This document shows positions 1 through 64,000 of a DNA stretch of 64,000 nucleotides, in pieces. Position numbers and translations under genes: made by a program. This DNA comes from a bacterium. Its GTDB lineage: Bacteria > Bacteroidota > Ignavibacteria > SZUA-365. Numbering within the stretch: position 1 is the first letter of the stretch; the number at the start of each line of letters is the position of its first letter. Below the pieces are notes generated by a model. That model saw nothing but the letters and a program-made list of their open reading frames with translations, did not search any database and had not been told where the DNA came from. The stretch lies in the NCBI GenBank assembly GCA_020444325.1, contig JAHLLD010000001.1, forward strand, positions 580,964 through 644,963, read 5' to 3'.

Positions 1-1992
1 GCCATGGTCCGAAAAGAAGCCGAGACTGTTCTGCACGATACCCTCGCGTCCGTTCCAGTTGACCATGCCAATCGATGTCGGTATCTGATCCGCGCTGCCG
101 CGCAGGTCGCCGTGCACGAGATAGTACGGTCCTTCGACCGCGTTGTGATAGGGGTCGAACATGTCGGTCCACACCCAAACATCGGCGCCGGGGTGATGCT
201 TCTGAATGATGGCCTCGCAGCGCTGAACGTTGTCCGCGAGAATTTCGGCGGGCGAGATGCCGCGCGCCTGGTCGCCTGCATCCCAGTTCATGGTGCGGAT
301 TTCATCATGCTGCATGAAATAGCGGTCCGCCTGCAGCACGCTGTCGAGCACGCGAAATTCACGATCGAGTATCTCATAGACTTCCGGATGCGACATGGTG
401 GACATCACCTGTCCCTCGTTGATCACCACGGCATGATACCACGACACCAGTACCGTGTCGCCTTCCCTCAGCTGTCCCGAGGCCGTTCGCCGCAACATCG
501 GTGGAGTATGATACTTGTCATAATTGCCGAAGTAGCGGTTATTCCCCATATCCGCATCGCGCAGCGTATCGAAATCCGCACCCTCGCTGTACACCAGTGC
601 GAGCTGGGGATGTGACACCGTCACGGGCGCCCCTTCGCGCCGGATGAGATTGACGAAAGCCGTTTCCTCGAAGGAAAGGTCATCCCACCACATGCGGCCC
701 GACTGCGCACCCCAGGTGCCGAAATACAGTCCGACCGTATCCGCTTCCAGCGTGTTGATGGTGAATTCGACCTGCATCCAGTCCGTCGTCGACGGAATGG
801 CGAAATCATTGTATGCCAGGGCGTAGCCCGCATTGCTGAGAACGAAACAATCGATGGACGAAGCGGGCTGCAGGTCTTCGGTTTTCACCCAGGCGCTGAC
901 ATGGTACTGCGTGAAAGGCGTGACTGGCGTCCAGTACGACACGCGTCCATGTCCATGTTCTGGTGAATACTGCGCGAAATTCTCCATGCGCACTGACGTC
1001 GTGCCGGAGTGCTTCACCTGCGTATCGGCAAAGCTGATTTTTCCCGGCTGATCGATGAATGTGAAGCCCGGGAAATTGTCCCCACTGTGCTGCTCGAAAT
1101 CCCCGTTCGGCATCGCCACCTCCGTTCGTGGTACGATGACCGCCTCATCGCCCTGGAACACAAATTTCTGCTGCCGCACCGGGAGTCCCGACGCCAGATT
1201 GGGATTGTGGAATAGCAGACTGTTGGAGTAGCCGATGGGCATGACGCCGGGAATGATTTCCAGCTCCCGTGCCGCGGCATAATCACGCAGGGAAGCCAGC
1301 GAATCGAGATAGCGCGCTGGCAGCGTCGTGGGTCGCGTGAACTTCGAATCCGTCAGATGTACACCGTTGAGCCGATGCGACAGTGCCTCATCCCACAGCG
1401 CTTTCGCCGCGGTGACATTATCGCCCACCAGCACATTCGTAGGATAATAGAACCAGCGCACGGGAAATTCCGGCGCATCGATGATGCGACAGCCTTCGAG
1501 TCCAAACCACCCCGGTTTCGGATACAACATCTGCTTCAGCGTATTGAGCGCGTAACGCATCCCCGCTTCATCCGAAGCATTGACGAGCATGCGCCAGGTC
1601 AGCACATCGATGACATACCCTTCCGGCCCCGGATACGCCGGTGTTACGCGCACGTACTGATCCCCCACCGCAGCCAGCATGGCATTCAGCTCCGCGCTGC
1701 ACACCCCGAAGAAAATTCCGCTCTGCGACGAATCCGCCGGCGAGTACAGCCGAACCTCGAGCGTGTCCTTCCCTTTTTCTCGCAGAAACGCATTGAACGC
1801 CGCCGCCGCTCCGTACAGTGGCCGATCCGGTATAAGGTAGATGGAATGTCCCGCCACCGGTTCAAACACCGCGCTCGTAAAGCGCGAATACGCCTGCCGC
1901 GGCTGCGGATGCAGATCTCTGAAATCCGTCTGCCCGAGTCCCACCCCACTCACGCCAAGCAGCATCACAAAAGCAAACACCACACGTCTCAT
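1..1992 (-). CDS. Secreted protein, C-terminus beyond window edge; N-terminal part looks like a glycoside hydrolase and there is a CBM4/9-like carbohydrate-binding module
   Basis: My own translation of the minus strand from the ATG at 1992 gives MRRVVFAFVMLLGVSGVGLGQTDFRDLHPQ..., an Sec signal peptide. The frame stays open through the stretch I translated (to about 1321). It is absent from the ORF track, which apparently lists only complete ORFs, so it presumably runs off the left edge. Further downstream a stretch reads like a CBM4/9-type module (...YHVSAWVKTEDL...GLYFGTWG...WWDDLSFEE), but that stretch (below about 1321) was not re-derived codon by codon. The plus-strand ORFs 4..615 and 1357..2022 lie antisense to it and are Arg/His-rich. 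Confidence 0.45.
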   Translation of the reverse strand, partial: MRRVVFAFVMLLGVSGVGLGQTDFRDLHPQPRQAYSRFTSAVFEPVAGHSIYLIPDRPLYGAAAAFNAFLREKGKDTLEVRLYSPADSSQSGIFFGVCSAELNAMLAAVGDQYVRVTPAYPGPEGYVIDVLTWRMLVNASDEAGMRYALNTLKQMLYPKPGWFGLEGCRIIDAPEFPVRWFYYPTNVLVGDNVTAAKALWDEALSHRLNGVHLTDSKFTRPTTLPARYLDSLASLRDYAAARELEIIPGVMPIGYSNSLLFHNPNLASGLPVRQQKFVFQGDEAVIVPRTEVAMPNGDFEQHSGDNFPGFTFIDQPGKISFADTQVKHSGTTSVRMENFAQYSPEHGHGRVSYWTPVTPFTQYHVSAWVKTEDLQPASSIDCFVLSNAGYALAYNDFAIPSTTDWMQVEFTINTLEADTVGLYFGTWGAQSGRMWWDDLSFEETAFVNLIRREGAPVTVSHPQLALVYSEGADFDTLRDADMGNNRYFGNYDKYHTPPMLRRTASGQLREGDTVLVSWYHAVVINEGQVMSTMSHPEVYEILDREFRVLDSVLQADRYFMQHDEIRTMNWDAGDQARGISPAEILADNVQRCEAIIQKHHPGADVWVWTDMFDPYHNAVEGPYYLVHGDLRGSADQIPTSIGMVNWNGREGIVQNSLGFFSDHG

Positions 1993-2003
1993 CGCATCAC
2001 CCG

Positions 2004-2060
2004 TCAGATTGCAGATTCTTGATTTCAAATTGCAGATTGCAGATAACAGATCGCAGATTG
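2004..2060. repeat. Cluster of six CAGAT(T) / TTGCAGAT short repeats in the divergent intergenic region
   Basis: Read directly: tcagattgcagattcttgatttcaaattgcagattgcagataacagatcgcagattg. Six CAGAT copies sit within 57 bp, just upstream of the ATG of the minus-strand gene that begins at 1992. Confidence 0.5.
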
Positions 2061-2149
2061 AGGACTATAGAAATATAGAAAGATCGAAAGATGGAATCAT
2101 CCTCTGAACGCCGCCGAGCGCCTATGTCCGCCGAAGCTTGAGCAAAGCG

Positions 2150-2262
2150 AAAGCGAAGGAGGAAGCGAGGCTCCCGCATTCCTGAGCGCCAGCGAAGGCA
2201 CTCCCGCGTTCCTGAGCATCAGCGAAGGAACTCAGGCGCGACCGCAAGGCGGTCGCTCTCTG
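2150..2262. repeat. Three imperfect direct repeats of roughly 27 bp (AGCGAAGG..CTCCCGCrTTCCTGAGC), followed by a perfect hairpin gcgaccgcAAGGcggtcgc
   Basis: Read directly in the long 5' region of the gene starting at 2320: agcgaaggaggaagcgaggctcccgcattcctgagcgcc / agcgaaggcactcccgcgttcctgagcatc / agcgaaggaactcaggcgcgaccgcaaggcggtcgc. Confidence 0.4.
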
Positions 2263-2319
2263 CCTTGCTTCCGACGCCGTTCGCCGATAAATTGAATTTT
2301 TTACCATAGATCGAAATTC

Positions 2320-4452
2320 ATGACCTTTCTCAATCCCCTGTATCTCCTCGCGCTGGCGGCTGCGGCAATTCCCATTATCCTGCATCTTCTGAATCTGCGG
2401 AAGTCGCGGGTGATTGAATTCAGCACGCTGAGTTTTCTCAAGGAGCTGCAGCGGAGTAAAATCCGCAAGCTGAAGCTGAAACAGTGGCTGCTGCTCGCGC
2501 TGCGTACGCTGATCATCATCTTTGTCGTCCTCGCCTTCACGCGTCCCGCCCTGCGCTCGGGTTTCGGTTTTCTTCCCGGTACAACCGCGAAAACATCGGT
2601 GGTCATTGTGATGGACAATTCGTTCAGCATGATGGTGTCGGACGAACACGGTCAGCTGCTCAAGCAGGCGCGGCAAAAGGCATTACAGATCGTTGATCTC
2701 ATGCGTCCGGGAGACGATGCGGCGCTGGTGCTCACCACCGCTCCGCAGCAGACGCGCGCGTTTACCGCAGCGCTCAATGCCATTCGCGGAGATATCGAAG
2801 ACGTGACCGTCTCGTACGCGCATGGCGATTACGCAGAGGCGATGACTGCCGCGAGCGCTCTGCTCGCACAGAGCGGCAATTTCAACAAGGAAGTCTATGT
2901 CATCACCGACCGGCAGCGCTCCCAGTTTGCTTCAGCCGAACAATCGCCGCGCGCGCTGTTCGACGGCAGTACGCGCGTGTTCATCCTGCCTCTGGGGGAC
3001 GAACAGACAGGAAACGCCGCCGTTGTGGATGCCGAAGTGCGCAACGCCATATTTGAAAGCGGCAAGCCGGTTGACGTACGCGGTACGATTCGGAATGCCT
3101 CTGCGTCGGATATGAGTTCATCCATCGTTTCGGTGTTCCTCGACGGAGAGCGTGTTTCCCAGCAGACAGTGAGCGTGCAATCCGGTGGAACAGCGCAGGT
3201 GGACTTCACCGTGCTCCCCCGCCGCGCGGGATGGATCGAGGGCTTTATCGAACTCGAAGACGACGCGCTGCCCGAGGACAACCGCCGCTACTTCTCATTT
3301 CATATTCCTGAGAAGCTCAACATTCTTCTCGGACCCGCGTCGGGGAAGGACGCTGCCATTCTTCAGCTGGCGCTGAATCCAACGCAGGAAGAAACCGACA
3401 TCGCGAAGGGATTCAATATCGATGCCGCCGATCGCGGCAGTCTGCTCTCCGCAAATCTCAGCCGCTACGATGTTGTCATCCTGCTCGGTGCCCGCGACCT
3501 TTCATCGGCCTTCATCCAGCGCCTGGCTTCCTGGCTCCGAGATGGTGGCAGCGTCATGCTCTTCCCGGATGCCGACGGCAATGTCGACACCTGGTCAAAC
3601 GATCTGCTACCCGCGCTCGGACTCCCCGCCGCGCAGGGAAGCACCGGATCGCTCACAGAGGGAGCATCATTCATCACCTTCGGCGCGGTGGATTTCGACC
3701 ATCCGTTGTTCGCGAACATTTTTGCCAGTGAAGAAAGCGACGAAGCACGGCAAATCGATTCACCACAGCTGTATTACACGATAAAACTGCGTGGAAATGA
3801 ACGTGCGCGGCAGGTCATCAACACCAGCAATGGCGACGCATTTCTGCTCGACGCTCCCGTGGGTGAGGGTCGCGCGCTGGTATATGCTGTCAATCCTTCC
3901 CTGCGCTGGTCCGATTTCGCGCTGAAAGGAATCTTCGTTCCTCTTCTGAACCGGTCGATGTACTATCTCTCCGCTCGTGAAGACAATACCTTCCAGATGG
4001 ATATGGGCGCGACGGCCGAACTCACTGTCCCCAGCAGTGCGGCTGGTGAGGCGCTGTTCGAACTTCGCGGCGCGGAAGGCAGTGTGCAGCGCATCGTGCC
4101 GAAATCACTGCCGTCAGGACTCGTATTCCCCATCACTTCGCCCGATCGTCCCGGGGTGTACACACTCAACAGTGGCGACAATATCCTGCGCTCTGTCACC
4201 GTCAATACCGACCCGGCCGAATCCGATCTCGCTCAGGCCGACGCGGAACAGGAGCGCGCGTTCTTCCAGCGCCTCGGCATCGAGAAGCCCATGGAACTCG
4301 GCGTCCATGTCGACGTTTCGCAGGCGGTGGCCGAAGTGCGCTTCGGTGTGGAACTCTGGAAATACATGATCGCGCTGGCATTGCTGTGCGCACTGATCGA
4401 GATGCTGGTCGCACGCGACGTCAAGCGCGCGCAGCTCGAAATGGAAAAATAA
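2320..4452 (+). CDS. BatA-like membrane protein: N-terminal double-transmembrane domain plus a von Willebrand factor A (vWA) domain
   Basis: N-terminus MTFLNPLYLLALAAAAIPIILHLLNLRK matches the conserved N-terminal double-TM anchor of the BatA/aerotolerance-related family, and a second TM segment follows. A vWA metal-binding (MIDAS) motif VVIVMDNSFSM (DxSxS) is present. Length 710 aa. Confidence 0.7.
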   Translation: MTFLNPLYLLALAAAAIPIILHLLNLRKSRVIEFSTLSFLKELQRSKIRKLKLKQWLLLALRTLIIIFVVLAFTRPALRSGFGFLPGTTAKTSVVIVMDNSFSMMVSDEHGQLLKQARQKALQIVDLMRPGDDAALVLTTAPQQTRAFTAALNAIRGDIEDVTVSYAHGDYAEAMTAASALLAQSGNFNKEVYVITDRQRSQFASAEQSPRALFDGSTRVFILPLGDEQTGNAAVVDAEVRNAIFESGKPVDVRGTIRNASASDMSSSIVSVFLDGERVSQQTVSVQSGGTAQVDFTVLPRRAGWIEGFIELEDDALPEDNRRYFSFHIPEKLNILLGPASGKDAAILQLALNPTQEETDIAKGFNIDAADRGSLLSANLSRYDVVILLGARDLSSAFIQRLASWLRDGGSVMLFPDADGNVDTWSNDLLPALGLPAAQGSTGSLTEGASFITFGAVDFDHPLFANIFASEESDEARQIDSPQLYYTIKLRGNERARQVINTSNGDAFLLDAPVGEGRALVYAVNPSLRWSDFALKGIFVPLLNRSMYYLSAREDNTFQMDMGATAELTVPSSAAGEALFELRGAEGSVQRIVPKSLPSGLVFPITSPDRPGVYTLNSGDNILRSVTVNTDPAESDLAQADAEQERAFFQRLGIEKPMELGVHVDVSQAVAEVRFGVELWKYMIALALLCALIEMLVARDVKRAQLEMEK

Positions 4453-4476
4453 TTGTAACACCCCATCCGGTAATGC

Positions 4477-5994
4477 ATGCAGGAAAACGATAAGGAATAC
4501 AGGGAAGAAGAGGACGAGCGCACGCCGGCCTATGAAGAGGACATCTCTCCGGCCGGGGATGACCCGGCTGGGGATGACCCGGCTGGGGATGACCCGGCTG
4601 GGGATGACCCGGTCGAGGAAGAAAGTGCGCATGAACCATACTGGGAGGAACCGGTGGATGAAGAGCCGGAAGATGAGGGACGCAGCTACGTCAAGCCTTC
4701 CGAACGGTTGTACGACACCGCACGCAGCGTTGAACGGGTCATACTTGTCGGCGTCTCGCGTCCCCCTTCGCAGATGCGCTTTGAAACCGACGAACATCTC
4801 GAGGAGCTCGAACTGCTCACCGAAACCGCGGGGGCCGAGGTGGTGGAAAAGATTTTCCAGAACCGCGCGGCCATCAGTGTCACCATGTTCATCGGCAAAG
4901 GAAAGGCGGAGTTCCTCGCAGAGCGCTGTGAAGAACTCGACGTGCAGACGGTGATTTTCGACGATGACCTGTCGCCGGTGCAGCAGCGCAACCTTGAGCG
5001 CAAGCTCAATCGCAAAGTCATCGATCGCACTTCCCTCATCCTCGATATTTTCGCCCTGCATGCGCGCACCAACGCGGCGAAGACGCAGGTCGAACTCGCG
5101 CAGTACGAATACCTGCTTCCGCGGCTCACACGTATGTGGACGCATCTCTCAAAGCAGTACGGCGGTATCGGCACCAAGGGTCCGGGTGAAACCCAGATCG
5201 AAACCGATCGCCGAATCGTGCGCGACCGTATCGCGCATTTGAAGGACAAACTCGCGCGCGTCGATCGCCAGCGTGCCACGCAGCGAAAGAATCGCCGCGA
5301 CACCACACGTGTTTCCCTCGTGGGATATACCAACGTCGGGAAATCCACCCTGCTCAACATGCTCACCGGCGCGGATGTACTGGCGGAGGACAAGCTGTTC
5401 GCGACGCTTGATTCGACCGTGCGCTCTGTGGACATCGAGGGACGCGAGGTGCTGTTTTCCGACACCGTCGGCTTCATCCGCAAGCTGCCTACCAGGCTGA
5501 TTGAGAGTTTCAAGAGTACGCTCGATGAAGTGGTCGAGGCGGACATCATCCTGCATGTGGCCGATGTTTCGCATCCGTCATTCAAGGAGCAGATCGAGGT
5601 GGTGCGCGATACGCTCAAGGAACTCGGTGCGGAGCAGACTCCGACCATCATGGTGTTCAACAAAATCGACCGCATGGAGAATACCGGGGCGATGGCGGGA
5701 CTCAAGAGCGAGTACCCGTACGCGGTGTTCATTTCCGCGGCGCGCGGCATCAATCTCGGCGAACTCAAAGCCGCCGTGCTGCTCATGCTCGAAGAGCAGC
5801 ATCGGGAAAAGACTTTCGTCATCAGTCCCCCCGACTTCGCAATCGCCGCTGAATTCCACCGCCTCGCACGCATCGTCGATGAGCGCTACGAGGAAGACCA
5901 TATAGAAATTCGCTGTGTCCTGCCGCCTGACGCCGAACAGCGGCTGCTGAATGTACACGCGGGAAAGGTGCGTGTGACGGAGAACAATGCATGA
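4477..5994 (+). CDS. hflX: GTPase HflX with an acidic N-terminal extension of about 70 aa
   Basis: It aligns along its whole length to E. coli HflX in my recall (VIDRTSLILDIFALHARTNAAKTQVELAQYEYLLPRL, GPGETQIETDRR, G1 motif GYTNVGKST, and DTVGF). The N-terminus is an Asp/Glu-rich stretch containing PAGDDx4. Confidence 0.9.
   Translation: MQENDKEYREEEDERTPAYEEDISPAGDDPAGDDPAGDDPAGDDPVEEESAHEPYWEEPVDEEPEDEGRSYVKPSERLYDTARSVERVILVGVSRPPSQMRFETDEHLEELELLTETAGAEVVEKIFQNRAAISVTMFIGKGKAEFLAERCEELDVQTVIFDDDLSPVQQRNLERKLNRKVIDRTSLILDIFALHARTNAAKTQVELAQYEYLLPRLTRMWTHLSKQYGGIGTKGPGETQIETDRRIVRDRIAHLKDKLARVDRQRATQRKNRRDTTRVSLVGYTNVGKSTLLNMLTGADVLAEDKLFATLDSTVRSVDIEGREVLFSDTVGFIRKLPTRLIESFKSTLDEVVEADIILHVADVSHPSFKEQIEVVRDTLKELGAEQTPTIMVFNKIDRMENTGAMAGLKSEYPYAVFISAARGINLGELKAAVLLMLEEQHREKTFVISPPDFAIAAEFHRLARIVDERYEEDHIEIRCVLPPDAEQRLLNVHAGKVRVTENNA
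4549..4608 (+). repeat. 15-bp tandem repeat x4 (ccggcYggggatgac), encoding PAGDD x4 inside hflX
   Basis: Read directly: ccggccggggatgac ccggctggggatgac ccggctggggatgac ccggctggggatgac. Confidence 0.9.
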
Positions 5995-8240
5995 CACGAC
6001 TTCTCGTCCGGCTGTTTTTCTTCGCACTGCTGCTGTTTCCCGCTTCTGCCTTCAGCCAGGGAGTGATTTCCGGCACAGTGCAGGAGGCTGAAAGCGGGGA
6101 AGCCGTCATTGGCGCGAACGTGATTCTCGCCGGCACCGGCAAGGGCGCCGCCACCAACCGTTACGGCTATTTCGCACTGGCCGGCATTCAGCCCGGCAGC
6201 TACACCCTGCGCATTTCGGCCGTGGGATATCGAACGGATGAAAGGGAAATCGAAATCACGAAAAGCGATGAAATTCGTCTTCTCGTTTCGCTGCAGCCTT
6301 CCGTTATCGAACTCGGTGCCGTTTCCATCGAAGCCACCAGGCAGGAAGCAGAAGCCCGCAGGCTCAGCTCAGTCGACGTGCCCATCGAACAGATCCTGCG
6401 TCTGCCCTCCCTTGGCGGTGAAGTGGACGTCTTCCGCGCCCTGCAGCTGCTGCCCGGCGTGCAGGCGGCCTCGGAGATTTCTTCAGGATTGTACATCCGC
6501 GGCGGCAGTCCCGATCAGAACCTCGTGCTTCTCGACCGCATGGTACTGTACAATCCCTCCCATCTTGGCGGTTTCCTCAGCACCTTCAATGCGGACGCCA
6601 TCAATAACGTCACCCTGGTAAAAGGCGCGATGCCGGCGGAGTACGGGGGACGCCTTTCCTCGGTCGTTGACGTCACGATGCGCGAAGGGGGACGCGATCG
6701 CATTCGCGGCGCAGGCGGCATCAGCATGATCGATTCCCGTCTGACGATTGACGGTCCGATCAACGAAGACATTACCTTCATGCTCTCGGGTCGCCGGGTG
6801 TACCTCGACTGGCTGGTCGACCTGATGTCGGATGATGCCTCGCTCAATTACTACTTTTACGACCTCGTGGCGAAGACGAATATCCGTCTCGGGGATAATG
6901 ATCGCCTGTTCTTCTCCGGCTTTTTCGGCCGCGACGTCATGGGCGAGCCTTTCGATGACGATGACGATTTCAATGTCAGCTGGGGAAACAGCGCCGGCAA
7001 TCTGCGATGGACGCATATTTTCGGCTCCAAGCTCTTCACCAACGTGTCGGCGGTGATCAGCGATTACCATTTCAGTTCGGAATTCCAGGAATGGGACGAC
7101 ACGCGCTTCAAGAGCATCTCCGGCATTCTGGACTATTCACTGCGCGTGGAAGCCGAGTACTTTCATTCCGCCGAACACAGCTTCAAGCTCGGACTCGAAA
7201 ACACCCTGCACACCTTCACCTCGGAAGCTTCCTCCGACCGCAGCGAGTTCACGGAATTCGATCCTCACCTTCCCACACATCGCGGCACGGAAGTATCGCT
7301 GTTCATGCAGGATGAGTGGAAACTCTCGCCGCAGTTCACGGCGCAGATCGGGGGACGCGCATTTTATTTCGACCGGGGACCCTATTTCCGCTTCGAACCG
7401 CGTCTCGCGGCCTTCTACACATTCGACAATGAGGTGACGCTCAAGGCGGCGTTCATCGGCGCCAACCAGTTCCTCCACCTCGTCACACGCAATGACATCA
7501 CCCTGCCGACCGACATGTGGTTTCCCTCCACTTCCAGTCTGCCACCGTCGTATTCCCTGCAGTATGTACTCGGGGCCAGCCGCGATTTCGACGACGGCAT
7601 GTACAGCGTTTCGCTCGAAGGATATTACAAGAGCATGAATAACCTGCTCGAGTTCCGCGACAACGCGTACTTCAGCATCTTCGCGCCGCTCGAGGAAGAA
7701 CTGACCGGCGGCGACGGACGCAGCTACGGTGCGGAAGTGTTCATTCAGAAGCGGAAAGGAAATTTCACCGGCTGGCTGGGCTATACCCTGGCATGGACCG
7801 ACCGCACCTTCCCGGAACTCAACGACGGGAAAACCTTTCCCCCCCGCTACGACCGTCGACACGATATCAGTCTCGTCCTCAACTACCGGCTCGGGGAGAA
7901 CTGGGAATTCACCGGTGTGTGGGTGTATGGTACGGGACAGGCGTTCACTTTTCCCGTCGCGCAGTACACGCTCGACATCAACGACGGTGTCAAGCTGCTG
8001 TATTCCGATCGCAACGGCTACCGTCTCCCCGCCTACCACCGCCTCGATCTGAATTTCAGTTACGGCTTCAAGTGGTTCGGGTGGGACTGGAAAGCCAGCA
8101 TCAATCTTTACAACACGTACAATCACCTGAATCCGTTCTCGCGCTATCTCGATTACGACTGGCAGACGGACAGCTGGAAGCTGAAACAGATCACGCTGTT
8201 CCCGCTGCTGCCGACCTTCGGACTCAGTTTCCGCTTCTGA
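5991..8240 (+). CDS. TonB-dependent outer-membrane receptor with an N-terminal carboxypeptidase-regulatory-like domain
   Basis: Signal peptide MTRLLVRLFFFALLLFPASAFSQG. GVISGTVQEAESGEAVIGANVIL...GSYTLRISAVGYRTDE is a CarbopepD_reg-like domain, followed by a plug region and a beta-barrel ending in the terminal Phe (...FGLSFRF). The start ATG overlaps the hflX stop (ATGA at 5991-5994). Confidence 0.8.
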   Translation: MTRLLVRLFFFALLLFPASAFSQGVISGTVQEAESGEAVIGANVILAGTGKGAATNRYGYFALAGIQPGSYTLRISAVGYRTDEREIEITKSDEIRLLVSLQPSVIELGAVSIEATRQEAEARRLSSVDVPIEQILRLPSLGGEVDVFRALQLLPGVQAASEISSGLYIRGGSPDQNLVLLDRMVLYNPSHLGGFLSTFNADAINNVTLVKGAMPAEYGGRLSSVVDVTMREGGRDRIRGAGGISMIDSRLTIDGPINEDITFMLSGRRVYLDWLVDLMSDDASLNYYFYDLVAKTNIRLGDNDRLFFSGFFGRDVMGEPFDDDDDFNVSWGNSAGNLRWTHIFGSKLFTNVSAVISDYHFSSEFQEWDDTRFKSISGILDYSLRVEAEYFHSAEHSFKLGLENTLHTFTSEASSDRSEFTEFDPHLPTHRGTEVSLFMQDEWKLSPQFTAQIGGRAFYFDRGPYFRFEPRLAAFYTFDNEVTLKAAFIGANQFLHLVTRNDITLPTDMWFPSTSSLPPSYSLQYVLGASRDFDDGMYSVSLEGYYKSMNNLLEFRDNAYFSIFAPLEEELTGGDGRSYGAEVFIQKRKGNFTGWLGYTLAWTDRTFPELNDGKTFPPRYDRRHDISLVLNYRLGENWEFTGVWVYGTGQAFTFPVAQYTLDINDGVKLLYSDRNGYRLPAYHRLDLNFSYGFKWFGWDWKASINLYNTYNHLNPFSRYLDYDWQTDSWKLKQITLFPLLPTFGLSFRF

Positions 8241-8243
8241 TAC

Positions 8244-9068
8244 ATGAAACACACAGCCGCCATACTGCTCGCGCTCATGTTGTTCACAGGTTGTGAACAG
8301 ACGGTGGATACCGACTGGCCGGATCATGAAGAGAAACTCGTCGTCACCGGTTTTCTTCAGTTTCGCACGGATTCGGTGTTCGTCTACGCGCGTGTGAATC
8401 GTACGCTTCCGCTCTCCGAGCCGTTCAATGACAGCAAGGCCATCATCAACGATGCGCTCGTACAGGTGCGCGACGCAGCCATAACGCATGATATCCCGCG
8501 CGACAGCAGGTTTTATCCCCTCCAGTATGATTTCAATTACCGGGGTGTGTTCGTGCGTGATGCCAGCAAAGACTACTCCTTCACCGTCAGGCAGGGAGGA
8601 AAAACAGCGAACGCAGCACTGATAATTGATGAGAGCAGCGCGGAGTTTGATCAACTCGAGATCAGCGAGACAGGGAGTTCCGGATACGTGCACGCGCGGT
8701 GGACACTGCGCACACCGGACAGGCGCAGTACTGTTACCTGCTATTTCGAACACTGGGACAGCCGTCATCAGACCTGGATGGAGACCCAGTATTTTGATCT
8801 CAACGATTACAGTCAGCGTGACGGCGACGTCCTTCGCGGCGAGAGCTATGTGTGGACGGGTACGAACGAAACGCATCCCCGCCTTCGCTACGTCCTTGTC
8901 GTACGCGATGGCGTGTACACTGATTACAGCAATACACGCTGGTCGTGGGACAGCGGTGGAGGCATTTTCGAGCCTGAATCGAAAAACCCTCCATTCAACG
9001 TAACCGGCGATGGCATCGGTTTTGTCTGGTATGAATTCCGGGGAGATCCCGTGGAGGTTGTCTATTGA
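8244..9068 (+). CDS. Lipoprotein, DUF4249-like, a family often paired with TonB-dependent receptors (copy 1)
   Basis: Lipoprotein signal MKHTAAILLALMLFTGC. It sits immediately downstream of the receptor gene. It has the same length and the same N- and C-terminal patterns as the following ORF (GCEQT...EEKLVV...; ...GDGIGFVWYEFRG). Confidence 0.5.
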   Translation: MKHTAAILLALMLFTGCEQTVDTDWPDHEEKLVVTGFLQFRTDSVFVYARVNRTLPLSEPFNDSKAIINDALVQVRDAAITHDIPRDSRFYPLQYDFNYRGVFVRDASKDYSFTVRQGGKTANAALIIDESSAEFDQLEISETGSSGYVHARWTLRTPDRRSTVTCYFEHWDSRHQTWMETQYFDLNDYSQRDGDVLRGESYVWTGTNETHPRLRYVLVVRDGVYTDYSNTRWSWDSGGGIFEPESKNPPFNVTGDGIGFVWYEFRGDPVEVVY

Positions 9069-9943
9069 TTATGCAGTTTCTGCATATTTTCAGCGTGCTT
9101 CTGCTGCTCGTCGCCTTTGCCGGCTGTGAGCAGACTCTGGATATCAACGAGATCCAGGAGGAAGAAAAACTCGTGGTCTGTGGCGGCGTGTTCGTTACCC
9201 CCGATTCCCTGTTTACGAATTTCTGGTTTCAGCGCACCGGATCCCTGGGCAAAGCCTACCGCGGTGAAGATATGATAGTCAGCAATGTCGATCTCACTCT
9301 GCAGAGCGGAGGGCAGGATATTCCACTCCCGCAGAATAAAGGCTGGTATTACGGGGAAACCATGGACCGTGAGCTGATGTCCGCCCGGCGTCACGCAGCC
9401 ACCGGGGGAGCAACGGATTTCACCCTCAGCTTCTTCTGGAAAGAACACCGCATCCCCGTCGAGTTGCACGCCCCCGAGCTGCCGGTTTCGCTTCCAGCCG
9501 TAAACATCACTGAAGCGATGCAGGACGGTACACCGAGCTACGAAATCGCGTACGCCTACCCTGATTTCCGGGATTATAGTGAAGTAGTCATCTACTTTGA
9601 TATTTTTATTGATTCGACGAAACAATGGCAAGACTATGTGCGGGCCCGCGTGAACAATTGGCTCAACTGGCCATTTACCGTGGTGAACGGTATGCGTCTA
9701 TATACACTCCGCGATTGGCGTCCCGTAAACACCATTGCACGCTTCCGATACCGTATCCAAATTTCCGATGCTGTCCAGACAGAGGCTCGCAGGGCCATGC
9801 ACCTCCAGGCGCAACATTACACTGACGACGAACTGCACCCCGTCTTTCGTCCCACCGGCAGCAATCCGGATTTCAACGTGTACGGAGACGGCACGGGGTT
9901 TGTCTGGTACGAGAGGTTGGGACCATGGATAGAAATTCCGTAG
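9065..9943 (+). CDS. Lipoprotein, DUF4249-like, tandem paralog (copy 2)
   Basis: Signal MIMQFLHIFSVLLLLVAFAGCEQT. C-terminus ...GDGTGFVWYERLG matches copy 1. Its start overlaps the stop of copy 1 (9065-9068). Confidence 0.5.
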   Translation: MIMQFLHIFSVLLLLVAFAGCEQTLDINEIQEEEKLVVCGGVFVTPDSLFTNFWFQRTGSLGKAYRGEDMIVSNVDLTLQSGGQDIPLPQNKGWYYGETMDRELMSARRHAATGGATDFTLSFFWKEHRIPVELHAPELPVSLPAVNITEAMQDGTPSYEIAYAYPDFRDYSEVVIYFDIFIDSTKQWQDYVRARVNNWLNWPFTVVNGMRLYTLRDWRPVNTIARFRYRIQISDAVQTEARRAMHLQAQHYTDDELHPVFRPTGSNPDFNVYGDGTGFVWYERLGPWIEIP

Positions 9944-9946
9944 GAT

Positions 9947-10651
9947 ATGCGCATGTCTGAAGAACGACCTGAACCCCGGCCCGGCACCCTGTACGTAGTG
10001 TCCACTCCCATCGGCAACATGGATGACATCACACTGCGCGCGCTGCGCCTGCTGCGCGAGGTGGACCTCATCGCGGCTGAGGACACGCGCACGACCCGCA
10101 ACCTGCTGCGTCATCACGGCATCGAGACCGAGTGCATCAGCTATTACGCGCGCAATGAAACGCAGCGCATTCCCATGCTGATCGATCATCTGCTCGCACC
10201 ACGCTCGCTGGCCGTCGTCTCGGATGCCGGTACGCCCGGTGTGTCCGATCCCGCCGCGCTCCTCATCGCCGCCGCGGTAGAGAACGACATCGAAGTCATT
10301 CCCATCCCCGGCGCATCCGCTGCGCTCGCGGCACTGGTGGCGAGTGGACTGCAGATGGACCGCTTCCACTTCGAGGGCTTCCTCCCGATCAAAAAACGGC
10401 GCCGCAGCCGCATCGAAGCATTGAAAGACGAAACGCGCACGGTCATCATGTATGAATCCGTGCACCGTCTCGTGAAAACGCTTCAGGAATTGCACGAGAT
10501 GCTGGGCGACAGGCGCGTATCGGTCTCCCGTGAAATCACCAAGCGCTTTGAGGAAACCGTGCGCGGCAGCCTTTCCGAAGTCCTCGCCCATTTTCAGGAG
10601 CATCCCCCGAAGGGCGAATTCGTCATCGTTCTCGAAGGCAGCAGGGAATAG
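9947..10651 (+). CDS. rsmI: 16S rRNA (cytidine1402-2'-O)-methyltransferase RsmI
   Basis: GTLYVVSTPIGNMDDITLRALRLLREVDLIAAEDTRTTRNLL...VSDAGTPGVSDP...FEGFLP is the canonical tetrapyrrole-methylase-fold RsmI sequence. Confidence 0.9.
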   Translation: MRMSEERPEPRPGTLYVVSTPIGNMDDITLRALRLLREVDLIAAEDTRTTRNLLRHHGIETECISYYARNETQRIPMLIDHLLAPRSLAVVSDAGTPGVSDPAALLIAAAVENDIEVIPIPGASAALAALVASGLQMDRFHFEGFLPIKKRRRSRIEALKDETRTVIMYESVHRLVKTLQELHEMLGDRRVSVSREITKRFEETVRGSLSEVLAHFQEHPPKGEFVIVLEGSRE

Positions 10652-10660
10652 CTTTCCCGT

Positions 10661-10698
10661 TTTTCCACCTGTCCTCTGCTTTTTTCCACCTGTCCTCT
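10661..10698. repeat. Direct repeat of 17-18 bp (ttttccacctgtcctct), two adjacent copies
   Basis: Read directly: ttttccacctgtcctct gc tttttccacctgtcctct. It lies in the intergenic region between rsmI and the downstream lipoprotein gene. Confidence 0.6.
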
Positions 10699-10822
10699 TC
10701 CCCAGCCTGCACGCAGTGGATTGATTTCACGCATCTGTGTGTTGTGATTAGTACACGCACATCTCAATCCGCGCTGCGCGCAATGACACAATCCTCTGGA
10801 CAATGCTTTGGAGAAAACAGCC

Positions 10823-11209
10823 ATGAAATACCTCCCCATTATCGCCCTGCTCCTGTTGCTTTCAGCCTGCGGAGCAGAGGCACCGTTGAAAGAGAGAATT
10901 GTCGGGAGCTGGGACATGACACAGGTTCTGCACAACGGCAAGGACGTCACGGCAGAGCATGATCCGAAAAACACGCGAAGCATCACCTTCCATGACGATG
11001 GTACTTTCATGAGCGAAGGATTCCCGGTCGGAACCAATACCGGGAAATGGTCCATCGCACCGAAAACCAAAGAGCTGTTCATCGACAGTGATGCAGGGGA
11101 GGGAGATGACAGCTACTGGTTCGTCGATCTCGAGGGAAATCGCATGGTCTGGGAAGGTGCACGTGGATATGCCACCGAATTCACCCTGATACAAACACGC
11201 ATCGAGTAG
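10823..11209 (+). CDS. Small lipoprotein, lipocalin-like
   Basis: MKYLPIIALLLLLSACGAEA is a lipobox signal. The pattern ...GSWDMTQV...TFHDDGTF...WSIAPKTKELFID...WFVDLEGNRMVW resembles lipocalin-like small lipoproteins. The listed ORF starts 15 nt further upstream, at 10808. Confidence 0.5.
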   Translation: MKYLPIIALLLLLSACGAEAPLKERIVGSWDMTQVLHNGKDVTAEHDPKNTRSITFHDDGTFMSEGFPVGTNTGKWSIAPKTKELFIDSDAGEGDDSYWFVDLEGNRMVWEGARGYATEFTLIQTRIE

Positions 11210-11212
11210 AAA

Positions 11213-11893
11213 ATGGCAGGCTTCGAAAAGAAAACCCGGATTTCCTGGGCAAACCACCTCATTGAACTCCTTGTCGTGTTCGTCGGTATTACGACCGCAT
11301 TCATGCTGAACAACTGGTGGGAGGACGAAAAGGACCGGGACCGTGAACAGCAGTACCTGCGCAGTTTTGTGGATGAACTTGAGGGAGATGCGGTTCGGCT
11401 CGACACAATTCTCGCTCAGAACGAAAGGAACCTCTCCGTAATAGAGACCATCGTGGGGAAGCTGTTGCAAGGTGAGATCTCAGAGGACTCCCTCATGATT
11501 GCAGTCAGTCAGATGGTACAGATCAGCCTCTTTATTCCGAAAACAAACGCATACGAATCAGCGAAATACAGTGATGGCTTCACCCTTCTAAGAGATTACG
11601 AGCTCAAGACAAAACTGATAGGATATTATGAACGCTATGAGGGAAAGAAGCTGGTCGAAGAATATTTTCGCATGTACATCGATCGCTACATTCTCCCCTA
11701 CCTTTTCAATCACATCGATATGCTCAGCGGAACGCTGCGCCATCGGGACTCCATCGATGTGGTGCAGGTGAAAAACCTTATCGCCGGATACAATCAGCTG
11801 CTCGTACAAATGGTGAAAGTCTATCGTGAACTGGATGAAGCGAACAATGAGTTGCGCGCGTCGCTCAGCGGTGCGGTGCAACTCGAAGAGTAA
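11213..11893 (+). CDS. Hypothetical single-pass membrane protein
   Basis: One N-terminal TM segment (LIELLVVFVGITTAFML). No recognisable catalytic motif. The gene appears lower in GC than its neighbours. Confidence 0.45.
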   Translation: MAGFEKKTRISWANHLIELLVVFVGITTAFMLNNWWEDEKDRDREQQYLRSFVDELEGDAVRLDTILAQNERNLSVIETIVGKLLQGEISEDSLMIAVSQMVQISLFIPKTNAYESAKYSDGFTLLRDYELKTKLIGYYERYEGKKLVEEYFRMYIDRYILPYLFNHIDMLSGTLRHRDSIDVVQVKNLIAGYNQLLVQMVKVYRELDEANNELRASLSGAVQLEE

Positions 11894-12030
11894 ACCCACC
11901 TCTCCTCCCCACTCTTGCATCTCATGCAGGATTCTACGACCTTAAAGCGGTCAAACATGACATTATTTATCGTGTTGCATCGGGATTCCGCCCTCCGGCA
12001 ATCCCATGCGTCCCTATTTCGAGGAGAGCC

Positions 12031-14127
12031 ATGAGACAGTTCATACATATCCTGTTCGTTTCCTTATTCACGACAGCAATCGTATCAGCCCAGTCCGTCA
12101 GCTGGCAGAATGTCGGTCCCTTCGGCGGCGAAGTGAATGACATCATTACACTTGAGAGCGGGGTGATGTATGCCGGTACGACGTATGGAGGGATATACAG
12201 GTCCACCGATGGAGGAATGCACTGGGAACTCGCGACAGCTGGACTCAGTCATGCGTTTCAGTACAACTACTGTTACAGTCTGGAAACCGATGCTGATGGC
12301 GTGCTGTATGCCGGGACGCATTACGGGCTGTACCGCACGACGGATGATGGCGCGACATGGACGCAGCACACCGAGGGATTGGACAACTGGACGCGTATCC
12401 AGGTGCTGCTCAACGATGGAAACGGAACGCTGTTTGGGGGAGTGTACAACAGCGGGGTGTACCGGTCCACCGACAGGGGGGAAACATGGAGCGAATCGAA
12501 TGAGGGACTGAGTAATACCTCGGTCAACGATCTGGCCGTGGATTCCGAGGGACGGCTGTATGCTGCGACGGAGAACGGATTGTTTCGTTCCATCGACAAT
12601 GGCGACAGCTGGACGGAGATGAGCGAGGGACTCGAATACTCCTGGGTGAATTCACTTTTCATCACTCCAGGCGATACAATAATTGCAGGAGGCAGAGGCT
12701 CTTCGAGTATCAGCGTGGACCATGGAGCGACCTGGACCCCGGGGCTCTCCTTCGGCTGGCACTGGACAGTGTACGCGGATGCGGATGGCAGCTTCTATGC
12801 AGGTGGAAATACAGGTATTGTGTTCAAATCCACCGACAGGGGAAGCAGCTACGAGACAGTTACCAAGGTGCCTGATGCGACCTTCCACAGAATGCAGCCG
12901 TCGGCACGCGGTGGCATTATTGCAGCAACGGAGAACCACGGTGTCATCGAATCCATGGACGGTGGTCTCACATGGGAAAGCAGAAACAGCGGACTTGCAG
13001 CCACCGATGTCATCGAGCTCGTCCACGGAGACGCCGGCCTGTTCGCGGGTACCTACGAAGGCGTGTATCACAGCACGGATGACGGTGCCACATGGATGCA
13101 TCGCGTGACGGAGGAAAGCGGTGTGAATTTCCGCGCATTGGGTATCAGCAGCAGCGGCCGTCTCTTCGGTAGTGCCTCCGGTGTCATATCCATCAGTGAT
13201 GACAACGGTGTCACCTGGCGGTATGGTGACAGTACACTCACTGAAACGTGGGCCGACTGTTTCGGCTTCGGTCCGAACAACACGGTCTACGCCTGCTACT
13301 GGGATGGCATTTTCCGTTCCACCAACGGAGGGGACAGCTGGTCTGAGATCAGTAAAATCGAGGGTGTCGCGAAACAGGTGTGCTATGTCACGCCGGCGGG
13401 AAGCATCATCATCGGGACCAGGAAAGACGGTCTGTTTCGTTCGACCGATGGCGGGTTAACATTTACTCAGGTGCCGAGCGCGGGATGGGACAATGACGAC
13501 CACACCGCCATCATTGAAGCGGCAAACGGCGATCTCCTGCTTACGAATTTCAATGGCGTGTTCCGTTCCTCTGATGACGGCGTGAGCTGGACCATGCTCG
13601 GGCAGGTACCGACGTATGGCGTGAAAGACATCGCGGAGGATTCAAAGGGAAACCTGTTCATCGCCTCGCGCGGAGGCGGGGTTGCCGTATCCACCGATGG
13701 CGGTGCGACGTGGACTGAGGTCAACGACGAACTCGGTCATCTCGTTGCGTATGCATTGTACATCGACGATCAGGACAATATTTACGTCGGAACCCGGGGC
13801 GGCGGCGTATTCAAAGGACGATTCAGCCTCACCGCCGTCGAGCAGACGCCGGTTCTTCGTCCCTCGACTGTCACACTGCACGCGAATTACCCCAACCCCT
13901 TCAATCCCGGTACCACCATTCCCTTCACTCTCAGCACGGCTGCGGAGATTTCGCTCATCGTATATGATGCGCTCGGTCGCAAGGTTGCGACCATCGCCGC
14001 GGGACACTATGGCGCAGGAACGCATCGCGTATACTTTGACGCAAAGGATCTCCCGGGCGGCGTCTATTCGGCGCGGCTTTCCGCAGGCGCTTCGATGCAG
14101 CACATTCGCATGTTGCTGCTGAAATAA
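12031..14127 (+). CDS. Secreted BNR/Asp-box (sialidase/Ycf48-like) beta-propeller repeat protein with a T9SS C-terminal sorting domain
   Basis: Signal MRQFIHILFVSLFTTAIVSAQS. Many repeats of the S-x-D-x-G-x-T-W type (STDGGMHW, TTDDGATW, STDRGETW, SIDNGDSW, ...). The last roughly 80 aa, VTLHANYPNPFNPGTTIPFTL...GGVYSARL..., is a type-A T9SS C-terminal domain. Confidence 0.7.
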   Translation: MRQFIHILFVSLFTTAIVSAQSVSWQNVGPFGGEVNDIITLESGVMYAGTTYGGIYRSTDGGMHWELATAGLSHAFQYNYCYSLETDADGVLYAGTHYGLYRTTDDGATWTQHTEGLDNWTRIQVLLNDGNGTLFGGVYNSGVYRSTDRGETWSESNEGLSNTSVNDLAVDSEGRLYAATENGLFRSIDNGDSWTEMSEGLEYSWVNSLFITPGDTIIAGGRGSSSISVDHGATWTPGLSFGWHWTVYADADGSFYAGGNTGIVFKSTDRGSSYETVTKVPDATFHRMQPSARGGIIAATENHGVIESMDGGLTWESRNSGLAATDVIELVHGDAGLFAGTYEGVYHSTDDGATWMHRVTEESGVNFRALGISSSGRLFGSASGVISISDDNGVTWRYGDSTLTETWADCFGFGPNNTVYACYWDGIFRSTNGGDSWSEISKIEGVAKQVCYVTPAGSIIIGTRKDGLFRSTDGGLTFTQVPSAGWDNDDHTAIIEAANGDLLLTNFNGVFRSSDDGVSWTMLGQVPTYGVKDIAEDSKGNLFIASRGGGVAVSTDGGATWTEVNDELGHLVAYALYIDDQDNIYVGTRGGGVFKGRFSLTAVEQTPVLRPSTVTLHANYPNPFNPGTTIPFTLSTAAEISLIVYDALGRKVATIAAGHYGAGTHRVYFDAKDLPGGVYSARLSAGASMQHIRMLLLK

Positions 14128-14165
14128 CACGTCGTACAGAAACTCCCGTCTGTCGCAAAGTGAAA

Positions 14166-14198
14166 GCGCCCTCGAAATATTCTCGAGGGCGCCTTTTT
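14166..14198. terminator. Bidirectional rho-independent terminator between convergent genes
   Basis: gcgccctcga(aatattc)tcgagggcgc is a perfect 10-bp stem followed by ttttt. It lies between the stop of the 12031..14127 gene and the stop of the OmpA gene at 14198. Confidence 0.6.
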
Positions 14199-16153
14199 CA
14201 TATCGGCGTCTTGACTTCAACCGCGACGGTGCGGCAATAAAATCTCCCCTCTGGTAAATCGTTGTCGTAGAGTTCCGGCGCCTCGCCGATGCCGCGGGCG
14301 GAGAGTTTCCTGTAGGACGGCTTTTCTTCAAGCAACAGCGCTTTGACGTTTTCCGCGCGGGCAGTAGAGAGCTGCTGGTTGTGATCCGCCTCCCCCAGCC
14401 TGTCAGTGGAACCGGTAATCTCGACCGAGGATGTCGACTTGATGGCCTCCCCGACGAAACGCCGGATCATGCGGCGGTTGTGCGGAAGAATATCGGAGCG
14501 GTCGAAATCAAAAACGATCAGCGACAGCCTCCCGATTTCAAACGAATTCTGTTTTTTGTGCACGGGAATCACCATCGACGATGCCGCTGTCAGTCCCCGC
14601 GTATCCTTCACCTTCAGTTCTGCCGTGAGCGCGTCTTCTCCACGCACGCGCGCTGCAAGCAAATCGTCGAGCTGCCAGCGCAGTTTCGCGGGGGGAGCGC
14701 CTTTTCCCTCAAAGGATGCCACCGCTTCCTCGCCGTGCAGCACCGTCATCGACCAGCGCTCCATCGCCGCTGTGCCTTCTGCACCGAGCAGCAATTCCAT
14801 TTCCGGGGGGGTGATGTCGTATTCACTCAGGTGTTCATGCACGACGGGACGGAACACTTCATCGTATTCCGACATGATTTCCACGCGGCGGTTTTCCTCA
14901 TCGCCTTCCGCATAGGCCTGGCTCGATGGCATCTGCGGCAGCTTCTGCGTACTCAGCGCAATACGGCTGCTGTCAATTCCCCATACATCGATGAAATATC
15001 TGCGCACCGTGTTTGCGCGGCTGTAGGCAAGATCCGTATTCCCGCGTTCCTCGCCCTTGTCGTCCGTCGATCCGACGAGGGTGATGCGAATTTCAGGATT
15101 CAGACGCAGCCGGCGTCCGACGATATCCAGCAGATGATAGTATATCGCCATGGTTTTTCTGGGCAGTCCACTTTCAGTAAAGGCCGCGGTATTGCGCGCG
15201 TCCATGATGCGATACTTGTCCGGAAGCCGGGCGGAGTTTTTCTCAAAGAACACATACGGAAGCAGTGGAAAGGTTTCCGTGACGAAGGTTTCGACAATAT
15301 CGATTTCCGCATCCGTGCTGCTTCCGATGGATGCCACCGGCGGCTTCGGCGCCGGGGGTGGCGGTGGCGGTGGAGCGGGTGCGGCGGGAGGCGGTTCCTC
15401 CACGCCGGGCTCAATGCGCCAGGTCAGCGATGCCCCTGCCGAGAGCGCGGAGATGTTCCAGTCATATCCTGTCGTGGCGTCAGAGATTGGCCAGGAGTAA
15501 AGCAGCTCCGGTGAGAATTCCATCCCGCCGCTGAGCTTCAGCGTATACCCTATTCCACCGACAAGAGCACTGCGCAGCTGCGCATCATCGAACTCCCCAC
15601 TGCCGTTCGAGCGTGTGCGTGTGAAACCGGGATACAATGCCCCCTGGGGCGAAACGATGCGCTCTTCCTGTGCCCATGATGCGGCGACAACGGGGAGTCC
15701 CACCCTGAACGCCCCGGAAACAAAGAGGGGAAATGACAGCGGCGCTATTTTCCCGCCGAGTTCAAACGTCAGATAATCGAGTTCGACGTCTTTCGTGTAC
15801 TCGCGGACCAGCGGAGCAAAGGTGTTGTCCTCTCCTGTGGGTACGATGATACCGTTATCACAATACGTGCTGAGGCGTCCCCCGCGCGGAGCGTATCCGA
15901 GTCGCACGCTTCCGCGCAGCCATTCGAGAAGTTCGACTTCGCCGACCAGCGCGACGGAAATTCCTTCGCCTCTGCCCGACGTGAACGCGCCACATTCTCC
16001 TTCCGAAGCGCGCACATCCTGCCAGGTGTCATGCCAGACGCGATCATAGCCCGCGCGCAACCCGAGGTGCCAGATGGACTGGGACTTCGCGGCTGGCGTC
16101 GCGATGATGAAAAAAATGGAAAGGATGGAAAGATGAAATAATCTCCTTCTCAT
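14198..16153 (-). CDS. OmpA-family outer-membrane protein: N-terminal beta-barrel, Pro-rich linker and two OmpA-like peptidoglycan-binding domains
   Basis: Likely start at MRRRLFHLSILSIFFIIATPAAKSQ (ATG at 16153); the listed ORF extends 31 codons further upstream. Linker PPPAAPAPPPPPPPAPKPP. C-terminus ...TGSTDRLGEADHNQQLSTARAENVKALL... is the OmpA_C signature, and an internal copy reads VGSTDDKGEERGNTDLAYSRANTVRRYF. Confidence 0.8.
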   Translation of the reverse strand: MRRRLFHLSILSIFFIIATPAAKSQSIWHLGLRAGYDRVWHDTWQDVRASEGECGAFTSGRGEGISVALVGEVELLEWLRGSVRLGYAPRGGRLSTYCDNGIIVPTGEDNTFAPLVREYTKDVELDYLTFELGGKIAPLSFPLFVSGAFRVGLPVVAASWAQEERIVSPQGALYPGFTRTRSNGSGEFDDAQLRSALVGGIGYTLKLSGGMEFSPELLYSWPISDATTGYDWNISALSAGASLTWRIEPGVEEPPPAAPAPPPPPPPAPKPPVASIGSSTDAEIDIVETFVTETFPLLPYVFFEKNSARLPDKYRIMDARNTAAFTESGLPRKTMAIYYHLLDIVGRRLRLNPEIRITLVGSTDDKGEERGNTDLAYSRANTVRRYFIDVWGIDSSRIALSTQKLPQMPSSQAYAEGDEENRRVEIMSEYDEVFRPVVHEHLSEYDITPPEMELLLGAEGTAAMERWSMTVLHGEEAVASFEGKGAPPAKLRWQLDDLLAARVRGEDALTAELKVKDTRGLTAASSMVIPVHKKQNSFEIGRLSLIVFDFDRSDILPHNRRMIRRFVGEAIKSTSSVEITGSTDRLGEADHNQQLSTARAENVKALLLEEKPSYRKLSARGIGEAPELYDNDLPEGRFYCRTVAVEVKTPI

Positions 16154-16157
16154 GCTG

Positions 16158-19100
16158 CTACTCCACCACAACCATGACGCGCGTTTGCCGGTAGGTGCGC
16201 GTGCGCATTTCGTAACTGTAGATACCGCTGGAAAGTCCACTGACATCGTACGTCAGTTGATAGCGTCCGTGCGTATACCAGGTGTCGGTGAGTATGGCGA
16301 CCTCGCGTCCGCGAGCATCCCGCAGTGCGATGCGCACCGGCGTATCCTCCACCGTCTCGAACTCGATGGTGGTCAGGGCGGAAGCAGGATTCGGGTAGTT
16401 CTGCTCGAGCGCGTCGCGGTTTTCACTGATGGAGATGCTGTCGATGCCGCAGCGGGGATTGATGGTGATGGGCGTCATGCACCCGTCACCGAACAGTGCG
16501 ATGAAGAGGGTGGAATCGGATGCAAAAGTGATACTGTCGGTGCGCATGACGAACTGCATGCGGTCGGATGCCGCCACACGGAAGGAAATCCAGCCGACGG
16601 GACCCGAGGTCACCTGCTGATTGTCGCGCAGGGCGATTCGTACACCGTCAGGACGCAGGGTATCGCGCACGGGCCGGGCGGTAAACACCGGCTCGAAGCC
16701 GAGATACTCGAGCGCGCGACGGTGAAAGAGTATGGAGAAATCCAGGTCGAGCGGGTTCTGTGGAATATCGCGATTGAGAAAGACCGGGAGCCTCAGTACT
16801 TCCCCGATGTCCGCAGTGATGGTCGTGTCCATGCAAAGCGTGATCAGCCACGGCGGTGTGTACCCGCTGCCGGTGATGGAGAGTGTGGTATCGACTTCCT
16901 CGCAGCTGACGCGCGTAACGAGACGGATGCGGGCATCGTAGGCAACTGCGGCGCGGGGTCTGAAGAGAAAATCCAGGCTGCGCGATGCCCTCGGCGGAAC
17001 GCTCAGCGGAAGCGCTCCTGCGTAGGCGAACACGCCCTGGTCGGGCACAAAGCTCACGTTATCGATGATGAGAGCATCGAGATAACTCGGATTTTGAAAA
17101 GTGACACTGACCGGCATGGCTGCCGTCAGCACCGGTGTCGCCGGAAATACCACCGATGCGATGCTCGGGATGTACTGCAGCACGCGGGACCCGACGAGAT
17201 TGATGCTGTATACCTGCTGTCCCAGCCGCGTGGTTGCGGCAACGTGCAGCTGCGCAACGGATTGTACGCTGGCCACGCGCGCGGGGAAAAACCTGATGTC
17301 TATGCTGTCGGCGAAATGTGGCGGCGTGTCCCGTGGCGGCAATCCGCTGAAGGTGCGTCCCTTCCAGCTGAAGGCCGCAGCGTCCGTTCCCGTAATCCAG
17401 ATCGAGTCGATGGTGATGGGCACGCTGCCGTCGTTCACCAGTCCGATCACGCGCAGCACACTATCGCAACGTGTGGCTTCGGTGAAGACGATGGTGGACC
17501 ATGGGACGAAAAGCGGGATGATGATGCCGCGTCCCTGCAGCTGTCCGTTCGCTTCCACCGTGCACGGATTGCCCGACTGCACGGCGATGCCGCCTCCATA
17601 TGTCGTGTTGTTCGACGGCGCGAATTCCACCGTTACCAGCATGGTGTCGCGATACTGCAGGGTGCTTCCTATGGGCGGCACGGCACTGAGTACGGTAAAG
17701 CCGGCGGGCAGCGGGGGAATGGCGTCGACGACGACGGGAGTGGGACTCGGGTTGGTAATCCGCAGCACACGGGTCAGCGTGGTACCGACCTCCACATCCC
17801 CAAAATTCGTCATGGCGTCGATGGTGAGCTTCGGTTCGATATTCGTCCCTGTCAGCAACATGCGCAGCTCGCCTTCCGGTCCGTCGGTATCGAATACGAG
17901 ATCGGCGGTTTCCGTCACAAAATCCGGTGCGCCTGCGGGACAGTATTGAATGATATACTGCCGCTGTCCCCCCACGGGAAGAATTTCATTCGTCGCGGGA
18001 AGCGGCGGGAGGAAAGTGAATTTCACCGACCCGGTGATGCTGACGCTGCGCAGCGTCAGTGCGGCGCCGGTATTGTTGGTCACTGTCACCGTATCCTGCC
18101 TGCACTGGCAGTTGATCACATTTCCCGCCTGCAGATAACCGGGATCGAACACCAACGAGCCGAACACCCCGTTCCCTTCCAGAATTACGCGTTTGATGAT
18201 CTGGCAGCCGACGTCCTGAAAATTCAGTGTGTCGCGGTAGAATACCGGGTTGAGCGGACGAAAGTTCACGTTCACCGTTGCAGCGCTGCCAGGTGCGATG
18301 TTGACCCGGTTCCCGCCCATGATCGAAAACACGCGGCCTGAACTGAGGTACATGAATACGTCTCTCGTATCGATACCGTTGTTGTCGATCGTCACCGGCA
18401 GGGTTGCCGACTGTCCGACGATCACATTTCCGAACTGTACGAGCGAGTCGCGGGCGGACAGCTGCACATCAACAATGCGTCCATCGAGCGGGATGTCCCT
18501 GTACACAATACAGCCGCGGAAATTCATGCGTATGCGCGCCGTGTCGGTGTAGTATCCCTCGACCGACGACTGGAAACGAATGTACATGCGATGTGATCGT
18601 CCCACCCGCGCGGTGAACGGCAGAGTGGTGGGGGTGGAAAACACCGGGTTGCTGAATTCGATAGCCTCGACCACGAAGGGCTCGTTCGTGCGGTTCGTCA
18701 GGTAAAACTGTTCCGCCAGGTTGAGGGACCGACGACAGGGCTGATTCGGGCGGTCGAAGCTGATCGAAGAAAGCGTGAGGCGAGCAATGTCAACATTCCT
18801 CCCGAATAATGGCACACGTCCACTGCCGGGACAGACGTCATCCGACGCAATCAGCAGCGTATCGACGAAACTGCCGGTATCCGCCGGAGCGAAACTGAGA
18901 AGCACATCGCGGCAGTCACCCGGCTGCAGCGTGACAGGCAGCGTCCAGCCTCCACCCGGTACCGCGGTAAACGCCGGTGAAGAAGTCAGCAGCGACGTCA
19001 CGGTAATGGGTCCTCCGCTGGTATTGCAGATCTGCAGCGTGGTATCGCTTGTGCTCTGATTCACGCAGCCGAACAGCGTATCGAACACCACGCGTCCGGG

Positions 19101-20237
19101 CGTCGGTGTCAGCTGCGTTCGACGTTGAATATCGATGGGAATAACCGATGCGGGATTGCAACTGTTCAGCGGAGTGACATTCAGTGTCGCACGTATGTTT
19201 CCGGTCACACGCAGCTGCGTCTGCAACTGCACCGTTGACGGCTGATTCTGCGACAGCGTCAGGAAGTTGCTGCCCAGGATAAACTGTCCCGCGTCGGGCC
19301 CGCTGAGCGAGAGTGCGACCTGTTGCGCACAGGACGAAGTATCGGTAACCGTGACGGTGAGAGTCGTGTCGGCGGTGCAGCCGAGTGGAAGGGAAAAGGC
19401 GGCGGGGGTGATAAAGACGGACTGTGGGACAATACGCGTCGATGGAACAAATCGAAGCGTTCCGCGCCGGTTGCCGCGTCCATTGAAATCCGAGGCGTCG
19501 CAGAGCACGTCTCCTCCCGCTTCGTTGCAGCGGAAATACAGGATCAGTCCCGCCTCATCGCCCTGCAGCGAAGCATAGCGCAGGCAACGCAGCTCGGCCT
19601 CACCGAGCGTGCGATTCCACATGCGTATTTCGTCAAGTTCACCGGTGAGGGGTCGCTGCAGCGACGGATCGTTTGTCTGTCCGTTGAAACTTCCCCACTG
19701 CAGGTAGCTCATCGTCGCGCGCATTGCCGTGAGCGGAGTATCCGCATTGCGTCCCTGTGCCTGCAGTGTACCATCGATAAACAGCCGCGCCTGCTGCGTA
19801 CCTCCATCCCACATGGCGGCGACATGCATCCATACGTCATAGCGCATGGCGGTTTTGATCGTGGTGTTGTCGAAGTCTCCGAATCGCGATACGTCCGGAC
19901 TGAGTGTGAACACCAGTGAGTCGCTTTCGTCAATGAAGAGCAGCCAGCGATCGTCGGTATCGGTGCGCGGACCCCATTCGCCCCCGATATACTGGCGCAC
20001 GCCGGACTGCCGGCTTACGCGCATCCACAGCTCCACGGTCATCGCCCGGGTTGAATCCACCGAGCGTAGTGCGGGTGTGGTGAAGACGTCCACGTAGTCG
20101 AGATTTCCCCCGGAAAAACGCAGTGCATTGCCGAGACAGCGCGTATCGCTGTCGCAGGTCGACTGCGCCGTGAGCAATTGCGGCAGCGCGAGAAGCAGGA
20201 GTAGAGGGGCGACGAAATGTCTGCGTGTCAACAGCAT
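16158..20237 (-). CDS. Giant secreted T9SS cargo protein: LamG/concanavalin-like lectin domain plus multiple choice-of-anchor-D/Ig-like domains plus T9SS C-terminal domain
   Basis: Signal MLLTRRHFVAPLLLLLALPQLLTAQS. N-terminal LamG-like region (LRFSGGNLDYVDV...ELWMRV...LFIDGTL...DEIRMWNRTL). Repeated FGNVIVGQSATLPVTIDNNG-type beta-sandwich modules follow. C-terminus LEQNYPNPASALTTIEF...SSGIYSYEM... is a T9SS C-terminal domain. Stop TAG at 16158-16160, 4 nt before the OmpA start. Confidence 0.75.
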   Translation of the reverse strand: MLLTRRHFVAPLLLLLALPQLLTAQSTCDSDTRCLGNALRFSGGNLDYVDVFTTPALRSVDSTRAMTVELWMRVSRQSGVRQYIGGEWGPRTDTDDRWLLFIDESDSLVFTLSPDVSRFGDFDNTTIKTAMRYDVWMHVAAMWDGGTQQARLFIDGTLQAQGRNADTPLTAMRATMSYLQWGSFNGQTNDPSLQRPLTGELDEIRMWNRTLGEAELRCLRYASLQGDEAGLILYFRCNEAGGDVLCDASDFNGRGNRRGTLRFVPSTRIVPQSVFITPAAFSLPLGCTADTTLTVTVTDTSSCAQQVALSLSGPDAGQFILGSNFLTLSQNQPSTVQLQTQLRVTGNIRATLNVTPLNSCNPASVIPIDIQRRTQLTPTPGRVVFDTLFGCVNQSTSDTTLQICNTSGGPITVTSLLTSSPAFTAVPGGGWTLPVTLQPGDCRDVLLSFAPADTGSFVDTLLIASDDVCPGSGRVPLFGRNVDIARLTLSSISFDRPNQPCRRSLNLAEQFYLTNRTNEPFVVEAIEFSNPVFSTPTTLPFTARVGRSHRMYIRFQSSVEGYYTDTARIRMNFRGCIVYRDIPLDGRIVDVQLSARDSLVQFGNVIVGQSATLPVTIDNNGIDTRDVFMYLSSGRVFSIMGGNRVNIAPGSAATVNVNFRPLNPVFYRDTLNFQDVGCQIIKRVILEGNGVFGSLVFDPGYLQAGNVINCQCRQDTVTVTNNTGAALTLRSVSITGSVKFTFLPPLPATNEILPVGGQRQYIIQYCPAGAPDFVTETADLVFDTDGPEGELRMLLTGTNIEPKLTIDAMTNFGDVEVGTTLTRVLRITNPSPTPVVVDAIPPLPAGFTVLSAVPPIGSTLQYRDTMLVTVEFAPSNNTTYGGGIAVQSGNPCTVEANGQLQGRGIIIPLFVPWSTIVFTEATRCDSVLRVIGLVNDGSVPITIDSIWITGTDAAAFSWKGRTFSGLPPRDTPPHFADSIDIRFFPARVASVQSVAQLHVAATTRLGQQVYSINLVGSRVLQYIPSIASVVFPATPVLTAAMPVSVTFQNPSYLDALIIDNVSFVPDQGVFAYAGALPLSVPPRASRSLDFLFRPRAAVAYDARIRLVTRVSCEEVDTTLSITGSGYTPPWLITLCMDTTITADIGEVLRLPVFLNRDIPQNPLDLDFSILFHRRALEYLGFEPVFTARPVRDTLRPDGVRIALRDNQQVTSGPVGWISFRVAASDRMQFVMRTDSITFASDSTLFIALFGDGCMTPITINPRCGIDSISISENRDALEQNYPNPASALTTIEFETVEDTPVRIALRDARGREVAILTDTWYTHGRYQLTYDVSGLSSGIYSYEMRTRTYRQTRVMVVVE

Positions 20238-20241
20238 CCTC

Positions 20242-21780
20242 CTACCGTACCACCAGCTTGCGGCTCACTTTCTGTGTCCCGACCCGCAGCTGATAGTAGT
20301 ACACACCGGCCGGCAATCCCTGCGACTGCAGCACCGCTTCGTGTCGTCCCGCTTCAAAGCTGCCACGCGCGATGGCGGCGATAAGACTGCCGCGTACATC
20401 GTAAAGCAGCAGTTCCACATTTGCGCGACCGGCAAGGGTGAAGGGAATCGTGGTGTGTCCGTTGGCAACGGGATTCGGATAATTCTGCGAGAGCGAAAAA
20501 CCGAGCGGCGCGGCAGCATCATGCTGCGCCGTGGTTGTACGCACGAGTGGCAGCGGGGTAAAGCGTCCCCCGAGCAGCTGCGTCACGTCATCTGCGGGCA
20601 ATTCGAACCAGTGTTCCAGCAGCTCGGAATAGATTTGACGATAATCGAAATCATGCAGAAGATCGCCGCTGTTGTCGGTCACATCGAAATCGGGATCCTG
20701 TCCGAGTACGCCGCTGTTGACCGACTCCCCGAAGAGAAACTGCACGGAAGCCGTCCCATGATCCGTGCCGCTGCTGCCGTTTTCCCGTGTGCGGCGACCG
20801 AATTCCGACATGGTCATGCCGACCACGCGTTTTCCCAGTCCCTGGTTTTTCAGGTCGTCGACGAATTCCTCGGCTGCGGACGAAAGATTCTGCAGCAGGC
20901 GCGCGTGCGCGGACGCCTGATTGCTGTGCGTGTCGAAGCCCCCGAGGTACACCATGTACACTTTCGACTGCAAACCCCCGCTGATCAGGCGCGCCACGAG
21001 GCGCAGCTGCTGCGAGAGTGAGCTGCCCGAGTAATTCCCGACATTCGTGCCACTGGTGAACGCATCGTTGACGCGCTGGGAATACACATCGCTCTGTTCC
21101 TTGATGGCACGCACGAAAAGGTATTCTTCTCCGTATGGCGTTCCGCCTGGCACGGCTTCATCGACCTGGTTGCGGCCCAGACGGAAGAAAGTCTCGGGAT
21201 CCGCGAGCGTGATACCCATGTTTCCTCTGTCCGCCTGCAGCATCAGCGAAAGTGTGCCGCCGATCTGTACCGCGAAGGGATCGGGCGGTAGTTGCAGCGG
21301 GTATGTCGGGTGCGTGATTTCCAGGTATCTCCCCAGCCAGCCCGTGTCCAGAACGCTTCCGGCCCCGGAGCCTGTCAGCCAGATATTTTCGGAGCGGAAA
21401 TGCGAGCGGTTCGCATTCTCATATCCCACCCCCTGTACGGCAACGAGTTTACCTGCGTCGAAGAGATTGCGCATGCCCGTCATGTCGGGGTGGAAGCCCA
21501 TGGTGGGATTCGCGATGCGCAGCACCTCCTGCGGAGAAATGCCGAGGGTGGGACGATTTTGATAATACTGCTGATTGGTATAGGGGACGAAAGTATTGAG
21601 TCCGTCATTCCCCCCGAACAGCTGAATGATGACCAGGACGTTATCGTTTTCCGAAAGCTGTCCCGATCCGATCGCACCGTAGCTGCCGGCATGCACCGGA
21701 ATGCCGCGGAAGAACAGCGGTACGGATGCGACTCCGGCGGAGGCAGCGATAGCGCGGGAAAAAAATTCGCGTCGTTTCAT
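20242..21780 (-). CDS. DUF1501 family protein (sulfatase/alkaline-phosphatase-like) with a twin-arginine (Tat) signal peptide and a T9SS C-terminal sorting domain
   Basis: Start MKRREFFSRAIAASAGVASVPLF is a Tat motif (RRxFF). Hallmark DUF1501 motifs YMVYLGGFDTHSNQ and MSEFGRRTRENGSSGTDHG are present. The last roughly 80 aa, SQNYPNPVANGHTTIPFTL...GVYYYQLRV...VVR, is a T9SS C-terminal domain. The listed ORF starts 33 codons upstream of the Tat signal. Confidence 0.8.
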   Translation of the reverse strand: MKRREFFSRAIAASAGVASVPLFFRGIPVHAGSYGAIGSGQLSENDNVLVIIQLFGGNDGLNTFVPYTNQQYYQNRPTLGISPQEVLRIANPTMGFHPDMTGMRNLFDAGKLVAVQGVGYENANRSHFRSENIWLTGSGAGSVLDTGWLGRYLEITHPTYPLQLPPDPFAVQIGGTLSLMLQADRGNMGITLADPETFFRLGRNQVDEAVPGGTPYGEEYLFVRAIKEQSDVYSQRVNDAFTSGTNVGNYSGSSLSQQLRLVARLISGGLQSKVYMVYLGGFDTHSNQASAHARLLQNLSSAAEEFVDDLKNQGLGKRVVGMTMSEFGRRTRENGSSGTDHGTASVQFLFGESVNSGVLGQDPDFDVTDNSGDLLHDFDYRQIYSELLEHWFELPADDVTQLLGGRFTPLPLVRTTTAQHDAAAPLGFSLSQNYPNPVANGHTTIPFTLAGRANVELLLYDVRGSLIAAIARGSFEAGRHEAVLQSQGLPAGVYYYQLRVGTQKVSRKLVVR

Positions 21781-21791
21781 GCGTCCCCCTC

Positions 21792-23339
21792 TCAGTGCAG
21801 TTGAAAATCTGGAGCCGACGCAATGCGCGTCAGCAGGTTGCGAAGATTCGTGTCGGCGTTCGGCGCATCGATATTCCATTCATACACCGGCGCCCCTCCC
21901 AGCATGGTCTGCAGGTAGCCGTCGCGCCGTGTCTGCGACACTTCGACCGGAAGCAGGAGCAGCAGCATGTCATCGAGCAGCTGGTTGGCATCCGAAACGT
22001 TGTCGAACGTCTTTCCCCAGGCGACAATATCCATAGGCGTCTGCGAAGACCCGCCTGGAAACTGTCCTGTAATGAAGCGCTCGGCGAAGGACTTGCGGTA
22101 GGGATACGTGGTAGTGCTGATCCAGGTCCTGTAGCCATCCCATCCCGCCACCGTGGGCGGATACAGCAGATGTTCCTCGAGCGTTTTCATATCCGCTACC
22201 AGACGGTCGCCTCCGGGATTTGCATTGAGCTGCCGGGCGAGTCCGACCGAAAACACGGCCGGCGATTTGATCATTGCGCCGATATTGACGGTGTCGAAAA
22301 AATGTGCGCTTTTCAGCAGCGTCTGCACGACCGGATAGATATCGTAGCTGTTGTCGCGCAGCAGCTGTGCCATGGCTTCAACCACCTCGCCGTCAACCGC
22401 CTCGGGATTGTCATAGACGAAAAAGGAATACAGCTTGCGGCAGATGAATTTCGCGACGGAGTCATCGTCGAAAATGATATCCACCACTTCGTCTCCCTCA
22501 AAGCGTCCGTCGAGCGACGATCGTCCCACAATCGTGCGTCCCATAAACGTCTTGTTTCCCGCGTCATGCAGCAGGGGACTGAATGAGGCGTCATAGCCCG
22601 TGAACTCATCGAGCTGCCAGCCGGTCAGACAGCGCGCCGCTTCCTTGATATCCTGCTCGGTGTAATTCCCCTCACCCATGGTGTAGAGTTCCATGAGTTC
22701 GCGCGCATAGTTCTCATTGGGATTGCCTGCGATGGAAATGGCGCCGTCGAGATAGCGCAGCATGGCGGGGTCACGGTTCACATCCTTCATCAAATCGCGG
22801 AAATTCCCGAGTGCGTACGAGCGGAACAGTGCGTTCTGCTGATAGAGGAACTGCGGGATTTCCACAACACCCGCTTCCGTGGTGATGTGCCGGTGCCAGA
22901 ACAGCGTCATCTTTTCGGTGATGTTCATGCCGCTGCCCGCCATCCGTTGCGTCCACCACGCACGCAGCGCATTCATCCACGATTTGTTCTGCTGCCGGTA
23001 TGCGTTTTCCTCTTCCGCCGTGGTGGGCTGCGCCTGCAGTTCCCCAACCCACGATCCCGGGGCAGACGGCGCACCGACGGGTTGCAACAGCACATCGACC
23101 AGCTCGCCGGGCTGCATGCTTTCGGCGGACTTGATTTCCGTCCACGTTGGCAGAAAACCCGCACGACGCAGCAAATGCGCTGCACGCCGCCGGTCCCACG
23201 GCTCCTGCGGCGTGGGGATATACGGTTCGAGTCCCGCTGCCGTCCTTCGCTCCACTCCATATAGCATCGGGGGCAGCCTGCGGCGTACCCGTATGCCCCT
23301 TCCCCCATCCGACTGTACAGCAATCTCAGCCATGCGCAA
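21792..23339 (-). CDS. DUF1800 family protein, the usual partner of DUF1501
   Basis: The conserved DUF1800 block ENYARELMELYTMGEGNYTEQDIKEAARCLTGWQ and HLLRRAGF near the N-terminus. Stop 11 bp upstream of the DUF1501 start. Confidence 0.7.
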   Translation of the reverse strand: MRMAEIAVQSDGGRGIRVRRRLPPMLYGVERRTAAGLEPYIPTPQEPWDRRRAAHLLRRAGFLPTWTEIKSAESMQPGELVDVLLQPVGAPSAPGSWVGELQAQPTTAEEENAYRQQNKSWMNALRAWWTQRMAGSGMNITEKMTLFWHRHITTEAGVVEIPQFLYQQNALFRSYALGNFRDLMKDVNRDPAMLRYLDGAISIAGNPNENYARELMELYTMGEGNYTEQDIKEAARCLTGWQLDEFTGYDASFSPLLHDAGNKTFMGRTIVGRSSLDGRFEGDEVVDIIFDDDSVAKFICRKLYSFFVYDNPEAVDGEVVEAMAQLLRDNSYDIYPVVQTLLKSAHFFDTVNIGAMIKSPAVFSVGLARQLNANPGGDRLVADMKTLEEHLLYPPTVAGWDGYRTWISTTTYPYRKSFAERFITGQFPGGSSQTPMDIVAWGKTFDNVSDANQLLDDMLLLLLPVEVSQTRRDGYLQTMLGGAPVYEWNIDAPNADTNLRNLLTRIASAPDFQLH

Positions 23340-23345
23340 TCCTCA

Positions 23346-23362
23346 TATGCAGTTTCTGCATA
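23346..23362. promoter_or_regulatory. Perfect palindrome TATGCAGnnnCTGCATA immediately upstream of the DUF1800 start codon
   Basis: Read directly: tatgcagtttctgcata. On the minus strand it lies 7-23 nt 5' of the ATG at 23339, so it overlaps the expected RBS or operator position. Confidence 0.3.
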
Positions 23363-23505
23363 AAAAATACCTCAGAATATCACCCAAAACCAATCAAGAA
23401 TATCCGTGATACCTGCCTGAATGCGTCGACACAGGGTATTGTCGATTGCAATGGAGGGCTTGGGGAGGTATCAGACTGAGAATAAACACACAGGGATGAG
23501 AATTG

Positions 23506-24072
23506 TTACTTCGGGAATTCGACGCGAACGGAAACACGCACGCGCGGCTGATTCCCTCTGTCCGCTTTGAGATAGCGTTTCACATAGATGCGGCGATAGA
23601 ACGCATCTTCCCTGTCCTTGAAAAACACATGATCGTCGTGCTCGGAGATGTCGATGCCATCACCGGCCAGAAGCGCGGAAAAGCCTTCGAGCAGTGCGTG
23701 ATAGTATGCCAGGCATGCTTCGTCTGAAGAGAACTCCTTTTTCGCCGAAATCAGGTACTCCGGTTCGTCGCCAGAATAGTCTGCCACGCGCGCGCGCTCG
23801 TTCTCGAATTCAGGGATATCGTATTTCTTGCTGAATTCCACCTTCCCGAAAGAAGTCAGATAGCGACCCTTCGCGGCAGCTTTCCAGTCCTCCGCCGTCA
23901 TGATTTCCGAGAATTTCGAAGTGGACTGCTCCCACAGGTACATCCACGCCTTGAATACCTCTTCATCGGGACCGGATCGTGCCGCCATCGCCGATGCATA
24001 CACCTGCGCAGGCACCGCAAACATCACGAGCATGGCGCAGAATATCAGTGTCTTCAATCTATATGAAGTCAT
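23506..24072 (-). CDS. Hypothetical secreted protein
   Basis: Signal peptide MTSYRLKTLIFCAMLVMFAVPAQVYA. No recognisable domain. Confidence 0.5.
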   Translation of the reverse strand: MTSYRLKTLIFCAMLVMFAVPAQVYASAMAARSGPDEEVFKAWMYLWEQSTSKFSEIMTAEDWKAAAKGRYLTSFGKVEFSKKYDIPEFENERARVADYSGDEPEYLISAKKEFSSDEACLAYYHALLEGFSALLAGDGIDISEHDDHVFFKDREDAFYRRIYVKRYLKADRGNQPRVRVSVRVEFPK

Positions 24073-24193
24073 AGCTCCTCCAATTCCAAAATGAGTTGAA
24101 TTGTACAATACGGAATCAGAGCAGTGCTGTCAAGAAACATCTGTCTGCAGGGCTGGACTGCAGACCGGATTTGTAAGCTGCGTCGTTGTGTTA

Positions 24194-25108
24194 TCAGGAC
24201 TGCAGTGTCACGGCGATGCCGTCGCGGTAGGCGGTGGGTTCCATGCCGAAGGCTGTGGTGAATTTGCTGCTATCGAAGCGGTAGTCGTGCTCGTACTGGT
24301 ACATCATTTCATCGTTTTCGCGAAGGACGGGCATGAAGAGTCCGAGCACGCGCAGCATCCACCGCGGAGCCACCTGCAGTTTCGCGGGACGGCCGGCAAG
24401 TTCACAGGCGAGTCCGGCGAATTCCTTTCCCGTCAGCGCTTCGGCTGTCGTGGGCGCATGCCAGGTCTGGCCGTAGGCATCCTCACGCATGGCCAGCATT
24501 GCGGTGGCCCTGCCGGCATCGGGCGTATAGGTGAACGTGTGAACCTTGTCGGAGCGTCCCGGCCACTGCGGCGCCTTCCCCTGGCGGATGCGATCGAATA
24601 TCATGGCATGCGTGATGCTCAGGAGGGCTCGCGGACCGTAGAAATCCGCCGCACGCACGATCATTGCCTGCAGTTCTCCCGCGGAGATTTCATCGAGCAG
24701 CGTAGTTGCAATGCGCGCGCGTAACTCACCCTTTTTACTGCAGGGATTGTATGGCGTTTCCTCCGTCATCGCCCCCTCCACGAGTCCATACGCATACACG
24801 TTGTCGAAAAACACCATACGTGCGCCGTGGCGCTTGCAGGCGTCAATCGTGTTGCGCATGATGCGCGGCCATTGTTCTTCCCATACCGGGGTTTTGTACT
24901 GGAGTCCCGCCACGAGATACACGACGTCGCTGCCCTCAACCGCCCGTGCCGTCGCAGCCGCATCGAGCAGGTCCGCCAACAGCGTTTCATCCGTATCGTG
25001 CACCTTTCGCGGGTTTCTGCTTACCTGCCGTACCGGCACCTTCTGTGACGAGAGATAATGGGAAATCTCGTGCCCGATTACGCCGTTGGCACCTAGAATT
25101 GTATGCAT
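24194..25108 (-). CDS. NAD(P)-dependent epimerase/dehydratase (NmrA/SDR-like)
   Basis: MHTILGANGVIGHEISHYL is a glycine-rich Rossmann N-terminus, and the overall length and pattern match atypical SDR/NmrA-like reductases. Confidence 0.75.
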   Translation of the reverse strand: MHTILGANGVIGHEISHYLSSQKVPVRQVSRNPRKVHDTDETLLADLLDAAATARAVEGSDVVYLVAGLQYKTPVWEEQWPRIMRNTIDACKRHGARMVFFDNVYAYGLVEGAMTEETPYNPCSKKGELRARIATTLLDEISAGELQAMIVRAADFYGPRALLSITHAMIFDRIRQGKAPQWPGRSDKVHTFTYTPDAGRATAMLAMREDAYGQTWHAPTTAEALTGKEFAGLACELAGRPAKLQVAPRWMLRVLGLFMPVLRENDEMMYQYEHDYRFDSSKFTTAFGMEPTAYRDGIAVTLQS

Positions 25109-25366
25109 TTGACAAACTCCTCTGTTCTTCAGCAGTTGTTCCTGTCGCGGTTTTCCGCAGGCAGTGGTGTTGGGATTGACATGTAAACCTCACGCCTTCT
25201 CACGTAAAAAACAAACCATTCCCGGGACGCATTCTCCGTGCGCCAGGAATTCCGCCCGTGGTAAAGATTGCGGACGCAGACAGGCATTGCAATCAAGCGA
25301 ACGATTTGCGATACTTACGGCGATAAAGTATATGAATTGTCCACATTTCATGGAAGCGAGAGGCGT

Positions 25367-25846
25367 ATGTTACCATCCTATACCATGTCATTCGACGGCG
25401 CAGTGCTCACGCGGGGTTTCTGGCTCTATGTCTGGGATATCCGGGGTCCTTCAGGACGCTACATTTACGTGGGAAGGACAGGTGACAGCTCATCGCCCAA
25501 CGCTGCATCACCGTTCCACCGCGTTGGACAGCACCTGGATTTCAGCGAGAACGCAAAGGGGAATTCCATGTCGCGTCAGCTGATGGCACTGAAGGTGCGT
25601 CCCGAAGACTGCCGCTTCGAGATGACGGCCATCGGACCGCTGTTCCCGGAACAGAAGAACTGGGACAAGCATGTTCCTTACCGCGACAGAACTGCGGGAC
25701 TCGAGAAAGCGATCGCCGTCACTCTCAACGGCCGCGGCTACACCATACTGGGCTCACACCACTCGAACGCCGCACTCGACATGAAGCTTTTTCCCGAGGT
25801 GCTGGAAGTTCTCGATCGCAAATTCCCGCTCGTTCAGCTTCCCTGA
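25367..25846 (+). CDS. Hypothetical protein with a GIY-YIG-nuclease-like N-terminal motif
   Basis: GFWLYVWDIRGPSGRYIYVGRTGD...HRVGQHL follows the GIY-(10-11 aa)-YIG...R..H spacing of GIY-YIG domains. The start is ambiguous: the listed ORF begins at 25268 and alternative ATGs lie at 25367 and 25385. Confidence 0.4.
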   Translation: MLPSYTMSFDGAVLTRGFWLYVWDIRGPSGRYIYVGRTGDSSSPNAASPFHRVGQHLDFSENAKGNSMSRQLMALKVRPEDCRFEMTAIGPLFPEQKNWDKHVPYRDRTAGLEKAIAVTLNGRGYTILGSHHSNAALDMKLFPEVLEVLDRKFPLVQLP

Positions 25847-26051
25847 GCACAGGATACAGCCTACTCCTTCCACCGCCTTGGATCATCCGGATTCAGGAAA
25901 CGCCTGCCCTTTCTTACGTTGCCTCTCACCGATGCGTGGCGTATTTTCCCGCAGACGCTAATCCGCAACATGATTTTTTTACTCGCGCACATCGCCTGTG
26001 CAGCGGGAAGGAGTATTGTAATGCACCATGCATCCGAAAGTGGAGGGCGGT

Positions 26052-27170
26052 ATGTCTGTTGACAGTTCCTCCTCTCCACGCAGACTTATCATCTGCTGCG
26101 ATGGAACCTGGAATTCTCCGGGGAAAGGTGTGCAGCGGCTCGGAGAACGCGAGCAATGCACAAATGTCGTGAAAACCGTACGATCGATCGCGCCGTTGGA
26201 CGAACACGGCCAGGATCAGATCGTGTACTATGACAGTGGTGTCGGAACGGCGGGACTGTTCGACAAGTACGTCGGGGGATTTACCGGCCACGGAATCCGT
26301 GAGAACATCGAGCAGGCTTACCGCTTTCTTGCAAACAATTACAGGGACGGCGACGAAATATGGTGCTTCGGCTTCAGCCGGGGCGCGTATACCGTGCGCT
26401 CTCTCGGGGGATTGATCAATACCGTCGGACTCCTCCCAAAAGGATCCCTGAAGTTCTTTCCTCTTTTTTACAACTACTATCGCACCGCGAAATCCCGGCG
26501 CAAGGATCTGCCGGAATACGATGAGATCACCTCCATCATCGGCACGAACCGCAAACCCCCAATCACCTTCATGGGCGTGTGGGATACGGTGGGGGCTCTC
26601 GGAGCGCCGACGCCGCTGCTGGGACGCATTACGCGTTCATGGGTCGGCTTCCACGACACACGTGCAGGGAATATTCAGTACGCTTACCACGCGCTCGCGG
26701 TGGATGAGCTGCGCAAACCCTTCGCACCAAGTGTGTGGACCGAGAAGGACGATGTCTGCAAGGTCATGAAGCAGGTCTGGTTCGCCGGTGCGCACTCGAA
26801 CGTGGGCGGAGGCTATCTCGATTGCGGACTGTCGGATGGCGCCCTGATCTGGATGATGAACAACGCCACCCGGCATGGACTCCGCCTGCTCGATGACTGG
26901 ATGGAGCAGGCCGATCGCATCCAGGCGAATCCCGATGCGGAGATCGTCCATTCCTATAAACTGATGTACAGGATTTTCGGAGCGATTTTCCGCTGGCGCT
27001 ACCCGCGTCCCATCGGCGGCAAACACCGGGATGTGAACGGGACGCGGGTAAGCGGCTGCGAGGAATTCGTGCATGACAGTCTCCACTGGCGCGCGCGAAA
27101 GAACAAGCACACCGTCAATCCCCGGAACCTGGCCTACGGGATTGAACACCTCCCGGTGGACAAGCCCTGA
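26052..27170 (+). CDS. DUF2235 alpha/beta-hydrolase (Tle1-like phospholipase family)
   Basis: RRLIICCDGTWNSPG is the DUF2235 N-terminal signature. GFSRGA is a nucleophile-elbow GxSxG. Length is about 370 aa. An alternative start lies at 26028. Confidence 0.75.
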   Translation: MSVDSSSSPRRLIICCDGTWNSPGKGVQRLGEREQCTNVVKTVRSIAPLDEHGQDQIVYYDSGVGTAGLFDKYVGGFTGHGIRENIEQAYRFLANNYRDGDEIWCFGFSRGAYTVRSLGGLINTVGLLPKGSLKFFPLFYNYYRTAKSRRKDLPEYDEITSIIGTNRKPPITFMGVWDTVGALGAPTPLLGRITRSWVGFHDTRAGNIQYAYHALAVDELRKPFAPSVWTEKDDVCKVMKQVWFAGAHSNVGGGYLDCGLSDGALIWMMNNATRHGLRLLDDWMEQADRIQANPDAEIVHSYKLMYRIFGAIFRWRYPRPIGGKHRDVNGTRVSGCEEFVHDSLHWRARKNKHTVNPRNLAYGIEHLPVDKP

Positions 27171-27275
27171 CCGCCTGCACCAGCACGGAAACGATCAACC
27201 ATCGCCGTATATCGCTGTTTGCGTTTGTAAGAATGGCACAGCATTTTGGAGAGGCATCGCCGTCGCAACAGATAT

Positions 27276-28544
27276 ATGGAGATCATTCTGCAACCCACGC
27301 TGAACATCGGTATTGTCGGAGGTTCGCTGGCGGGTTGTTCCGCAGCCATCCTCCTGAAACGCGCCGGACATGAGGTCACCGTTTATGAACGTTCCAACGG
27401 AGATCTGAAAGGACGCGGCGGCGGCATCGGCACGACGGGGATCGTGCTCGAATCGCTGATACGCAACGGTATCATTGATGAAGATTTCCCGCACTGCACG
27501 ATGGACCTCATGCCCTTCATCGGGAAAGGGGAACAGCAGCAGAAGCTGGGGAACTCGCCCTGGAGCATGCCCCTCGATCTGCAGACCTTCCACTGGAGTG
27601 CGCTCTGGCGAACCCTGCGCTCGCGCGTACCGGATTCGTCCTATCATGCGGGCGTGCCCGTCGCCTCTGCGGAAATGCTCGACAATCGTCAGGTGCGCCT
27701 TCATCTCGAAAGCGGCGAAAGCAAGGATTTCGATCTCGTCATTTTCGCCGACGGCGCGCATTCTCTCGGACGCAGCCTGCTCTTTCCGGACAGCGCATTG
27801 CAGTACCGCGGCTATATTCTCTGGAGGGGACTGCTGCCGGAATCAGAGATCGATGACAGTGCGCCACTTGAAGCTGCCGTCCCGCGCCTTTCGCATCAGC
27901 GTGAACCTGGGAATACCGTCATGTATTTCATTCCTGGTTACGACGGCGATACCACCCCCGGCAAACGCATCTGTAACTGGGCAGTGTACGTCCCCCTGCG
28001 TGAGGAACATGTCCCTTCGTTCATGACGGGAAAAAACGGCATGCCCTACAAAGGGATGCTCCCTCCGGGGAGTATGCGTCCGGAAGAAGAACAGCGCCTC
28101 AAGCACATGGCCCGTGAAAACCTCCCCACCTATTACGCGGATATCATCGCACGCAGCAGTGATACTTACGCGCATCTCATCTATACGGCCGAGGTGCCTT
28201 CCTATTACAGGAATCGCATGTGCCTGATCGGCGATGCCGGTGCCGTCATTCAGCCGTTCACCGGATCGGGTATTTTCAAGGGATACAACAATATTCGCAG
28301 TCTGATCGACGCCCTGGAAGACACCGGCAATATTGATCAGGCATTACTTCAGTGGGACGCCATGCAAATTGTCATCGGACGCCGCCTCATGGCGCTCGGT
28401 GATCAGATGGAACAGGCCTTTATCTGGAATCCGCTCGATCTGTCTTCTGCCGACAGCAGCAGCACGGAAAAATGGTGGAGTTCCTCGGTGCGGTTTCCCG
28501 AAGATTTTTCCCTCCGTCGACAGCCAACAGCCAGAGACATTTGA
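27276..28544 (+). CDS. FAD-dependent monooxygenase/oxidoreductase
   Basis: IGIVGGSLAGCSAAILLKRAGHEVTVYER is a Rossmann FAD-binding motif with the GxGxxG pattern and acidic end. VIFADGAHS and GDAGAVIQPFTGSGI are the second FAD and DG motifs of flavin monooxygenases. The listed ORF starts 10 codons upstream. Confidence 0.75.
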   Translation: MEIILQPTLNIGIVGGSLAGCSAAILLKRAGHEVTVYERSNGDLKGRGGGIGTTGIVLESLIRNGIIDEDFPHCTMDLMPFIGKGEQQQKLGNSPWSMPLDLQTFHWSALWRTLRSRVPDSSYHAGVPVASAEMLDNRQVRLHLESGESKDFDLVIFADGAHSLGRSLLFPDSALQYRGYILWRGLLPESEIDDSAPLEAAVPRLSHQREPGNTVMYFIPGYDGDTTPGKRICNWAVYVPLREEHVPSFMTGKNGMPYKGMLPPGSMRPEEEQRLKHMARENLPTYYADIIARSSDTYAHLIYTAEVPSYYRNRMCLIGDAGAVIQPFTGSGIFKGYNNIRSLIDALEDTGNIDQALLQWDAMQIVIGRRLMALGDQMEQAFIWNPLDLSSADSSSTEKWWSSSVRFPEDFSLRRQPTARDI

Positions 28545-28552
28545 GGATTTTC

Positions 28553-29074
28553 ATGCGCAAATTTTCCTTCCTTTCTCTCCTGCTCACTTCATCCCTTCTG
28601 CTCTCCGCATGTTCGGATCAGGGAGAAGTCCGCGTCATCCGGCATTACCCGGCCGACAATGTGGACAACATTATTTCGAAGAATCGCATCCTGCTCGATG
28701 ACAACAGTTACGACGGAGCCGGTTCGCTGAGTATCACCGTCGAAACACCCACGACCGTACGCCTGTACGAAACCGGGGATATCGACGCGGAGGACGTGAT
28801 GCTGATCTACCAGGCCGCCGTCAAATCCCGTGATCTCGACGGTATGGCATATCTCGAAATGTGGTGTGTCTTTGATGACGGACGCGAATTCTTCTCTCGC
28901 GGTCTCAATGCGCCGTGGACGGGCAACATTCCATGGAGCATTGTGGAAACCCCGTTCTTTCTCAAGAAAGGACAGAACCCGACCAATGTCCGTTTGAACC
29001 TCGTTATCGATGGAAGCGGCACGGTCTGGATCGACGATATTTATCTGAGAACACTGCCCCTGCCGATGCACTGA
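28553..29074 (+). CDS. Hypothetical lipoprotein
   Basis: MRKFSFLSLLLTSSLLLSAC is a lipobox. It starts 9 nt after the stop of the monooxygenase gene. Confidence 0.55.
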   Translation: MRKFSFLSLLLTSSLLLSACSDQGEVRVIRHYPADNVDNIISKNRILLDDNSYDGAGSLSITVETPTTVRLYETGDIDAEDVMLIYQAAVKSRDLDGMAYLEMWCVFDDGREFFSRGLNAPWTGNIPWSIVETPFFLKKGQNPTNVRLNLVIDGSGTVWIDDIYLRTLPLPMH

Positions 29075-29080
29075 GTTCAC

Positions 29081-29518
29081 ATGCCATTCGCCTTTCTGTC
29101 AAAGCTGTTCCGGCTCGGTCGCATCCCCGCGGCCATACGCGCAACACTCGAGGCGGAGGAGATCCTCGTCCAGGATGAGAATGTCCCAGGATGGGTGATT
29201 TTCAAAGACTTCCGCGCACCCGGGAAACGCTTCAAGCACAGGGCCGAGGGAATGACCGGGTTTCTTGTCATCACCCGGCGACGGGTGCTCGCCCAGGCTT
29301 TCGGCCAGCGTATCATCAATATTCTCCTCGATCACCCCAAGTTCCGTCTGCTGACCGTCGATCTCCCGAAAGAAGACCGCATCGAGTTCTCCTTCGAAGC
29401 CGCGGATTTCCATGAAGATCGCTCAGGACGCATCATCGTCGGTTTCAAAACCGGTAAAGCCCCCCAATTTGTCGCCGCGCTCAAAGCCGCGACGACGACG
29501 GACGGGACAACGAACTGA
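29081..29518 (+). CDS. Hypothetical small cytoplasmic protein, possibly a bacterial PH-like fold
   Basis: 145 aa, no signal peptide. Its stop overlaps the start of the next gene (ATGA at 29515-29518). Confidence 0.4.
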   Translation: MPFAFLSKLFRLGRIPAAIRATLEAEEILVQDENVPGWVIFKDFRAPGKRFKHRAEGMTGFLVITRRRVLAQAFGQRIINILLDHPKFRLLTVDLPKEDRIEFSFEAADFHEDRSGRIIVGFKTGKAPQFVAALKAATTTDGTTN

Positions 29519-30297
29519 TGCTGCAGCAGATTCTCATTGGAGCCGCACTCGGCGCATTCGTCGCCGTGCCTGCATATTTCCTGCGCATGCTCCGGTATTC
29601 CGGTGCCGTTGCCACCTTCGTACTCGCCACCGTGGTGTACGGATTCGGCGGATGGCAATGGACGATTCCCATTTTCACTTTTTTCCTTCTGTCGAGTCTG
29701 CTGACCAGTTGGCGAAAAAACGCAAAGAAGCGCTTCGACACGGTCTTTGAGAAAGGGGGAAGCAGGGATGCCGGACAGGTTGCCGCCAATGGCGGTGTGG
29801 TCGGCGCGCTTGTCATTGCCGCAGCGCTGTTCACGCATCCATCCTGGTATGTACTTTCCCTCGTCGCAACTGCGGTGGTGACCGCCGACACCTGGGGAAC
29901 TGAGCTCGGTGTGCTGAGCCGCAGAACGCCCCGGAGCATACTGACCGGACAAAAGGTCGCTGCCGGTACATCAGGTGGAATAACGATCGAAGGAACGGTG
30001 GGCGGCGCGTTCGGCGCGGCCGTGGTGACTTCCACCGCATTCTTCTTCATTCCTCTCCCCCTGGAAACCTATCTCCTCATCGTCGCAGGCGGCATGTTCG
30101 GCAGCCTGCTCGACAGTCTGCTTGGAGCCACCGTACAGGCGCAGTATCACTGTCAGCAGTGCGACTCCTATACCGAGCGGGCGCTGCATTGCGGCATGCC
30201 GGCACATCTGCAGCGGGGCAGCCGCCATATCACCAACGACGCGGTCAACCTGCTCGCATGTATCCTCACGGTAGCCGGAGCCGCACTGTTCCTGTAG
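29518..30297 (+). CDS. DUF92 (TMEM19/VTE6-like) integral membrane protein
   Basis: Multi-pass membrane protein of about 260 aa with Gly-rich TM helices (GGVVGALVIAAA, GTVGGAFGAAVV), as in the DUF92 family. Confidence 0.6.
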   Translation: MLQQILIGAALGAFVAVPAYFLRMLRYSGAVATFVLATVVYGFGGWQWTIPIFTFFLLSSLLTSWRKNAKKRFDTVFEKGGSRDAGQVAANGGVVGALVIAAALFTHPSWYVLSLVATAVVTADTWGTELGVLSRRTPRSILTGQKVAAGTSGGITIEGTVGGAFGAAVVTSTAFFFIPLPLETYLLIVAGGMFGSLLDSLLGATVQAQYHCQQCDSYTERALHCGMPAHLQRGSRHITNDAVNLLACILTVAGAALFL

Positions 30298-30365
30298 CGC
30301 CGGATTGCGTTCGCGGCACGTCCATGTCGGTACCCCCGCTCTCCCTTTCCTTCCATCGCAAGTTC

Positions 30366-31367
30366 ATGTATGTTGTGAACATGCCTGTCCGCGTGTTTCA
30401 TATCGCCGCAGCAGTACTGCTGCTTGTCGTTCTACAGTCCTGCGAGCGCGAGCGCATCATCGATCCCGGTCCCGACACTACCGCACCGCTGCCTCCGGCG
30501 GGTATCGTTGTCGAAGGCGCGCGTGATGGATACATTTTCGTCGGATGGCAGGAAAATTCAGAGCGCGATTTGCGCGGGTATATCGTCTACCGTGCGGAAC
30601 AGCGCGCACCGCAATCCTTCGTTCCCATCGATACCCTGAGCATCAACTATATCATCGATACGCAGCGCAGTTATGATACGACGTACTATTACTGCGTGAC
30701 AGCGATCGATCAATCCGGAAACGAAAGTACGGCGCTGGATACCGTGCACGCCGTTTCCGAAAACCGTGCCGATCCCGACGCGCCTCGCACACTGAACGTC
30801 AACGGTTACAACGACGGCAGCGTGCAGGAAATCCGCATATCATGGGATGCGGTGGAGGAAGCCGACCTGGCCTTCTACCGCGTCTACCGGGGCAGCACCC
30901 CGATTGAGGAGATCAGCGAAAGCACCCTGCTGACAGAACTTCCCGCCACGGCTTTTCACGATTCCACTGGCAACGGGCTGAACTTCCGCTACTATTATGC
31001 GGTGACCGCTGTGGACAACGGCGGGAGAGAGAGCATTCTCTCACCGGGTGGTAGCGACATCATCGCAGAGCGTCCCCAACCCGTGGCCCCGGTTGGTGGG
31101 GAGAAAACCGTCGTTTACCCCCTCCTCAGCTGGCTTCCCGTGCCGGGAGCATCGCGCTACCTGCTGTCGGTTTCGCTTTCAGAGAACACCGGCGAAGTCT
31201 GGAGCTCGTATGCCAACGCAACGGGGGAGGACACGCTGCGTTTCCGCTATGACGGCTCCGCCCTGACGCCGGGAGAACAGTACTTCTGGCGCGTCTCCAG
31301 CGTGACCTCCGCCAACGGGAAACCCAACGGCATCTCCGGTGCACAGACTTTCGTCGCCGACGACTGA
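30366..31367 (+). CDS. Fibronectin type III domain lipoprotein
   Basis: MYVVNMPVRVFHIAAAVLLLVVLQSC is a lipobox. There are two FN3-like repeats (YRVYRGS...YYYAVTAVDNGGRES; ...YFWRVSSV). Alternative starts at 30324 and 30381. Confidence 0.6.
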   Translation: MYVVNMPVRVFHIAAAVLLLVVLQSCERERIIDPGPDTTAPLPPAGIVVEGARDGYIFVGWQENSERDLRGYIVYRAEQRAPQSFVPIDTLSINYIIDTQRSYDTTYYYCVTAIDQSGNESTALDTVHAVSENRADPDAPRTLNVNGYNDGSVQEIRISWDAVEEADLAFYRVYRGSTPIEEISESTLLTELPATAFHDSTGNGLNFRYYYAVTAVDNGGRESILSPGGSDIIAERPQPVAPVGGEKTVVYPLLSWLPVPGASRYLLSVSLSENTGEVWSSYANATGEDTLRFRYDGSALTPGEQYFWRVSSVTSANGKPNGISGAQTFVADD

Positions 31368-31444
31368 GCGCTTCGCGGGTCTGCCCGCGATAATGTATAT
31401 TTTCCGAGCCACCGACTTCTGCCCACAAAGCTCCCGGGAAAGCC

Positions 31445-33373
31445 GTGTTCCAGACACTCCGCGTATTCCGCGCCTGTGCCTTTCTGCTTTTGGTCCTCTT
31501 GTCCGTTTCCTCGGCGCAGCAGGACAGCAGCAGGACAGCGGACGCTGCAACGGACAGTCTGCAGACAGGGGGTCCCGGCAGCATTTCCCTGGGATTCGAA
31601 CGTAACGTCAACACCTTTCTCTGGGATCTGGGAGGAAATTACCGCTACGAAAATGGTCCCTGGCGTCTGACGGCGGACGAACGCTTTCAGCGCACGCTGA
31701 TACGCACCGACCGCAGTACCGTCAAAGATGAGCAGAGTTTTCGTCTCGACGCTTCACGCGACCTCGCACGCGATCTGGCGGTAACCACGTCTTTCTCTTC
31801 CTTCATTTTTTCCGACAATCGCGCACTGGGACTCAACGACCTCTCCACGAGCAAGGCTCTCGGGGGTGTTCGCTGGTCACCGCTCAGCGTGCTGGAAGTA
31901 GCACCGATGGCAGGGGTGAGCGTGGATAATCAGCAGGGAATCGAGGACATGGGATTCATGTACACGGGACGCGCGACGCTCCGCGACCTGTTTATCGGAC
32001 GCAGCATGGCACAGGGCGAACTGTATGCCTCAGCTGAGTACATCGATCCGCGCTTTCAGTCCGAACAGCGGGGCAGTGCCGAGCTGCTGGCCAACTTCGG
32101 TCCCTCAACCATGAACCATACGCAGCTCACCATACGTAACGTCCGGCGGGAATTCTACCTCGCGTATGATTCCACACTGGAGGCCCAGACAGGCATCGGA
32201 CACCCGATTGAATCGCGGGACGAACGCGTGGTCACACTCAGCAATACCCTGCGCTATCAGTTACTGGAGACGCTCGGACTCATTGCGTCGATCGATCTTT
32301 CCCAGCGTGATATCGCGCGTGCGCGACCGCACAACCGCGTGAATGACGAGAACCCCTTTTTCGATAACGACATCAGTGAATTCCACCTGAACGGATCGAC
32401 ACAGCTGATGTATGACAATGGAGACGGGAGTCGTGGAAGCTTTCGCATGGAATTCAACGAGCGGGATGAGCAGCACAGCATTGACCCGTTCGAAGGCGCT
32501 TCGACCGTCAGCATCGCACGGCAGGAACTGCTCGAGGAACAGAAAAACAACTCGATAGAGCAGACGCAGCTGTCACTGAATTTTTCGCAGGCCGTCAGCC
32601 GCAGCGATACGCTCTCACTCTCCGCATCGACTGTGAAAATGCAGTATGACACACCGAGTGAGGAAAACTACGATGATCGCGATGAGCTGTTCGTTCTTGC
32701 GGGCATCCGCTGGGTACACCGTTTCTCCCCGTATTTTCAGGCTTCGCTGGCCAGTGATATCAACTTGCGTCACACCGTATTCATCTTTTCCGAACGCAGT
32801 GCGAATAACACCTGGAACCGCGTCCTGCGCCTCGCACCGTCAACGGAATTGCGTCTCGGACGCGGTGTCGTGAGCCGCAACTCTGCGGAAGTCGTCGCGA
32901 ACTACACGGTGTATGATTTCGAAACCGCATCGCTGGCACAGCGCAGCTTTTCCCTGCGGCAGCTGACGCTGAGTGATTCGACGCTCATTCATCTCGGCAG
33001 CGATTACTGGGCGGAAATTCAGCTGCATATGCGCGTGTATGAACGCGGGGAGTTGCGCTGGTCGGCATTTACCGTGCGTCCCGTCCAGTTCTTCGATGAA
33101 CGAAGCATGTCGTTGTCGCTGCTCTGCCTGCGCGGAACCGTGCAGGCTTCGACAGGCCTGCGGCTGTTTGAGCAGCGCCGCTACCGGTATGACGGACTCG
33201 ACCGCGTGCGCAGCGGTCTTCTGCAGAGCCTGGGTCCAACCGCCAGCCTGCGGCTGCGTATGGCCGACAGCGCCGATATCGTTGCTGAAGGGTGGTATCA
33301 GCTGACGCGGGAAGACGGCGGAGAGACACGCAGCACGCCGAATCTCTCGCTGCGGCTTTTCTGGAATCTGTAA
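31445..33373 (+). CDS. Hypothetical outer-membrane beta-barrel protein
   Basis: Signal MFQTLRVFRACAFLLLVLLSVSSAQQ. It has alternating amphipathic beta-strand character throughout. 642 aa. Confidence 0.5.
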   Translation: MFQTLRVFRACAFLLLVLLSVSSAQQDSSRTADAATDSLQTGGPGSISLGFERNVNTFLWDLGGNYRYENGPWRLTADERFQRTLIRTDRSTVKDEQSFRLDASRDLARDLAVTTSFSSFIFSDNRALGLNDLSTSKALGGVRWSPLSVLEVAPMAGVSVDNQQGIEDMGFMYTGRATLRDLFIGRSMAQGELYASAEYIDPRFQSEQRGSAELLANFGPSTMNHTQLTIRNVRREFYLAYDSTLEAQTGIGHPIESRDERVVTLSNTLRYQLLETLGLIASIDLSQRDIARARPHNRVNDENPFFDNDISEFHLNGSTQLMYDNGDGSRGSFRMEFNERDEQHSIDPFEGASTVSIARQELLEEQKNNSIEQTQLSLNFSQAVSRSDTLSLSASTVKMQYDTPSEENYDDRDELFVLAGIRWVHRFSPYFQASLASDINLRHTVFIFSERSANNTWNRVLRLAPSTELRLGRGVVSRNSAEVVANYTVYDFETASLAQRSFSLRQLTLSDSTLIHLGSDYWAEIQLHMRVYERGELRWSAFTVRPVQFFDERSMSLSLLCLRGTVQASTGLRLFEQRRYRYDGLDRVRSGLLQSLGPTASLRLRMADSADIVAEGWYQLTREDGGETRSTPNLSLRLFWNL

Positions 33374-33438
33374 CGAGGATTTTCTACTTTAATGATCATA
33401 TTTCCATTGAGGAGACCGCGACCCTGAGCAAGCCCGTG

Positions 33439-33849
33439 ATGACAAAATCCATCAGCATCCCAAGCGTACGCAGCAATATCAATCTGGTCGAGGCGTTCAT
33501 TCTGGAAATCCACGATGCCATGACCCTTGAGGAATCCGTACTCGACCGCATCATGATATCGATTACGGAAGTCGTCAACAACGGTATCATTCACGGCAAC
33601 AAATCCGATCCGGAAAAGAAAGTCCACATCAGCTGCAGCTGCTATGAGGATCGTGTCGACTTTGTCATTCGCGATGAAGGGACAGGCTTTCACCCGGAAG
33701 ACATCCCCGACCCGCTCGCAGAAACCAACCTGCTCAAGGAAGGCGGGCGCGGTGTGCTTATTGTCCGTTCGATGATGGACTCCGTTGAATTCCATCAAAC
33801 CGACGGAGGGATGGAAGTCCATCTCTCCGTGCGACGCTCAGAAGACTGA
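33439..33849 (+). CDS. Anti-sigma regulatory factor (RsbW/SpoIIAB-type serine kinase, HATPase_c)
   Basis: ITEVVNNGIIHGN (N-box) and DEGTGF...GGRGVLIV (G-boxes) are typical of GHKL anti-sigma factor kinases. The true start is within the longer listed ORF. Confidence 0.7.
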   Translation: MTKSISIPSVRSNINLVEAFILEIHDAMTLEESVLDRIMISITEVVNNGIIHGNKSDPEKKVHISCSCYEDRVDFVIRDEGTGFHPEDIPDPLAETNLLKEGGRGVLIVRSMMDSVEFHQTDGGMEVHLSVRRSED

Positions 33850-33882
33850 GTCCCAGCAACCCCACCGAACACAGGAATCGTT

Positions 33883-34915
33883 CATGCCCCATCGCCAGTA
33901 TCTGCCCGGAGACGAGACCCGTCTCATGACCATTCAGCGCTATATCGCGGAAGAAGAGCGCCTTCATCCGGATGCGACCGGTGAATTCTCGACACTGCTT
34001 CGCAATCTTGCGCTCGCCGTGAAGATCGTATCGCGTGAAGTGCGCCGGGCAGGACTCGTCGATATACTCGGCCGGGCCGAAACCACCAATCCCAGCGGCG
34101 AGGATGTGAAGAAACTCGACGTGTTCGCAAATCAGATGATTATCAACGCCATGGAAAGCGGCGGACAGCTCTGTGTCATGGCTTCGGAAGAAAATGAATC
34201 CGTCATCCCCATCCCGGAGGAATTTCCCTGCGGACATTATGCCATGCTGTTCGATCCACTCGACGGTTCTTCTAATATAGAAGCGAATGTCACCATCGGA
34301 ACGGTATTTTCCATTTTCCGCCGTGTCACCGGCGGCAAGCAGGGAAACGAGGCGGATGTTGTGCAGCCCGGCATCAAGCAGGTCGCCGCGGGATACATCA
34401 TGTACGGATCCAGCACCATCCTGGTATTCACCACCGGCAATGGTGTGCAGGGCTTTACGCTCGATCCCACCATCGGCTCCTTCCTCCTCTCCCATCCCAA
34501 TCTTACCATTCCGTCACGGGGACGCATCTACAGCGTCAACGAAGGAAATCGTAAAACCTGGGATGAAGGTTTTCAGCGCTACATCGACTTTCTTCAGACA
34601 CCGGACAGCGCTGCGGGGCATCCCTACAAGGCGCGTTACGTCGGTTCGATGATTGCCGATGTGCATCGCACGCTGCTGTATGGCGGCGTCTTTGCCTACC
34701 CGGCCGACAGCGGGAGTCCGAACGGAAAACTTCGCCTTATGTATGAAGCCAATCCCATGGCCTTCATCATCGAACAGGCGGGCGGACGTGCATCCGACGG
34801 CAGTAAGCGCATTCTGGAAATCGAACCCACGGACATCCATCAGCGCACACCTCTGCTTCTCGGAAGCCGGGAAGATGTGCTCGAAGCAGAGGACTTCATC
34901 GCCGGCCGGCGCTGA
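33883..34915 (+). CDS. fbp: Fructose-1,6-bisphosphatase class 1
   Basis: Near-collinear with E. coli Fbp from my recall: GLVDILG, LDVFANQ, LFDPLDGSSNIEANVTIGTVFSIFRR, KQVAAGYIMYGSSTILV, GKLRLMYEANPMAFIIEQAGG. Alternative starts at 33785 and 33928. Confidence 0.9.
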
Positions 34916-34934
34916 CGTGGCAAGCACATCCATC

Positions 34935-35726
34935 ATGAAACTGCAGACGTCATTTTCGATCCCGGTACTGCTCCTGCTCACCTGCACCCTGTTTCTCACC
35001 GCAACCGGACCGGTGCACGCGCAGCGCTCTGCAGGTGACCGGGCGAATATCGATCCCATGTTTCTCATCGACATGCCTGTCGCAGGCATACTGCCTGCTA
35101 CCTCCGGCGCCGTGGAAACGACATTGTATCCGAACGGCGGTGTGCTGGCATGCTTTACGTACGGACTCGTGACCAACCTGAACGTGGGGCTTTCCTTTGG
35201 CGGGACGAACCTGATCGGCAGCGGCGGCATCACGTGGAACAACCTGCCCGGTATCAGCGTGCGTTATCGCGCGCTCGAAGAGAGTATGCGTCGTCCCGCC
35301 ATCGTCGTCGGCTTCGACAGCCAGGGACATGACGGGTGGCTTCCGGGTGCGCGACAATACGTGATGAAATCCCCCGGCTTTTACGTCACCGTCAGCAAAA
35401 ATTACCAGCTCTACGGGACCGTCAGTTTTCATGGCGGTGTGAACTACACGCTGGAACGGCACGATGAGGACATGGATCCCAACATTTTTATTGGCGCGGA
35501 GAAATCCATCGGTCCCATCGCCTCCGCCCTTCTCGAATACAATTTTGCCTTCGATAACGACAAAGACCGACGCGGATTTTTCAACGGCTCGCTGTCCACC
35601 GGCGTGCGTTTATCCACAAACATCGGGTTCAATGTGGATATCATGCTGAAAAATCTGCTCACTTCGGAATTCGGGTATAACAAAATCATCCGTACCATAC
35701 GCCTGCAGTACGTGCGGTATCTCTGA
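34935..35726 (+). CDS. Hypothetical secreted protein
   Basis: Signal MKLQTSFSIPVLLLLTCTLFLTATGPVHAQ. The listed ORF extends 94 codons upstream and overlaps fbp. Confidence 0.5.
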   Translation: MKLQTSFSIPVLLLLTCTLFLTATGPVHAQRSAGDRANIDPMFLIDMPVAGILPATSGAVETTLYPNGGVLACFTYGLVTNLNVGLSFGGTNLIGSGGITWNNLPGISVRYRALEESMRRPAIVVGFDSQGHDGWLPGARQYVMKSPGFYVTVSKNYQLYGTVSFHGGVNYTLERHDEDMDPNIFIGAEKSIGPIASALLEYNFAFDNDKDRRGFFNGSLSTGVRLSTNIGFNVDIMLKNLLTSEFGYNKIIRTIRLQYVRYL

Positions 35727-35942
35727 GCCTGTGGCTGCTCCTCGCCTGAATCATTGTCCTTTATTTCGCCCAGCCCCTGTCCTCTCTGGAGGTCACTTCG
35801 GTGGGACTTTCCTCATTCATCGAAATAATGTAGCTTTTCCGTGTTGTATAAGGTCAATTTTCATGTCCATGGTGGCATGATTACGGCACGAATTTTGTTC
35901 TCTATACAGGTAGAGAATACATCGAAACCGATGAGGTGTGTC

Positions 35943-36971
35943 ATGAAACGAACAAGAAACCTACTCATTGCGCTTGCATCTGTTGCGCTGCTGTTTGGAA
36001 CATCCGGCTGCTACACACAGATCGCCGTGCGCGACGACTATCCCCGCTACGAGGATTACGGCTACGCCGATTATTCTGAGACCTATGAAGATACGCTCGG
36101 GAACGTCGTCACAAACAACTATTATTATGATAGTTATCCCCGTACCTCCGCGTACTTCGACTTCTATTACCCCGTACGCTGGGGTTCATACTGGTCGATG
36201 AATTACGATCCCTGGTATGGGAGTTACTACAGTCCTCCCTACGGTGGATACTACACGCCGTACTGGGGATATTCTTCGTACTACAGTCCCTTCTGGTACG
36301 GTCCCTCCTACTACTGGCATTCCCCGTATCACAGCCACTGGGGCTATTACGGCTGGGGTGGCGGTTATTATGGCGGTGGCTACTACGGCGGATCCGCTGT
36401 TCTCACGACCCGGCACACGGGTTCACGGGTACGCACGACAGGCGTCACACGCAGCCTGACTTCCAGCCGCTCGAGAAGTGCCGCTGGCACCACACGTTCA
36501 CGTGTCTCGCGGGTCACGAATGACGGACGCAGCTCCGTGCGTTCGTCCGCAACGCGCAGCAGCCGCAGCAACACCTATGAGCGCCTGAACAGGAGCACGA
36601 GAGAATCGGTTAACAGCTCGTCGAGAAGCAGCTCTCGCTCGGCGTATGAGAGGGCGCGGAGTTCTTCCGGCAGTTCACGCAGCAGCAGCACAAGCCGCTC
36701 ACGATCGAGTTCCGGAAGCTCCAGGGAATCCACGCGTTCATCATCCCGTTCGGGTTCGTCAAACCGCAGCTACACACCGTCTTCGCGCTCACGTTCGAGC
36801 AGTTCTTCGGGACGCAGCTATACGCCTTCTTCGCGTTCGAGCAGAAGCTCATCCGGCAGCTCCCGCAGCTACTCCCCGCCGTCGCGCAGTTCCAGCGGCA
36901 GCAGTGGACGCTCCTCGTCATCCGGCAGCAGCCGTTCTTCTTCCGGTGGCGGCCGCAGTCGTTCCCGTTAA
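35943..36971 (+). CDS. Lipoprotein with a Tyr/Gly/Trp/Pro-rich segment followed by a C-terminal Arg/Ser-repeat (RS-like) low-complexity tail of about 180 aa
   Basis: MKRTRNLLIALASVALLFGTSGC is a lipobox. Then ...YYYDSYPRTSAYFDFYYPVRWGSYWSMNYDPWYGSYYSPPYGGYYTPYWGYSSYYSPFWYGPSYYWHSPY...GGGYYGGGYYGG, followed by RSxxSSRS repeats running to the stop. Confidence 0.55.
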   Translation: MKRTRNLLIALASVALLFGTSGCYTQIAVRDDYPRYEDYGYADYSETYEDTLGNVVTNNYYYDSYPRTSAYFDFYYPVRWGSYWSMNYDPWYGSYYSPPYGGYYTPYWGYSSYYSPFWYGPSYYWHSPYHSHWGYYGWGGGYYGGGYYGGSAVLTTRHTGSRVRTTGVTRSLTSSRSRSAAGTTRSRVSRVTNDGRSSVRSSATRSSRSNTYERLNRSTRESVNSSSRSSSRSAYERARSSSGSSRSSSTSRSRSSSGSSRESTRSSSRSGSSNRSYTPSSRSRSSSSSGRSYTPSSRSSRSSSGSSRSYSPPSRSSSGSSGRSSSSGSSRSSSGGGRSRSR

Positions 36972-37061
36972 GCCATTTGAAGCCGCTGTAAATCAAACAA
37001 TGGAATTGCGGCCGTTTCGCAACAGCGATACCTCATTGAAACGGTCTTTATGGAGGAACAC

Positions 37062-38576
37062 ATGAAACGCGCATTGTCGATCTTTATTTTTCTCATGCTG
37101 GCCTGGTCAATGCAGGCCCAGGCGCAGGTTATTGAAGACGCCCTGCGGCTCTCGCACACCGGTACCGTGGTCGGTACACGGAGCGCCGGCATGGGAAATG
37201 CCTTTATCGGACTCGCCAACGACGCAACCGCGCTGTACTGGAATCCCGCGGGACTCGCGCAGCTGCGTATGCGGGAGTTTTCGGTCGGACTGGCGAACAT
37301 GGGTTACAGTAATGACGCCTCTCTCTTCAGCGTAACCGAAAACGGCGACAACAGCCAGATGGTACTCACCAACCTGAATTTCGCCGTGCCTTTCCCTGTT
37401 GTCCGCGGCAGCTTCGTTGTCGCAGCCGGCTACAACCGCATCCTCGACTACAATGGTGCCATGATGCTGGATGTATACAACCCGGAAAGCTCAATCCAGG
37501 CGTCGCTGTTCAACGAGGATTACGATCTGGATTTCGCCTGGAATCTCGGGCTGGAAGACGTGATTGTCGATTCGCTGCTCAACGAGAATCTCCCCGGCTG
37601 GCTGGCCATTCCCGTGGCCAACCGTGTTCAGCAGACCATCGACCAGTATGAAGAAGGCGGTCTGAATCAGTGGTCCATCGGCGGCAGTATGGAAGTCGCC
37701 CAGGGTGCCATGGTCGGCGTCTCGCTCAACGTCCTCAGTGGTTCTTACCGCTACGAGCGCACATTCATCGAAACCGATGTCAATAATGTGTGGCAGGGTG
37801 CCATCCTCGGTATCAATCCCGATCCCAATAGTACGAACGATATCCTGCGTACTGATTTCGATCGTCTCGATCTCTATGAGGAGATCAACCAGGACCTCTC
37901 CGGTTGGAACATGCGTTTCGGTTTCCTGTACAATTTCCGTGACAAGGCACGATTCGGCGTATCCATTCAGACCGCAAGCAGCATCACCGTGAACGAGGAT
38001 TATTACAAATCCGGCGACAGCTATTTTGCCGACGGTTCCGGTGAAGGCTACGACCTCACGTTCAGCAACCACAATTACGAAATCATCACCCCGGCAGTGT
38101 ACTCTTTCGGTGCCTCTGTCAATCCGGTGGAATCCGCCACCATAGCGGCCGATATCGAACTCGTGGATTATTCCAATATCGAATTCAATGCCAGCAACGA
38201 CCTCGACGCCTTTGCACTGAGCGAATTCAACCGCAGTATTCGTCAGGAGTTTCGTTCGACGAACAACTTCCGCGTTGGCGGTGAATTCCGCGTGCCCAAC
38301 ACCGGTCTCGCACTGCGGGCCGGTTTCGGATATCGCTTCTCACCCTACGAAGCCGATGAAGGAAAAAGCGAGTACAACGTGACGACACTCTCCGCGGGCG
38401 TCGGCTACACCTTTGAACATAATATTTCCCTTCAGGCCGCCTACGTGCACTCAAGCCTCGAGACCTTCAGCTACCCGTACATCGATCCGGATACCGATGT
38501 GCCGGAAAGCGCATTTACCGTCAACCAGGAAATTGCGGTTTCCCAGCTCATGTTCGGACTGGTTTACCGCTTCTGA
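37062..38576 (+). CDS. FadL/TodX/OMPP1-family outer-membrane beta-barrel protein (possibly PorV-like)
   Basis: Signal MKRALSIFIFLMLAWSMQAQA. GTRSAGMGNAFIGLANDATALYWNPAGLA matches the FadL N-terminal signature (G.G.A..G.A..DA.....NPA). It ends ...LMFGLVYRF with a terminal Phe. Confidence 0.65.
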   Translation: MKRALSIFIFLMLAWSMQAQAQVIEDALRLSHTGTVVGTRSAGMGNAFIGLANDATALYWNPAGLAQLRMREFSVGLANMGYSNDASLFSVTENGDNSQMVLTNLNFAVPFPVVRGSFVVAAGYNRILDYNGAMMLDVYNPESSIQASLFNEDYDLDFAWNLGLEDVIVDSLLNENLPGWLAIPVANRVQQTIDQYEEGGLNQWSIGGSMEVAQGAMVGVSLNVLSGSYRYERTFIETDVNNVWQGAILGINPDPNSTNDILRTDFDRLDLYEEINQDLSGWNMRFGFLYNFRDKARFGVSIQTASSITVNEDYYKSGDSYFADGSGEGYDLTFSNHNYEIITPAVYSFGASVNPVESATIAADIELVDYSNIEFNASNDLDAFALSEFNRSIRQEFRSTNNFRVGGEFRVPNTGLALRAGFGYRFSPYEADEGKSEYNVTTLSAGVGYTFEHNISLQAAYVHSSLETFSYPYIDPDTDVPESAFTVNQEIAVSQLMFGLVYRF

Positions 38577-38600
38577 CACAGGACGACACACCTGCATCAA

Positions 38601-38636
38601 CCCCGGGGCACTCACTGGCCGCGGGGTTTTTGTTTT
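38601..38636 (+). terminator. Candidate rho-independent terminator
   Basis: ccccggggcactcactggccgcgggg followed by tttttgtttt, immediately after the stop of the FadL-like gene. Confidence 0.4.
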
Positions 38637-38738
38637 CACGGCATTTACAGTGAGTCCACTTCATGCATTGCTTTATAATGCGTCTCCCACTATATTGCCT
38701 AGCTTGTATATCTGTTCTTTTTTCGTGGAGTATTAAAC

Positions 38739-40844
38739 ATGGGAATGATGACAAAAATGCGCGACAATGCGCACGTATTCATCATCGCTTTTATTGTCGT
38801 CTTCGTCGCCTTTTGGGTGATCAGTGATGTTGATATCGGTTCCATCATGCAGGGCTCTGCCAACGAAATTGGTAACGTGGGTGGGAAGTCCATCACGTAC
38901 CAGGAGTACCAGGCAGTAGTCGACCGCGTCGCCGAGCAGCGCCGCCAGCAGAATGAGGGACGTGAGCTTACAGAAAACGACTTCATGCAGATCCGTGAAC
39001 AGGTCTGGAATGATTTCGTCACGCAGTCCATCGTCGAAAATGCCATTGAGGAATTCGGCATCACGGTTTCCGATCAGGAAATCACGGACTGGGTGTGGGA
39101 CCTGAACAATCCCCCCGAACAGCTCGCACAGTATTTCAAGGACAGCACGGGCCGTTTCAACGCGCAGGCTTATGAGCAGTTCCTTCGCAATCCAGGTCCG
39201 GAAAATCAGGAGGCGCTCATCGCCGTTGAGCAGCAGCTCAAATCAGAACTGCTCCGCTCGAAGCTGACCAATATTCTCACCTCCTCTGTCATTGTCTCCG
39301 AAGATGACGTTCGCTGGAAATACATCGAGAATAATATCGATTTCAACGTCAGCTACGTGTTCTGGGATCCGCGCGTGTTCGCAGCCAGCGACACGAGCGA
39401 ACCGACGGATGCAGAATACCAGAGCTATTACGAGAAGAACAAGGATCGCTTCAAAATCGAAGACATGCGTGTTCTCAAGTATGTGCTCTTCCCGGATGCA
39501 CCTTCCAAGAGTGATACCGCTGCCGTGCTCAACGAGCTGAACAACATCAGCAAGATGGTGAGCGAAGGTTCGGATTTCCTCGAAATGGTTGAGCTAAACT
39601 CCGAGACTCCGTATGATTCCACCCAGTGGTCGACGCGTGAGAACGTCCCTGAGCAGGTTGCGGACAAAGTCTTCGATGTCCCTGTCGGCACTGTCGTCGG
39701 TCCCATCCCCAACGAGACCGGCCTGTCACTGTACAAGGTCATGGACTCCCGCACAGGCGATCAGAAGCTCTACAGCGCAGCGCACATTCTTTTCCGTACC
39801 GACGGCGGACAGGATGAGGCAGCGCAGAAAGCCAAGGCAGAAGAGGTGCTCGCCAAAGCAAAGTCGGGTGAGGATTTCGCAAAGCTCGCCGCGCAGTATT
39901 CCGAAGAACCGGGTGCCGCTGACCGCGGGGGGAAACTTCCCTGGTTCAGCAAGGGCCGCATGGTTCCGGAATTTGAAAACGCCGTCATGAATGCGCGTGC
40001 CGGACAGATCGTCGGTCCCGTCAAGACGCAGTTCGGCTACCATATCATCAAGGTGAACGGTTCATCCAACCGCGAAGTCAAGCTTGCGGAAATCCGGATG
40101 TCCATTCGCGCCGGCTCCCGTACCATGGAAGAGATTTTCGAGAAAGCGCGCAATTTTGCGTACTTCGCCAACGAAAACGGGTTCGAGCAGGAAGCCAATG
40201 CGCAGGGACTGCAGGTGCAGGAGACCGCGGAATTCGCGAAGCAGACTGGCTCGTATGTCCCGGGTATCGGTACAAATCCCGCCCTTATGCGCTTTGCTTT
40301 CGACAACAGTGTCGGTGATATCAGCGAGGTACATCGCGCCAGCAACGGCTATGTCGTCGCCATGCTCGCAGACACGCGCGATGCCGGCTATCGTCCGCTC
40401 GACGAAGTCCGCGATCAGATTCGCGCCCAGGTAATTTATGAGCGTCAGGTTGAAAAGACCTTTGACATAGCAAAGCAGCAGGACGCTGGTGGAAAGTCAC
40501 TTGACGCGCTTGCGAACAGCAGCCCCAATCTCAACGTGACCACACCGCCGCCATTCAAACTGCAGAACGGCGTTCCCAATATCGGTCCCGATCAGGCTTT
40601 CATTGGAAAGATGCTCAAGCTCGAGCCCGGCAAGTCGACTGCTCCGTTCCGCGGCCTGCGTGGTATCTATGTTGTCCGCCTGCTCTCGAAATCTGATTTC
40701 GACGACACGGCATACAAGGTGAAGAAAGATGAACTGCGCAAGCAGGAGCTTTCCTCTCTGCAGAACGAATTTGTTCGTTCCTGGATCGAAGAAAAGCGTG
40801 ACGATATCGACATCGTCGATAATCGACATAAATTTTTCCGCTGA
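38739..40844 (+). CDS. ppiD: Membrane-anchored periplasmic chaperone / peptidyl-prolyl isomerase PpiD (SurA-like)
   Basis: N-terminal TM anchor (VFIIAFIVVFVAFWVI). Parvulin domain AAHILFRTDGG...GGKLPWFSKGRMVPEFENAVMNARAGQIVGPVKTQFGYHIIKV. 701 aa. Confidence 0.8.
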   Translation: MGMMTKMRDNAHVFIIAFIVVFVAFWVISDVDIGSIMQGSANEIGNVGGKSITYQEYQAVVDRVAEQRRQQNEGRELTENDFMQIREQVWNDFVTQSIVENAIEEFGITVSDQEITDWVWDLNNPPEQLAQYFKDSTGRFNAQAYEQFLRNPGPENQEALIAVEQQLKSELLRSKLTNILTSSVIVSEDDVRWKYIENNIDFNVSYVFWDPRVFAASDTSEPTDAEYQSYYEKNKDRFKIEDMRVLKYVLFPDAPSKSDTAAVLNELNNISKMVSEGSDFLEMVELNSETPYDSTQWSTRENVPEQVADKVFDVPVGTVVGPIPNETGLSLYKVMDSRTGDQKLYSAAHILFRTDGGQDEAAQKAKAEEVLAKAKSGEDFAKLAAQYSEEPGAADRGGKLPWFSKGRMVPEFENAVMNARAGQIVGPVKTQFGYHIIKVNGSSNREVKLAEIRMSIRAGSRTMEEIFEKARNFAYFANENGFEQEANAQGLQVQETAEFAKQTGSYVPGIGTNPALMRFAFDNSVGDISEVHRASNGYVVAMLADTRDAGYRPLDEVRDQIRAQVIYERQVEKTFDIAKQQDAGGKSLDALANSSPNLNVTTPPPFKLQNGVPNIGPDQAFIGKMLKLEPGKSTAPFRGLRGIYVVRLLSKSDFDDTAYKVKKDELRKQELSSLQNEFVRSWIEEKRDDIDIVDNRHKFFR

Positions 40845-40932
40845 TGCCTCACGGCGCGGTGGAACTTTTCGCAGCCGCTTCCGATTTTGTGGAGTAGCAC
40901 GCGATTAGCCTGACCACGAACTGAGGAACAGA

Positions 40933-41676
40933 ATGCGCATCCCCCGGTGGAAGTACACGACAGTTACGAAACACCGGGGGATGCTGTTTTTTATCCTCAT
41001 CCCTCTGCTCGTCTCCGGCGTCGCAACAGCGCAGGAGGGGACAGACGCGCAGCACAGGCTCCATTCCCTCTCCTTCTTCGGCGGCATTGTCGAAGACTCC
41101 CAGATCTTCCTCTCTCCCCAGTCACCGGATCCGGTAGAACGTCAGGCAAACACGGATATCGGCAGTACCTTCGGATATGGACTCAGTTACCGGTACCGCC
41201 TTTTTTCCACCGTGGCGCTGCAGCTGCACGGGGAATACGTGCACGCACGCAGTTCGTATCGCGATCAGGTGGGTACGAAGATTGAAAACGGCTACGATGT
41301 CTGGATCGCGGAAGTCAGTGGGATGTTCATGCTACCGTTCAGCAGCAGAAGATTTGAAATGTTTGTCGGTGCAGGGGCAGGGATGTATGTCGGACGCCGC
41401 GTGTATGTGATTGCGGATGTATCTTCCGAAACGGCCTCTTCACTCCCCGCTTTTGGTATCCACGTTCTGGTCGGTGCCGAATATCTGTTGACCGATCATC
41501 TCGGACTGCGTGCCGATATCGTCTTTCGTGATCCACAGATGTCGGTGGAAAACCGCTTCCCGCTGTCCACGGTACAATCCAACGGCGTTGCCTACCCGTT
41601 GGAGACCTCCCCGTTTCTCTCCCACGTAAATCTCAACGGGAATGTGTATGCGATCGGGATTTCCTGGCACTTCTAG
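40933..41676 (+). CDS. Small outer-membrane beta-barrel protein (OmpW/porin-like)
   Basis: Signal ...MLFFILIPLLVSGVATAQ. About 230 aa with alternating hydrophobic strands. C-terminal ...YAIGISWHF. Alternative start at 40981. Confidence 0.5.
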   Translation: MRIPRWKYTTVTKHRGMLFFILIPLLVSGVATAQEGTDAQHRLHSLSFFGGIVEDSQIFLSPQSPDPVERQANTDIGSTFGYGLSYRYRLFSTVALQLHGEYVHARSSYRDQVGTKIENGYDVWIAEVSGMFMLPFSSRRFEMFVGAGAGMYVGRRVYVIADVSSETASSLPAFGIHVLVGAEYLLTDHLGLRADIVFRDPQMSVENRFPLSTVQSNGVAYPLETSPFLSHVNLNGNVYAIGISWHF

Positions 41677-41724
41677 GTGCATGGAATTCCATACGCGCCA
41701 CAATCTTCCTTTCCCTCCGGCTCT

Positions 41725-43356
41725 CTACATTTTTTCCGGGGCACTGATACCGATGATGGAAAATCCGTTGGCCAGTACCTGCCTGGTCGCGTGGCACAGG
41801 GCGATGCGTGCGGCACTGAGCGCCTTGTCTTCCGTAACAACCCGGCAGTCGTGATAGAACTTGTGGAACGCCGTCGCCGCGTTGTGCAGGTATGTGCAGA
41901 TATGCTGGGTGTCGTAGGTTCTCGCCGACAGCTCAATAATTTCACCGAACTGCAGCAGTACTTTGATCAGCGCAATTTCCGATTCATGCTGCAGCAGATC
42001 ATATTGCCCCTCTGTTGCTGCACCCATGCCTTCACTTTCAGCAAAGCGGAGAATGCTCGCGATGCGTGCGTGCGCGTACTGGAGATAGTACACCGGGTTG
42101 TTCTCGCTCTGCTCCTGCGCAAGACGGATGTCGAACTCCAGGTGTGAACTGGCGCCGCGCATGATAAAGAAATATCGGACGGCGTCGCTGCCGACGTCTT
42201 CAATGAGGTCATCGAGCGAATACACATTGCCCGATCGCTTGCTCATCTTCACCGTTTCACCCTCATTGACAAAGCTGACCATCTGGTGGATGATGACGTC
42301 GACGTGGTCAGTGGAGAGTCCGAACGCGCGCACGGCTGCGAGCACGTCGGGTATGGTCGCGATATGATCGGCGCCGAAAATATCGATGATGCGGTCGAAA
42401 CCGCGGAGAATTTTTTCCTTGTGATACGCGATATCGGGAAGACGGTAGGTGGGTTCACCCGTGCTCTTGACAATGACGCGGTCTTTGTCGGCCCCGAATT
42501 CCGTAGTCTTCAGCCAGACCGCGTCGTCTTTGTCGTAGGCCAGTCCTTTTTCCCTGAGATCCTTGAGCACCGCGTCAATTTTCCCTTCGCTGTAAAGACT
42601 GTCTTCATTGTAGAAGACGTCATGCTTGACCTGCAGGTGATCGAGCGTTTTCCTGATGGCAGCAAAGCACCACTGTTCGCCTGCTGAGCGGAAGAAATCC
42701 AGTTCCGCCGTCATTTTGCCATCGCCGTGCTCATCGGCAATTCCCTGTGCGATTTCGCGTATGTAATCGCCGGCGTAATGAATGTTTTCTTCCTGCTCCG
42801 CCTCGCCGAAAAGCGCGCGATAGCGCTCGCGCACGGTGATGGCGAGATTCTGCATCTGGTTGCCCGCGTTGTTGAAATAGTATTCGCGGGTAACCTTCCA
42901 TCCCGTCCATTCCAGCAGAGAGCACACCGTTTCGCCGATACACACCTGTCGTCCGTGACCTGCATGCAGGGGACCTGTCGGATTGGCGCTTACCCATTCC
43001 ACATTGACGGTTTTCCCTTCAAAGGCATTGCTCGCACCGTATCTGTCGCCCTGGGTGAGGACGGCGGTGAGTCCCTCATAAAGATAATTCTGCGCGAAGC
43101 GGAAATTGATGAATCCCGGTCCCGCGATTTCCACTGCAGCAATACGCGTGCTGTCGAGTTCCAGTGTATCGACGAGCTCCTGCGCGATCTGCCTGGGATT
43201 CTTCTTCGCCACGCGTGCGAGCGTCATTGCGATATTGCTCGACAGGTCACCGTGCTCCGCGACCTTGGGTTTTTCAAATTGTATATCCGCTTCAGACGGA
43301 TCAATTCCGAGAGCGGACAACGCCGTCTCGATGCTGCGTTTGAGATAGTCTTTCAT
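41725..43356 (-). CDS. argS: Arginine--tRNA ligase
   Basis: HIGH-type motif SANPTGPLHAGHGR. KMSKRSGN carries the KMSKS motif. The C-terminus has the DALR anticodon-binding pattern. True start MKDYLKR (ATG at 43356); the listed ORF extends 26 codons upstream. Confidence 0.9.
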   Translation of the reverse strand: MKDYLKRSIETALSALGIDPSEADIQFEKPKVAEHGDLSSNIAMTLARVAKKNPRQIAQELVDTLELDSTRIAAVEIAGPGFINFRFAQNYLYEGLTAVLTQGDRYGASNAFEGKTVNVEWVSANPTGPLHAGHGRQVCIGETVCSLLEWTGWKVTREYYFNNAGNQMQNLAITVRERYRALFGEAEQEENIHYAGDYIREIAQGIADEHGDGKMTAELDFFRSAGEQWCFAAIRKTLDHLQVKHDVFYNEDSLYSEGKIDAVLKDLREKGLAYDKDDAVWLKTTEFGADKDRVIVKSTGEPTYRLPDIAYHKEKILRGFDRIIDIFGADHIATIPDVLAAVRAFGLSTDHVDVIIHQMVSFVNEGETVKMSKRSGNVYSLDDLIEDVGSDAVRYFFIMRGASSHLEFDIRLAQEQSENNPVYYLQYAHARIASILRFAESEGMGAATEGQYDLLQHESEIALIKVLLQFGEIIELSARTYDTQHICTYLHNAATAFHKFYHDCRVVTEDKALSAARIALCHATRQVLANGFSIIGISAPEKM

Positions 43357-43430
43357 ATGCTGTCTATGTAGGGGGGAGTGAGAATACTGTACCTGGACGC
43401 GGGACACATCATCCTGATCATGCCTGCGCG

Positions 43431-43778
43431 TCATTCATCATGGACCTGCGTGACGGGGGCATCGCCCCAGAGCCGTTCGAGGTCATAATATTCCCGCACT
43501 TTCGGCTGAAATACATGCACCACGACATCGACGAAATCGAGAAGCACCCACTGGAGATTGTTGAGTCCTTCCTTTCGCCATACTTTCACGCCGATTTCCA
43601 CGGCGCCATCCATTACCGCATCTGCAATTGCCTTCACCTGTGTGTCGGATTCCCCACTGCAGACGACGAAGAAATTCGTGACGTCCGAAAGTCCCGTAAG
43701 ATCCATGATGACGACATCCTGCGCCTTTTTCGACAGGGTCAGTTCCGCTGCTTGCCTGGCAAATTCTTTCGCTTCCAA
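43431..43778 (-). CDS. rsfS: Ribosomal silencing factor RsfS (Iojap)
   Basis: 115 aa. DVVIMDLTGLSDVTNFFVVCSGESDTQVKAI...WVLLDFVDVVVHVF is the conserved Iojap/RsfS core. Confidence 0.85.
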   Translation of the reverse strand: MEAKEFARQAAELTLSKKAQDVVIMDLTGLSDVTNFFVVCSGESDTQVKAIADAVMDGAVEIGVKVWRKEGLNNLQWVLLDFVDVVVHVFQPKVREYYDLERLWGDAPVTQVHDE

Positions 43779-43799
43779 TATCTACCTGATTGTTTCTCT

Positions 43800-44273
43800 T
43801 TACTTGGATGGTTTGAGGGACTCGTAATCGCGTCCTATGACAACAGACACGTTGAGATAATAATCCGGATTTATCTGCTGAACAATGTTCTTTTCATCGA
43901 TTCCGAGTGCATATGCCACTTTTCTCGCGGCCGCGAGATCACCGGTGCGATCAATGACGAGGGACTGCTCGACATCAAACGTCTTGTAATTCGACGACTG
44001 CACCACATCGAAATTCCTTTTTCTCAGGAAATCCGTGAAATCCTGAGCAATGCCTGACACACCGCAGCCGTTGAGGACATCGAGCTGGATGATTTCACCC
44101 GCGGTTTCTCCCTGCTCTGCATTTTCCGTCGTCCACTCCACCGGCTTGTTCACGATGGAATTTGTGATAAACGAGTACAGGAGGAAAAAAACGACGATGC
44201 TCAGCAGCGCGATGAGAATATTGAGAAAAAGATTTTTCGGACTCAGCTGTTTTTTCTTTTTGACCCTGGCCAT
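43800..44273 (-). CDS. LytR_C domain-containing membrane-anchored protein
   Basis: MARVKKKKQLSP plus a TM segment, then IQLDVLNGCGVSGIAQDFTDFLRKRNFDVVQSSN...VIGRD, the LytR C-terminal domain pattern. The listed ORF extends 48 codons upstream. Confidence 0.6.
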   Translation of the reverse strand: MARVKKKKQLSPKNLFLNILIALLSIVVFFLLYSFITNSIVNKPVEWTTENAEQGETAGEIIQLDVLNGCGVSGIAQDFTDFLRKRNFDVVQSSNYKTFDVEQSLVIDRTGDLAAARKVAYALGIDEKNIVQQINPDYYLNVSVVIGRDYESLKPSK

Positions 44274-44340
44274 GAGGCAAATATACATAAAAAAAAGCCG
44301 TGCACACGGCTTTTCGTGAATACCACTGTGTGTCGGCGAT

Positions 44341-44859
44341 TTATTCGTCGTCGAAGTCATCAGACATGAAAAGCCCCGTTCCACCAAACATTCCATATCG
44401 CCCATAGGAACTGCCATACGGATAGTACCCGCCGAAAGGATAGCTGTTGTATTGCAGGCTGATGTTCATATCCTTGCTCGGTTTGTAGTCAATGCTCGCG
44501 CGGCGCAAAAATATGCCACTGATATCGTTCTTGAAGCTTTGACTGGCTGATCCGAACGGCGAAAACATCATGGAGATGTCGGCACGCACGGACAGCGGTT
44601 CCGCTATTCTGTAACGGAGACTGTTGGTGTACATTGACATTCCCAACCCCTGGTCTCCCATCATTCCATAACTGAAAGAAAGACTGTGTCGCATCTCGAG
44701 ATTTTCCGGGTGGAAGAACCCGAGAATAGGTGCACTGCCGCTCTCCTGGTACATGCCGTCGGAAACCGAGGGACGACGCGGCTCTTCACCCCTGAACTGC
44801 GCCTGCAGCAGAACGGGGACAAAAAGGAAGAGGAGTATCGTAGTAAAATGACGCTTCAT
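44341..44859 (-). CDS. Hypothetical small secreted protein
   Basis: Signal MKRHFTTILLFLFVPVLLQAQ. Gly/Tyr-rich C-terminus. Confidence 0.45.
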   Translation of the reverse strand: MKRHFTTILLFLFVPVLLQAQFRGEEPRRPSVSDGMYQESGSAPILGFFHPENLEMRHSLSFSYGMMGDQGLGMSMYTNSLRYRIAEPLSVRADISMMFSPFGSASQSFKNDISGIFLRRASIDYKPSKDMNISLQYNSYPFGGYYPYGSSYGRYGMFGGTGLFMSDDFDDE

Positions 44860-45350
44860 GGTGTTTACTTTCGTCCTTGAAATACTCTCGAATTCTACGC
44901 AGGACAGGGCAAAAAAACAAGTCACAGCCTCGTCCCGCAATCTGATTTCAGGGCCTGAATAACCGTAAAATTTGAACAGAAAAAACTTCAATTTTTTTTT
45001 CCCCCGTAAGTCATTACGGCACCCATACTTTGAAAAAATCAAGTCCTCACAAAGATTTTTTCATATTGAAATTCACTCGCGCGGTCTCTATACTAGTTCA
45101 CATCCACAATGGCTTTTGAGGTGTGGATAAGTTGTGAATAACACCTGTTGAAATCCATACATACGTGTCCCTTCCGTCCGGATCGGGTTTGATTCCCGGA
45201 ACGACACTCTGAGACACCCCTGACGCTCTTTCTCTAAAACACAAAAAACAAAAGATTTAGCGGAATTCCGGTTAAATCTCAGGGGGTGCTGTTGTTTTTT
45301 CTCAGCAGGAACTATTTGAGCGCAATAAAACGGATTTTTGTCTTAATTCT
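44860..45350. promoter_or_regulatory. Candidate oriC half upstream of dnaA: AT-rich tracts that could act as a DNA-unwinding element, plus DnaA boxes
   Basis: A 491-bp gene-free region before dnaA. It has poly-A/T tracts (aaaaaacttcaattttttttt; aaagattttttcatattgaaatt), a perfect DnaA box tgtggataa at 45122-45130 and a 7/9 box acatccaca at 45100-45108. Gene orientation switches here. Confidence 0.5.
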
Positions 45351-46802
45351 GTGAATAACTCCTCGCCCATGAACGTTGCAACCGAGAATTCTGCCGCCTC
45401 CGCATGGAGTGCATGCCTGGAATTCATCAAACCGCAGATCAAATCCCTTACATTCAAAACCTGGTTTGAACCCATCCTGCCCACCAGTCTGCAGAGCGGA
45501 CTGCTGACGGTAGAGGTTCCCAGCACCTATTTCTACGAATGGCTCGAAGAGCATTTCTTCGACCTCATTCAGGCAGCATTGCACGAGGTTCTTGGAGACG
45601 AGGCCAGACTGCAGTACGCGGTGAAAATTCCCAAGGATGAGAAGCTTTCTCCCGCCGTACAGCATAATCCGTATCCAACGGGGGCAACCGGTGGAGCGGC
45701 AACCATGGGCGCGCAGAATGGTGAAATGCGACATATGCGTTCCGATTCTGCCCCGCGGCGTGATCCATTCGTTACCAATCTCAATCCGAAATTCACTTTC
45801 GACAGTTTCATCCGCGGCGATGGCAATCAGTTCGCGCGCGCAGCCGCACTCAATGTCGCAAACAATCCGGGCGAAACCGCATTCAATCCCCTCGTGCTGT
45901 ACGGGGGTGTAGGACTCGGAAAGACGCATCTGATCCAGGCGATCGGCAACTACGTTTCGATGAACAATCCCCAGAAACGGGTCTACTACGTCAGCAGCGA
46001 GAAATTCACCATCGACTTCGTCGAGGCCATCGAGAAAAACAACACCATTGAATTTTCGAATTTCTATCGCAGCATGGATGTGCTCATTCTCGATGACATT
46101 CAGTTTTTCTCCGGGAAGGAAAGAACGCAGGATACCTTTTTCCACACCTTCAACACGCTGCATCAGCTCAAGAAGCAGATCATTCTTTCTTCCGATCGTC
46201 CGCCCAAAGACCTGGTCGGACTGGATGAGCGTCTGATTTCACGCTTCCAGTGCGGACTCACCGTTGATGTGCAGCCGCCTGATCTGGAAACGCGCATCGC
46301 CATTCTGCGTAAAAAAGCGGACGGCGATCACATAGACATTCCGCAGGAAGTAATAGAGTTCATCGCCTCGAACGTCAAATCGAACATTCGCGAACTCGAG
46401 GGCTGCTATATTGGACTGATCGCGCGCCATACGCTTGAACAGTGTCCCCTCGATGTCAATCTCGCAGAAAAGGTTCTGCGCAACGTGATTGATTCGGAAA
46501 AGAAAGATATCACGGTAGAACAGATACAGAAAATGGTGGCGGATCACTTCAAAATCCCCGAGAATTCGTTGCGCGCCAAAACCCGGAAGCAGGAAATTGT
46601 GCTTCCACGCCAGGTGGCGATGTATCTTTCAAAGAACCTCACGCGGGCTTCGCTGAAAACCATTGGACTGCACTTCGGTGGACGAGATCACAGCACCATT
46701 ATCCATGCGTGCAAAACCATCGAGCGCAGTATTGCCAGTGATGACTCACTGCGTATGCATGTGGAAAAACTGGAAAAACAGATTTCCTATATTTCGCGCT
46801 GA
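45351..46802 (+). CDS. dnaA: Chromosomal replication initiator DnaA
   Basis: Walker A GGVGLGKTHL, AAA+ core, and a C-terminal DNA-binding domain (...LPRQVAMYLSKNLTRASLKTIGLHFGGRDHSTIIHACKTIE). Confidence 0.9.
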   Translation: MNNSSPMNVATENSAASAWSACLEFIKPQIKSLTFKTWFEPILPTSLQSGLLTVEVPSTYFYEWLEEHFFDLIQAALHEVLGDEARLQYAVKIPKDEKLSPAVQHNPYPTGATGGAATMGAQNGEMRHMRSDSAPRRDPFVTNLNPKFTFDSFIRGDGNQFARAAALNVANNPGETAFNPLVLYGGVGLGKTHLIQAIGNYVSMNNPQKRVYYVSSEKFTIDFVEAIEKNNTIEFSNFYRSMDVLILDDIQFFSGKERTQDTFFHTFNTLHQLKKQIILSSDRPPKDLVGLDERLISRFQCGLTVDVQPPDLETRIAILRKKADGDHIDIPQEVIEFIASNVKSNIRELEGCYIGLIARHTLEQCPLDVNLAEKVLRNVIDSEKKDITVEQIQKMVADHFKIPENSLRAKTRKQEIVLPRQVAMYLSKNLTRASLKTIGLHFGGRDHSTIIHACKTIERSIASDDSLRMHVEKLEKQISYISR

Positions 46803-47088
46803 CCCGTCCACATTCGGTGGAATACGCTGTGGATAACCCCTTCAGGCAATGTTTCCGATGTGGAACATTGCCTTTTTCTTTGTTTTGGATTGCAGCAATT
46901 TCTGATAATGTTTTCCACACACAGTCCCCACACAGCTTGTACACATCAAGGATTTTCTCACGGGAATCCGGGTTATCTTATTGCAGGACAACAGTTACCT
47001 CTCGCCAACCACGGTTATCCACATATCCACATTCCTAATAATAAGAGCATATTTATTTATGAGAAATCCATGTTCATATCATTAGGGC
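46803..47088. promoter_or_regulatory. DnaA-box cluster downstream of dnaA (second half of oriC)
   Basis: Perfect DnaA boxes tgtggataa at 46828-46836 and ttatccaca at 47015-47023. 8/9 boxes ttttccaca at 46911-46919 and atatccaca at 47023-47031. The surrounding sequence is AT-rich. Confidence 0.6.
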
Positions 47089-49473
47089 GTGCATATGCAG
47101 CGTGAAAAGGAAAACATGGCAGTGATGGATGACATGCATGCGTTGTGGAAAAAGTTTGGGGTGAAAAATTCGCTGTGCCTTTGCGTATCCGGCAGTGTTG
47201 CGAGAGGGGAACAGACTGCGCATTCCGACACCGATATTCTGCTTCTGTACCAGGAAACAGAGGGGATGGAAGAAGGTACTACCGCAACTGGTGATGCAGA
47301 TGAAATGCTGCGGTATCTGCATCGTGAGGGAAGCCACATCAGTGTGATAAGCCGGTCGCTGCAGGATTGCCTGGATATGATGGATGAGGATGTGCGCTCA
47401 TGGGTGTCACAGATGGACGCCACGTACGTTGAAGGCAACAGGGAGTTGTTCGCTGATTTTCGCCGTGGGATGTGTCTGCAGGCGAAAACACACAGGATGC
47501 AATTGCTCGAGGCTTTATTCACTCTGGCGATGGAACGGCATGGTCAGTACGGTGAAACGCTTGCATTGCTGGAGCCCAATATCAAAAACAGTGCTGGCGC
47601 ACTGCGCGATATCCATACGATATACTATATGTCATTGCTGATGGGTTCGGAGCAGCTTGACTGCGAGCCGGTACCCTGGCCGGAAGTGCGCAGCATACTG
47701 CGTACGGTGCAGTTGCAGGAGCTGCGTCGCGAGCAGTTGCTCGAAGCATACGATTTTCTGCTTCGCACGCGACAGGCGATGCATGATTGCAGTGGACACC
47801 TGCATGATACGCTTGATTTTGATCTGCAGCGTGAGGTCGCCGCAGAAATGGGGTATGGAGATGCGTCTGAGAAGAAGGGGGTGGAAGCATTCATGCGGCA
47901 CTACTATCGTCACGCGCATACGGTTCATGTGGCACTGCAGCTTCTGTTTTCTGATCTCGGTCTGACGACAAGGCTTGAAATGCTGTCCGGCAGCAATACG
48001 ACGACCGGGGAAGATGTGATGGAGCTTTTTCTGCAATCCTGCCGGGAAAAAATTCCTGTCAGCATTGGACTCGTGCGTCGTCTCGATGGCGATGCGGAAC
48101 TTCGCTTTGACAGCGCGCAATGCAGGGCGATGTTCGATGAAATACTGAGACAGCCGGCATACGTCTATGCGACCCTTTCGCGCATGCATGAAATGCGCAT
48201 ACTCGGTCGGTTGCTCCCGGAGTTCCGTGCACTTTCCCAGTACTTTCAACACAACATCTACCATTTTTTCACTGCGGATGAACATACGCTGCGCTGCCTG
48301 CGCTCCGTTGAAGAATGGCGAGAACGTGGCGATGAGCATGTCGCTGTGGTGCTTCGTGAAATTGAAGATATATCCCCACTGCGCTATGCGCTGCTTCTGC
48401 ACGACATTGCAAAACCCATCGACTTGAAACGCCATGAAATCGTGGGTGCCGATATGTGTGACGACATTCTCAGACGATTCAACCGTATGGATATTGCGGA
48501 TGATGTTCGTTTTCTCGTTCACGACCATCTGCGCATGGAACAGCTCGCCTTTCGGAGAAATTTCAGGGACCTGGCAGCCCTCCAGCCATTTACTGAACGG
48601 GTGGAAAACCTGAACAGGCTTCGCCTGCTGTATGTGCTCACCTGTGCCGATATGTCCGCACTCAATCCTGGCGTCCTCACCGAATGGAAAAAGGATTTGC
48701 TGGCGGAATTATACGAAGCTGCAAAGCATCATCTTCTGCAGGATGATTCCACGGAGCAGATAAGCATACGCGAGGGTTTCATCGTCGAGGAAGCCACGAG
48801 TATGGAACATCATCAGTTCAATACTTCGGTTGACGACATCCTCGACGGTGAACTCATGCGGATGAGCGTAACGCATCATCGCTCGTATTCGGAAGTCACC
48901 ATTTTCTGTGTGGACAGGCCGAAACTGCTTTCTCAACTTTCCGCTGCGTTCTTTGCCGCTGACGCCTCTATTGTGGATGCTGCAATTGAAACGCGAAATG
49001 ATGTGGTGATAGACATGTTTCGAGTCGTCGATATCATCAGCGGGAATAATCTCGGAAGGGAACAGACACGGGAGTTGCGAGATATCATACGCAGCATGTG
49101 TGCGGGCGAGTGCGATGTCGAGCAATTGTATACGCGCAGCAGAAGAAAGTGGATACGACGTCTGCGAAAAATGCCGCGTGAAAATATCAAAACAGCTGTA
49201 GAATATATTCCGCATACGGCGGCGGATGGCGCACGGCAGACTATTGTCGAAGTTTACGCCCCGGATACATTCGGTCTTCTCTACAGACTTGCAGGTGAAC
49301 TGTCAGAATTTGGATTGAACGTGGTATTTGCCAAAATTGCAACCCGAGTGGATGGCGTCGTCGACAGCTTCTATGTCGTCGATTCCGCTGGGAATCCACT
49401 CGATGATGAGGTACGGAAACAGGATCTCCGGTCACGCCTCCTGCGACAGATCAATGAGATGACACAGCAATGA
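47089..49473 (+). CDS. glnD: Bifunctional [protein-PII] uridylyltransferase/uridylyl-removing enzyme GlnD
   Basis: N-terminal nucleotidyltransferase (LCVSGSVARGEQTAHSDTDILLL), an HD domain (YHFFTADEHTL...LLLHDIAKP) and two C-terminal ACT-like domains. 794 aa. Confidence 0.8.
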   Translation: MHMQREKENMAVMDDMHALWKKFGVKNSLCLCVSGSVARGEQTAHSDTDILLLYQETEGMEEGTTATGDADEMLRYLHREGSHISVISRSLQDCLDMMDEDVRSWVSQMDATYVEGNRELFADFRRGMCLQAKTHRMQLLEALFTLAMERHGQYGETLALLEPNIKNSAGALRDIHTIYYMSLLMGSEQLDCEPVPWPEVRSILRTVQLQELRREQLLEAYDFLLRTRQAMHDCSGHLHDTLDFDLQREVAAEMGYGDASEKKGVEAFMRHYYRHAHTVHVALQLLFSDLGLTTRLEMLSGSNTTTGEDVMELFLQSCREKIPVSIGLVRRLDGDAELRFDSAQCRAMFDEILRQPAYVYATLSRMHEMRILGRLLPEFRALSQYFQHNIYHFFTADEHTLRCLRSVEEWRERGDEHVAVVLREIEDISPLRYALLLHDIAKPIDLKRHEIVGADMCDDILRRFNRMDIADDVRFLVHDHLRMEQLAFRRNFRDLAALQPFTERVENLNRLRLLYVLTCADMSALNPGVLTEWKKDLLAELYEAAKHHLLQDDSTEQISIREGFIVEEATSMEHHQFNTSVDDILDGELMRMSVTHHRSYSEVTIFCVDRPKLLSQLSAAFFAADASIVDAAIETRNDVVIDMFRVVDIISGNNLGREQTRELRDIIRSMCAGECDVEQLYTRSRRKWIRRLRKMPRENIKTAVEYIPHTAADGARQTIVEVYAPDTFGLLYRLAGELSEFGLNVVFAKIATRVDGVVDSFYVVDSAGNPLDDEVRKQDLRSRLLRQINEMTQQ

Positions 49474-50309
49474 ATTCTTCTTCACGCATGCCGTCGTGGA
49501 ATATTCCTCAGTCACAGAAAAGTATCGGGGTGTTTGATTCCGGTATTGGCGGACTGACGGTGGTGCACGCGCTGATGAAGCATCTGCCGCATGAGAACAT
49601 CACCTATTTCGGTGATACGGCACGCGTGCCTTATGGCAGCAAATCGGCGGAAGTCGTGAGGGAGTACGCGTTTGAAGATACCCGCTTCCTCATGCAGCAG
49701 GGAGTGAAGATTATCGTTGTCGCGTGCAACACCGTTTCAGCTGTTGCCATCGACGATCTCAAGTCTCATTTCGATATCCCCATCGTCGGCATGATTCAAC
49801 CAGGTGCTGAAGCGGCTTGCAATGCGAGCAGGAATGGACGCGTCGGAGTGATCGGAACATACGCGACCATCGGCAGCGATGCCTATCCCCGCGCCCTGCG
49901 TCATTGCAATGACACGTTCCATACGTTCTCGGCAGCATGTCCCCTCTTCGTTCCACTTGCGGAAGAAGGGTGGGGATCTCACCCGGTATCCGCGCAGATC
50001 GCAGCGGAATATCTTCAACCCATCAAAAAAGAACAGATAGATACGCTCATCCTCGGTTGTACTCATTATCCCATCCTGCGTGATGTTATTCAACGCACGA
50101 TCGGCGAGGAAGTATCACTGATCGATTCCGGTGAAGCGGCCGCAATTGAAGTTGAACGTCTGCTCCGGGAAAGCGATTTGCTGAACGCATCCGCACATCA
50201 ACCAAACTATTCATTCTTTGTTTCCGATGTTCCGCAGCGCTTCAAACAGCTCGGGGAAATATTCCTCGACAAAGCCGATCTCCGCGTAACCAGAGTGCAT
50301 CTCGCGTAA
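49470..50309 (+). CDS. murI: Glutamate racemase
   Basis: IGVFDSGIGGLTV is the MurI N-terminal signature. VVACNT and LGCTHYP are the catalytic Cys motifs. Confidence 0.9.
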   Translation: MNSSSRMPSWNIPQSQKSIGVFDSGIGGLTVVHALMKHLPHENITYFGDTARVPYGSKSAEVVREYAFEDTRFLMQQGVKIIVVACNTVSAVAIDDLKSHFDIPIVGMIQPGAEAACNASRNGRVGVIGTYATIGSDAYPRALRHCNDTFHTFSAACPLFVPLAEEGWGSHPVSAQIAAEYLQPIKKEQIDTLILGCTHYPILRDVIQRTIGEEVSLIDSGEAAAIEVERLLRESDLLNASAHQPNYSFFVSDVPQRFKQLGEIFLDKADLRVTRVHLA

Positions 50310-50490
50310 ACGGACGAAGCACTTCCCTTGCGCCGTTTTCCCACCTGCCATGACCAGAACGCAAAGCCCTCCCATCCTGTGACGGTATTTTTTCCACAGG
50401 GCAGAAATCGCTAAATTTATCACGACTTGTTTTTACAAACCGGTTTTTTAACGGTTTGGTACACCTGAAAAACGAAGCAGAGTTGCTATT

Positions 50491-52599
50491 ATGAGTGCAG
50501 AAGAACACGGAAAGAAACGCGATTTTCTTTTCGAAGAATTTGAAGCAGCTACAAAAGAGCGCTGGCTGGAACTGGTGGAGAGAGATCTCAAGGGAGCGGA
50601 TTTCGACAAAAAGCTGGTATGGGACAGCTATGAGGGATTCAAGGTGCAGCCCATGTATTTCCGTGAAGAAAACGCGGAATTGAAACATCTTGGCAGCATG
50701 CCCGGTTTTCCTCCATATCTGCGCGATGCGCGCTTGACGGGAAATACCGAAACCCCGTGGTCTATCATGCAGACGCATGCCTCCAGCGCGCGTAATGAAC
50801 TGCGCAGGGAGGTACAGACGGGACTGCAGGGCGGAGAGACGCGCGTGGGATTGCGATTCCATGAAGCATTGAGACGGGGTACGGCCATTGAGCAGATGCA
50901 GGATCTGCCGGAAGGCGGAGCCTGGATCACCGACCTGGAAGAGCTGCGTGAATTTCTCGAAGACCTGCCATCCTTTGAAGGACTGGATATCGATGCGGGC
51001 CTTTCCTCACCGATTCTGCTTGCTGCAGCCCTGGAAGCGGGATGTCGGAACGTACATACCGCAATGGATCCCGTTACACAGCTTGTAGAACGGGGAGAAT
51101 CCGACTGTTCGTTCGACACGGCCTGTCGCCTGATGCGCGACAGTGTGCAGGCGGCTGGGGCATCGGGAAAATCACATCGTGTCATCAGTGTCAGCGGTGA
51201 AGCCTGGCACAACGCCGGCGCGAGCGCGGTGGAGGAAATCGCCTGCGTGCTGTCCACTGCCGTCGAATACCTGCATCAAATGCAGGAGCGGGGTATGAAT
51301 GCAACAGCCACTGCGTCACGCATGCGATTCACCTTTCCGGTGGGAAGTACGTTCTTCATGGAGGTCGCCAAACTGCGCGCCGTACGCGCACTCTGGTCCC
51401 GCGTCACGGAAGCTTTCGCCATCGAGGATACGGAATCGGCACGCATGTGCATGCATGTGCGGAGTTCGCGATGGACGCAGACTGCGTACGATCCGTATGT
51501 CAACATGCTGCGCGCAACGGTGCAGGCAATGGCCGGAGCAACGGGCGGAGCGGAGAGTATCGATATCGCACCCTTCGATGAGGTGGCGGGTACTCCCGGA
51601 CCGTTTTCCCGCCGAATCGCACGCAATGTGCAGATTATCCTTCAGGAAGAAGCACACCTCGCGCAGGTCGGAGATCCGGCAGCAGGTTCCTATTACGTGG
51701 AACATCTCACCGATTCAATCATGCAGCATGCATGGACGCTGTTCCAGGAGATTGAACAGCAGGGCGGCATCCTTTCCGCGCTGGAAAACGGAAGCGTGCA
51801 GGAGCGCATCAGGAAAACAGCAGAAAAGAAACGGAAGAATATTTCACGCAGGAAAGATGTCATCGTCGGTACGAATCAGTATCCGAATCTCTCGGAGAAA
51901 CCGCTTCCGACTCCGTCCACATCCCCTGTTTCAAACGAAGCACTGCAGCGAGCATACAAAGAGAAATGCGACGCACGCGGTCCACGTGATGTGCAGTTAC
52001 AGAAACTGGGCGAGCTGCTGCGTGAGGACAGCGGAAACAGCATCGATGCAATGCGCACCGCATTGAATGAAGGAATCACGGTGCCTGAAATTCTTGAACT
52101 GATTGTCTCCGCATCAGCTGATACGACGCAGGTAACCCCATTGCCGCCCTTCAGAGCGTCAGAAGAATTTGAGCGTCTTCGCGGCACGGTGGAGCATATG
52201 GAGCGGAAACCACGCGTGTTCCTCGCTACCTATGGTCCCGTCGCCTGGAGCCGCGCGCGCGCAACCTTCGCATCAGGATTTTTCGGTGCAGCGGGCATGG
52301 ATATCATCGACAACCTGGGCTTCGAATCCCCTGTGGAGGCAGCGGAAGCAGCACTGCAGCAGGATGCAGATATCCTCGTTGCCTGCAGCGAAGATGCCCG
52401 GTATGCAGAGAGCGTACCTGAAATCCTTCGCATCGTGCAGGAAAAGAAGCCCGGCATGCTCGTCGTTGTCGCTGGAAATCCGGCAGACGATGTTGCTGCG
52501 CTTACCGAAGCGGGCGTGCACGCCTTTGTCCATGTCAGATCCGACGTGGGCGAAACGCTTGCAAACGTTCTCCAGACACTCGGAATTGAAATTTCATAA
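50491..52599 (+). CDS. mutA: Methylmalonyl-CoA mutase small (beta) subunit
   Basis: 702 aa, directly upstream of the large subunit. The N-terminus ([30 protein letters not shown]) matches the MutA family, and the C-terminal domain is B12-binding-like (no DxHxxG). Confidence 0.8.
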
Positions 52600-52616
52600 G
52601 GCAGGAATACACCGTA

Positions 52617-54779
52617 ATGAAACCTGATTTTTCCAGCATTCCATATATGCAGACGAGGGACGGAGCGCACGGCATCGCTGACTGGGAAAAAGCACTGCGT
52701 GCGAAGGACAGGGACGCTGCATCGTTGCTCTGGAATACACCGGAGCATATCGATGTGAAGGCCCTGTACAGCGAGGAAGATCTTGAAGGACTCGAACACC
52801 TGGATTTTGCTTCCGGTATTCCGCCGTTTCTGCGTGGTCCGTACAGCACGATGTATGTATCGCGTCCATGGACCGTACGTCAGTACGCGGGCTTTTCCAC
52901 GGCAGAAGAATCGAACGCCTTTTATCGCAGGAATCTCGCGGCGGGACAGAAGGGGCTTTCCATCGCCTTCGACCTGGCGACGCATCGCGGATACGATTCC
53001 GACAACCCGCGTGTGATCGGTGATGTCGGCAAGGCCGGCGTGGCCATTGATTCCATTCACGACATGCGCATTCTGTTCGATCAGATTCCGCTCGATAAAA
53101 TGTCTGTCTCCATGACGATGAATGGTGCTGTTCTCCCCGTGATGGCACTCTATATCATTGCCGCGGAGGAACAGGGTGTGAGCATGGAGCAGCTAAGCGG
53201 CACCATTCAGAACGACATCCTGAAAGAATTCATGGTGCGGAACACGTATATCTATCCCCCCGCACCGTCCATGCGTATTGTCTCCGATATCATCGCCTTC
53301 ACCGCGAACAACATGCCGCGCTTCAATTCGATTTCCATTTCAGGATATCACATGCAGGAAGCAGGCGCGACCGCGGATATCGAGATGGCATATACGCTGG
53401 CGGATGGACTCGAGTACGTGCGCGCAGGAATCGATGCGGGACTCAGCATCGACGCGTTTGCACCGCGTCTTTCCTTCTTCTGGGCCATCGGCATGAATTT
53501 CTTCATGGAGATCGCGAAGATGCGCGCCGCACGCATGCTCTGGGCAAAGATCATCAAGCGTTTCGATCCGCAGAATCCAAAATCCATGTCGCTGCGCACG
53601 CATTGCCAGACATCGGGATGGAGTCTGACCGAACAGGACCCGTTCAACAACGTGACACGTACCTGTGTGGAAGCACTCGCAGCGTCGATGGGTCACACGC
53701 AGTCGCTGCATACCAATGCCCTCGATGAAGCCATCGCATTGCCGACGGATTTCTCAGCCCGCATTGCGCGCAACACACAGCTGTTCATCCAGGATGAAAC
53801 CGCGGTGTGTCGCAGCGTCGATCCCTGGGCGGGTTCGTATTACGTCGAACGCCTCACACATGAACTGGCGCACAGGGGGTGGACACTGATCGAGGAAGTC
53901 GAGCAGCTCGGCGGAATGACGCGGGCGATTGAAGAGGGACTCCCGAAAATGCGTATTGAGGAAGCGGCCGCCCGGAAACAGGCTCGCATCGATTCCGGAA
54001 AAGATGTCATCGTTGGTGTGAACAAGTACCGTCTCGATGAGGAAGACCCGATCGATATTCTCGAAGTCGATAACAGTGCCGTGCTCGAGGCGCAGAAACG
54101 CCGGCTTGCGCGGTTGCGCCAAGAACGCGATAATGCTGCTGTCGAAGGTGCGTTGCAGCAGGTGACCCGCACGGCCGAAGGCAGCGGAAATCTACTCGAA
54201 GCCTGCGTGAATGCCGCGCGTGTCGGAGCAACCGTCGGCGAAATGTCCGACGCCATGGAAAAAGTTTTCGGAAGGCATCAGGCTGTGATCAGATCCATAT
54301 CAGGTGTGTACTCGAGTGAAGCGGGCGACGACGACGATTTCGTTGCCGCACGGGCGCTTACTGATCAGTTCGCGGAAAAGGAAGGTCGCCGTCCCCGCGT
54401 CATGATTGCGAAGCTGGGACAGGACGGCCATGACCGCGGTGCAAAGGTGATCGCCACGGCCTTCGCCGATCTCGGCTTCGATGTTGATATCGGTCCCCTG
54501 TTCCAGACACCGGCTGAAGCAGCACGGCAGGCGGCGGAGAACGATGTGCATATCATCGGCGTCTCCAGCCTCGCTGCGGGACACAAGACGCTGGTGCCCT
54601 CGCTGCTTGAAGAACTCCGTGCCGTGGGACGCGATGATATTCTCGTCGTCGTCGGAGGTGTCATACCTGCACAGGATTATGAATATCTCTACAAGAAAGG
54701 TGCCGTCGCCGTCTTCGGTCCCGGTACCGTTATTCCTCGTGCTGCGCAGAAGCTGATGCATATCCTGCTTGAGGACTGA
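52617..54779 (+). CDS. mutB: Methylmalonyl-CoA mutase large (alpha) subunit
   Basis: [59 protein letters not shown] is the catalytic-subunit signature. The C-terminal B12-binding domain has GQDGHDRG (DxHxxG). Confidence 0.9.
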
Positions 54780-54803
54780 CAGCCGGAATTCTGTAAATCT
54801 GTA

Positions 54804-54851
54804 ACGTCACCTGTGATGCGTTCTGCTGTGCAGGTGACGTTTTCTTTTTTT
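54804..54851 (+). terminator. Rho-independent terminator after mutB
   Basis: acgtcacctg(17-nt loop)caggtgacgt is a perfect 10-bp stem followed by tttcttttttt. Confidence 0.6.
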
Positions 54852-54926
54852 CGTTGAATATGAAATATCGAATGAATACACTGTAGTGTTGAATCCAGCT
54901 ACGCCTTACAGTGATGAAGGGATAGA

Positions 54927-57900
54927 GTGATGCATACCACTTCCCGAAACATGATCGTTACCACACTGCTGCTGTACCTTGTTACCGCCAGTGTGCAGTC
55001 GCAAACAATCTCATATATCATTCCCGACATCGGCAGTCCGGGAATGAACACGCTGGTGGAATTCATCGGTCCACACGACGCTGTCGGAAATTTCGGCAGC
55101 GATGGATTGTACATGAATAATCCGGGAGACGCCCTGCGCCTGCGCTGTGTGAACCCGGGAGACAGCAACACGGTGATCATTGGTCCCTTCGTCGTTTCGT
55201 GGGATGGACGCATGATCTCAGCGCAAATCTTTGTCAATCCAGACGCGAATCCCCCGAGCAGCAACTGGCAGACCGTCGGCCTCCAATACCAGATTCCCAT
55301 CGAGTTCGTACGCAACGGTTCGGCCGGGAATGCGGAAATGTTTTACGTGGTGCGGCCGCAGGCGGCGATCGTGAAATCAGGTGACGGAACGCTTGGCAGC
55401 GGCGGAAGCTGGGGCCTGCGTTCGCCCCGCGGCGCAATGATTGTCGACAGTCTCGTGCTCATGGGAGACAACTATGATGTCTCGCTGGTGGATCCCGATC
55501 TGACAGCGGATGGAAACCAGGGAAATCTTCCTGTGACGATTATCTCCCGCGGTCCCGTCCGCATGGGCAGCAACACCACGCTTTCCGTGGATGCGAACGG
55601 CAAGCACGGGGGACCCGGCGGTGGCGGTGGTGGGGGAAGCTTCTGCGATTTTACCGGTGACGGCTCCGATGGCGGAGATGGTTTCACCGGTGGGGGCAGG
55701 GGTGGAAGAAACAAATCCGGAAATCCTTTTGGCAGTGACGCGTACCGCAATCCCGGTATCGGCAGTGGTGCGCCTGTCGGAAACACAGGCGGAAGCCTCA
55801 ACGGTGTGTCCGGCGGAACCTCACCGGCACATGAAGCCTCAGGCGGGGGAACGGGACACCCGTTCGGTACCTCCGGCGAAGGCTGTTCAAGCGGTTCGGG
55901 CTGCAATCCTCCCGGCGGTTTCGGCGGTGGAAGCGGACAGCAGCAGCTGCGGGACGGTGGCGGCGGTGGATACGCGACCCCGGGCGTTTCGTCCAACAAC
56001 GGTAATGGCGGGCAGGTACATGGCAATGCCGCCATCATCCCGCTTGCGGGCGGTTCGGGTGGAGCCAGCGGAAACCCGCAACTGGGTCTGGCCTGCTCGG
56101 GCGAAGGCGGCGGCGGCGCGGGAGCACTGAAGCTTTCGGCACCCAGCATGGAAACCTATCACTTTACGGCCTTCGGGGGGTCGTCTGGAAACGGCAGCAG
56201 CACGGACGGTGGTGCAGGTTCCGGTGGGGCCATTCATATCGGAAGTAAACTGCTGTCCTCCGTGTGGAAGATAGAGGCACCGGGAGGTCTGGGTCCTGGA
56301 AAGTTCGGCGGCGCAGGACGCATACGCATGGATGGTCCCCTGGGATGGACCAGCGGTGGATTGCCGGTTGAAGAAAGCATGTTTACCGGTCCTTCAACCG
56401 ATACGTCGACTTTCGTTCCTCGCACATTCACGCTCACGGGAACAGGCAATGGCGAGGACATTCACCTGTATATGAAATCCGATCGCACGCAGTGGGCAGA
56501 GATTGCAGTGCTCAGCGGGTATGGAACGGACTGGACGCATGATATCACCCTGACGGACGAAGGCTATTATTACCTTGCCGCGCTGCAGACGAATCCCTCA
56601 AGTTCTTCGGCGCAGTTCACCGCGAGTCCGGCATACATCCCGTCACAGTCGGCCGCGAATATTTTCATCTTTCGTCCCGTACCCGAGATCGCAGCAGCGG
56701 TTCCTCTCACGATGCCCGGACTGCGATGCGAGCAGAGCATGCTCGACACGGTGATCGTAGAGAATCTGGGCGACGGGACACTCAACATCAGTGCCGCGGA
56801 CTTTGCTTTCGGCGACCGTGGTTTCACACTGGTTGAGCCGGCGGGTTTTCCCGTGGATATCCTGCCCGGTGGAATGCGTGCATTCATTGTTCGTCATGAC
56901 AGAGTTGCCGGGAGCAGGGGGGTGATCACCGATACTCTGAAGGTGACCAGTAACAGTCCGGGTGCCAGTCCGTTCACCATCCCCGTCAGCATCACCGTTG
57001 ATGTCGCGGAATTCATGTTTGCGTCCAGCGCACTTGCCTTCCCGGATATACTGCTCTGTGAGGGATCGCAGACGGACACCTCCATTGTGCTTACGAATAC
57101 CGGCACCATTCCTCTTCGTCTTGAACTGCCGGTGATTGACAACACGGCCTTCATTCTTGAATCCCCGCAGCCGACGGATTTCCCGGTTACGCTGCAGCCT
57201 GATTCCACACTCGAACTTCAGCTGCGTGTCGATCATGCAGCTGCCGGCACGGAGACCGGTACACTGACGCTGCGGTCCGTCGCTGAAGATTGCGCGTTTG
57301 CGCAGCAACTCGACCTCTCCGCCTCGGCGCGCAACGCGAATCTCTTCGTCGGCACGATCTCGCCTTTTTCCACACTGCAGTGTCCGGGTGAAAGCACGGA
57401 CAACACCATGCTGCTGCGCAATGATGGTGAGGTGCCCATCACGGTGACAACGCTGTCATCGACGCTGCCGCAATTCACGGTGATATCACCTCTGCCTCCG
57501 TTTTCTCTGGATGTGAACGAACAGGTCGTTGTGATCGTGCGCTTTGCACCGCAGGCTGCGGGACAGTATAACGGTGCGCTATCCATTGTGGCCGATCCCT
57601 GCGCAGTGACAGAAAGCCGGGTGCTCACCGGCAGCGCAGACTCTCTCAATCTCGTCGCGCGTGCAATGGATTTCGGTCTGCACCGTGCTTCAACGCTTCC
57701 CGCAACAGCGAGCACGACATTGCACAACACCGGCAGCGTTCCGGTGACGGTCAACTCCATGCTGGATATCCCGCCGTTCAGGGTTACCGGGGGCATCCCG
57801 GTGACGATTGCGCCCGGTGACAGCGCGGTGATTGACCTGGAGTTTGATGATCCGGGTGCGGATGGAACGTATGTCGCGAGGCTGCCTGTCAACCATGCAC

Positions 57901-58616
57901 CTGCATGCAATACCATGGCGCTGGATGTACAGGGACGCGTCGCAACCGCACGCGTCGTCGTCAGTACCGATACGATCGTGGCTGAACCTTCGGAGGTGAT
58001 AGAACTCCCGATTTACCTGAGCAATGCCGAGAACCTGCAGCTCTTCGGAGCGACGTCCATCACGGTGAACCTGCGCTACAACGCCAGCCTGATGGTGCCG
58101 CTCTCCGGTGAGCAGGGAAGTATCGTCGGGGACGAACGGGTTCTCCCGCTCGATCTGCCCCTGGTTACCGATGCAAATGGCGTTGCGATGCGCGTACCCT
58201 TTATGGTTACGCTGGGCCTTACCGACGAGACACCGATTCTGATCAGCGATGTCATCGTCGTGGGTGGTCAGCTGACCGTGGTTGTTGAGCATGGACAGCT
58301 GACGGTTGAAAATATCTGCCGGGAGGGAGGAGATCGCTTCTTCGATGGTTCCGGGCAGATATCCCTTGAGCCCAACAGGCCCAATCCGTTCAATCCGACA
58401 ACGGAAATCGCGTTCGAGATTATCGAAGCGGCACCGACGCAGCTGCTTGTATTCGATGCGCTCGGGCGACGTGTTGCAACGTTGCAGGACGGCCTGCTCG
58501 CACCGGGAAAATACATCCGTCGTTTCGATGCCAGCGGACTTCCCTCGGGTGTCTATTTCTCGGTACTGAAAACGCCTACGGTCACCCGTATGCGGCGCAT
58601 GCTGTTTGCAAAATAA
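54927..58616 (+). CDS. Giant secreted T9SS cargo protein: Gly-rich region plus choice-of-anchor-D/Ig-like repeats plus T9SS C-terminal domain
   Basis: Signal ...MIVTTLLLYLVTASVQSQ. A Gly-rich segment of about 250 aa (GGPGGGGGGGS...GGGSGQQQLRDGGGGGYATPG...). Beta-sandwich repeats (ENLGDGTLNIS, TNTGTIPLRLE, NDGEVPITVT, HNTGSVPVTV). C-terminus ...LEPNRPNPFNPTTEIAF...SGVYFSVL... is a T9SS C-terminal domain. Confidence 0.7.
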   Translation: MMHTTSRNMIVTTLLLYLVTASVQSQTISYIIPDIGSPGMNTLVEFIGPHDAVGNFGSDGLYMNNPGDALRLRCVNPGDSNTVIIGPFVVSWDGRMISAQIFVNPDANPPSSNWQTVGLQYQIPIEFVRNGSAGNAEMFYVVRPQAAIVKSGDGTLGSGGSWGLRSPRGAMIVDSLVLMGDNYDVSLVDPDLTADGNQGNLPVTIISRGPVRMGSNTTLSVDANGKHGGPGGGGGGGSFCDFTGDGSDGGDGFTGGGRGGRNKSGNPFGSDAYRNPGIGSGAPVGNTGGSLNGVSGGTSPAHEASGGGTGHPFGTSGEGCSSGSGCNPPGGFGGGSGQQQLRDGGGGGYATPGVSSNNGNGGQVHGNAAIIPLAGGSGGASGNPQLGLACSGEGGGGAGALKLSAPSMETYHFTAFGGSSGNGSSTDGGAGSGGAIHIGSKLLSSVWKIEAPGGLGPGKFGGAGRIRMDGPLGWTSGGLPVEESMFTGPSTDTSTFVPRTFTLTGTGNGEDIHLYMKSDRTQWAEIAVLSGYGTDWTHDITLTDEGYYYLAALQTNPSSSSAQFTASPAYIPSQSAANIFIFRPVPEIAAAVPLTMPGLRCEQSMLDTVIVENLGDGTLNISAADFAFGDRGFTLVEPAGFPVDILPGGMRAFIVRHDRVAGSRGVITDTLKVTSNSPGASPFTIPVSITVDVAEFMFASSALAFPDILLCEGSQTDTSIVLTNTGTIPLRLELPVIDNTAFILESPQPTDFPVTLQPDSTLELQLRVDHAAAGTETGTLTLRSVAEDCAFAQQLDLSASARNANLFVGTISPFSTLQCPGESTDNTMLLRNDGEVPITVTTLSSTLPQFTVISPLPPFSLDVNEQVVVIVRFAPQAAGQYNGALSIVADPCAVTESRVLTGSADSLNLVARAMDFGLHRASTLPATASTTLHNTGSVPVTVNSMLDIPPFRVTGGIPVTIAPGDSAVIDLEFDDPGADGTYVARLPVNHAPACNTMALDVQGRVATARVVVSTDTIVAEPSEVIELPIYLSNAENLQLFGATSITVNLRYNASLMVPLSGEQGSIVGDERVLPLDLPLVTDANGVAMRVPFMVTLGLTDETPILISDVIVVGGQLTVVVEHGQLTVENICREGGDRFFDGSGQISLEPNRPNPFNPTTEIAFEIIEAAPTQLLVFDALGRRVATLQDGLLAPGKYIRRFDASGLPSGVYFSVLKTPTVTRMRRMLFAK

Positions 58617-58711
58617 ATAGGTGTGCATGTGCGTGGGCAATCCGGACACGACGGTGATATCCATGGTGATTGCTTGCAAAAAGCGCATTGTTTCCCGAAA
58701 TTGTGCCTTCC

Positions 58712-58795
58712 GCTCGAGTGGCGGAATTGGCAGACGCGCTGGACTCAAAATCCAGTGGGGTAAAACCCGTGCCGGTTCGATCCCGGCCTCGAGTA
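58712..58795 (+). tRNA. tRNA-Leu (anticodon CAA), class II with long variable arm
   Basis: gctcgag-tg-gcgg-aattggcag-acgc-gctgga-ctCAAaa-tccag-tggggtaaaacccgt-gccgg-ttcgatc-ccggc-ctcgagt-a. It is near-identical in layout to E. coli tRNA-Leu(CAA), with a G1-U72 wobble pair. Confidence 0.8.
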
Positions 58796-58801
58796 CGACA
58801 G

Positions 58802-58833
58802 GGGCTCCGAATTATCGGAGCCCTGTTTTATTT
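58802..58833 (+). terminator. Terminator hairpin 1 after the tRNA
   Basis: gggctccga(atta)tcggagccc followed by tgttttattt. Confidence 0.5.
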
Positions 58834-58844
58834 CCAACGACAAA

Positions 58845-58874
58845 GGCTCCGTGATTGCGGAGCCCTTCTTTTTT
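58845..58874. terminator. Terminator hairpin 2 (related stem ggctccg...cggagcc). It may also terminate the convergent minus-strand gene
   Basis: ggctccg(tgattg)cggagcc followed by cttctttttt. Confidence 0.45.
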
Positions 58875-58891
58875 CCCCAGTGTTGTACCTG

Positions 58892-59785
58892 TTATTTCTC
58901 CCAGCGGACGGCCACTGAACCCACCCCCGACTGAAGCTTCATCAGTACCTTGTTTTCACTATCGGCGAAGTTCTCCGTTCTGTACACGTTATCGCTGTGC
59001 TGCACGAAATGGTACATCTTTTTTGAACTCAGCCAACTGTCGCTGGTCAGCGCCTTTGCACCGACATTTTTCGGCAGCGTGATCACGAGCGAACCCACAC
59101 CGACGTCAGAGCTGATCCGTGTTCTGCGTGGCAGCGCACCGGTGCAATCGAGCTGGTATTCTCCCAGTCCCCCTTCAAAGTCGAGATGTCTGAAACGGAG
59201 ATTCCCGATATGGCGTGTGCGCACCGAACCGACGCCCGCTGAAATGGAGACTTCGTCGATAATTTCCCGGTTGGGTCGGTCAGCGCTGATTCTCACGGAG
59301 CCGGCACCGGTTTCGAGTTCGAGTCCCCGTACGTGAATCCCTGTAAAATCCAGTGACGCACGCCCCGCGCCGAGCGTGATATCAAATCGAATGGGAACAT
59401 CGTTATTCATCGCGAGATACCAGGTGCGCGAAGACTGTCCCTGAAACAGACAGGCCAGCGCGTTCATATCATCACCATCTTCCGTATTCAGATCCAGCGT
59501 CAGATAGCCAATGCCATTTTCGACACGGTAATCAATGTCGACATCAGCGTACTCTTCCTCTTCTTCACTTTTTTTCTCGCGAAGCTGGAGAAGGGCGTTG
59601 CCATTGCCGCGCTTGAGGTACAGCGTCCCGAATCCGCCATTAATTGTGGCCACCACTTCACGTGCGCCACCGAGCTGCACGCTGCGTGCGCGTCCTTCCT
59701 GCGCCTGTGCAACAATGAGTGGCGGAAGCAGCAGCGCAAGTGTGAACAGCAGGATGCGGTCGATATTTCTTTCTGTACCTGTCAT
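58892..59785 (-). CDS. Hypothetical secreted all-beta protein, putative adhesin (DUF4097/DUF2807-like)
   Basis: Signal MTGTERNIDRILLFTLALLLPPLIVAQAQ. Repeated G-x-G-S-V-R segments (ETGAGSVRISA, SAGVGSVRTRH, QSGVGSVAVRW) as in the putative-adhesin DUF4097/DUF2807 families. The listed ORF extends 37 codons upstream. Confidence 0.4.
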   Translation of the reverse strand: MTGTERNIDRILLFTLALLLPPLIVAQAQEGRARSVQLGGAREVVATINGGFGTLYLKRGNGNALLQLREKKSEEEEEYADVDIDYRVENGIGYLTLDLNTEDGDDMNALACLFQGQSSRTWYLAMNNDVPIRFDITLGAGRASLDFTGIHVRGLELETGAGSVRISADRPNREIIDEVSISAGVGSVRTRHIGNLRFRHLDFEGGLGEYQLDCTGALPRRTRISSDVGVGSLVITLPKNVGAKALTSDSWLSSKKMYHFVQHSDNVYRTENFADSENKVLMKLQSGVGSVAVRWEK

Positions 59786-59894
59786 TCCGTCTCTATTGTA
59801 CGAAAAAATTCCGTTTGAGTTTCGCTCATGTTTCCCATCGCATTGATTTGCAGAATGGGGTTTCGTAAGTTTCAATAATAACAAGTTCAGGAGC

Positions 59895-60719
59895 ATGTTA
59901 CCTCAACTGAAACTTGACACATCGGCCGTTGCGGACCTCCTCACGGGCTTCGTTCGCAACGAGATTCACCGAACAGGTATCACACGCGCGGTTATAGGAC
60001 TCTCCGGTGGTGTGGATTCCGCCGTATCCGCATATCTGACTGCTGAGGCGCTCGGCGCAGACAATCTGCTCTGCGTCATGATGCCATACAGCAGCAGCAG
60101 TGCAGACAGTCTTTCGCACGCGCAGCTTGTCGTTGACCGGCTGGGTATTCACAGTGAGACGGTGGATATCACGCCCATGGTGGATCCGCTTATAGCGACG
60201 GACCCCGAAATGTCCAATGTCCGCCGTGGCAACATCATGGCGCGTGAACGGATGATCGTGCTCTACGACAGATCCTCACGTGAGAGAGCTCTCGTCGTCG
60301 GTACCGGAAACAAGACGGAGATGCTGCTCGGGTACAGTACCTTGTTTGGCGATTCCGCTTCCGCTGTCAATCCCCTCGGTGATCTTTACAAGACGCAGGT
60401 ATGGCAGCTGGCCCGGCATCTCGGTGTTCCCGATGAGATCGTAGACAAAGCCCCGAGCGCTGATCTGTGGACAGGACAGACGGATGAAGCCGAGCTGGGG
60501 TTTTCCTATCAGCAGGCCGACGAGCTGCTGTATTTCATGATTGATGAGCGCATGGATGATGCGCAGTTGAAAAAGAAAGGGTTTGAATCAGAGCTCATTG
60601 AAAACGTGCGACGGATGGTACGGCGCAACCAGTTCAAGCGTGTGCCTCCGCTCATCGCCAAGGTGGGTTATCGAACCGTGAACGCGGATTTTCGCTATCC
60701 GCGTGATTGGGGCTCCTGA
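59895..60719 (+). CDS. nadE: NH3-dependent NAD+ synthetase
   Basis: GLSGGVDSAV is the PP-loop SGGxDS motif. Length of about 270 aa matches the ammonia-dependent NadE. Confidence 0.9.
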   Translation: MLPQLKLDTSAVADLLTGFVRNEIHRTGITRAVIGLSGGVDSAVSAYLTAEALGADNLLCVMMPYSSSSADSLSHAQLVVDRLGIHSETVDITPMVDPLIATDPEMSNVRRGNIMARERMIVLYDRSSRERALVVGTGNKTEMLLGYSTLFGDSASAVNPLGDLYKTQVWQLARHLGVPDEIVDKAPSADLWTGQTDEAELGFSYQQADELLYFMIDERMDDAQLKKKGFESELIENVRRMVRRNQFKRVPPLIAKVGYRTVNADFRYPRDWGS

Positions 60720-60777
60720 ACGAAAGGGGTCTGCCGTCTGCGCAGGATGTTTTTCACACACAACCGTGGAAAAGGAT

Positions 60778-62901
60778 ATGTTCGAACGCAAAATTGAAGA
60801 GACCATCGCTTTCCTGCTGAAGGAAACCATCGCCGACCAGGAAAACATTACTTCGCGGCAGATTTTCGCGTCCGATGTACCCGATGCATTGAAACGGATG
60901 TTCGAGCAGGATGTGGATATATGGCTCAAGGAAGAAGAAGAACGGCTTCAACAGTCGCCGCATTTCCGGTATGAAGATAGTGCCGTGACCGAGCTGTTCG
61001 ACGGTATTCTTTCTCATGCACGTGAAAACGCGGTCTTTTCCCGCGAAGAGTATGTTCACACGCTCGAGAAAAACATCAAACTTCTTTTCAATTATCTCTG
61101 TCGGCCGCAGTGGACGCTGCACAAGTATCTTTTTGCGGACAGGGAAAACGCGTCGACGGATGATATCATCGACGGCCTCCGGTATTTCTGGGATTACGAG
61201 TATTACCCGGTGATTCTCCGCGAGTATTTCTCGAAAAAGGATCTGACCGTGATGCAGGAACGCAAGTTCAGCGAACTCCTCGGTCATGTCGACAGCGAGA
61301 TCGTCCGCAGTTTCGACAGCCGCAAACTTGCGCATCTGACTACGCCGCTGTTCAACCTCTTTTCCATGGGGAGCAAGGCGGAAGAGAAATTCGTGCCCGT
61401 CGAAGCGCTCTCGATTTTCTTCGATGACAAAAACCTCTCCTCCATCGTTGAGCGACTCGACCGTGAGAAGGAGCAGCGCGAACAGATCACAATGCACGAC
61501 CTGGTCATGCTCATCAGTGAAGTCGATTTCACCATGAGCTACGATATCTCCACAATTGTCAATCAGCATGTCCATCAGTCAGATGTTATGAAGCCGGAAC
61601 GGAATATCACTGCCGGAGAGGATTTCGAAGTTCCGAAAATCGTTACCCCGGAACATGAAGAGGAAAACCGCCGGGAGATCGGTGAGGAAGAATCCGACCT
61701 CGATTTCGTGATCACCGATGAAGAGGATGCCGTTGTCGAGCAGCATTACGACAGCATTCCCTCCATGGAAGACGATCTGCTTCTCGAAGAAGAACAGGAT
61801 GAGGAAGGACTCTCCGACGACCAGCAGCTGGCAAGCGATGAGTACGAGGACACCGTACCAGCGGATGCAGAAGACGACGATGTCGTGGAGCTGGAAGACG
61901 AAGCGTATATCGATAATGACGACCACCTGCAGGACGAGCTTCCTTCGGAGAATGAGGAGTACGAAAACGCGATACTCGAAGAGGATGAGGAGCTTCCGGA
62001 GATCGAAGACTACGATTCGACGGTCGAGACCATTCTCGATATCGAGCAGCAGCTTGAGGAGCAGGATACCATTCCGGAGATGACGCTGGAGGAGGAAGAA
62101 TCGGAGATGGAAGAATATTCGCTCGTTGAAGAAGAGAGCGACGCGATGGGAATGGGGGACCTTTCTGGTAGATCTTCAGCTTCCGGCGATGATTCCTCGT
62201 CATCCTTCCTCGATGAACTTCCCGATCTCTCGCTTGATGAGGATGAAGATGAGGTATCCGAGGAAACTTCGGATGACGCTTCTCCCGAAGGAGAGACATC
62301 TCTGAAGCTGGAATCCGAAAGTACGGAACTGGAGATTGACTGGGACAAGGAAGTGGAGGACATCCCGGATGTCGATCTCGAGGATGTCGAAGAGGAAGAG
62401 AAGGCATTGCCCGATGACAGCATCCCGGGCATTTCACTGGAAAACGAAGATCAGCTGAAGCCCGCAGAAGAACTGCTCGGTGAGTTGGATCTTGATGATC
62501 TCGATGATATGAAAAATTCTTCCTCCGGCGGCAGTGCTGATCGCAGGAATGATATTCCCATTGTCGAAGACCCCGTGGATCTTGACAGCGGCAGTGATCA
62601 CGCAGCAGAAGAAAAAGTCGAAGCTGCGCCCTCTCGTCCCGCCGAAGAAGTCATTGCGGAATTTGGCGACCTGCGTCAGCAGATCTCCGCGGCGGACAAG
62701 AAGAAATACGTCAAGAAACTGTTCAAGAAAGAAGATGATGCGTTGGACAGAGCGCTGGCCGCACTCAACGGCAAAGGCACCTGGCGCGAGGCATCCGAAT
62801 ATATAGACGAACTCTTCATCAAATACGACGTGGACATGTATTCACGTCTTGCCGTCAAGTTCACGGATGACGTGTACAAGCGGTACATCAACGAGAAATA
62901 A
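60778..62901 (+). CDS. Hypothetical protein with folded N- and C-terminal regions flanking a poly-acidic (Asp/Glu-rich) disordered core of about 300 aa
   Basis: Start MFERKIEETIAFLL. Residues about 290-600 are dominated by D/E (EEDEELPEIEDYD..., DELPDLSLDEDEDEVSEETSDD...). The C-terminal roughly 90 aa are basic and structured (KKKYVKKLFKKEDDALDRALAALNGKGTWREASEYIDELFIKY...). The listed ORF starts at 60703. Confidence 0.5.
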   Translation: MFERKIEETIAFLLKETIADQENITSRQIFASDVPDALKRMFEQDVDIWLKEEEERLQQSPHFRYEDSAVTELFDGILSHARENAVFSREEYVHTLEKNIKLLFNYLCRPQWTLHKYLFADRENASTDDIIDGLRYFWDYEYYPVILREYFSKKDLTVMQERKFSELLGHVDSEIVRSFDSRKLAHLTTPLFNLFSMGSKAEEKFVPVEALSIFFDDKNLSSIVERLDREKEQREQITMHDLVMLISEVDFTMSYDISTIVNQHVHQSDVMKPERNITAGEDFEVPKIVTPEHEEENRREIGEEESDLDFVITDEEDAVVEQHYDSIPSMEDDLLLEEEQDEEGLSDDQQLASDEYEDTVPADAEDDDVVELEDEAYIDNDDHLQDELPSENEEYENAILEEDEELPEIEDYDSTVETILDIEQQLEEQDTIPEMTLEEEESEMEEYSLVEEESDAMGMGDLSGRSSASGDDSSSSFLDELPDLSLDEDEDEVSEETSDDASPEGETSLKLESESTELEIDWDKEVEDIPDVDLEDVEEEEKALPDDSIPGISLENEDQLKPAEELLGELDLDDLDDMKNSSSGGSADRRNDIPIVEDPVDLDSGSDHAAEEKVEAAPSRPAEEVIAEFGDLRQQISAADKKKYVKKLFKKEDDALDRALAALNGKGTWREASEYIDELFIKYDVDMYSRLAVKFTDDVYKRYINEK

Positions 62902-62904
62902 CCT

Positions 62905-63885
62905 GTGTTTGTAGATCAAGTTACCATCACCGTGCGCTCGGGCAAGGGCGGTGCGGGGTGCGTGAGCTTTCGCCGTGAGAAATTCGTTCCGAAAGGCGGA
63001 CCTGACGGTGGCAATGGCGGACGTGGCGGCGATGTCGTCCTCGTCGCCAGCAGCCAGCTCCACACCCTGCTCGATCACCGGTACAAGCGAGAATATGCAG
63101 CGCCGGACGGTGCCCCGGGAGAAGCGTCGCGCCGCAGCGGGAAATCCGGCAGCGATCTGCGCATCGCGTTGCCTGTCGGAACGATTGTGCGCGATGCCGA
63201 AAGCGGAAAGATGCTCGTTGACCTTGTGGAGGACGGGCAGGAATTCATTGTGCTACAGGGCGGAATCGGCGGCCGCGGCAATGCGGAGTTCGCCACGGCG
63301 ACCAACCAGGCGCCACGCCGTGCCGAAACGGGGAGGCTGGGTGGCGAAGCCGTACTGTCTCTCGAATTGAAATTACTGGCGGATGTCGGACTTGTTGGCT
63401 TTCCCAACGCGGGGAAGTCCACGCTCATCTCTGTCATTTCCGCTGCGCAGCCCAAAATTGCCGACTATCCGTTCACGACGCTGCAGCCTAATCTCGGAAT
63501 TGTGCGATACCGCGAGTATGACAGTTTTACCGTGGCGGATATGCCCGGTCTCATCGAAGGCGCCCACGAGGGCAAGGGTCTCGGACATCAGTTCCTCCAG
63601 CATGTTGAACGCACCCGCGTTCTTGCTGTTCTCATAGACTGCATGTCCACCGACTATCCCGCCGATATCGACATCCTCCGTCATGAACTGACGAACTACA
63701 GCCAGGAGCTCGCCATGAAACCCTGGTTCATCGCGGTTTCGAAAACGGACGTCGCAGATGACGAGACCAGGGAGCGTATCGAAGAGCTCTCTGCGCGGTA
63801 CGACGTTACGGTGCTCTCTTTCTCCTCTGTAAGCGGGGAAGGCGTCTCTGCATTGAAGGACTTGATGTGGCGCATGATCACCTGA
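62905..63885 (+). CDS. obg: GTPase Obg/CgtA, short form lacking a C-terminal extension
   Basis: Obg N-terminal glycine-rich fold (FVDQVTITVRSGKGGAGCVSFRREKFVPKGGPDGGNGGRGGDV). G domain with GFPNAGKST and DMPGLIEGA. Confidence 0.9.
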   Translation: MFVDQVTITVRSGKGGAGCVSFRREKFVPKGGPDGGNGGRGGDVVLVASSQLHTLLDHRYKREYAAPDGAPGEASRRSGKSGSDLRIALPVGTIVRDAESGKMLVDLVEDGQEFIVLQGGIGGRGNAEFATATNQAPRRAETGRLGGEAVLSLELKLLADVGLVGFPNAGKSTLISVISAAQPKIADYPFTTLQPNLGIVRYREYDSFTVADMPGLIEGAHEGKGLGHQFLQHVERTRVLAVLIDCMSTDYPADIDILRHELTNYSQELAMKPWFIAVSKTDVADDETRERIEELSARYDVTVLSFSSVSGEGVSALKDLMWRMIT

Positions 63886-64000
63886 CAGGCAGGAAAACCC
63901 TCTCGGTGCTTGGCGGACTTTCGGCGTTACTCGTCGCAAGTGTGCTGATTGGTTTACGCGTAGGCGCATACGATATTTCCCTTCCCCACATTTTTCATCT
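63867..64000 (+). CDS. Start of a gene running off the window end. Its N-terminus resembles an ABC-transporter permease of the FecCD type (iron-siderophore/cobalamin uptake family)
   Basis: My own translation in frame 0: ...LSVLGGLSALLVASVLIGLRVGAYDISLPHIFH. This is a hydrophobic first TM followed by the 'G...isl' pattern seen at FecCD/BtuC N-termini. It is not in the ORF track because it is open-ended. The start codon is uncertain; a GTG at 63867 is possible. Confidence 0.3.
   Translation, partial: MAHDHLTGRKTLSVLGGLSALLVASVLIGLRVGAYDISLPHIFH

Follow-up and report, generated by a model that had tools for sequence, protein, structure and literature searches.

A DUF1800–DUF1501 gene pair joined to a LamG-bearing T9SS cargo and an OmpA-like protein: a candidate cell-surface module

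Four minus-strand genes in the window (the whole stretch of 64,000 nucleotides that was analysed) raise the question of why a DUF1800–DUF1501 pair should directly adjoin the genes of a giant surface protein and an envelope protein. The ORF listing and its translations give a DUF1800 protein, a DUF1501 protein, a 1359-aa LamG/choice-of-anchor-D cargo, and a 651-aa OmpA-like protein (Table 1). The best explanation, which we hold tentatively and rate somewhat below even probability, is that one operon builds a surface assembly of an enzyme, a lectin on a stalk, and a peptidoglycan anchor. The observation made in the first-pass annotation is confirmed, and its interpretation is partly supported.

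Gene layout and transcription

The first-pass spacings of 11, 4, and 4 bp are borne out by the junction sequences: 11 nt between the DUF1800 and DUF1501 genes (TGA-gagggggacgc-ATG), 4 nt between the DUF1501 and cargo genes (TAG-gagg-ATG), and 4 nt between the cargo and OmpA-like genes (TAG-cagc-ATG). SD-like GAGG motifs are present in spacers of the four-gene unit. The upstream intergenic region separates the DUF1800 start from an unrelated 200-aa ORF (23506-24108), and because the genes upstream differ in every orthologous locus, the operon appears to begin in this gap; a search of its 166 nt for a sigma-70-type consensus site found none. NCBI lists DUF1800 as a 513-aa version starting at ATG 23333. 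At the other end, a hairpin of 10 pairs, 8 of them G-C, was found by a terminator scan 5 nt past the OmpA-like stop codon. It is T-rich on both strands and is therefore likely to be a bidirectional terminator ending the operon. The number of terminator-like sites inside the unit is no higher than expected by chance (11 vs 9.0 ± 3.4). Tight junctions, chance-level internal terminators, and a terminal hairpin together suggest that the four genes form a single transcription unit and are co-transcribed. Tight spacing by itself is ordinary; what exceeds chance is the conservation across other genomes.

Table 1. Features of the four-gene unit and its borders (positions in the window)
Feature	Position	Strand	Description
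Upstream intergenic region, presumed promoter region of operon	23340..23505	-	166 nt; promoter inferred
DUF1800 protein	21792..23339	-	515 aa from TTG start
DUF1501 protein	20242..21780	-	512 aa; Tat-type signal, predicted alkaline-phosphatase-superfamily core, type-A T9SS sorting domain
Tat-type signal peptide of DUF1501	21685..21780	-	residues 1-32, MKRREFFSRAIAASAGVASVPLFFRGIPVHA
Predicted catalytic core of DUF1501	20536..21651	-	residues 44-415; invariant columns of homologue alignment and fold match
Type-A T9SS C-terminal sorting domain of DUF1501	20245..20481	-	residues 434-512
Cargo	16158..20237	-	1359 aa; Sec-type signal, LamG head, Ig-like repeat stalk, C-terminal domain, type-A sorting domain
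LamG/concanavalin-A-like head of cargo	19428..20165	-	residues 25-270; PF13385
Ig-like (ASH/HYDIN-VesB/choice-of-anchor D) repeat region of cargo	16863..19427	-	residues 271-1125; NF012200
Conserved C-terminal domain of cargo	16413..16862	-	residues 1126-1275
Type-A T9SS sorting domain of cargo	16170..16397	-	residues 1281-1356; PF18962, TIGR04183
OmpA-like envelope protein	14198..16153	-	651 aa; signal peptide, beta-rich N-domain, Pro-rich linker, two OmpA-like domains with spacer domain between
N-terminal beta-rich domain of OmpA-like protein, presumed outer-membrane domain	15404..16075	-	residues 27-250
Proline-rich linker of OmpA-like protein	15338..15394	-	residues 254-272, PPPAAPAPPPPPPPAPKPP; read from sequence
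OmpA-like domain 1	14861..15142	-	residues 338-431; NCBIfam Pal, PorE, MotB-type stretches
OmpA-like domain 2	14204..14521	-	residues 545-650; best PF00691 stretch 548-637
GC-rich hairpin	14166..14192	.	GCGCCCTCGA-7 nt-TCGAGGGCGC; between convergent genes; terminator scan

The cluster in related genomes

The identical four-gene order is found in close relatives (L001/L002, L003, L009, L010, and L014; cargo 65–72% identical) and also in L005 and L021 (cargo about 30–33% identical). L017 (cargo 81%) carries the first three genes and L064 the DUF pair and cargo, each followed by the contig end, and L020 holds all four genes in the permuted order OmpA-DUF1800-DUF1501-cargo. The flanking genes differ throughout the loci carrying the four-gene cluster. 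Because all four genes recur between unrelated flanks, with cargos 29–36% identical and once permuted, the arrangement is not a matter of chance, and the recurrence of the order DUF1800-DUF1501-cargo-OmpA with different flanks makes a conserved cell-surface module a fair reading. In an NJ tree, the DUF1501 proteins linked to the cargo group as a single clade, with 83/100 in a UPGMA column bootstrap, both of which are crude distance methods.

The conservation of order has a limit: the DUF pair is absent upstream of the cargo in 4 of the 11 close loci (L004, L012, L013, and L016) within the 8 kb checked (1.1 kb only in L004), where the cargo instead adjoins unrelated genes encoded on the other strand. 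In each of the 11 informative close loci, the next gene after the cargo is the OmpA-like one. Among the 80 other DUF1501 loci, whose neighbours are heterogeneous, 79 are without this cargo and all 80 without this OmpA-like protein. Gene order thus shows two separable pairs joined in one cluster, DUF1800+DUF1501 and cargo+OmpA, the latter always adjacent among close orthologues, and the link between DUF pair and cargo is specific to one clade. The proposed co-expressed surface module is retained as a conserved cluster with these two restrictions.

Two independent two-gene modules that are merely neighbours, perhaps co-transcribed for economy and without joint function, would account for the four loci with cargo+OmpA alone, the 79 of 80 metagenome loci with a DUF pair but no cargo, and the cargo homologues standing alone (L006 and L007). 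They would also fit a marine MAG with a split cluster, which keeps all four genes but has the orthologous DUF pair on another contig (L004 and L022), and the gaps of 33–197 nt among the DUF1501, cargo, and OmpA genes in L001 and L003, which leave room for separate promoters. We nevertheless consider mere neighbourhood unlikely, though far from negligible, since the adjacency persists to about 30% cargo and about 44% DUF1501 identity and outlasts both the change of all flanking genes and the permutation in L020. The linked DUF1501 proteins are, moreover, one clade and not a random sample, and LamG_3 occurs beside or within DUF1501 partners in PVC bacteria and in a second FCB clade; in L019, from an unrelated DUF1501 clade, a T9SS protein with two LamG_3 domains adjoins.

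Domains and export signals of the four proteins

Profile searches recovered all the first-pass domain calls, including DUF1800 (PF08811, 373 bits) and DUF1501 (PF07394, 96 bits). The description of DUF1501 as enzyme-like can be sharpened: it models as an alkaline-phosphatase-superfamily fold, nearest to NPP and PafA, with invariant metal-ligand-like motifs. The invariant core motifs are G56-G-N-D59-G-L-N, S126-H-F, D283-T-H285, E326-F-G-R-R, and G338-T-D340-H341-G, in which Ser126 probably acts as the nucleophile and D59, D283/H285, and D340/H341 probably bind metal, as predicted from the model. Near the candidate nucleophile, the model of the loop is poor (pLDDT <50 at residues 127–141), and no sequence-level match of DUF1501 to any solved structure was found. 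The DUF1501 sequence contains no CxPxR formylglycine motif, and identity as a formylglycine sulfatase was rejected on this ground.

Modelled on the superfamily transferases EptA/MCR-1, LtaS, and BcsG, DUF1800/DUF1501 might be a maturation or envelope-modifying system, one that adds a phospho-substituent to, or removes it from, the cargo, the cargo's lipid or glycan anchor, or the envelope polymer bound by the cargo and the OmpA-like protein. We regard this as improbable: the transferases known in the superfamily have N-terminal membrane domains that tether them, whereas DUF1501 is a predicted soluble Tat substrate and carries a T9SS sorting domain itself; near most DUF1501 pairs there is no such cargo, and four loci have cargo+OmpA without a nearby DUF pair.

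The surface assembly that we prefer requires DUF1501 to be exported. Its Tat signal was assigned by motif (MKRREFF, an h-region, and VHA); across 38 aligned homologues R3 and R4 never vary and F6 hardly does, and RR with an h-region is found in all 38 DUF1501 proteins. Over 26 positions, the profile of the family aligns with the Tat signal peptide of E. coli CueO (9e04_H) at E 0.5, and the TIGR01409 profile did not reach its threshold on the window's signal. The C-terminal sorting domain matches PF18962 (31 bits) and TIGR04183 (38.7 bits). The proposed combination of Tat and T9SS signals is accordingly upheld in part, by the sorting domain and the motif but not by TIGR01409. As to its novelty, DUF1501 with a sorting domain is the most frequent architecture in the list of the best 120 homologues, while neither the combination of Tat with T9SS nor the link of DUF1501 to this cargo was found described in the literature searched. 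The 102 experimentally identified T9SS cargos compiled for T9GPred use Sec signals, and this predictor rejects proteins with a Tat signal. The newest point is therefore a conserved Tat-plus-T9SS cargo class, excluded by a current predictor; as read from their sequences, the four genes would imply an export route of Tat followed by type IX secretion.

DUF1800 is all-alpha and has no solved homologue; 17 of 35 members weakly resemble the planctomycete domain PSD2/DUF1585. DUF1800 proteins have been detected in the vesicle/membrane fraction of Entotheonella (PMC12981691). In almost all loci that have upstream sequence, the DUF1800 gene directly precedes that of DUF1501. The first-pass claim that the pair is secreted applies to DUF1501 with its Tat-type signal, but DUF1800 is not evidently secreted alone: it has no signal peptide or other export signal, only the degenerate twin-arginine stretch RRRLPPMLYG. 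An h-region is missing in the window's DUF1800 and all close orthologues (maximum 12-residue hydropathy ≤1.1 vs 1.0–2.1 in DUF1501), and about 18 of the 35 homologues have an M-x-RR-x-[FL]-[FL] start without one. Three or four homologues, including P0193, P0199, and P0229, keep a complete Tat-like signal; the N-terminus of P0193, a marine orthologue with 59% identity, reaches 14.6 bits on TIGR01409 (cut-off 16.7). The Tat-like signal in a few members and the RR starts place the family outside the cytoplasm, and the vestigial motif suggests that DUF1800 is exported by riding on DUF1501. A signal-less DUF1800 could just remain cytoplasmic, but a NarJ/TorD-like assembly or proof-reading factor for DUF1501, with an RR that is a relic as in NarG, is the least probable reading of all: it fits the missing h-region, the all-helical fold, and a gene always adjoining that of a Tat-signal protein, yet the complete signals in P0193, P0199, and P0229 and the Entotheonella fraction argue for work outside the cytoplasm, and about 500 aa is far above the size of the known Tat chaperones.

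In the cargo, Laminin_G_3 (PF13385) scores 67.6 bits over residues 52–216, and the head also gives weak Pentaxin and TafC-type matches, a weak match to the S-layer domain protein 4qvs, and conserved Cys columns (C28, C34, C218, and C246). Choice-of-anchor D (NF012200) scores 125.5 bits in three stretches; ASH/HYDIN-type Ig domains (PF15780, PF22073, and PF22544) match too, as does HYDIN 9ijj over the repeat region. Residues 1126–1275 match nothing in Pfam at E ≤ 0.1 and are kept in all cargo homologues according to a custom HMM (CargoC). The sorting domain scores 34.1 bits on PF18962 and 26.4 bits on TIGR04183 (cut-off 23). The cargo contains 24 Cys, and many of the Cys columns are invariant. 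The orthologues comprise 22 near-full-length proteins (53–81% identity), with a further family of 1650–1700 aa at 29–36%.

For the OmpA-like protein, described at first pass as a barrel with two OmpA domains, the two domains are recovered (PF00691, 77 bits in two stretches, about residues 338–431 and 545–650). The motif TD...N..L..RA..V is kept in both, as GSTD...N..L...RA..V at residue 361 and GSTD...N..LS..RA..V at residue 581. The barrel is putative: residues 27–250 have no Pfam or PDB match and show an excess of amphipathic period-2 pattern (49 positions vs 16.8 ± 7.1 in shuffles). The family of this N-domain comprises 692 cluster representatives, of which 174 reach E ≤ 1e-10; the listed ones are mostly 640–700 aa in length. 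By alignment, the proline-rich linker is found in nearly all orthologues.

The predicted assembly and its closest known systems

In the assembly that we favour, the host, which has a T9SS and belongs to the Bacteroidota/Ignavibacteria/Kapabacteria group, would display the operon's products at its surface. DUF1501, a putative metal-dependent hydrolase most like nucleotide pyrophosphatase/phosphodiesterases and PafA-type phosphatases, would fold in the cytoplasm and cross the inner membrane via Tat. DUF1800, its constant all-helical partner, whose signal has been lost except for a vestigial RR, would therefore leave the cytoplasm bound to DUF1501 ("hitchhiking"). The type-A sorting domain would then hand DUF1501 to the T9SS for surface display or release. 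The cargo would travel by Sec and then the T9SS, exposing a LamG lectin head on a long Ig-repeat stalk, and the OmpA-like protein, gripping peptidoglycan from the outer membrane by its two OmpA-like domains, may dock or anchor that stalk. The head would catch a glycan or other polymer, from which DUF1501 may cleave or remove phosphate-ester or, less likely, sulfate-ester groups. The layout of the genes, their domains, the fold of the model, the invariant motifs, and the recurrence of the cluster are observed; co-transcription, the DUF1800:DUF1501 complex and its hitchhiking, passage of a Tat substrate through the T9SS, docking of the cargo on the OmpA-like protein, and the substrate are inferred.

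Proteobacterial chitin-synthase operons contain a DUF1800-DUF1501 pair (PMC5122149) with the same families, order, tight or overlapping junctions, and twin-arginine motif on DUF1501. Here, DUF1501 additionally ends in a type-A T9SS sorting domain, a LamG/Ig T9SS protein and an OmpA-like protein are linked to the pair, and neither a chitin synthase nor a sugar epimerase takes part. PVC bacteria have DUF1501 modules with PSCyt1/PSCyt2/PSD1 partners, some with Laminin_G_3 (PMC3542564; PMC5615132); both systems combine a Tat-motif DUF1501 with a large partner protein and the carbohydrate-binding LamG_3, and in both the cluster types are numerous, paralogous, and vertically inherited. DUF1800 here takes the place of the cytochrome-motif PSCyt/PSD1 proteins, and LamG is on a separate T9SS cargo, whereas the PVC modules are without T9SS sorting domains or an OmpA-like partner. 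Canonical type-A T9SS cargos (gingipains and mirolase) use Sec according to T9GPred, in contrast to the Tat-type DUF1501.

Compared with ENPP6 (5ege), Xac NPP (7mw8), and PafA/PhoK, DUF1501 shows only 9–14% identity, the active-site mapping is putative, and DUF1501 has a constant DUF1800 partner that is absent from those enzymes. In Tat hitchhiker export, exemplified by the hydrogenase HybOC and DmsAB, and with the vestigial Tat motif of NarG, one partner likewise bears the Tat signal and the other none or a relic RR; here, no redox cofactor is evident, the pair complex is putative, and an added T9SS outer-membrane step is implied. Flavobacterium SprB is a giant repeat-rich T9SS surface protein whose gene adjoins that of a PorP/SprF-like outer-membrane partner needed for or anchoring SprB, and the cargo and OmpA-like genes resemble this layout. 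The domain search found no PorP/SprF match in the OmpA-like protein; the sorting domain of SprB is type B and SprF belongs to the PorP-family barrels, whereas the present cargo carries a type-A domain and its partner two OmpA-like domains.

A predicted four-gene transcription unit and its products

The first-pass annotation had described a tight surface operon at 14198–23339, in which DUF1800 and DUF1501 are joined to a T9SS cargo and an OmpA-family protein. The four minus-strand ORFs were found in the ORF listing and translations, and the spacers of 11, 4, and 4 nt were read at the junctions TGA-gagggggacgc-ATG, TAG-gagg-ATG, and TAG-cagc-ATG, two of which contain a Shine-Dalgarno-like GAGG. 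The NCBI homolog of the window DUF1800 (P0166, 513 aa) is 100% identical across the full query, and thus the NCBI start corresponds to the ATG at 23333. A hairpin (GCGCCCTCGA/TCGAGGGCGC) with T-runs flanking it on both strands lies 5 nt past the stop codon of the OmpA-like gene, between the four-gene unit and a convergent gene; terminator-like sites over the scanned stretch occur at chance level (11 vs 9.0 ± 3.4). The gap upstream of the operon is 166 nt, and a sigma-70 promoter scan of 23340–23505, which is uninformative for this phylum, found no site. With a common strand, short or Shine-Dalgarno-bearing spacers, no internal terminator, and a terminator at the end, the four genes are predicted to form a single transcription unit. 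Long plus-strand ORFs overlapping these genes (e.g., 16152–18341) found no support and were dismissed as the usual shadows in DNA of 58–60% GC.

Coordinates of the four operon genes and of other features in the window
Feature	Position	Strand	Remarks
DUF1800	21792–23339	minus	TTG start
DUF1501	20242–21780	minus	512 aa
Cargo	16158–20237	minus	1359 aa
OmpA-like protein	14198–16153	minus	651 aa
BatA-VWA and HflX-type GTPase genes	2320–5994		about 8 kb from the cluster
BNR/Sortilin-Vps10-type protein	12031–14127	plus	T9SS sorting domain; convergent
Tle1-like phospholipase catalytic domain	26028–27170	plus	T6SS type; PF09994, E 1e-80
dnaA	45351–46802
Candidate replication-origin region	44800–47200
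DnaA-box clusters	45122–45358 and 46760–47152		TTATCCACA, at most 1 mismatch
HYDIN/VesB-type Ig-repeat protein	54927–58616	plus	1229 aa; T9SS sorting domain
tRNA-Leu	58712–58796	plus	anticodon CAA

All domains named in that annotation were recovered by Pfam and NCBIfam. DUF1800 matched PF08811 over the whole model (373.4 bits, cut-off 26.1, positions 1–419 of 419), and DUF1501 matched PF07394 (96.2 bits, cut-off 27, positions 4–379 of 390) and carries a C-terminal sorting domain (TIGR04183/PF18962) exceeding the curated cut-off. The cargo has a predicted lectin-type domain at residues 52–216 (Laminin_G_3, PF13385; 67.6 bits, cut-off 27.6), choice-of-anchor D in three stretches (NF012200; 125.5 bits, cut-off 45), ASH/HYDIN-type Ig domains, and a type-A sorting domain. 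A second large Ig-repeat protein of the HYDIN/VesB type is encoded elsewhere in the window; it lacks a LamG head, and its neighbors include neither DUF nor OmpA genes.

The core of DUF1501 is modeled with the α/β fold common to AP, NPP, and sulfatases. Among 38 DUF1501 sequences, the motifs GGNDGLN, S126-H-F, D283-T-H285, EFGRR, and GTD340H341G are invariant, as are the residues D59, S126, D283, H285, D340, and H341, a pattern expected of metal ligands and a Ser/Thr-type nucleophile. The S126 loop was poorly modeled (pLDDT <50), and the active-site assignment drawn from this pattern is putative. A formylglycine (type I) sulfatase was rejected as the first-choice reading because the C/S-x-P-x-R formylglycine motif is absent from the translation and the invariant columns of the core, where the local sequence is N-R-S126-H-F-R-S. 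Apart from a sorting domain and the signal peptide of CueO, PDB sequence searches with DUF1501, DUF1800, and the N-domain of the OmpA-like protein returned nothing useful.

The OmpA-like protein matched PF00691 in two stretches (77.1 bits), in line with the two OmpA domains claimed, and both contain the peptidoglycan-binding motif TD...N..L..RA..V (residues 361 and 581). The further claim of an outer-membrane β-barrel was less well supported. The N-terminal domain of about 250 aa (253 aa searched) displayed amphipathic β-like periodicity (49 positions vs 16.8 ± 7.1 in shuffles). It matched no family in Pfam at E ≤ 1, and a profile search of the PDB gave no match either. Because the domain shows periodicity only, with no family or structure match, we regard the barrel as a putative assignment. 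The family of the N-domain comprises 692 cluster representatives (174 at E ≤ 1e-10), and it appears to share the overall architecture, since most of its members among the matches listed are 640–700 aa long. PorE and PorP/SprF were rejected as identities: PorE (NF052230) scored 45.2 bits, with a cut-off of 600, and its match was confined to the OmpA-like stretch, and the Pfam scans gave no PorP/SprF family match. Nor did the searches with the 253 aa recover the 8-stranded N-terminal membrane barrel of classical OmpA porins.

The region around dnaA is likely to be the chromosomal replication origin, judging from its composition and motifs. DnaA-box matches number 22 in the window (8.3 ± 2.6 expected), the GC content near dnaA dips to 0.43, and the minimum of the cumulative GC skew lies at about 46.4–47.2 kb. 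The sole Rfam/ARAGORN match in the window is the tRNA-Leu gene.

Conservation of the two gene pairs

The cargo has 22 near-full-length orthologs (53–81% identity) and a longer family of 1650–1700 aa with 29–36% identity to the window cargo; all homologs came from MAGs labeled Bacteroidota, Ignavibacteria, or Kapabacteria. Gene contexts were taken from the encoding contigs and from a scan of a genome collection, and were annotated by phmmer and custom HMMs. The scan used an 11-sequence cargo alignment as the query, a 19-sequence alignment being too divergent. The close set consisted of 12 non-redundant loci, 11 of them informative. The OmpA-like gene lies directly 3′ of the cargo in all 11. The DUF1800-DUF1501 pair lies directly 5′ of the cargo in seven (the window, L001, L003, L009, L010, L014, and L017); in the other four (L004, L012, L013, and L016), the upstream neighbors are unrelated opposite-strand genes (GH3/beta-lactamase, FAD oxidoreductase, and DUF3788). 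The marine MAG that contains L004 encodes orthologs of both proteins on another contig (L022), a DUF1800 59% identical to that of the window and a DUF1501 with a sorting domain. The four-gene cluster is split in this MAG, and every part of it is kept. Among loci with distant cargo homologs, all four genes occur in unchanged order in L005 and L021 and in the order OmpA-DUF1800-DUF1501-cargo in L020; L064 has the DUF pair and the cargo up to the contig end, and the cargo stands alone in L006 and L007.

Several irregularities were noted in these loci. The OmpA-like gene is called as 307 + 338 aa in GCA_027493955 (L002, 14236–16192) and is intact (651 aa) in a near-identical Logan contig (L001, 14236–16191), and in L020 (10577–15441) two separate ORFs, one with LamG (541 aa) and one with the Ig repeats (1070 aa), stand in place of a single cargo gene; both splits are likely to be assembly frameshifts or pseudogenisation. 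The MAGs behind L004/L011, L012, L016, and L022 are labeled Ectothiorhodospiraceae/Chromatiales (Gammaproteobacteria), yet they carry T9SS sorting-domain orthologs of Bacteroidota/Ignavibacteria proteins. Mis-binning or mis-naming has probably led to incorrect labels here. The BatA-VWA and HflX-type GTPase genes of the window recur in L001 (20155–23807), where they lie a few kb from the cluster, which is residual long-range synteny despite the differing immediate flanks. A BNR/Sortilin-Vps10-type protein with a sorting domain is encoded near the cluster in the window, L003 (20664–23129), L005 (22038–23276), and L064 (2866–5229). Its distance and orientation vary among the loci, and since these genomes are rich in cargos of this kind, the proximity may be fortuitous.

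Both DUF families are large, with about 4700 homologs of DUF1800 and more than 8000 of DUF1501 (a lower bound) at E ≤ 1e-10. PF18962 is present on most of the best 120 DUF1501 homologs listed (39–82% identity), and the combination of DUF1501 and a T9SS sorting domain is thus a common architecture. A metagenome scan with DUF1501 collected 80 loci (32–44% identity). Almost all of those with upstream sequence have DUF1800 immediately 5′ of DUF1501, and the two genes usually overlap or lie 0–60 nt apart. The window-type cargo was found in only one of the 80 (L064) and the window-type OmpA-like protein in none, a sample that rules out a general linkage of the DUF pair to this cargo. The neighbors across these loci were heterogeneous and included TonB-dependent receptors, MetRS, a permease, and other T9SS cargos (SprB-repeat, PKD, S15 peptidase, and phytase/PhoX-like), and we found no common theme among them.

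In an NJ tree of DUF1501 catalytic domains, all cargo-linked members fell into one clade, together with the unlinked marine member L022 and the cargo-less L023. A crude UPGMA column bootstrap recovered the clade in 83 of 100 replicates and its close subgroup in 100 of 100. The simplest history is that the DUF pair fused once with the cargo-OmpA pair and that the resulting unit was then inherited vertically, being rearranged or unlinked now and then.

L101 (5298–10425) has apparently three tandem DUF1800 paralogs (at least two ORFs of ~554 aa) ahead of one DUF1501 without a sorting domain, which is followed by a 1328-aa SprB-repeat T9SS protein. Other pairs whose DUF1501 bears a sorting domain adjoin TonB-dependent receptors (L026, 10657–13065; L038, 2118–4394; L077, 6365–9742), and one such pair has a phytase-like/PhoX-like T9SS protein as its neighbor. 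These neighbors hint faintly that the wider DUF1800-DUF1501 family may act in nutrient (phosphate ester) acquisition.

A possible Tat-then-T9SS export route

The N-terminus of DUF1501 reads KRREFF, followed by an h-region and VHA. The twin arginine is invariant in 38 of 38 homologs, F6 is almost invariant, and the h-region is moderately hydrophobic. The family profile aligned to the CueO Tat signal peptide over 26 positions, a weak match (E 0.5), and a TIGR01409 search of short N-termini gave no match for the window DUF1501; the predicted Tat signal rests on the motif. A single DUF1501 chain carries both this predicted Tat-type signal and a T9SS sorting domain. Inspection of the cargo N-terminus showed a Sec signal peptide (MLLTRRHFVAPLLLLLALPQLLTA/QS) and no Tat signal. 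T9GPred draws on a compilation of 102 T9SS cargos identified by experiment; a Sec signal is obligatory in its scheme, and any protein with a Tat signal is explicitly rejected. By this rule the 1359-aa cargo passes, and DUF1501 would fail owing to its predicted Tat-type RR signal. No description of a Tat-dependent T9SS cargo was found in the literature searched. The 64-kb window holds no T9SS core genes; the four sorting-domain proteins in it are an indirect pointer to the machinery. The Tle1-like phospholipase of T6SS type lies in a region otherwise rich in T9SS cargo, and no T6SS genes were seen in the window.

DUF1800 and DUF1501 had both been called secreted, which agrees with the predicted signal and the sorting domain of DUF1501; DUF1800 is not evidently secreted by itself. 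Neither the window DUF1800 nor any close ortholog has a signal peptide or hydrophobic stretch at the N-terminus, whose conserved sequence is RRxLPPMLYG-x-RRT. Roughly half of the DUF1800 proteins sampled (alignment A3) open with the textbook Tat motif M-x-RR-x-[FL]-[FL] without an h-region. Three or four have a complete Tat-like signal, among them the marine ortholog P0193, which scored 14.6 bits on TIGR01409, below the cut-off of 16.7. The pattern resembles a Tat signal that has become vestigial across the family. We read it as a decaying signal in a protein that would be exported bound to the signal-bearing DUF1501, as in known hitchhiker pairs. Alternatively, the signal-less DUF1800 may be a cytoplasmic assembly factor instead of an exported partner, a reading to be weighed against the few complete signals in the family.

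Taking the hitchhiking reading further, we tentatively suggest, while considering it on balance rather unlikely, that DUF1501 proteins with a sorting domain form a class of T9SS cargo that is widespread among Bacteroidota, Ignavibacteria, and Kapabacteria and is brought to the periplasm by Tat in a folded and metal-loaded state with DUF1800 as a passenger, and that the clade of the window places this enzyme complex beside a dedicated lectin stalk and peptidoglycan anchor. If this is true, the T9SS takes Tat substrates, possibly even a pre-assembled hetero-oligomer, and the cargo rule of a Sec signal and no Tat signal overlooks the whole DUF1501 class.

The proposed surface module and known systems

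The proposed surface module was partly supported: the domains and the recurring order agree with it, but the arrangement is a clade-specific fusion of two separable pairs. The description that fits the locus best is of two conserved pairs fused into a single surface module, the first being a putative AP-superfamily enzyme with a helical partner and the second a LamG-headed Ig-repeat stalk with a predicted peptidoglycan-binding envelope protein. Both the enzyme and the stalk carry T9SS sorting domains. A conserved Tat-then-T9SS route, possibly with a passenger subunit, would be the most interesting testable consequence. The locus puts two very large families into a concrete context that can be tested: it predicts for DUF1501 a phosphodiesterase/phosphatase-like fold with a defined candidate nucleophile, points to a possible DUF1800:DUF1501 heterodimer exported by hitchhiking, and, through its conserved neighbors, the lectin stalk and the peptidoglycan anchor, suggests action at the cell surface. 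Should the two pairs instead be independent, what remains is an ordinary operon that encodes uncharacterised envelope proteins in an uncultured lineage.

DUF1800-DUF1501 is a recognized operon pair of unassigned function, found, for example, beside bacterial chitin synthases (PMC5122149), and the literature searched contained no functional study of either protein. In PVC bacteria, DUF1501 is paired with PSCyt/PSD1 proteins, some of which contain Laminin_G_3 (PMC3542564; PMC5615132). HMM matches of DUF1800 to the PVC partner domain PSD2 were weak. In L019, a locus from a different DUF1501 clade, a T9SS protein with two LamG_3 domains and a P-domain adjoins the DUF pair. Given this neighbor and the LamG_3 of the PVC partners, a lectin-type module beside DUF1501 is a recurring theme. 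That it occurs in FCB as well as PVC bacteria suggests a common logic in which a binding module is combined with an esterase. SprB/SprF is a known case of a T9SS cargo with a dedicated outer-membrane neighbor. The cargo and its OmpA-like neighbor recall that pair, but the type of sorting domain and the partner family are different.

Follow-up and report, generated by a model that had tools for sequence, protein, structure and literature searches.

We asked whether a DUF1501 protein that carries a twin-arginine signal at its N-terminus and a T9SS sorting domain at its C-terminus could use the two in sequence. The gene lies in the window, by which we mean the whole 64 kb stretch of DNA that was analysed. 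The first-pass annotation had its coordinates exactly right; the strand is minus, and the gene comprises 512 codons followed by a TAG stop.

20242..21780, minus strand: DUF1501 gene, 512 aa plus TAG stop; the same as NCBI 'DUF1501 domain-containing protein [bacterium]' P0001 (100% identity over 512 aa)
21785..21791, minus strand: Shine-Dalgarno-like GAGGGGG, between the DUF1800 stop codon (21792-21794) and the ATG at 21780

The encoded protein begins with MKRREFFSRAIAASAGVASVPLFFRGIPVHAGS and ends with GVYYYQLRVGTQKVSRKLVVR. Its start at 21780 is well supported, since it lies 11 nt past the stop codon of the DUF1800 gene with GAGGGGG just upstream, agrees with P0001, and is preceded in orthologous loci by an in-frame stop 4 codons 5' of the same MKRR start. 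A longer open reading frame reaching to 21879 (545 aa) was rejected: it overlaps the DUF1800 gene by 88 nt, it is unconserved, and the orthologs have their in-frame stop within it. The family assignment is clear, with a Pfam match to PF07394 (DUF1501) over residues 49-394 at 96.2 bits against a gathering cut-off of 27, and with the same match in 93/93 homologs. The source is a metagenome-assembled genome, and one could therefore suspect that a mis-assembly or mis-call joined DUF1501 to a tail belonging to a different gene. The probability of such an artefact is negligible, and the idea is refuted by the recurrence of the same full-length architecture, with conserved synteny, in hundreds of contigs obtained independently from many samples and lineages.

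The N-terminus was considered first as a signal for the inner membrane.

21688..21780, minus strand: predicted Tat-type signal peptide, residues 1-31; n-region MKRREFFSR, uncharged h-region A10-F24, R25 in the c-region, cleavage-like site between VHA (29-31) and GS
21760..21777, minus strand: twin-arginine motif K2-R3-R4-E5-F6-F7; family consensus KRRDFLK

In the structure model, residues 1-43 are disordered. The first-pass annotation had described this N-terminus as a textbook twin-arginine motif. The motif is indeed present, and the family consensus MKRRDFLK deserves the word, but for the window copy it is slightly generous: its motif is RREFFS, not RRxFLK, and neither of the Tat HMMs PF10518 and TIGR01409 matched it at E<=0.1. 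Set against the general Tat consensus S/T-R-R-x-F-L-K, the copy reads K-R-R-E-F-F-S at residues 2-8, which we count as a match. The same two HMMs recognise 28-29 of the 93 homologs. A comparison of the family N-terminus with the Tat signal peptide of E. coli CueO (chain 9e04_H) was not significant (E = 0.42) and was set aside.

We relied on the conservation seen within the family instead. Across the 93 aligned homologs, which share 41-83% identity, R3 and R4 never change and F6 is kept in at least 90%, while the h-regions vary. In two clades, RRxF[LI] is present in 116 and 115, respectively, of 120 homologs, the exceptions being N-terminally truncated entries or RK variants. The h-region of the window protein is 15 residues long and weakly hydrophobic, with a basic residue next to it; its best 12-residue hydropathy is 1.69, versus 2.52 for the two tail-bearing neighbours measured. 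In 717 kb of related DNA, the DUF1501 copies range from 1.67 to 1.96, compared with ~2.0-3.35 in ~40 other tail-bearing ORFs, which are unrelated and have Sec-type signals. Furthermore, the first charged residue past the h-region is K or R in 293 of 357 homologs (82%), as expected of a Tat c-region and disfavouring Sec. All sequence features of a Tat signal are present in this predicted signal, which would probably be cleaved after VHA31.

Could the twin arginines instead be an inherited DUF1501 trait that no longer directs export, so that Sec reads the signal and the enzyme folds in the periplasm before it meets the T9SS? All proven T9SS cargo is of Sec type, and this reading would also account for the failure of both Tat HMMs to score the window copy. 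A vestigial motif, however, would be expected to decay, and the RR is invariant in the 93 homologs down to 41% identity while adjacent positions vary. Natural RK variants do occur in ~3-5% of family members, so Tat may not be strictly required in all of them. Two further proteins with the tail have RR motifs by chance and cores that are clearly Sec-like, and families that usually depend on Tat elsewhere (multicopper oxidase, dioxygenase-like) show KR, not RR, when they bear the tail. Against this, the h-region of DUF1501 is systematically less hydrophobic than the Sec signals of the same genomes, with ranges that barely overlap, and the basic residue past it again speaks against Sec. The 1359-aa protein encoded next to DUF1501 illustrates what a chance RR looks like: its RR (MLLTRRHFVAPLLLLL) was considered as a second case of Tat signal plus tail and rejected, since its orthologs lack the RR and its core, at a hydropathy of 2.52, resembles that of a Sec signal. 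We therefore regard export through Sec followed by the T9SS as unlikely.

We then turned to the C-terminus.

20500..20550, minus strand: linker, residues 411-427, of low model confidence (pLDDT <50 for 417-424)
20245..20499, minus strand: T9SS type-A C-terminal sorting domain, residues 428-512; beta-sandwich with YPNP, GVYYY and a KLVVR end

A type-A T9SS domain had been proposed for the last ~80 residues, and the HMM check bore this out with scores above both curated cut-offs at the extreme C-terminus: TIGR04183 (T9SS type A sorting domain, NCBIfam) matches residues 434-512 at 38.7 bits against 23, and PF18962 (Por_Secre_tail, Pfam) matches residues 434-511 at 31.2 bits against 27. The segment is modelled as a 7-strand beta-sandwich over residues 428-511, with pLDDT >90 for the strands in 442-511. 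Among the homologs, TIGR04183 is matched by 90/93 and PF18962 by 77/93; the tail always ends at most a few residues from the C-terminus, and it has the motifs YPNP and GxY and a K-x-x-hydrophobic-K/R end.

FlgD_ig is also matched, in 28/93 homologs, and this raises the alternative that the protein is exported by Tat only, as a periplasmic Tat substrate like other DUF1501 proteins, with the tail being an Ig-like or FlgD-like binding module that has no role in secretion. That the window copy exceeds the Pfam cut-off for the tail by just 4 bits would fit, yet the TIGR04183 score is well clear of its threshold and nearly all homologs reach it, with the domain constantly near the C-terminus and bearing its usual end motifs. 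The next gene of the operon and others nearby bear the same tail, and the nearest relatives that lack it are ~100 residues shorter, as expected for an add-on sorting module. T9SS core genes, namely sprA, porV, porU and gldKLMN, were likewise unseen in the window: in a scan of 10 window proteins no core component came up to its trusted cut-off, and the protein at 37050-38573 is weakly PorV/PorQ-like (43.8 versus 90). Besides DUF1501, three window genes bear the tail, two of them at or above the TIGR04183 cut-off and the third slightly below; a total of four such genes in 64 kb speaks for the existence of a T9SS in the genome. Taking both sides into account, we consider a route that ends with Tat to be improbable. 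For the Tat machinery, tblastn with E. coli TatA and TatC queries found no tatA or tatC match in the window and 36 related loci (~650 kb, a small part of each genome); in published work, both genes were present in 11/11 surveyed Chlorobia/Ignavibacteria genomes (PMC3827258). The Tat and T9SS machineries are accordingly assumed from what is known of the lineage.

Whether the fusion was a quirk of one lineage could be answered from the relatives, and it is not. Of the 150 nearest cluster representatives at 50% identity, at least 121 have the RR motif together with the tail, as do 116/120 and 115/120 homologs in the two clades, so that for DUF1501 the co-occurrence elsewhere in the FCB group (Fibrobacteres-Chlorobi-Bacteroidetes), for which the first-pass annotation had suggested a search, was found. 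By source name, the lineages with both signals include Ignavibacteria, Kapabacteria, Chlorobi, Rhodothermia, Melioribacter and Marinimicrobia, and the architecture is old and widespread over several classes of the group. The pairing of RR motif and tail is not due to chance. A narrow tail HMM built from the DUF1501 family itself under-calls the domain, as a Pfam re-scan found Por_Secre_tail in 17/20 of its 'negatives'; for this reason, a parsimony estimate, on a rough NJ tree, of how often the tail was gained or lost was unreliable and was discarded. Taken together, the data show both signals in the predicted proteins, with selection acting on each throughout a large family, and an N-terminal signal that differs in type from that of other T9SS cargo of the same genomes.

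The neighbouring genes are arranged as follows.

21792..23333, minus strand: DUF1800 gene, 513 aa (NCBI P0121), Pfam 373 bits, directly upstream of DUF1501
16158..20237, minus strand: 1359-aa protein with a Sec-type signal, Laminin_G_3, choice-of-anchor-D/ASH Ig-like repeats and a T9SS type-A tail
14198..16153, minus strand: OmpA-family outer-membrane protein, two OmpA domains, Sec-type signal; last gene of the cluster, its start at 16153 inferred from the position of the signal peptide
14166..14192, no strand: GC-rich hairpin, stem of 10 bp, in the gap between the OmpA-like gene and the convergent BNR-propeller gene; from a consensus scan whose regional number of sites is not above the shuffled expectation

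DUF1800 is invariably the upstream neighbour of DUF1501 in related loci and has a conserved N-terminal motif, RRRLPPMLYGxERRT. The DUF1800 protein of the window has no hydrophobic or canonical signal peptide and no T9SS tail; a signal peptide is also absent from DUF1800 in the window clade and in loci L037 and L040, and some other DUF1800 relatives have a full RR signal of their own. On the other side, the ATG of the 1359-aa protein lies 4 nt past the DUF1501 stop, within TAGGAGGATG. Its orthologs are found downstream in related loci L002-L004, and LamG-domain neighbours occur in L037, with a T9SS tail, and in L039, where a LamG gene is followed by a tail-bearing ASH/Ig gene. The OmpA-like gene is conserved in L002-L004 and L039. 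The gene order and spacing indicate a tightly coupled, syntenic four-gene operon of DUF1800, DUF1501, LamG/Ig cargo and OmpA-like protein, and the hairpin at 14166-14192 is likely a bidirectional terminator that closes it.

The enzyme itself occupies the segment between signal and linker.

20551..21639, minus strand: catalytic alpha/beta domain, residues 48-410 (DUF1501), with an alkaline-phosphatase/sulfatase superfamily fold according to Pfam, model and Foldseek

Residues invariant in the 93 homologs include GGNDG (D59), S126-H127, D283-T284-H285, E326-F-G-R-R330 and D340-H341. Of these, D59, S126-H127, D283-T284-H285 and D340-H341 are candidates for the metal-binding Asp/His residues and the nucleophile of the superfamily. 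By sequence, no relative of the DUF1501 protein was detectable in the PDB. A Foldseek search of the PDB with the model gave 89 matches at E<=1e-3, with TM-scores of ~0.3 on the whole two-domain model; the top matches were S1 sulfatases (6b0j, E 9e-6, probability 1.0), YejM/PbgA, LtaS, 3lxq and PlcN (9gy2). The formylglycine motif CxPxR is absent from the DUF1501 sequence. The best reading of the model is that of a metallo-hydrolase-like enzyme of the alkaline-phosphatase superfamily, and no report of a DUF1501 function was found in the open-access literature.

T9SS cargo is described as Sec-dependent in all papers that we found (among them PMC9251779 and PMC5837995), in agreement with what the first-pass annotation had said of it. 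T9GPred, the sole T9SS cargo-prediction pipeline that we found, excludes candidates that have a Tat signal, and the experimentally proven cargo proteins that it compiled are without one in 102/102 cases, so that they offer no precedent (bioRxiv 10.1101/2023.03.31.535141). DUF1501, whose signal has twin-arginine features, breaks the rule of 'Sec-type signal, no Tat' in T9GPred and the reviews, and this break is the point of interest and casts no doubt on the C-terminal domain. A search of the open-access full-text literature for a Tat-to-T9SS route or a Tat-dependent T9SS cargo returned no report. Two general properties are on record: the T9SS moves folded proteins (PMC9251779), and Tat export followed by type II secretion is stated in general terms in a passage of PMC4899797.

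We consider it probable that both signals are functional and used in sequence, as a conserved Tat-then-T9SS route for this alkaline-phosphatase-superfamily DUF1501 enzyme. The enzyme would be expressed from the four-gene operon along with DUF1800, the giant LamG/Ig-repeat T9SS cargo and the OmpA-like protein. Its twin-arginine signal would let the Tat translocase carry the already folded protein over the inner membrane, and the enzyme, to judge by other type-A C-terminal domains, would end at the cell surface or in the medium. Since type-A cargo can also be released, the surface attachment of DUF1501 that had been suggested is not established. From the joint operon, the enzyme probably acts at the cell surface with the giant LamG/Ig binding protein. 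Tat is probably kept, where other T9SS cargo uses Sec, because folding, metal loading or the joining with DUF1800 has to take place in the cytoplasm. That Tat and the T9SS are actually used, where the protein is cut, where it ends up and what it catalyses are all inferred.

A large, conserved class of proteins with two signals would be missed systematically by a pipeline that discards Tat candidates. If the Tat-then-T9SS route is real, the T9SS can, like the T2SS, be fed by either inner-membrane pathway, and the family offers a natural test of whether the T9SS carries cargo that was folded in the cytoplasm and is perhaps metal- or partner-bound. The question of what DUF1501/DUF1800 do would narrow as well, since in these lineages their substrate must then be extracellular, beside a giant surface protein of lectin-like kind. 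If one signal alone is used, the family shows how sorting signals are retained or lost after a domain fusion.

In comparison with known systems, the gene pair resembles the Tat 'hitchhiker' pairs, such as the hydrogenase small and large subunits or DmsA/DmsB, in which a signal-bearing protein travels with an obligatory signal-less partner. In the window clade, L037 and L040, DUF1501 with a signal likewise adjoins DUF1800 without one. Unlike in the hitchhiker pairs, an interaction of DUF1501 with DUF1800 is putative, and some DUF1800 relatives have their own full RR signal. It is conceivable, and we hold it to be a rather unlikely extension, that DUF1501 and DUF1800 assemble in the cytoplasm, that the signal-less DUF1800 rides on the Tat signal of DUF1501, and that a single C-terminal domain, on DUF1501, takes the folded heterodimer through the T9SS pore. 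[quoted passage not shown]

With ordinary DUF1501 proteins (PF07394; Proteobacteria, Planctomycetes), the window protein shares the catalytic domain, the Tat-type N-terminus and the DUF1800-DUF1501 gene pair (PMC5122149). Those proteins are ~400-470 aa long and end after the catalytic domain (for example L008, P0279 and P0317), whereas the window subfamily adds a linker and the T9SS tail. The terminal TIGR04183/PF18962 beta-sandwich, the presumably cleavable N-terminal signal and the adjoining cargo genes are as in type-A cargo such as gingipain RgpB and Flavobacterium ChiA; what sets DUF1501 apart from canonical type-A cargo is the twin-arginine character of its N-terminal signal. The closest parallel to the route as a whole may be PlcH and PlcN of Pseudomonas aeruginosa, which are reportedly exported by Tat and then secreted by the Xcp type II system. 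As in that case, secretion of DUF1501 would take two steps, with Tat at the inner membrane followed by an outer-membrane system that takes folded proteins, and the cargo would be a phosphoesterase-type hydrolase. In contrast to PlcH/PlcN, the outer-membrane step would be the T9SS with a cleavable C-terminal domain in place of the T2SS, and the predicted route would belong to the FCB group and not to Proteobacteria.

The coordinates that the first-pass annotation gave for the DUF1501 protein, 20242-21780, delimit one 512-codon gene on the minus strand, the second of four tightly packed genes.

Genes of the minus-strand cluster and the hairpin after it
21792-23333, minus: DUF1800 protein, operon gene 1
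20242-21780, minus: DUF1501 protein, operon gene 2
16158-20237, minus: 1359-aa protein with a Sec signal, Laminin_G_3, choice-of-anchor-D/ASH Ig-like repeats and a T9SS tail, operon gene 3
14198-16153, minus: protein with two OmpA domains, operon gene 4
14166-14192: GC-rich hairpin after the OmpA-domain gene

The DUF1501 ATG at 21780 is preceded by GAGGGGG and lies 11 nt past the DUF1800 stop, the product is identical to a 512-aa NCBI protein (P0001, 711,756-bp metagenomic contig), and orthologous loci have an in-frame stop four codons 5' of the same MKRR start; the start is therefore secure. The ATG of the 1359-aa protein follows 4 nt past the DUF1501 stop. An AlphaFold2 model of the DUF1501 protein was built on 93 homologs (mean pLDDT 81.6).

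Layout of the DUF1501 protein
Residues 1-43: disordered N-terminus (AlphaFold2 model)
Residues 48-410: alpha/beta catalytic domain (AlphaFold2 model)
Residues 49-394: DUF1501 domain (Pfam, 96.2 bits)
Residues 417-424: short floppy linker (AlphaFold2 model)
Residues 428-511: seven-strand beta-sandwich, strands 442-511 at pLDDT >90 (AlphaFold2 model)
Residues 434-511: Por_Secre_tail (Pfam, 31.2 bits, cut-off 27)
Residues 434-512: T9SS type-A sorting domain, TIGR04183 (NCBIfam, 38.7 bits, cut-off 23)

The C-terminal sorting domain read from the sequence thus scores above cut-off with both tail models. The N-terminus consists of M-K-R-R-E-F-F-S-R, 15 uncharged residues (AIAASAGVASVPLFF), R25 and an AxA-like V-H-A at 29-31. 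It had been described as a textbook twin-arginine motif; the RR motif is indeed present, but the word slightly overstates the case here, since the final two residues of RRxFLK are changed, and neither Tat HMM (PF10518, TIGR01409) matches this copy at E<=0.1. R3 and R4 occur without exception in 93 full-length homologs (41-83% identical), and F6 in at least 90% of them, against a variable remainder of the signal; the consensus is MKRRDFLK. RRxF[LI] was found in 116 of 120 DUF1501 homologs, mostly at residues 3-4 (of the other four, two are truncated and two are RK variants), and in 115/120 of a second clade, Ignavibacteriales/Melioribacteraceae (three RK variants, two truncated entries). A basic residue after the h-region is a usual Tat c-region feature, and K or R is the first charged residue past it in 293 of 357 homologs. 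The Tat HMMs recognise 28-29 of the 93 homologs. At the level of the family, these features argue strongly for a Tat signal.

We then compared the protein with other tail-bearing proteins in 717 kb, comprising the window and 39 loci from related metagenome-assembled genomes, which hold 64 ORFs with a terminal type-A tail. All ten DUF1501 copies combine the RR motif with a core of weak hydrophobicity (hydropathy of the best 12 residues 1.67-1.96), whereas in about 40 other tail ORFs whose N-terminus is complete the core is of the classical Sec type (about 2.0-3.35). This difference makes the DUF1501 subfamily a real outlier among the T9SS cargo of the same genomes. Only two of these other ORFs contain RRxF, both with Sec-like cores (2.5-2.8); one is the 1359-aa neighbour, whose orthologs do not keep RR and whose own RR shows what a chance occurrence looks like.

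Several further tail proteins were seen. Two in the window have signals of the Sec type: a 1229-aa choice-of-anchor-D protein at 54927-58616 (+), which at 22.7 bits narrowly misses the TIGR04183 cut-off of 23, and a 698-aa BNR/sortilin-type propeller at 12031-14127 (+), which scores 187 bits with the F510_1955-family glycosylhydrolase model. Locus L011, from the same Ignavibacteria genome bin as locus L001, encodes on its reverse strand (7918-11238 in plus coordinates, 1494-4892 on the reverse complement) an ~1100-aa protein without a Pfam domain; its start, ...SLSRRDFMRTTTCIIACLLCTVTLLHAQ, has a perfect RRxFM motif and a very hydrophobic core, and its C-terminus a T9SS-type tail by a CTD HMM built in this analysis. 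A multicopper oxidase and a dioxygenase-like protein with T9SS tails occur at loci L019 and L020 (ORFs ~8550-10370) and L015 (9263-10273), the dioxygenase-like protein with a partial Por_Secre_tail match under the Pfam cut-off. Their signals carry KR, not RR (MTKRSTLRAW..., MEKRTFLKST...). Both families are usually Tat users elsewhere, and the pattern hints that most families switch to Sec on gaining a T9SS tail.

We searched 1.84 billion cluster representatives exhaustively and obtained 1,913 matches at E<=1e-30, of which the best 150 (pairwise identity <=50%) were analysed. A narrow tail HMM made from the DUF1501 family found the RR motif with a terminal tail in 105; a Pfam re-scan of 20 apparent tail negatives found Por_Secre_tail in 17, 16 of them also with RR, so that at least 121 of these best 150 carry both signals. 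Truly tail-less relatives are mostly about 400-430 aa. A lineage-specific fusion had been considered; the homologs' source names (Ignavibacteria, Kapabacteria, Chlorobi, 'Bacteroidota', Rhodothermia, Melioribacter sp., Stygiobacter sp. and, from Tara Oceans, Marinimicrobia) instead place it in several classes of the Fibrobacteres-Chlorobi-Bacteroidetes group. The fusion is old and not confined to the window genome.

The same four-gene set is present in three related loci (L002-L004), and in more distant loci the direct upstream neighbour of DUF1501 is always DUF1800. LamG-type genes adjoin in L037, with their own T9SS tail, and in L039, where the tail is on an adjacent ASH/Ig gene and an OmpA-like gene recurs; in L040 the DUF1800-DUF1501 pair alone remains. 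The association of the LamG/Ig-repeat tail protein and the double-OmpA protein with this pair in several clades suggests a surface module. Other window genes are those of an ordinary chromosome (dnaA, glnD, glutamate racemase, methylmalonyl-CoA mutase, ppiD, argS, fbp, hflX). HflX (4477-5994, +) has an acidic N-terminal extension of ~85 residues with a fourfold PAGDD tandem repeat. The presence of dnaA at 45351-46802 (+), with the full set of three DnaA domains, means that the chromosome's origin of replication may be close by. PF09994, the T6SS Tle1-like phospholipase catalytic domain, matches a 380-aa protein at 26028-27170 (+) strongly (271 bits); this protein lacks an evident signal peptide, and we noticed no T6SS genes in its neighbourhood.

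No solved structure was detectable for DUF1501 by sequence. The fold of its model matches S1 sulfatases (6b0j, E 9e-6, probability 1.0), YejM/PbgA, LtaS, the alkaline-phosphatase-superfamily protein 3lxq and the non-haemolytic phospholipase C PlcN. The invariant residues (D59 in GGNDG, S126-H127, D283-T284-H285, D340-H341) fit a predicted metal-dependent phospho- or sulfo-ester hydrolase or transferase; the formylglycine motif is absent. We found no characterisation of DUF1501 in the open-access literature, where its Tat motif and the DUF1800-DUF1501 operon have been noted (PMC5122149).

The DUF1800 partner gave a confident all-alpha model (pLDDT 90.5, pTM 0.90). The PDB holds no significant match to it by fold (best E 0.17) and none by sequence, so that no member of this fold appears to have been solved. 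None of 120 DUF1800 homologs (P0121-P0240) has a T9SS tail. The N-terminus occurs in three states. In the first there is no signal (L037, L040); in the second an RR motif precedes just 7-11 uncharged residues (e.g. MNRRSFLTGW), too few for a normal signal peptide; in the third, seen in a minority, the RR signal is complete (P0209, P0225, P0228, P0152, P0148). About half of the 120 have a perfect M-N/D/K-R-R-x-F-L/F start with the 7-11-residue stretch, and the window clade has this second layout as a conserved RRRLPPMLYGxERRT. The pattern fits an exported protein often dependent on its neighbour, and DUF1800 may therefore hitchhike on DUF1501.

T9SS cargo was said to be generally Sec-dependent, and reviews and primary papers likewise state that it enters the periplasm by Sec (PMC9251779; PMC5837995). 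The T9GPred rules, derived from 102 proven cargo proteins, require 'no Tat signal' (bioRxiv 10.1101/2023.03.31.535141), and where general reviews bring up Tat, it is for T2SS and other systems only. We found no report of Tat-dependent T9SS cargo in the open-access literature; one may exist elsewhere. T9SS cargo crosses the large SprA barrel in folded form (PMC9251779), so there is no known mechanistic obstacle to Tat followed by T9SS. In one survey, tatA and tatC were present in 11/11 Chlorobia/Ignavibacteria genomes (PMC3827258); the examined DNA, which covers little of the genome, showed no genes for the Tat or T9SS machinery. In the window, one protein alone hints at a T9SS-related component: an outer-membrane FadL/TodX-family barrel (37050-38573, +; 63 bits) with a weak, sub-threshold likeness to PorV/PorQ (43.8 against 90) and BamG (61 against 250).

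The observed pairing of a Tat-type signal with a T9SS tail is confirmed, and within the reach of sequence analysis its first interpretation is supported: DUF1501 would be exported by Tat and then by T9SS, a sequence of steps that we consider its most likely mechanism with fair, not high, confidence. The main alternatives, both less likely, are that Sec reads the RR signal or that the tail goes unused. The pairing is noteworthy to the specialist, not astonishing, and directly testable. Pseudomonas PlcH/PlcN are secreted by Tat and then T2SS, and are the closest precedent; two-step secretion is already known, and what is new here is the unreported combination of Tat with T9SS.

Follow-up and report, generated by a model that had tools for sequence, protein, structure and literature searches.

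In a 64,000-nucleotide stretch of DNA from an Ignavibacteria contig (the window), we find a + strand open reading frame (ORF) that, judged from its sequence and its homologues, is predicted to encode a genuine, widely conserved, and unnamed outer-membrane lipoprotein. The linkage of this gene to that of a specific FadL-like β-barrel is near-obligatory and provides the main clue to the function of the lipoprotein: because its gene almost always adjoins that of one particular FadL-type barrel, the arrangement points to an undescribed cell-envelope module, which is also present in gut Bacteroides. The features of the lipoprotein gene and of the two barrel genes that flank it (together, the cassette) are as follows.

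34935..35726, + strand: gene for a secreted 263-amino acid protein, a predicted 12-stranded outer-membrane β-barrel (AlphaFold2 pLDDT 78, 12 strands)
35885..35898, + strand: σ54-type -24/-12 promoter-like element, GGCACGAATTTTGT, conserved when the intergenic regions of close relatives are aligned
35933..35938, + strand: Shine-Dalgarno-like GAGGTG, 5 nt 5' of the ATG at 35943, invariant in close relatives
35943..36971, + strand: exact extent of the lipoprotein ORF, 342 codons and a stop codon
35943..36008, + strand: signal peptide, amino acids 1-22, with lipobox residues T-S-G before Cys-23 (from the sequence; AlphaFold2 helix at residues 2-21)
36009..36020, + strand: mature N terminus Cys-Tyr-Thr-Gln, amino acids 23-26, a proposed docking motif (from its invariance in alignments)
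36021..36134, + strand: acidic, Tyr-containing N-block, amino acids 27-64, with the sole predicted ordered element of the mature protein
36135..36395, + strand: aromatic low-complexity block, amino acids 65-151, of Tyr, Trp, Gly, Pro, and Ser (from composition; predicted disordered, pLDDT <50)
36396..36971, + strand: polycationic Ser/Arg tail, amino acids 152-342 and stop codon, ending in GGGRSRSR (from composition; predicted disordered, pLDDT <50)
36764..36887, + strand: three copies of the short linear motif R-S-Y-[TS]-P-[SP]-S-R-S, with the Ser of S-Y at amino acids 276, 292, and 309
37050..38576, + strand: partner gene for a 508-amino acid outer-membrane barrel of the FadL/Toluene_X superfamily, in a distinct subfamily (from Pfam Toluene_X)

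The N terminus of the lipoprotein reads MKRTRNLLIALASVALLFGTSG up to the lipobox Cys; its signal peptide, MKRTRNLLIALASVALLFG, has a basic n-region and a hydrophobic h-region, and the T-S-G-C that follows agrees with the lipobox pattern [LVI...]-[ASTG]-[GAS]-C. The family consensus around this residue is L-[ST]-G-C, with the Cys found in 159/159 homologues, and the window protein is predicted to be a substrate of signal peptidase II, i.e. a lipoprotein. Conservation extends beyond the cleavage site: C, Y, and T are invariant in two alignments of the family (A1 and A2), and, among the 159 homologues, the Cys is followed by Y in 158, T in 159, and Q in 130.

The initial annotation had described a lipoprotein in which a Tyr/Gly/Trp-rich block precedes a Ser/Arg tail, both very atypical in composition and the tail strongly basic, and the lipobox and the composition bear this out. 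The number of Ser and Arg residues in the best 100-amino acid stretch of the lipoprotein is 76, compared with 27 in the runner-up ORF of the window, and that of Tyr and Trp in its best 60-amino acid stretch is 26, compared with 13 in the runner-up; these maxima far exceed those of the other ORFs, and the composition is an extreme outlier, far beyond chance. Ser makes up 47% and Arg 20% of residues 166-342, which contain 36 Lys and Arg residues against 5 Asp and Glu residues. The mean AlphaFold2 pLDDT of the lipoprotein is 45.8, with higher values only in the signal-peptide helix and in one hairpin of the N-block at amino acids 44-60 (strands 44-49 and 55-60, pLDDT 68-77), which includes V-V-T-N-N-Y-Y; apart from this small hairpin, the mature protein is predicted to be almost wholly disordered. 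Scans of the lipoprotein and nine homologues against Pfam and NCBIfam revealed no family, the sole match being a TonB_C domain in one fusion protein, and a comparison of the lipoprotein profile with solved structures gave low-complexity matches only (mL77 and RYBP) and no chain of the BAM complex. An Rfam scan of positions 33000-41000 gave no match.

A run of RS/SR dipeptide repeats resembling a eukaryotic RS domain had also been reported for the tail, and neither description holds. The dipeptides RS and SR occur 29 and 21 times, respectively, but the longest strict alternation is 5 residues, and the tail is instead a Ser-rich chain with an Arg every few residues (S:R ratio ~2.3:1). It is very improbable that the superficially similar Ser/Arg composition marks a eukaryote-like RS domain acting as a nucleic acid- or splicing-type interaction module: besides the short alternation, we detect no RRM or other Pfam domain in the protein, and its predicted cleavable lipoprotein signal peptide means that it would leave the cytoplasm. 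The disordered Ser/Arg-rich and Tyr/Gly-rich composition also recalls SR-protein RS domains and FUS-type low-complexity domains of eukaryotes, a Tyr-rich block joined to an Arg-rich one being the classic sticker pairing of phase-separating proteins; the window lipoprotein, however, has no RS alternation, RRM, or RGG motif and is predicted to be secreted and lipid-anchored, and the likeness is compositional only.

The extreme low complexity of the tail, together with shadow ORFs in other frames and on the opposite strand (36646..37065, + strand, and 36610..36996, - strand), would suit an ORF that is an artefact or nonfunctional, whether as a misassembled repeat, noncoding DNA, or fast-evolving junk, as the initial annotation had cautioned. 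Tandem Repeats Finder, however, returned only one 19-nt feature in the tail DNA, direct repeats are limited to three 25-nt and three 17-nt imperfect copies, and Ser and Arg are each encoded by all six of their codons; the tail DNA is nonrepetitive, and repeat misassembly is therefore no issue. Frame and architecture are shared by hundreds of distant genomes with conserved synteny, and indels among close relatives keep the frame. Further, pN is well below pS in the tail (dN/dS 0.14 against locus L008 and 0.26 against locus L009; overall range, 0.14-0.3), which indicates that the tail is under purifying selection. Because of these conservation data, we consider an artefact already refuted and scarcely credible; a local expansion of fast-evolving junk is likewise contradicted by the retention of blocks, lengths, and charges in distant homologues. 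The three copies of R-S-Y-[TS]-P-[SP]-S-R-S coincide with the family of 25-nt direct repeats (D1), and motifs of the R-S-Y-[ST]-P-P type are enriched ~10-fold in the tails of the family (97 observed compared with 9.2 ± 3.0 in shuffled sequences), with at least one copy in 73/181 family proteins.

A word index yielded 45 matches, all with the same architecture, and a profile search yielded 1113 representative clusters with E ≤ 1e-10, or 3243 representatives when the limit was relaxed to E ≤ 1e-3. We found no name for this family in Pfam, NCBIfam, or the literature, and a literature search directed at lipoproteins of this type or at disordered lipoproteins linked to FadL returned nothing relevant. 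Across the family, an acidic block of ~32 amino acids is followed by an aromatic block of 102 ± 16 amino acids (39% Tyr, Trp, or Phe) and a basic Ser-rich tail of 183 ± 24 amino acids with a net charge of +28.5, whose last four residues hold at least two Arg or Lys in 145/159 homologues. This three-block architecture is conserved in length and charge across hundreds of distant homologues. The N-block is the best-conserved region among close relatives (70-78% identity), and its V-[VT]-N-N-Y-Y motif is common to a set of relatives from Bacteroides, including B. fragilis, that have no lipid anchor and carry an ordinary signal peptide only (type B; in B. fragilis, e.g. WP_220392185.1). In Latescibacterota and Gemmatimonadota, a Tyr/Gly-rich lipoprotein with C-Y-T-V-L is encoded on the opposite flank of the barrel gene. 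A Flavobacterium protein (P0038) was left uncounted, as its match was marginal (E = 2.4e-4) and no FadL-like gene was linked to it.

The neighboring genes had been noted to encode outer-membrane proteins, a FadL-like one among them, and this was confirmed. The product of the downstream gene matches Pfam PF03349 (Toluene_X) with 63.4 bits against a gathering score of 29.7 (E = 1.7e-17). A FadL-like gene lies downstream of the lipoprotein gene in 5/5 diverse metagenome loci and was found by a strict filter at 57/80 genome loci; under relaxed criteria, a family member adjoins a FadL-like barrel gene in 78 of 91 loci (87 fetched loci, 3 type B loci added later, and the window), and most of the remainder proved on inspection to be truncated contigs or filter misses. 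Type B relatives, too, lie upstream of a Toluene_X gene in 3/3 cases, and their partner barrels match the same subfamily profile over the full length. Assignment of the window barrel to PorV or PorQ was rejected (PorV_fam, 43.8 bits compared with a cut-off of 90; T9SS_OM_PorV, 17.3 compared with 250; orthologues similarly low).

A known pair that invites comparison is BamG-BamH, in which BamG binds the conserved lipidated N terminus of BamH, and of which BamG2 and BamH2 form an operon (PMC12578637 and PMC12611786). The pair shares with the cassette a 14-stranded FadL-family barrel, a lipoprotein with a conserved lipidated N terminus, genes that can adjoin, and a range within the FCB superphylum (PMC12578637 and PMC12611786). 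The solved structures matched by the window barrel include FadL, TodX, TbuX, and BamG, and BtBamG (9hiv_F) is the best of these, with only 35 bits and barely above TbuX and FadL; BamG is also the top NCBIfam match. In line with a divergent BAM accessory pair, in which the barrel would act as the local form of BamG and the lipoprotein would stand in for BamH, a gene for a PpiD/SurA-like chaperone follows the cassette in the clade of the window, and an Omp85 gene is nearby at locus L006. However, the window barrel scores 61.4 bits against the NCBIfam BamG equivalog and its orthologues 51-97, compared with a cut-off of 250, and we rejected its identification as BamG. A Bacteroides member of the barrel subfamily, compared by phmmer with solved chains including BtBamG, showed no similarity; since it nevertheless matches the subfamily over its full length, Bacteroides has this barrel besides BamG. 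Finally, BamH is folded, lies at the surface, and carries an acidic export signal, whereas the window lipoprotein lacks that signal and is predicted by AlphaFold2 to be disordered, with nothing like the folded, carbohydrate-binding-like scaffold domain of BamH. We therefore regard a BAM accessory pair as improbable; by analogy, the conserved N terminus and the adjacent barrel would be a likeness to BamH in how the proteins may work and not a sign of membership.

The barrel encoded upstream of the lipoprotein gene is 100% identical to the NCBI entry "hypothetical protein KQI65_02495," and a 12-stranded barrel is present at 58/91 related loci; many Calditrichota loci have none within 4 kb. In the PDB, Foldseek matched the window barrel best to a designed 12-strand barrel and to FapF, OmpG, and KdgM, at TM-scores that reached only 0.4-0.5. 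No Pfam hit was obtained for the window barrel itself; its homologues match Pfam YjbH with 24-28 bits (gathering score, 24) over positions 10-126 of 658 only. On the basis of the predicted structure, this barrel seems to resemble FapF and the N-terminal part of YjbH, the fold similarity to FapF being generic. In the Pseudomonas system for functional amyloid secretion, FapF-FapC, a 12-stranded barrel is likewise dedicated to an unfolded low-complexity polypeptide; the similarity here is generic (TM-score 0.4-0.5, ~11% identity), no other fap genes are found, and the cassette substrate would be lipid-anchored and not an amyloid repeat protein.

A second comparison is offered by GfcD/YjbH and GfcA/YjbE of the group 4 capsule and yjbEFGH operons. 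In this system, YjbH/GfcD carries an N-terminal barrel of the FapF family, a lateral gate in the C-terminal barrel of GfcD accommodates lipid anchors, and native GfcA is unstructured (PMC8346858, PMC11494523, and PMC8592465). The cassette may share with this system a small, unstructured, hydroxyl-rich protein, a FapF-family 12-stranded barrel, and a lateral-gate barrel of the kind proposed for lipid anchors. It differs in that the two barrels are separate proteins, the lateral-gate barrel being of the FadL family and not the GfcD C-terminal barrel, and GfcA is ~100 amino acids long, Thr-rich, and not known to be a lipoprotein. GfcA may, it has been suggested, be modified and exported via GfcD (PMC8592465), and a corresponding role could be imagined for the window protein, whose Ser-rich tail would serve mainly as an acceptor for dense O-glycosylation or phosphorylation in a lipid-anchored, proteoglycan- or phosphoprotein-like coat. 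Besides the barrel resembling the N-terminal part of YjbH, the Ser content of the tail and the enriched S-Y-x-P-P motif would agree with such a role. It is made improbable, however, by the neighborhood of the cassette, where no homologue of a glycosyltransferase, kinase, Wza/Wzc, or GfcB/C is conserved; at the loci examined, we saw no homologues of GfcB/YjbF, GfcC/YjbG, or Wza/Wzc/Etk near it, and its neighbors (in the window, FBPase, an HATPase_c_2 protein, PpiD, and further outer-membrane proteins) vary between lineages. Further, the Bacteroidota O-glycosylation motif, D-[ST]-[AILVMT], would not seem to be a feature of the tail.

The intergenic region upstream of the lipoprotein gene suggests how the gene may be controlled. 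Upstream of 25/73 family genes, at a position equivalent to that of the promoter-like element, we find the pattern GG[CT]A[CT]-N5/6-TTG[CT], compared with 1.4 ± 1.2 in random segments, and at locus L006 a gene for a σ54 activator lies directly upstream. Expression of the lipoprotein gene is probably σ54-dependent in many lineages.

Taking these observations together, we tentatively favor, with rather less than even confidence, the view that the lipoprotein is a dedicated partner (as cargo or as a subunit) of a two-barrel outer-membrane module, including docking and display at the surface. By analogy with the BamH N terminus on BamG, its lipidated, invariant N terminus would dock on or in the lateral-opening FadL-like barrel, and the barrels may help to bring the unfolded chain to the cell surface or to keep it there, as one might imagine from FapF, an exporter of unfolded polypeptide, and from GfcD, in which a pore is combined with a lateral gate for lipid-anchored polymers. 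Exposed there, the aromatic block and the polycationic tail could form a sticky tether or brush for anionic partners such as lipopolysaccharide, capsule, extracellular DNA, or mineral surfaces. Type B relatives have no lipid anchor, so handling of lipid by the barrel would not be universal. Ser-rich basic repeats, often phosphorylated, and cohesive or adhesive Tyr/Gly-rich segments are found in extracellular structural proteins, namely CotG/CotB of the Bacillus spore coat, caddisfly silk, and sandcastle-worm cement; the lipoprotein may be likened to these, but there is no homology, and we see no linked CotH-type kinase at the cassette. Passage through a barrel would have a counterpart in RcsF of Enterobacteria, a lipoprotein threaded through OmpA/OmpC/OmpF with a disordered, positively charged linker in the barrel lumen. 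RcsF differs from the window family in having a folded signaling domain, a short linker, and no dedicated barrel gene, and there is no sequence relationship.

Exposure at the surface is at odds with the known rule for Bacteroidota lipoproteins, in which the lipoprotein export signal (LES) consists of at least two acidic residues among the six that follow the Cys. The window lipoprotein reads C-YTQIAV at this point and has no LES, and the signal was found in 0/159 homologues, 148 of which have no acidic residue at these positions and 11 of which have one. This would suit a subunit that faces the periplasm, its polycationic chain tethering peptidoglycan or anionic lipids or else gating or regulating the channel. 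The ordinary signal peptide of type B relatives, which carry no known outer-membrane secretion signal, points the same way, as does a relative in which the same aromatic block and S/R tail are fused to TonB_C, a periplasmic domain; the conserved length of the tail would fit the spanning of a fixed distance. Conversely, in both known FCB precedents, BamG-BamH and PorV-cargo, the FadL-like barrel binds its partner extracellularly, and the linked 12-stranded barrel, with its likeness to FapF and to the N-terminal part of YjbH, is of a kind associated with export. We consider a periplasm-facing subunit possible, though on balance unlikely.

The view that the lipoprotein is a partner of the two barrels can be extended to a more doubtful proposal, namely that the cassette is an undescribed outer-membrane pathway in which FadL-like lateral-gate and FapF/YjbH-like barrels export and anchor a disordered protein as an adhesive or protective brush. 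As part of this equally doubtful joint proposal, the cassette could be seen as a "split GfcD" whose substrate is a polypeptide rather than a polysaccharide, the polypeptide having an acidic-aromatic-polycationic block-copolymer design. The pathway would range over Ignavibacteriota, Bacteroidota including gut Bacteroides, Calditrichota, KSB1, Latescibacterota, and Gemmatimonadota.

If our inference holds, the lipoproteins constitute a large uncharacterized family, with >1000 clusters at 50% identity for which there is no Pfam or NCBIfam model, and phyla dominant in sediments, soils, and the human gut would possess a conserved two- or three-gene outer-membrane module. The proposed partnership, if true, would add to PorV and BamG a third protein-docking role for FadL-like barrels of the FCB group and would provide a bacterial example of a conserved, lipid-anchored, near-fully disordered protein under selection for its length, charge pattern, and short motifs rather than for a fold. 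The nonlipidated version of the protein in B. fragilis, encoded beside an orthologous barrel, makes the hypothesis testable in a genetically tractable organism.

The lipoprotein gene and the blocks of its product that were delimited by composition are as follows.

35943..36971, + strand: lipoprotein ORF, 342 codons, ATG start
Cys to about aa 64: acidic, Tyr-containing N-block
About aa 65-151: aromatic block (Y, G, W, P, S)

A GAGGTG ribosome-binding site lies 5 nt 5' of the ATG, and the N terminus reads MKRTRNLLIALASVALLFGTSG followed by CYTQ, a type II signal peptide with a lipobox. The part after the Cys consists of three blocks, and the tail (residues 166-342) is 47% Ser and 20% Arg, with 36 basic versus 5 acidic residues. 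The protein is an extreme compositional outlier among the ORFs compared in the window, its richest 100-aa stretch holding 76 Ser and Arg residues (27 in the next ORF) and its richest 60-aa stretch 26 Tyr and Trp residues (13 in the next ORF). The initial annotation, which had described an ORF with a lipobox, an aromatic block and a basic Ser/Arg tail, is confirmed, as its coordinates are exact and the composition is indeed extreme. The description of the tail as an RS dipeptide repeat was not borne out, because strict RS alternation extends over 5 residues at the longest; on the same ground, we rejected a eukaryote-like RS domain, to which the likeness is superficial. A further concern had been repeat misassembly. 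Tandem Repeats Finder detected one 19-nt feature only in the gene, the direct repeats amount to three imperfect 25-nt and three 17-nt copies, and the six Ser and six Arg codons are all represented. Because the DNA is non-repetitive with mixed Ser and Arg codons, a misassembled repeat is excluded; with a family that is both large and conserved, this led us to reject the reading that the ORF is an artefact. Two ORFs that overlap the tail in other frames (36646-37065, + strand, 139 aa; 36610-36996, - strand, 128 aa) are by-products of low-complexity sequence, not genes.

Scans of Pfam and NCBIfam gave no match to the lipoprotein. A word-indexed protein search returned 45 homologues (top identity 45%), all 45 with identical architecture. 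From 26 of these we built a profile, which was scored against 1.84 billion cluster representatives. It matched 3243 proteins at E ≤ 1e-3, 1113 at E ≤ 1e-10 and 93 at E ≤ 1e-30, nearly always over the full length (300-400 aa), and the source-given name of family members is "hypothetical protein" throughout. Our collected set of 180 sequences comprised 159 lipoproteins (type A) and 21 non-lipidated relatives (type B). The type A lipobox consensus is L-[ST]-G-C (n = 159), and the Cys is followed by Tyr (158/159), Thr (159/159), Gln (130/159) and then a hydrophobic residue. In the blocks, it is size and charge that are conserved, rather than sequence: across the 159 type A proteins, the acidic N-block measures 32 ± 10 aa (net charge -6), the aromatic block 102 ± 16 aa (39% Y/W/F) and the basic tail 183 ± 24 aa (net charge +28.5, 24% Ser, 22% Arg+Lys), with at least two Arg or Lys among the final four residues in 145. 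In an AlphaFold2 model of the window lipoprotein made with the family alignment, pLDDT averaged 45.8; the disordered range was exceeded only by the signal-peptide helix and by a small hairpin at aa 44-60 (pLDDT about 68-77), which includes V-V-T-N-N-Y-Y. We conclude that the lipoprotein belongs to a large and hitherto undescribed family of envelope proteins that are disordered.

The type B relatives (21 of the 180 sequences) come from Bacteroides, B. fragilis among them (WP_220392185.1), and from further Bacteroidota. Their signal peptide is of the ordinary kind, D-D-L-Y-F-[VI]-P is conserved at the mature N terminus, and an additional conserved domain of ~130 aa precedes the family's aromatic block, its S/R tail and its basic end. 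A Toluene_X gene lies directly 3' of the type B gene in all three cases examined, and the profile of the FadL-like barrel from the window aligns with these type B partners from end to end (86-200 bits). In one metagenomic homologue (P0031), a TonB_C domain (Pfam E = 3e-20) is fused to the aromatic block and S/R tail, so this module can be attached to different N-terminal parts. The closest metagenomic homologue (P0001; 6001-7317 of locus L001) is miscalled in the database: its annotated start lies 106 codons 5' of the true one, which is the MKRTRT ahead of the lipobox. In a B. fragilis cluster (P0357), many members are incomplete at about 200 aa, which suggests that assemblies often break within the gene; for this reason, the gene is probably under-represented or truncated in draft genomes.

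The initial annotation had also allowed for the tail being junk. We compared the window lipoprotein with its close relatives (L008, L009, L010, L080 and L001), among which identity is 70-78% in the N-block, about 50-60% in the aromatic block and 40-58% in the tail (86% with L008, the closest). Tail indels are many and in frame without exception, and the tail ends in a conserved GGGRSR[ST]R. The Nei-Gojobori dN/dS of the tail is 0.14 in the comparison with L008 (188 codons) and 0.26-0.48 for relatives that are more remote; that of the adjacent FadL-like gene is 0.17. Further, the motif [RK]-S-Y-[ST]-P-[PS]-S is ~10-fold enriched in family tails (97 occurrences versus 9.2 ± 3.0 in composition-preserving shuffles) and is found in 73 of 181 proteins, with Pro 5-fold enriched at Y+2 and Y+3; its three copies in the window lipoprotein (aa 276, 292 and 309) coincide with the 25-nt DNA repeats. 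Low dN/dS, in-frame indels, the enriched motif and conserved block sizes and charges indicate that the tail is not junk and that the lipoprotein is conserved under selection. A role of the protein as a glycosylated or phosphorylated scaffold has a lower probability than the surface-exposed and periplasm-facing readings given below.

The gene downstream encodes the partner barrel.

37050..38576, + strand: FadL/Toluene_X barrel gene (Pfam E = 1.7e-17)

In each of five diverse metagenomic loci, the lipoprotein homologue is followed by an orthologous FadL-like gene (26-53% identity, full length). Scanning the FadL-like alignment against one genome per species yielded 80 loci spanning Ignavibacteria/Ignavibacteriota, Bacteroidota MAGs, Calditrichota, KSB1, Zhuqueibacterota, Latescibacterota and Gemmatimonadota, the nearest being an uncultured Ignavibacteria MAG (80% identity). 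The lipoprotein is directly 5' of the barrel gene in 57 of the 80 under a strict filter, and a C-Y-T aromatic lipoprotein adjoins it in 78 of 91 examined loci under a relaxed one. On inspection, the remaining loci were mostly truncated contigs or filter misses; among five misses inspected, a candidate lipoprotein was absent from one only (L062). The family is thus tightly coupled in the genome to one distinct FadL-like barrel. In Latescibacterota and Gemmatimonadota (L071-L087, about 5300-6150 each), the lipoprotein lies 3' of the barrel gene, starts C-Y-T-V-L preceded by Gly, is Tyr/Gly-rich, measures about 210 aa and is without the S/R tail; it represents a sister family with the C-Y-T N terminus in common. 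One of its blocks is rich in (Y-G-G)n, and its C-terminal part, which is not of the S/R type, includes a conserved Y-V-P-P-G-Y-E-L-V-S-T-R. A second, smaller C-Y-T-[VI] lipoprotein sits between the lipoprotein and barrel genes in many Ignavibacteria and Calditrichota loci. In four Calditrichota loci it reads C-Y-T-V-I after Gly and contains CxxCH, a conserved motif that may bind haem; the Ignavibacteria form (C-Y-T-[IV]) is without CxxCH.

L004 7002-7616: small lipoprotein with CxxCH
L065 ~3375-3974: small lipoprotein with CxxCH
L068 ~3252-3962: small lipoprotein with CxxCH
L077 ~3061-3945: small lipoprotein with CxxCH

By curated cut-offs the partner is neither BamG (61 bits for the window barrel and 51-97 bits for orthologues, versus a cut-off of 250) nor PorV or PorQ (PorV_fam 44 versus 90). 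Its top solved-structure match is B. thetaiotaomicron BamG (9hiv_F), at only 35 bits and just above TbuX and FadL. A Bacteroides member of the barrel family had no phmmer match among solved chains, BtBamG included, and Bacteroides therefore holds this barrel besides BamG. The partner is a separate lineage within the FadL superfamily. A role of the lipoprotein as a divergent BAM accessory likewise has a lower probability than the surface-exposed and periplasm-facing readings.

The product of the gene 5' of the lipoprotein (34935..35726, + strand) had no Pfam match, yet 188 homologues at E ≤ 1e-5 show it to be well conserved. AlphaFold2 predicted a 12-stranded barrel (pLDDT 78), whose leading Foldseek PDB matches were a designed 12-strand barrel, FapF, OmpG and KdgM; the TM-scores were modest (0.4-0.5). 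Several homologues reach the Pfam YjbH gathering score, only at positions 10-126 of 658 (the N-terminal barrel), and one is named "YjbH domain-containing protein" by NCBI. The gene is present in 58 of 91 loci, lying 5' of the lipoprotein in Ignavibacteria, directly 5' of the FadL-like barrel in Latescibacterota and downstream in KSB1, so that the lipoprotein is frequently coupled to this barrel also. The wider neighbourhood contains the following genes.

26028-27170: Tle1-like phospholipase (type VI secretion effector family)
31445-33373: secreted protein, 642 aa, conserved upstream only in close relatives (L001, L009-L012, L080)
33415-33849: HATPase_c_2 anti-sigma-type kinase, conserved beside the 642-aa protein gene
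33785-34915: FBPase, conserved beside the 642-aa protein gene
38739-40844: PpiD/SurA-like periplasmic chaperone, after the FadL-like gene in the window's clade
40933-41676: small barrel of OMP_b-brl type, after the FadL-like gene in the window's clade
45351-46802: dnaA, about 8 kb downstream

The 642-aa protein, which had no Pfam or NCBIfam match, is probably a large outer-membrane protein; the chaperone and small barrel genes extend the run of envelope-biogenesis genes. The position of dnaA probably places the window close to the replication origin.

An Rfam scan matched no family, and a sigma-70 promoter and terminator scan was uninformative. A sigma-54-type -24/-12 element, conserved in close relatives, lies 45 nt 5' of the lipoprotein start codon.

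35885-35898: sigma-54-type element, GGCACGAATTTTGT

The pattern GGCA[CT]-N5-TTG[CT] occurs at the equivalent position in 25 of 73 family genes (the window and 24 related loci) versus 1.4 ± 1.2 expected by chance, and histidine kinase and sigma-54 activator genes are immediately 5' in one related locus (L006).

In the BAM complex of Bacteroidota, the surface lipoprotein BamH has a highly conserved lipidated N terminus that FadL-like BamG binds and that is wedged between barrel strands; their paralogues, BamG2 and BamH2, are encoded in one operon (PMC12578637, PMC12611786). YjbH/GfcD combines an N-terminal 12-stranded FapF-family barrel with a C-terminal barrel whose lateral aperture was modelled as a lipid-anchor exit gate; GfcA/YjbE, from the same operons, is short, natively unstructured and Ser/Thr-rich, and its export by GfcD has been proposed (PMC8346858, PMC11494523, PMC8592465). 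With its 12-stranded FapF/YjbH-like barrel, lateral-opening barrel and unstructured hydroxyl-rich protein, the present cassette looks like a split version of this logic, although its protein, unlike GfcA/YjbE, is lipid-anchored and much larger. Because the FadL-like barrels of both FCB-group precedents, BamG with BamH and PorV with its cargo, bind their partners extracellularly and the 12-stranded barrel is of an export-associated kind, we lean, weakly, towards surface exposure of the lipoprotein. The lean is weak since the Bacteroidota lipoprotein export signal was found in 0 of 159 type A homologues and type B proteins are wholly without a lipid anchor, which makes a periplasm-facing tether or gate the main rival. 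In the mechanism that we infer, the acyl-Cys-Tyr-Thr-Gln end and hairpin would dock on the FadL-like barrel, the barrels would assist exposure of the unfolded chain, and the aromatic block and polycationic tail would form a sticky tether or brush to which anionic partners would bind.
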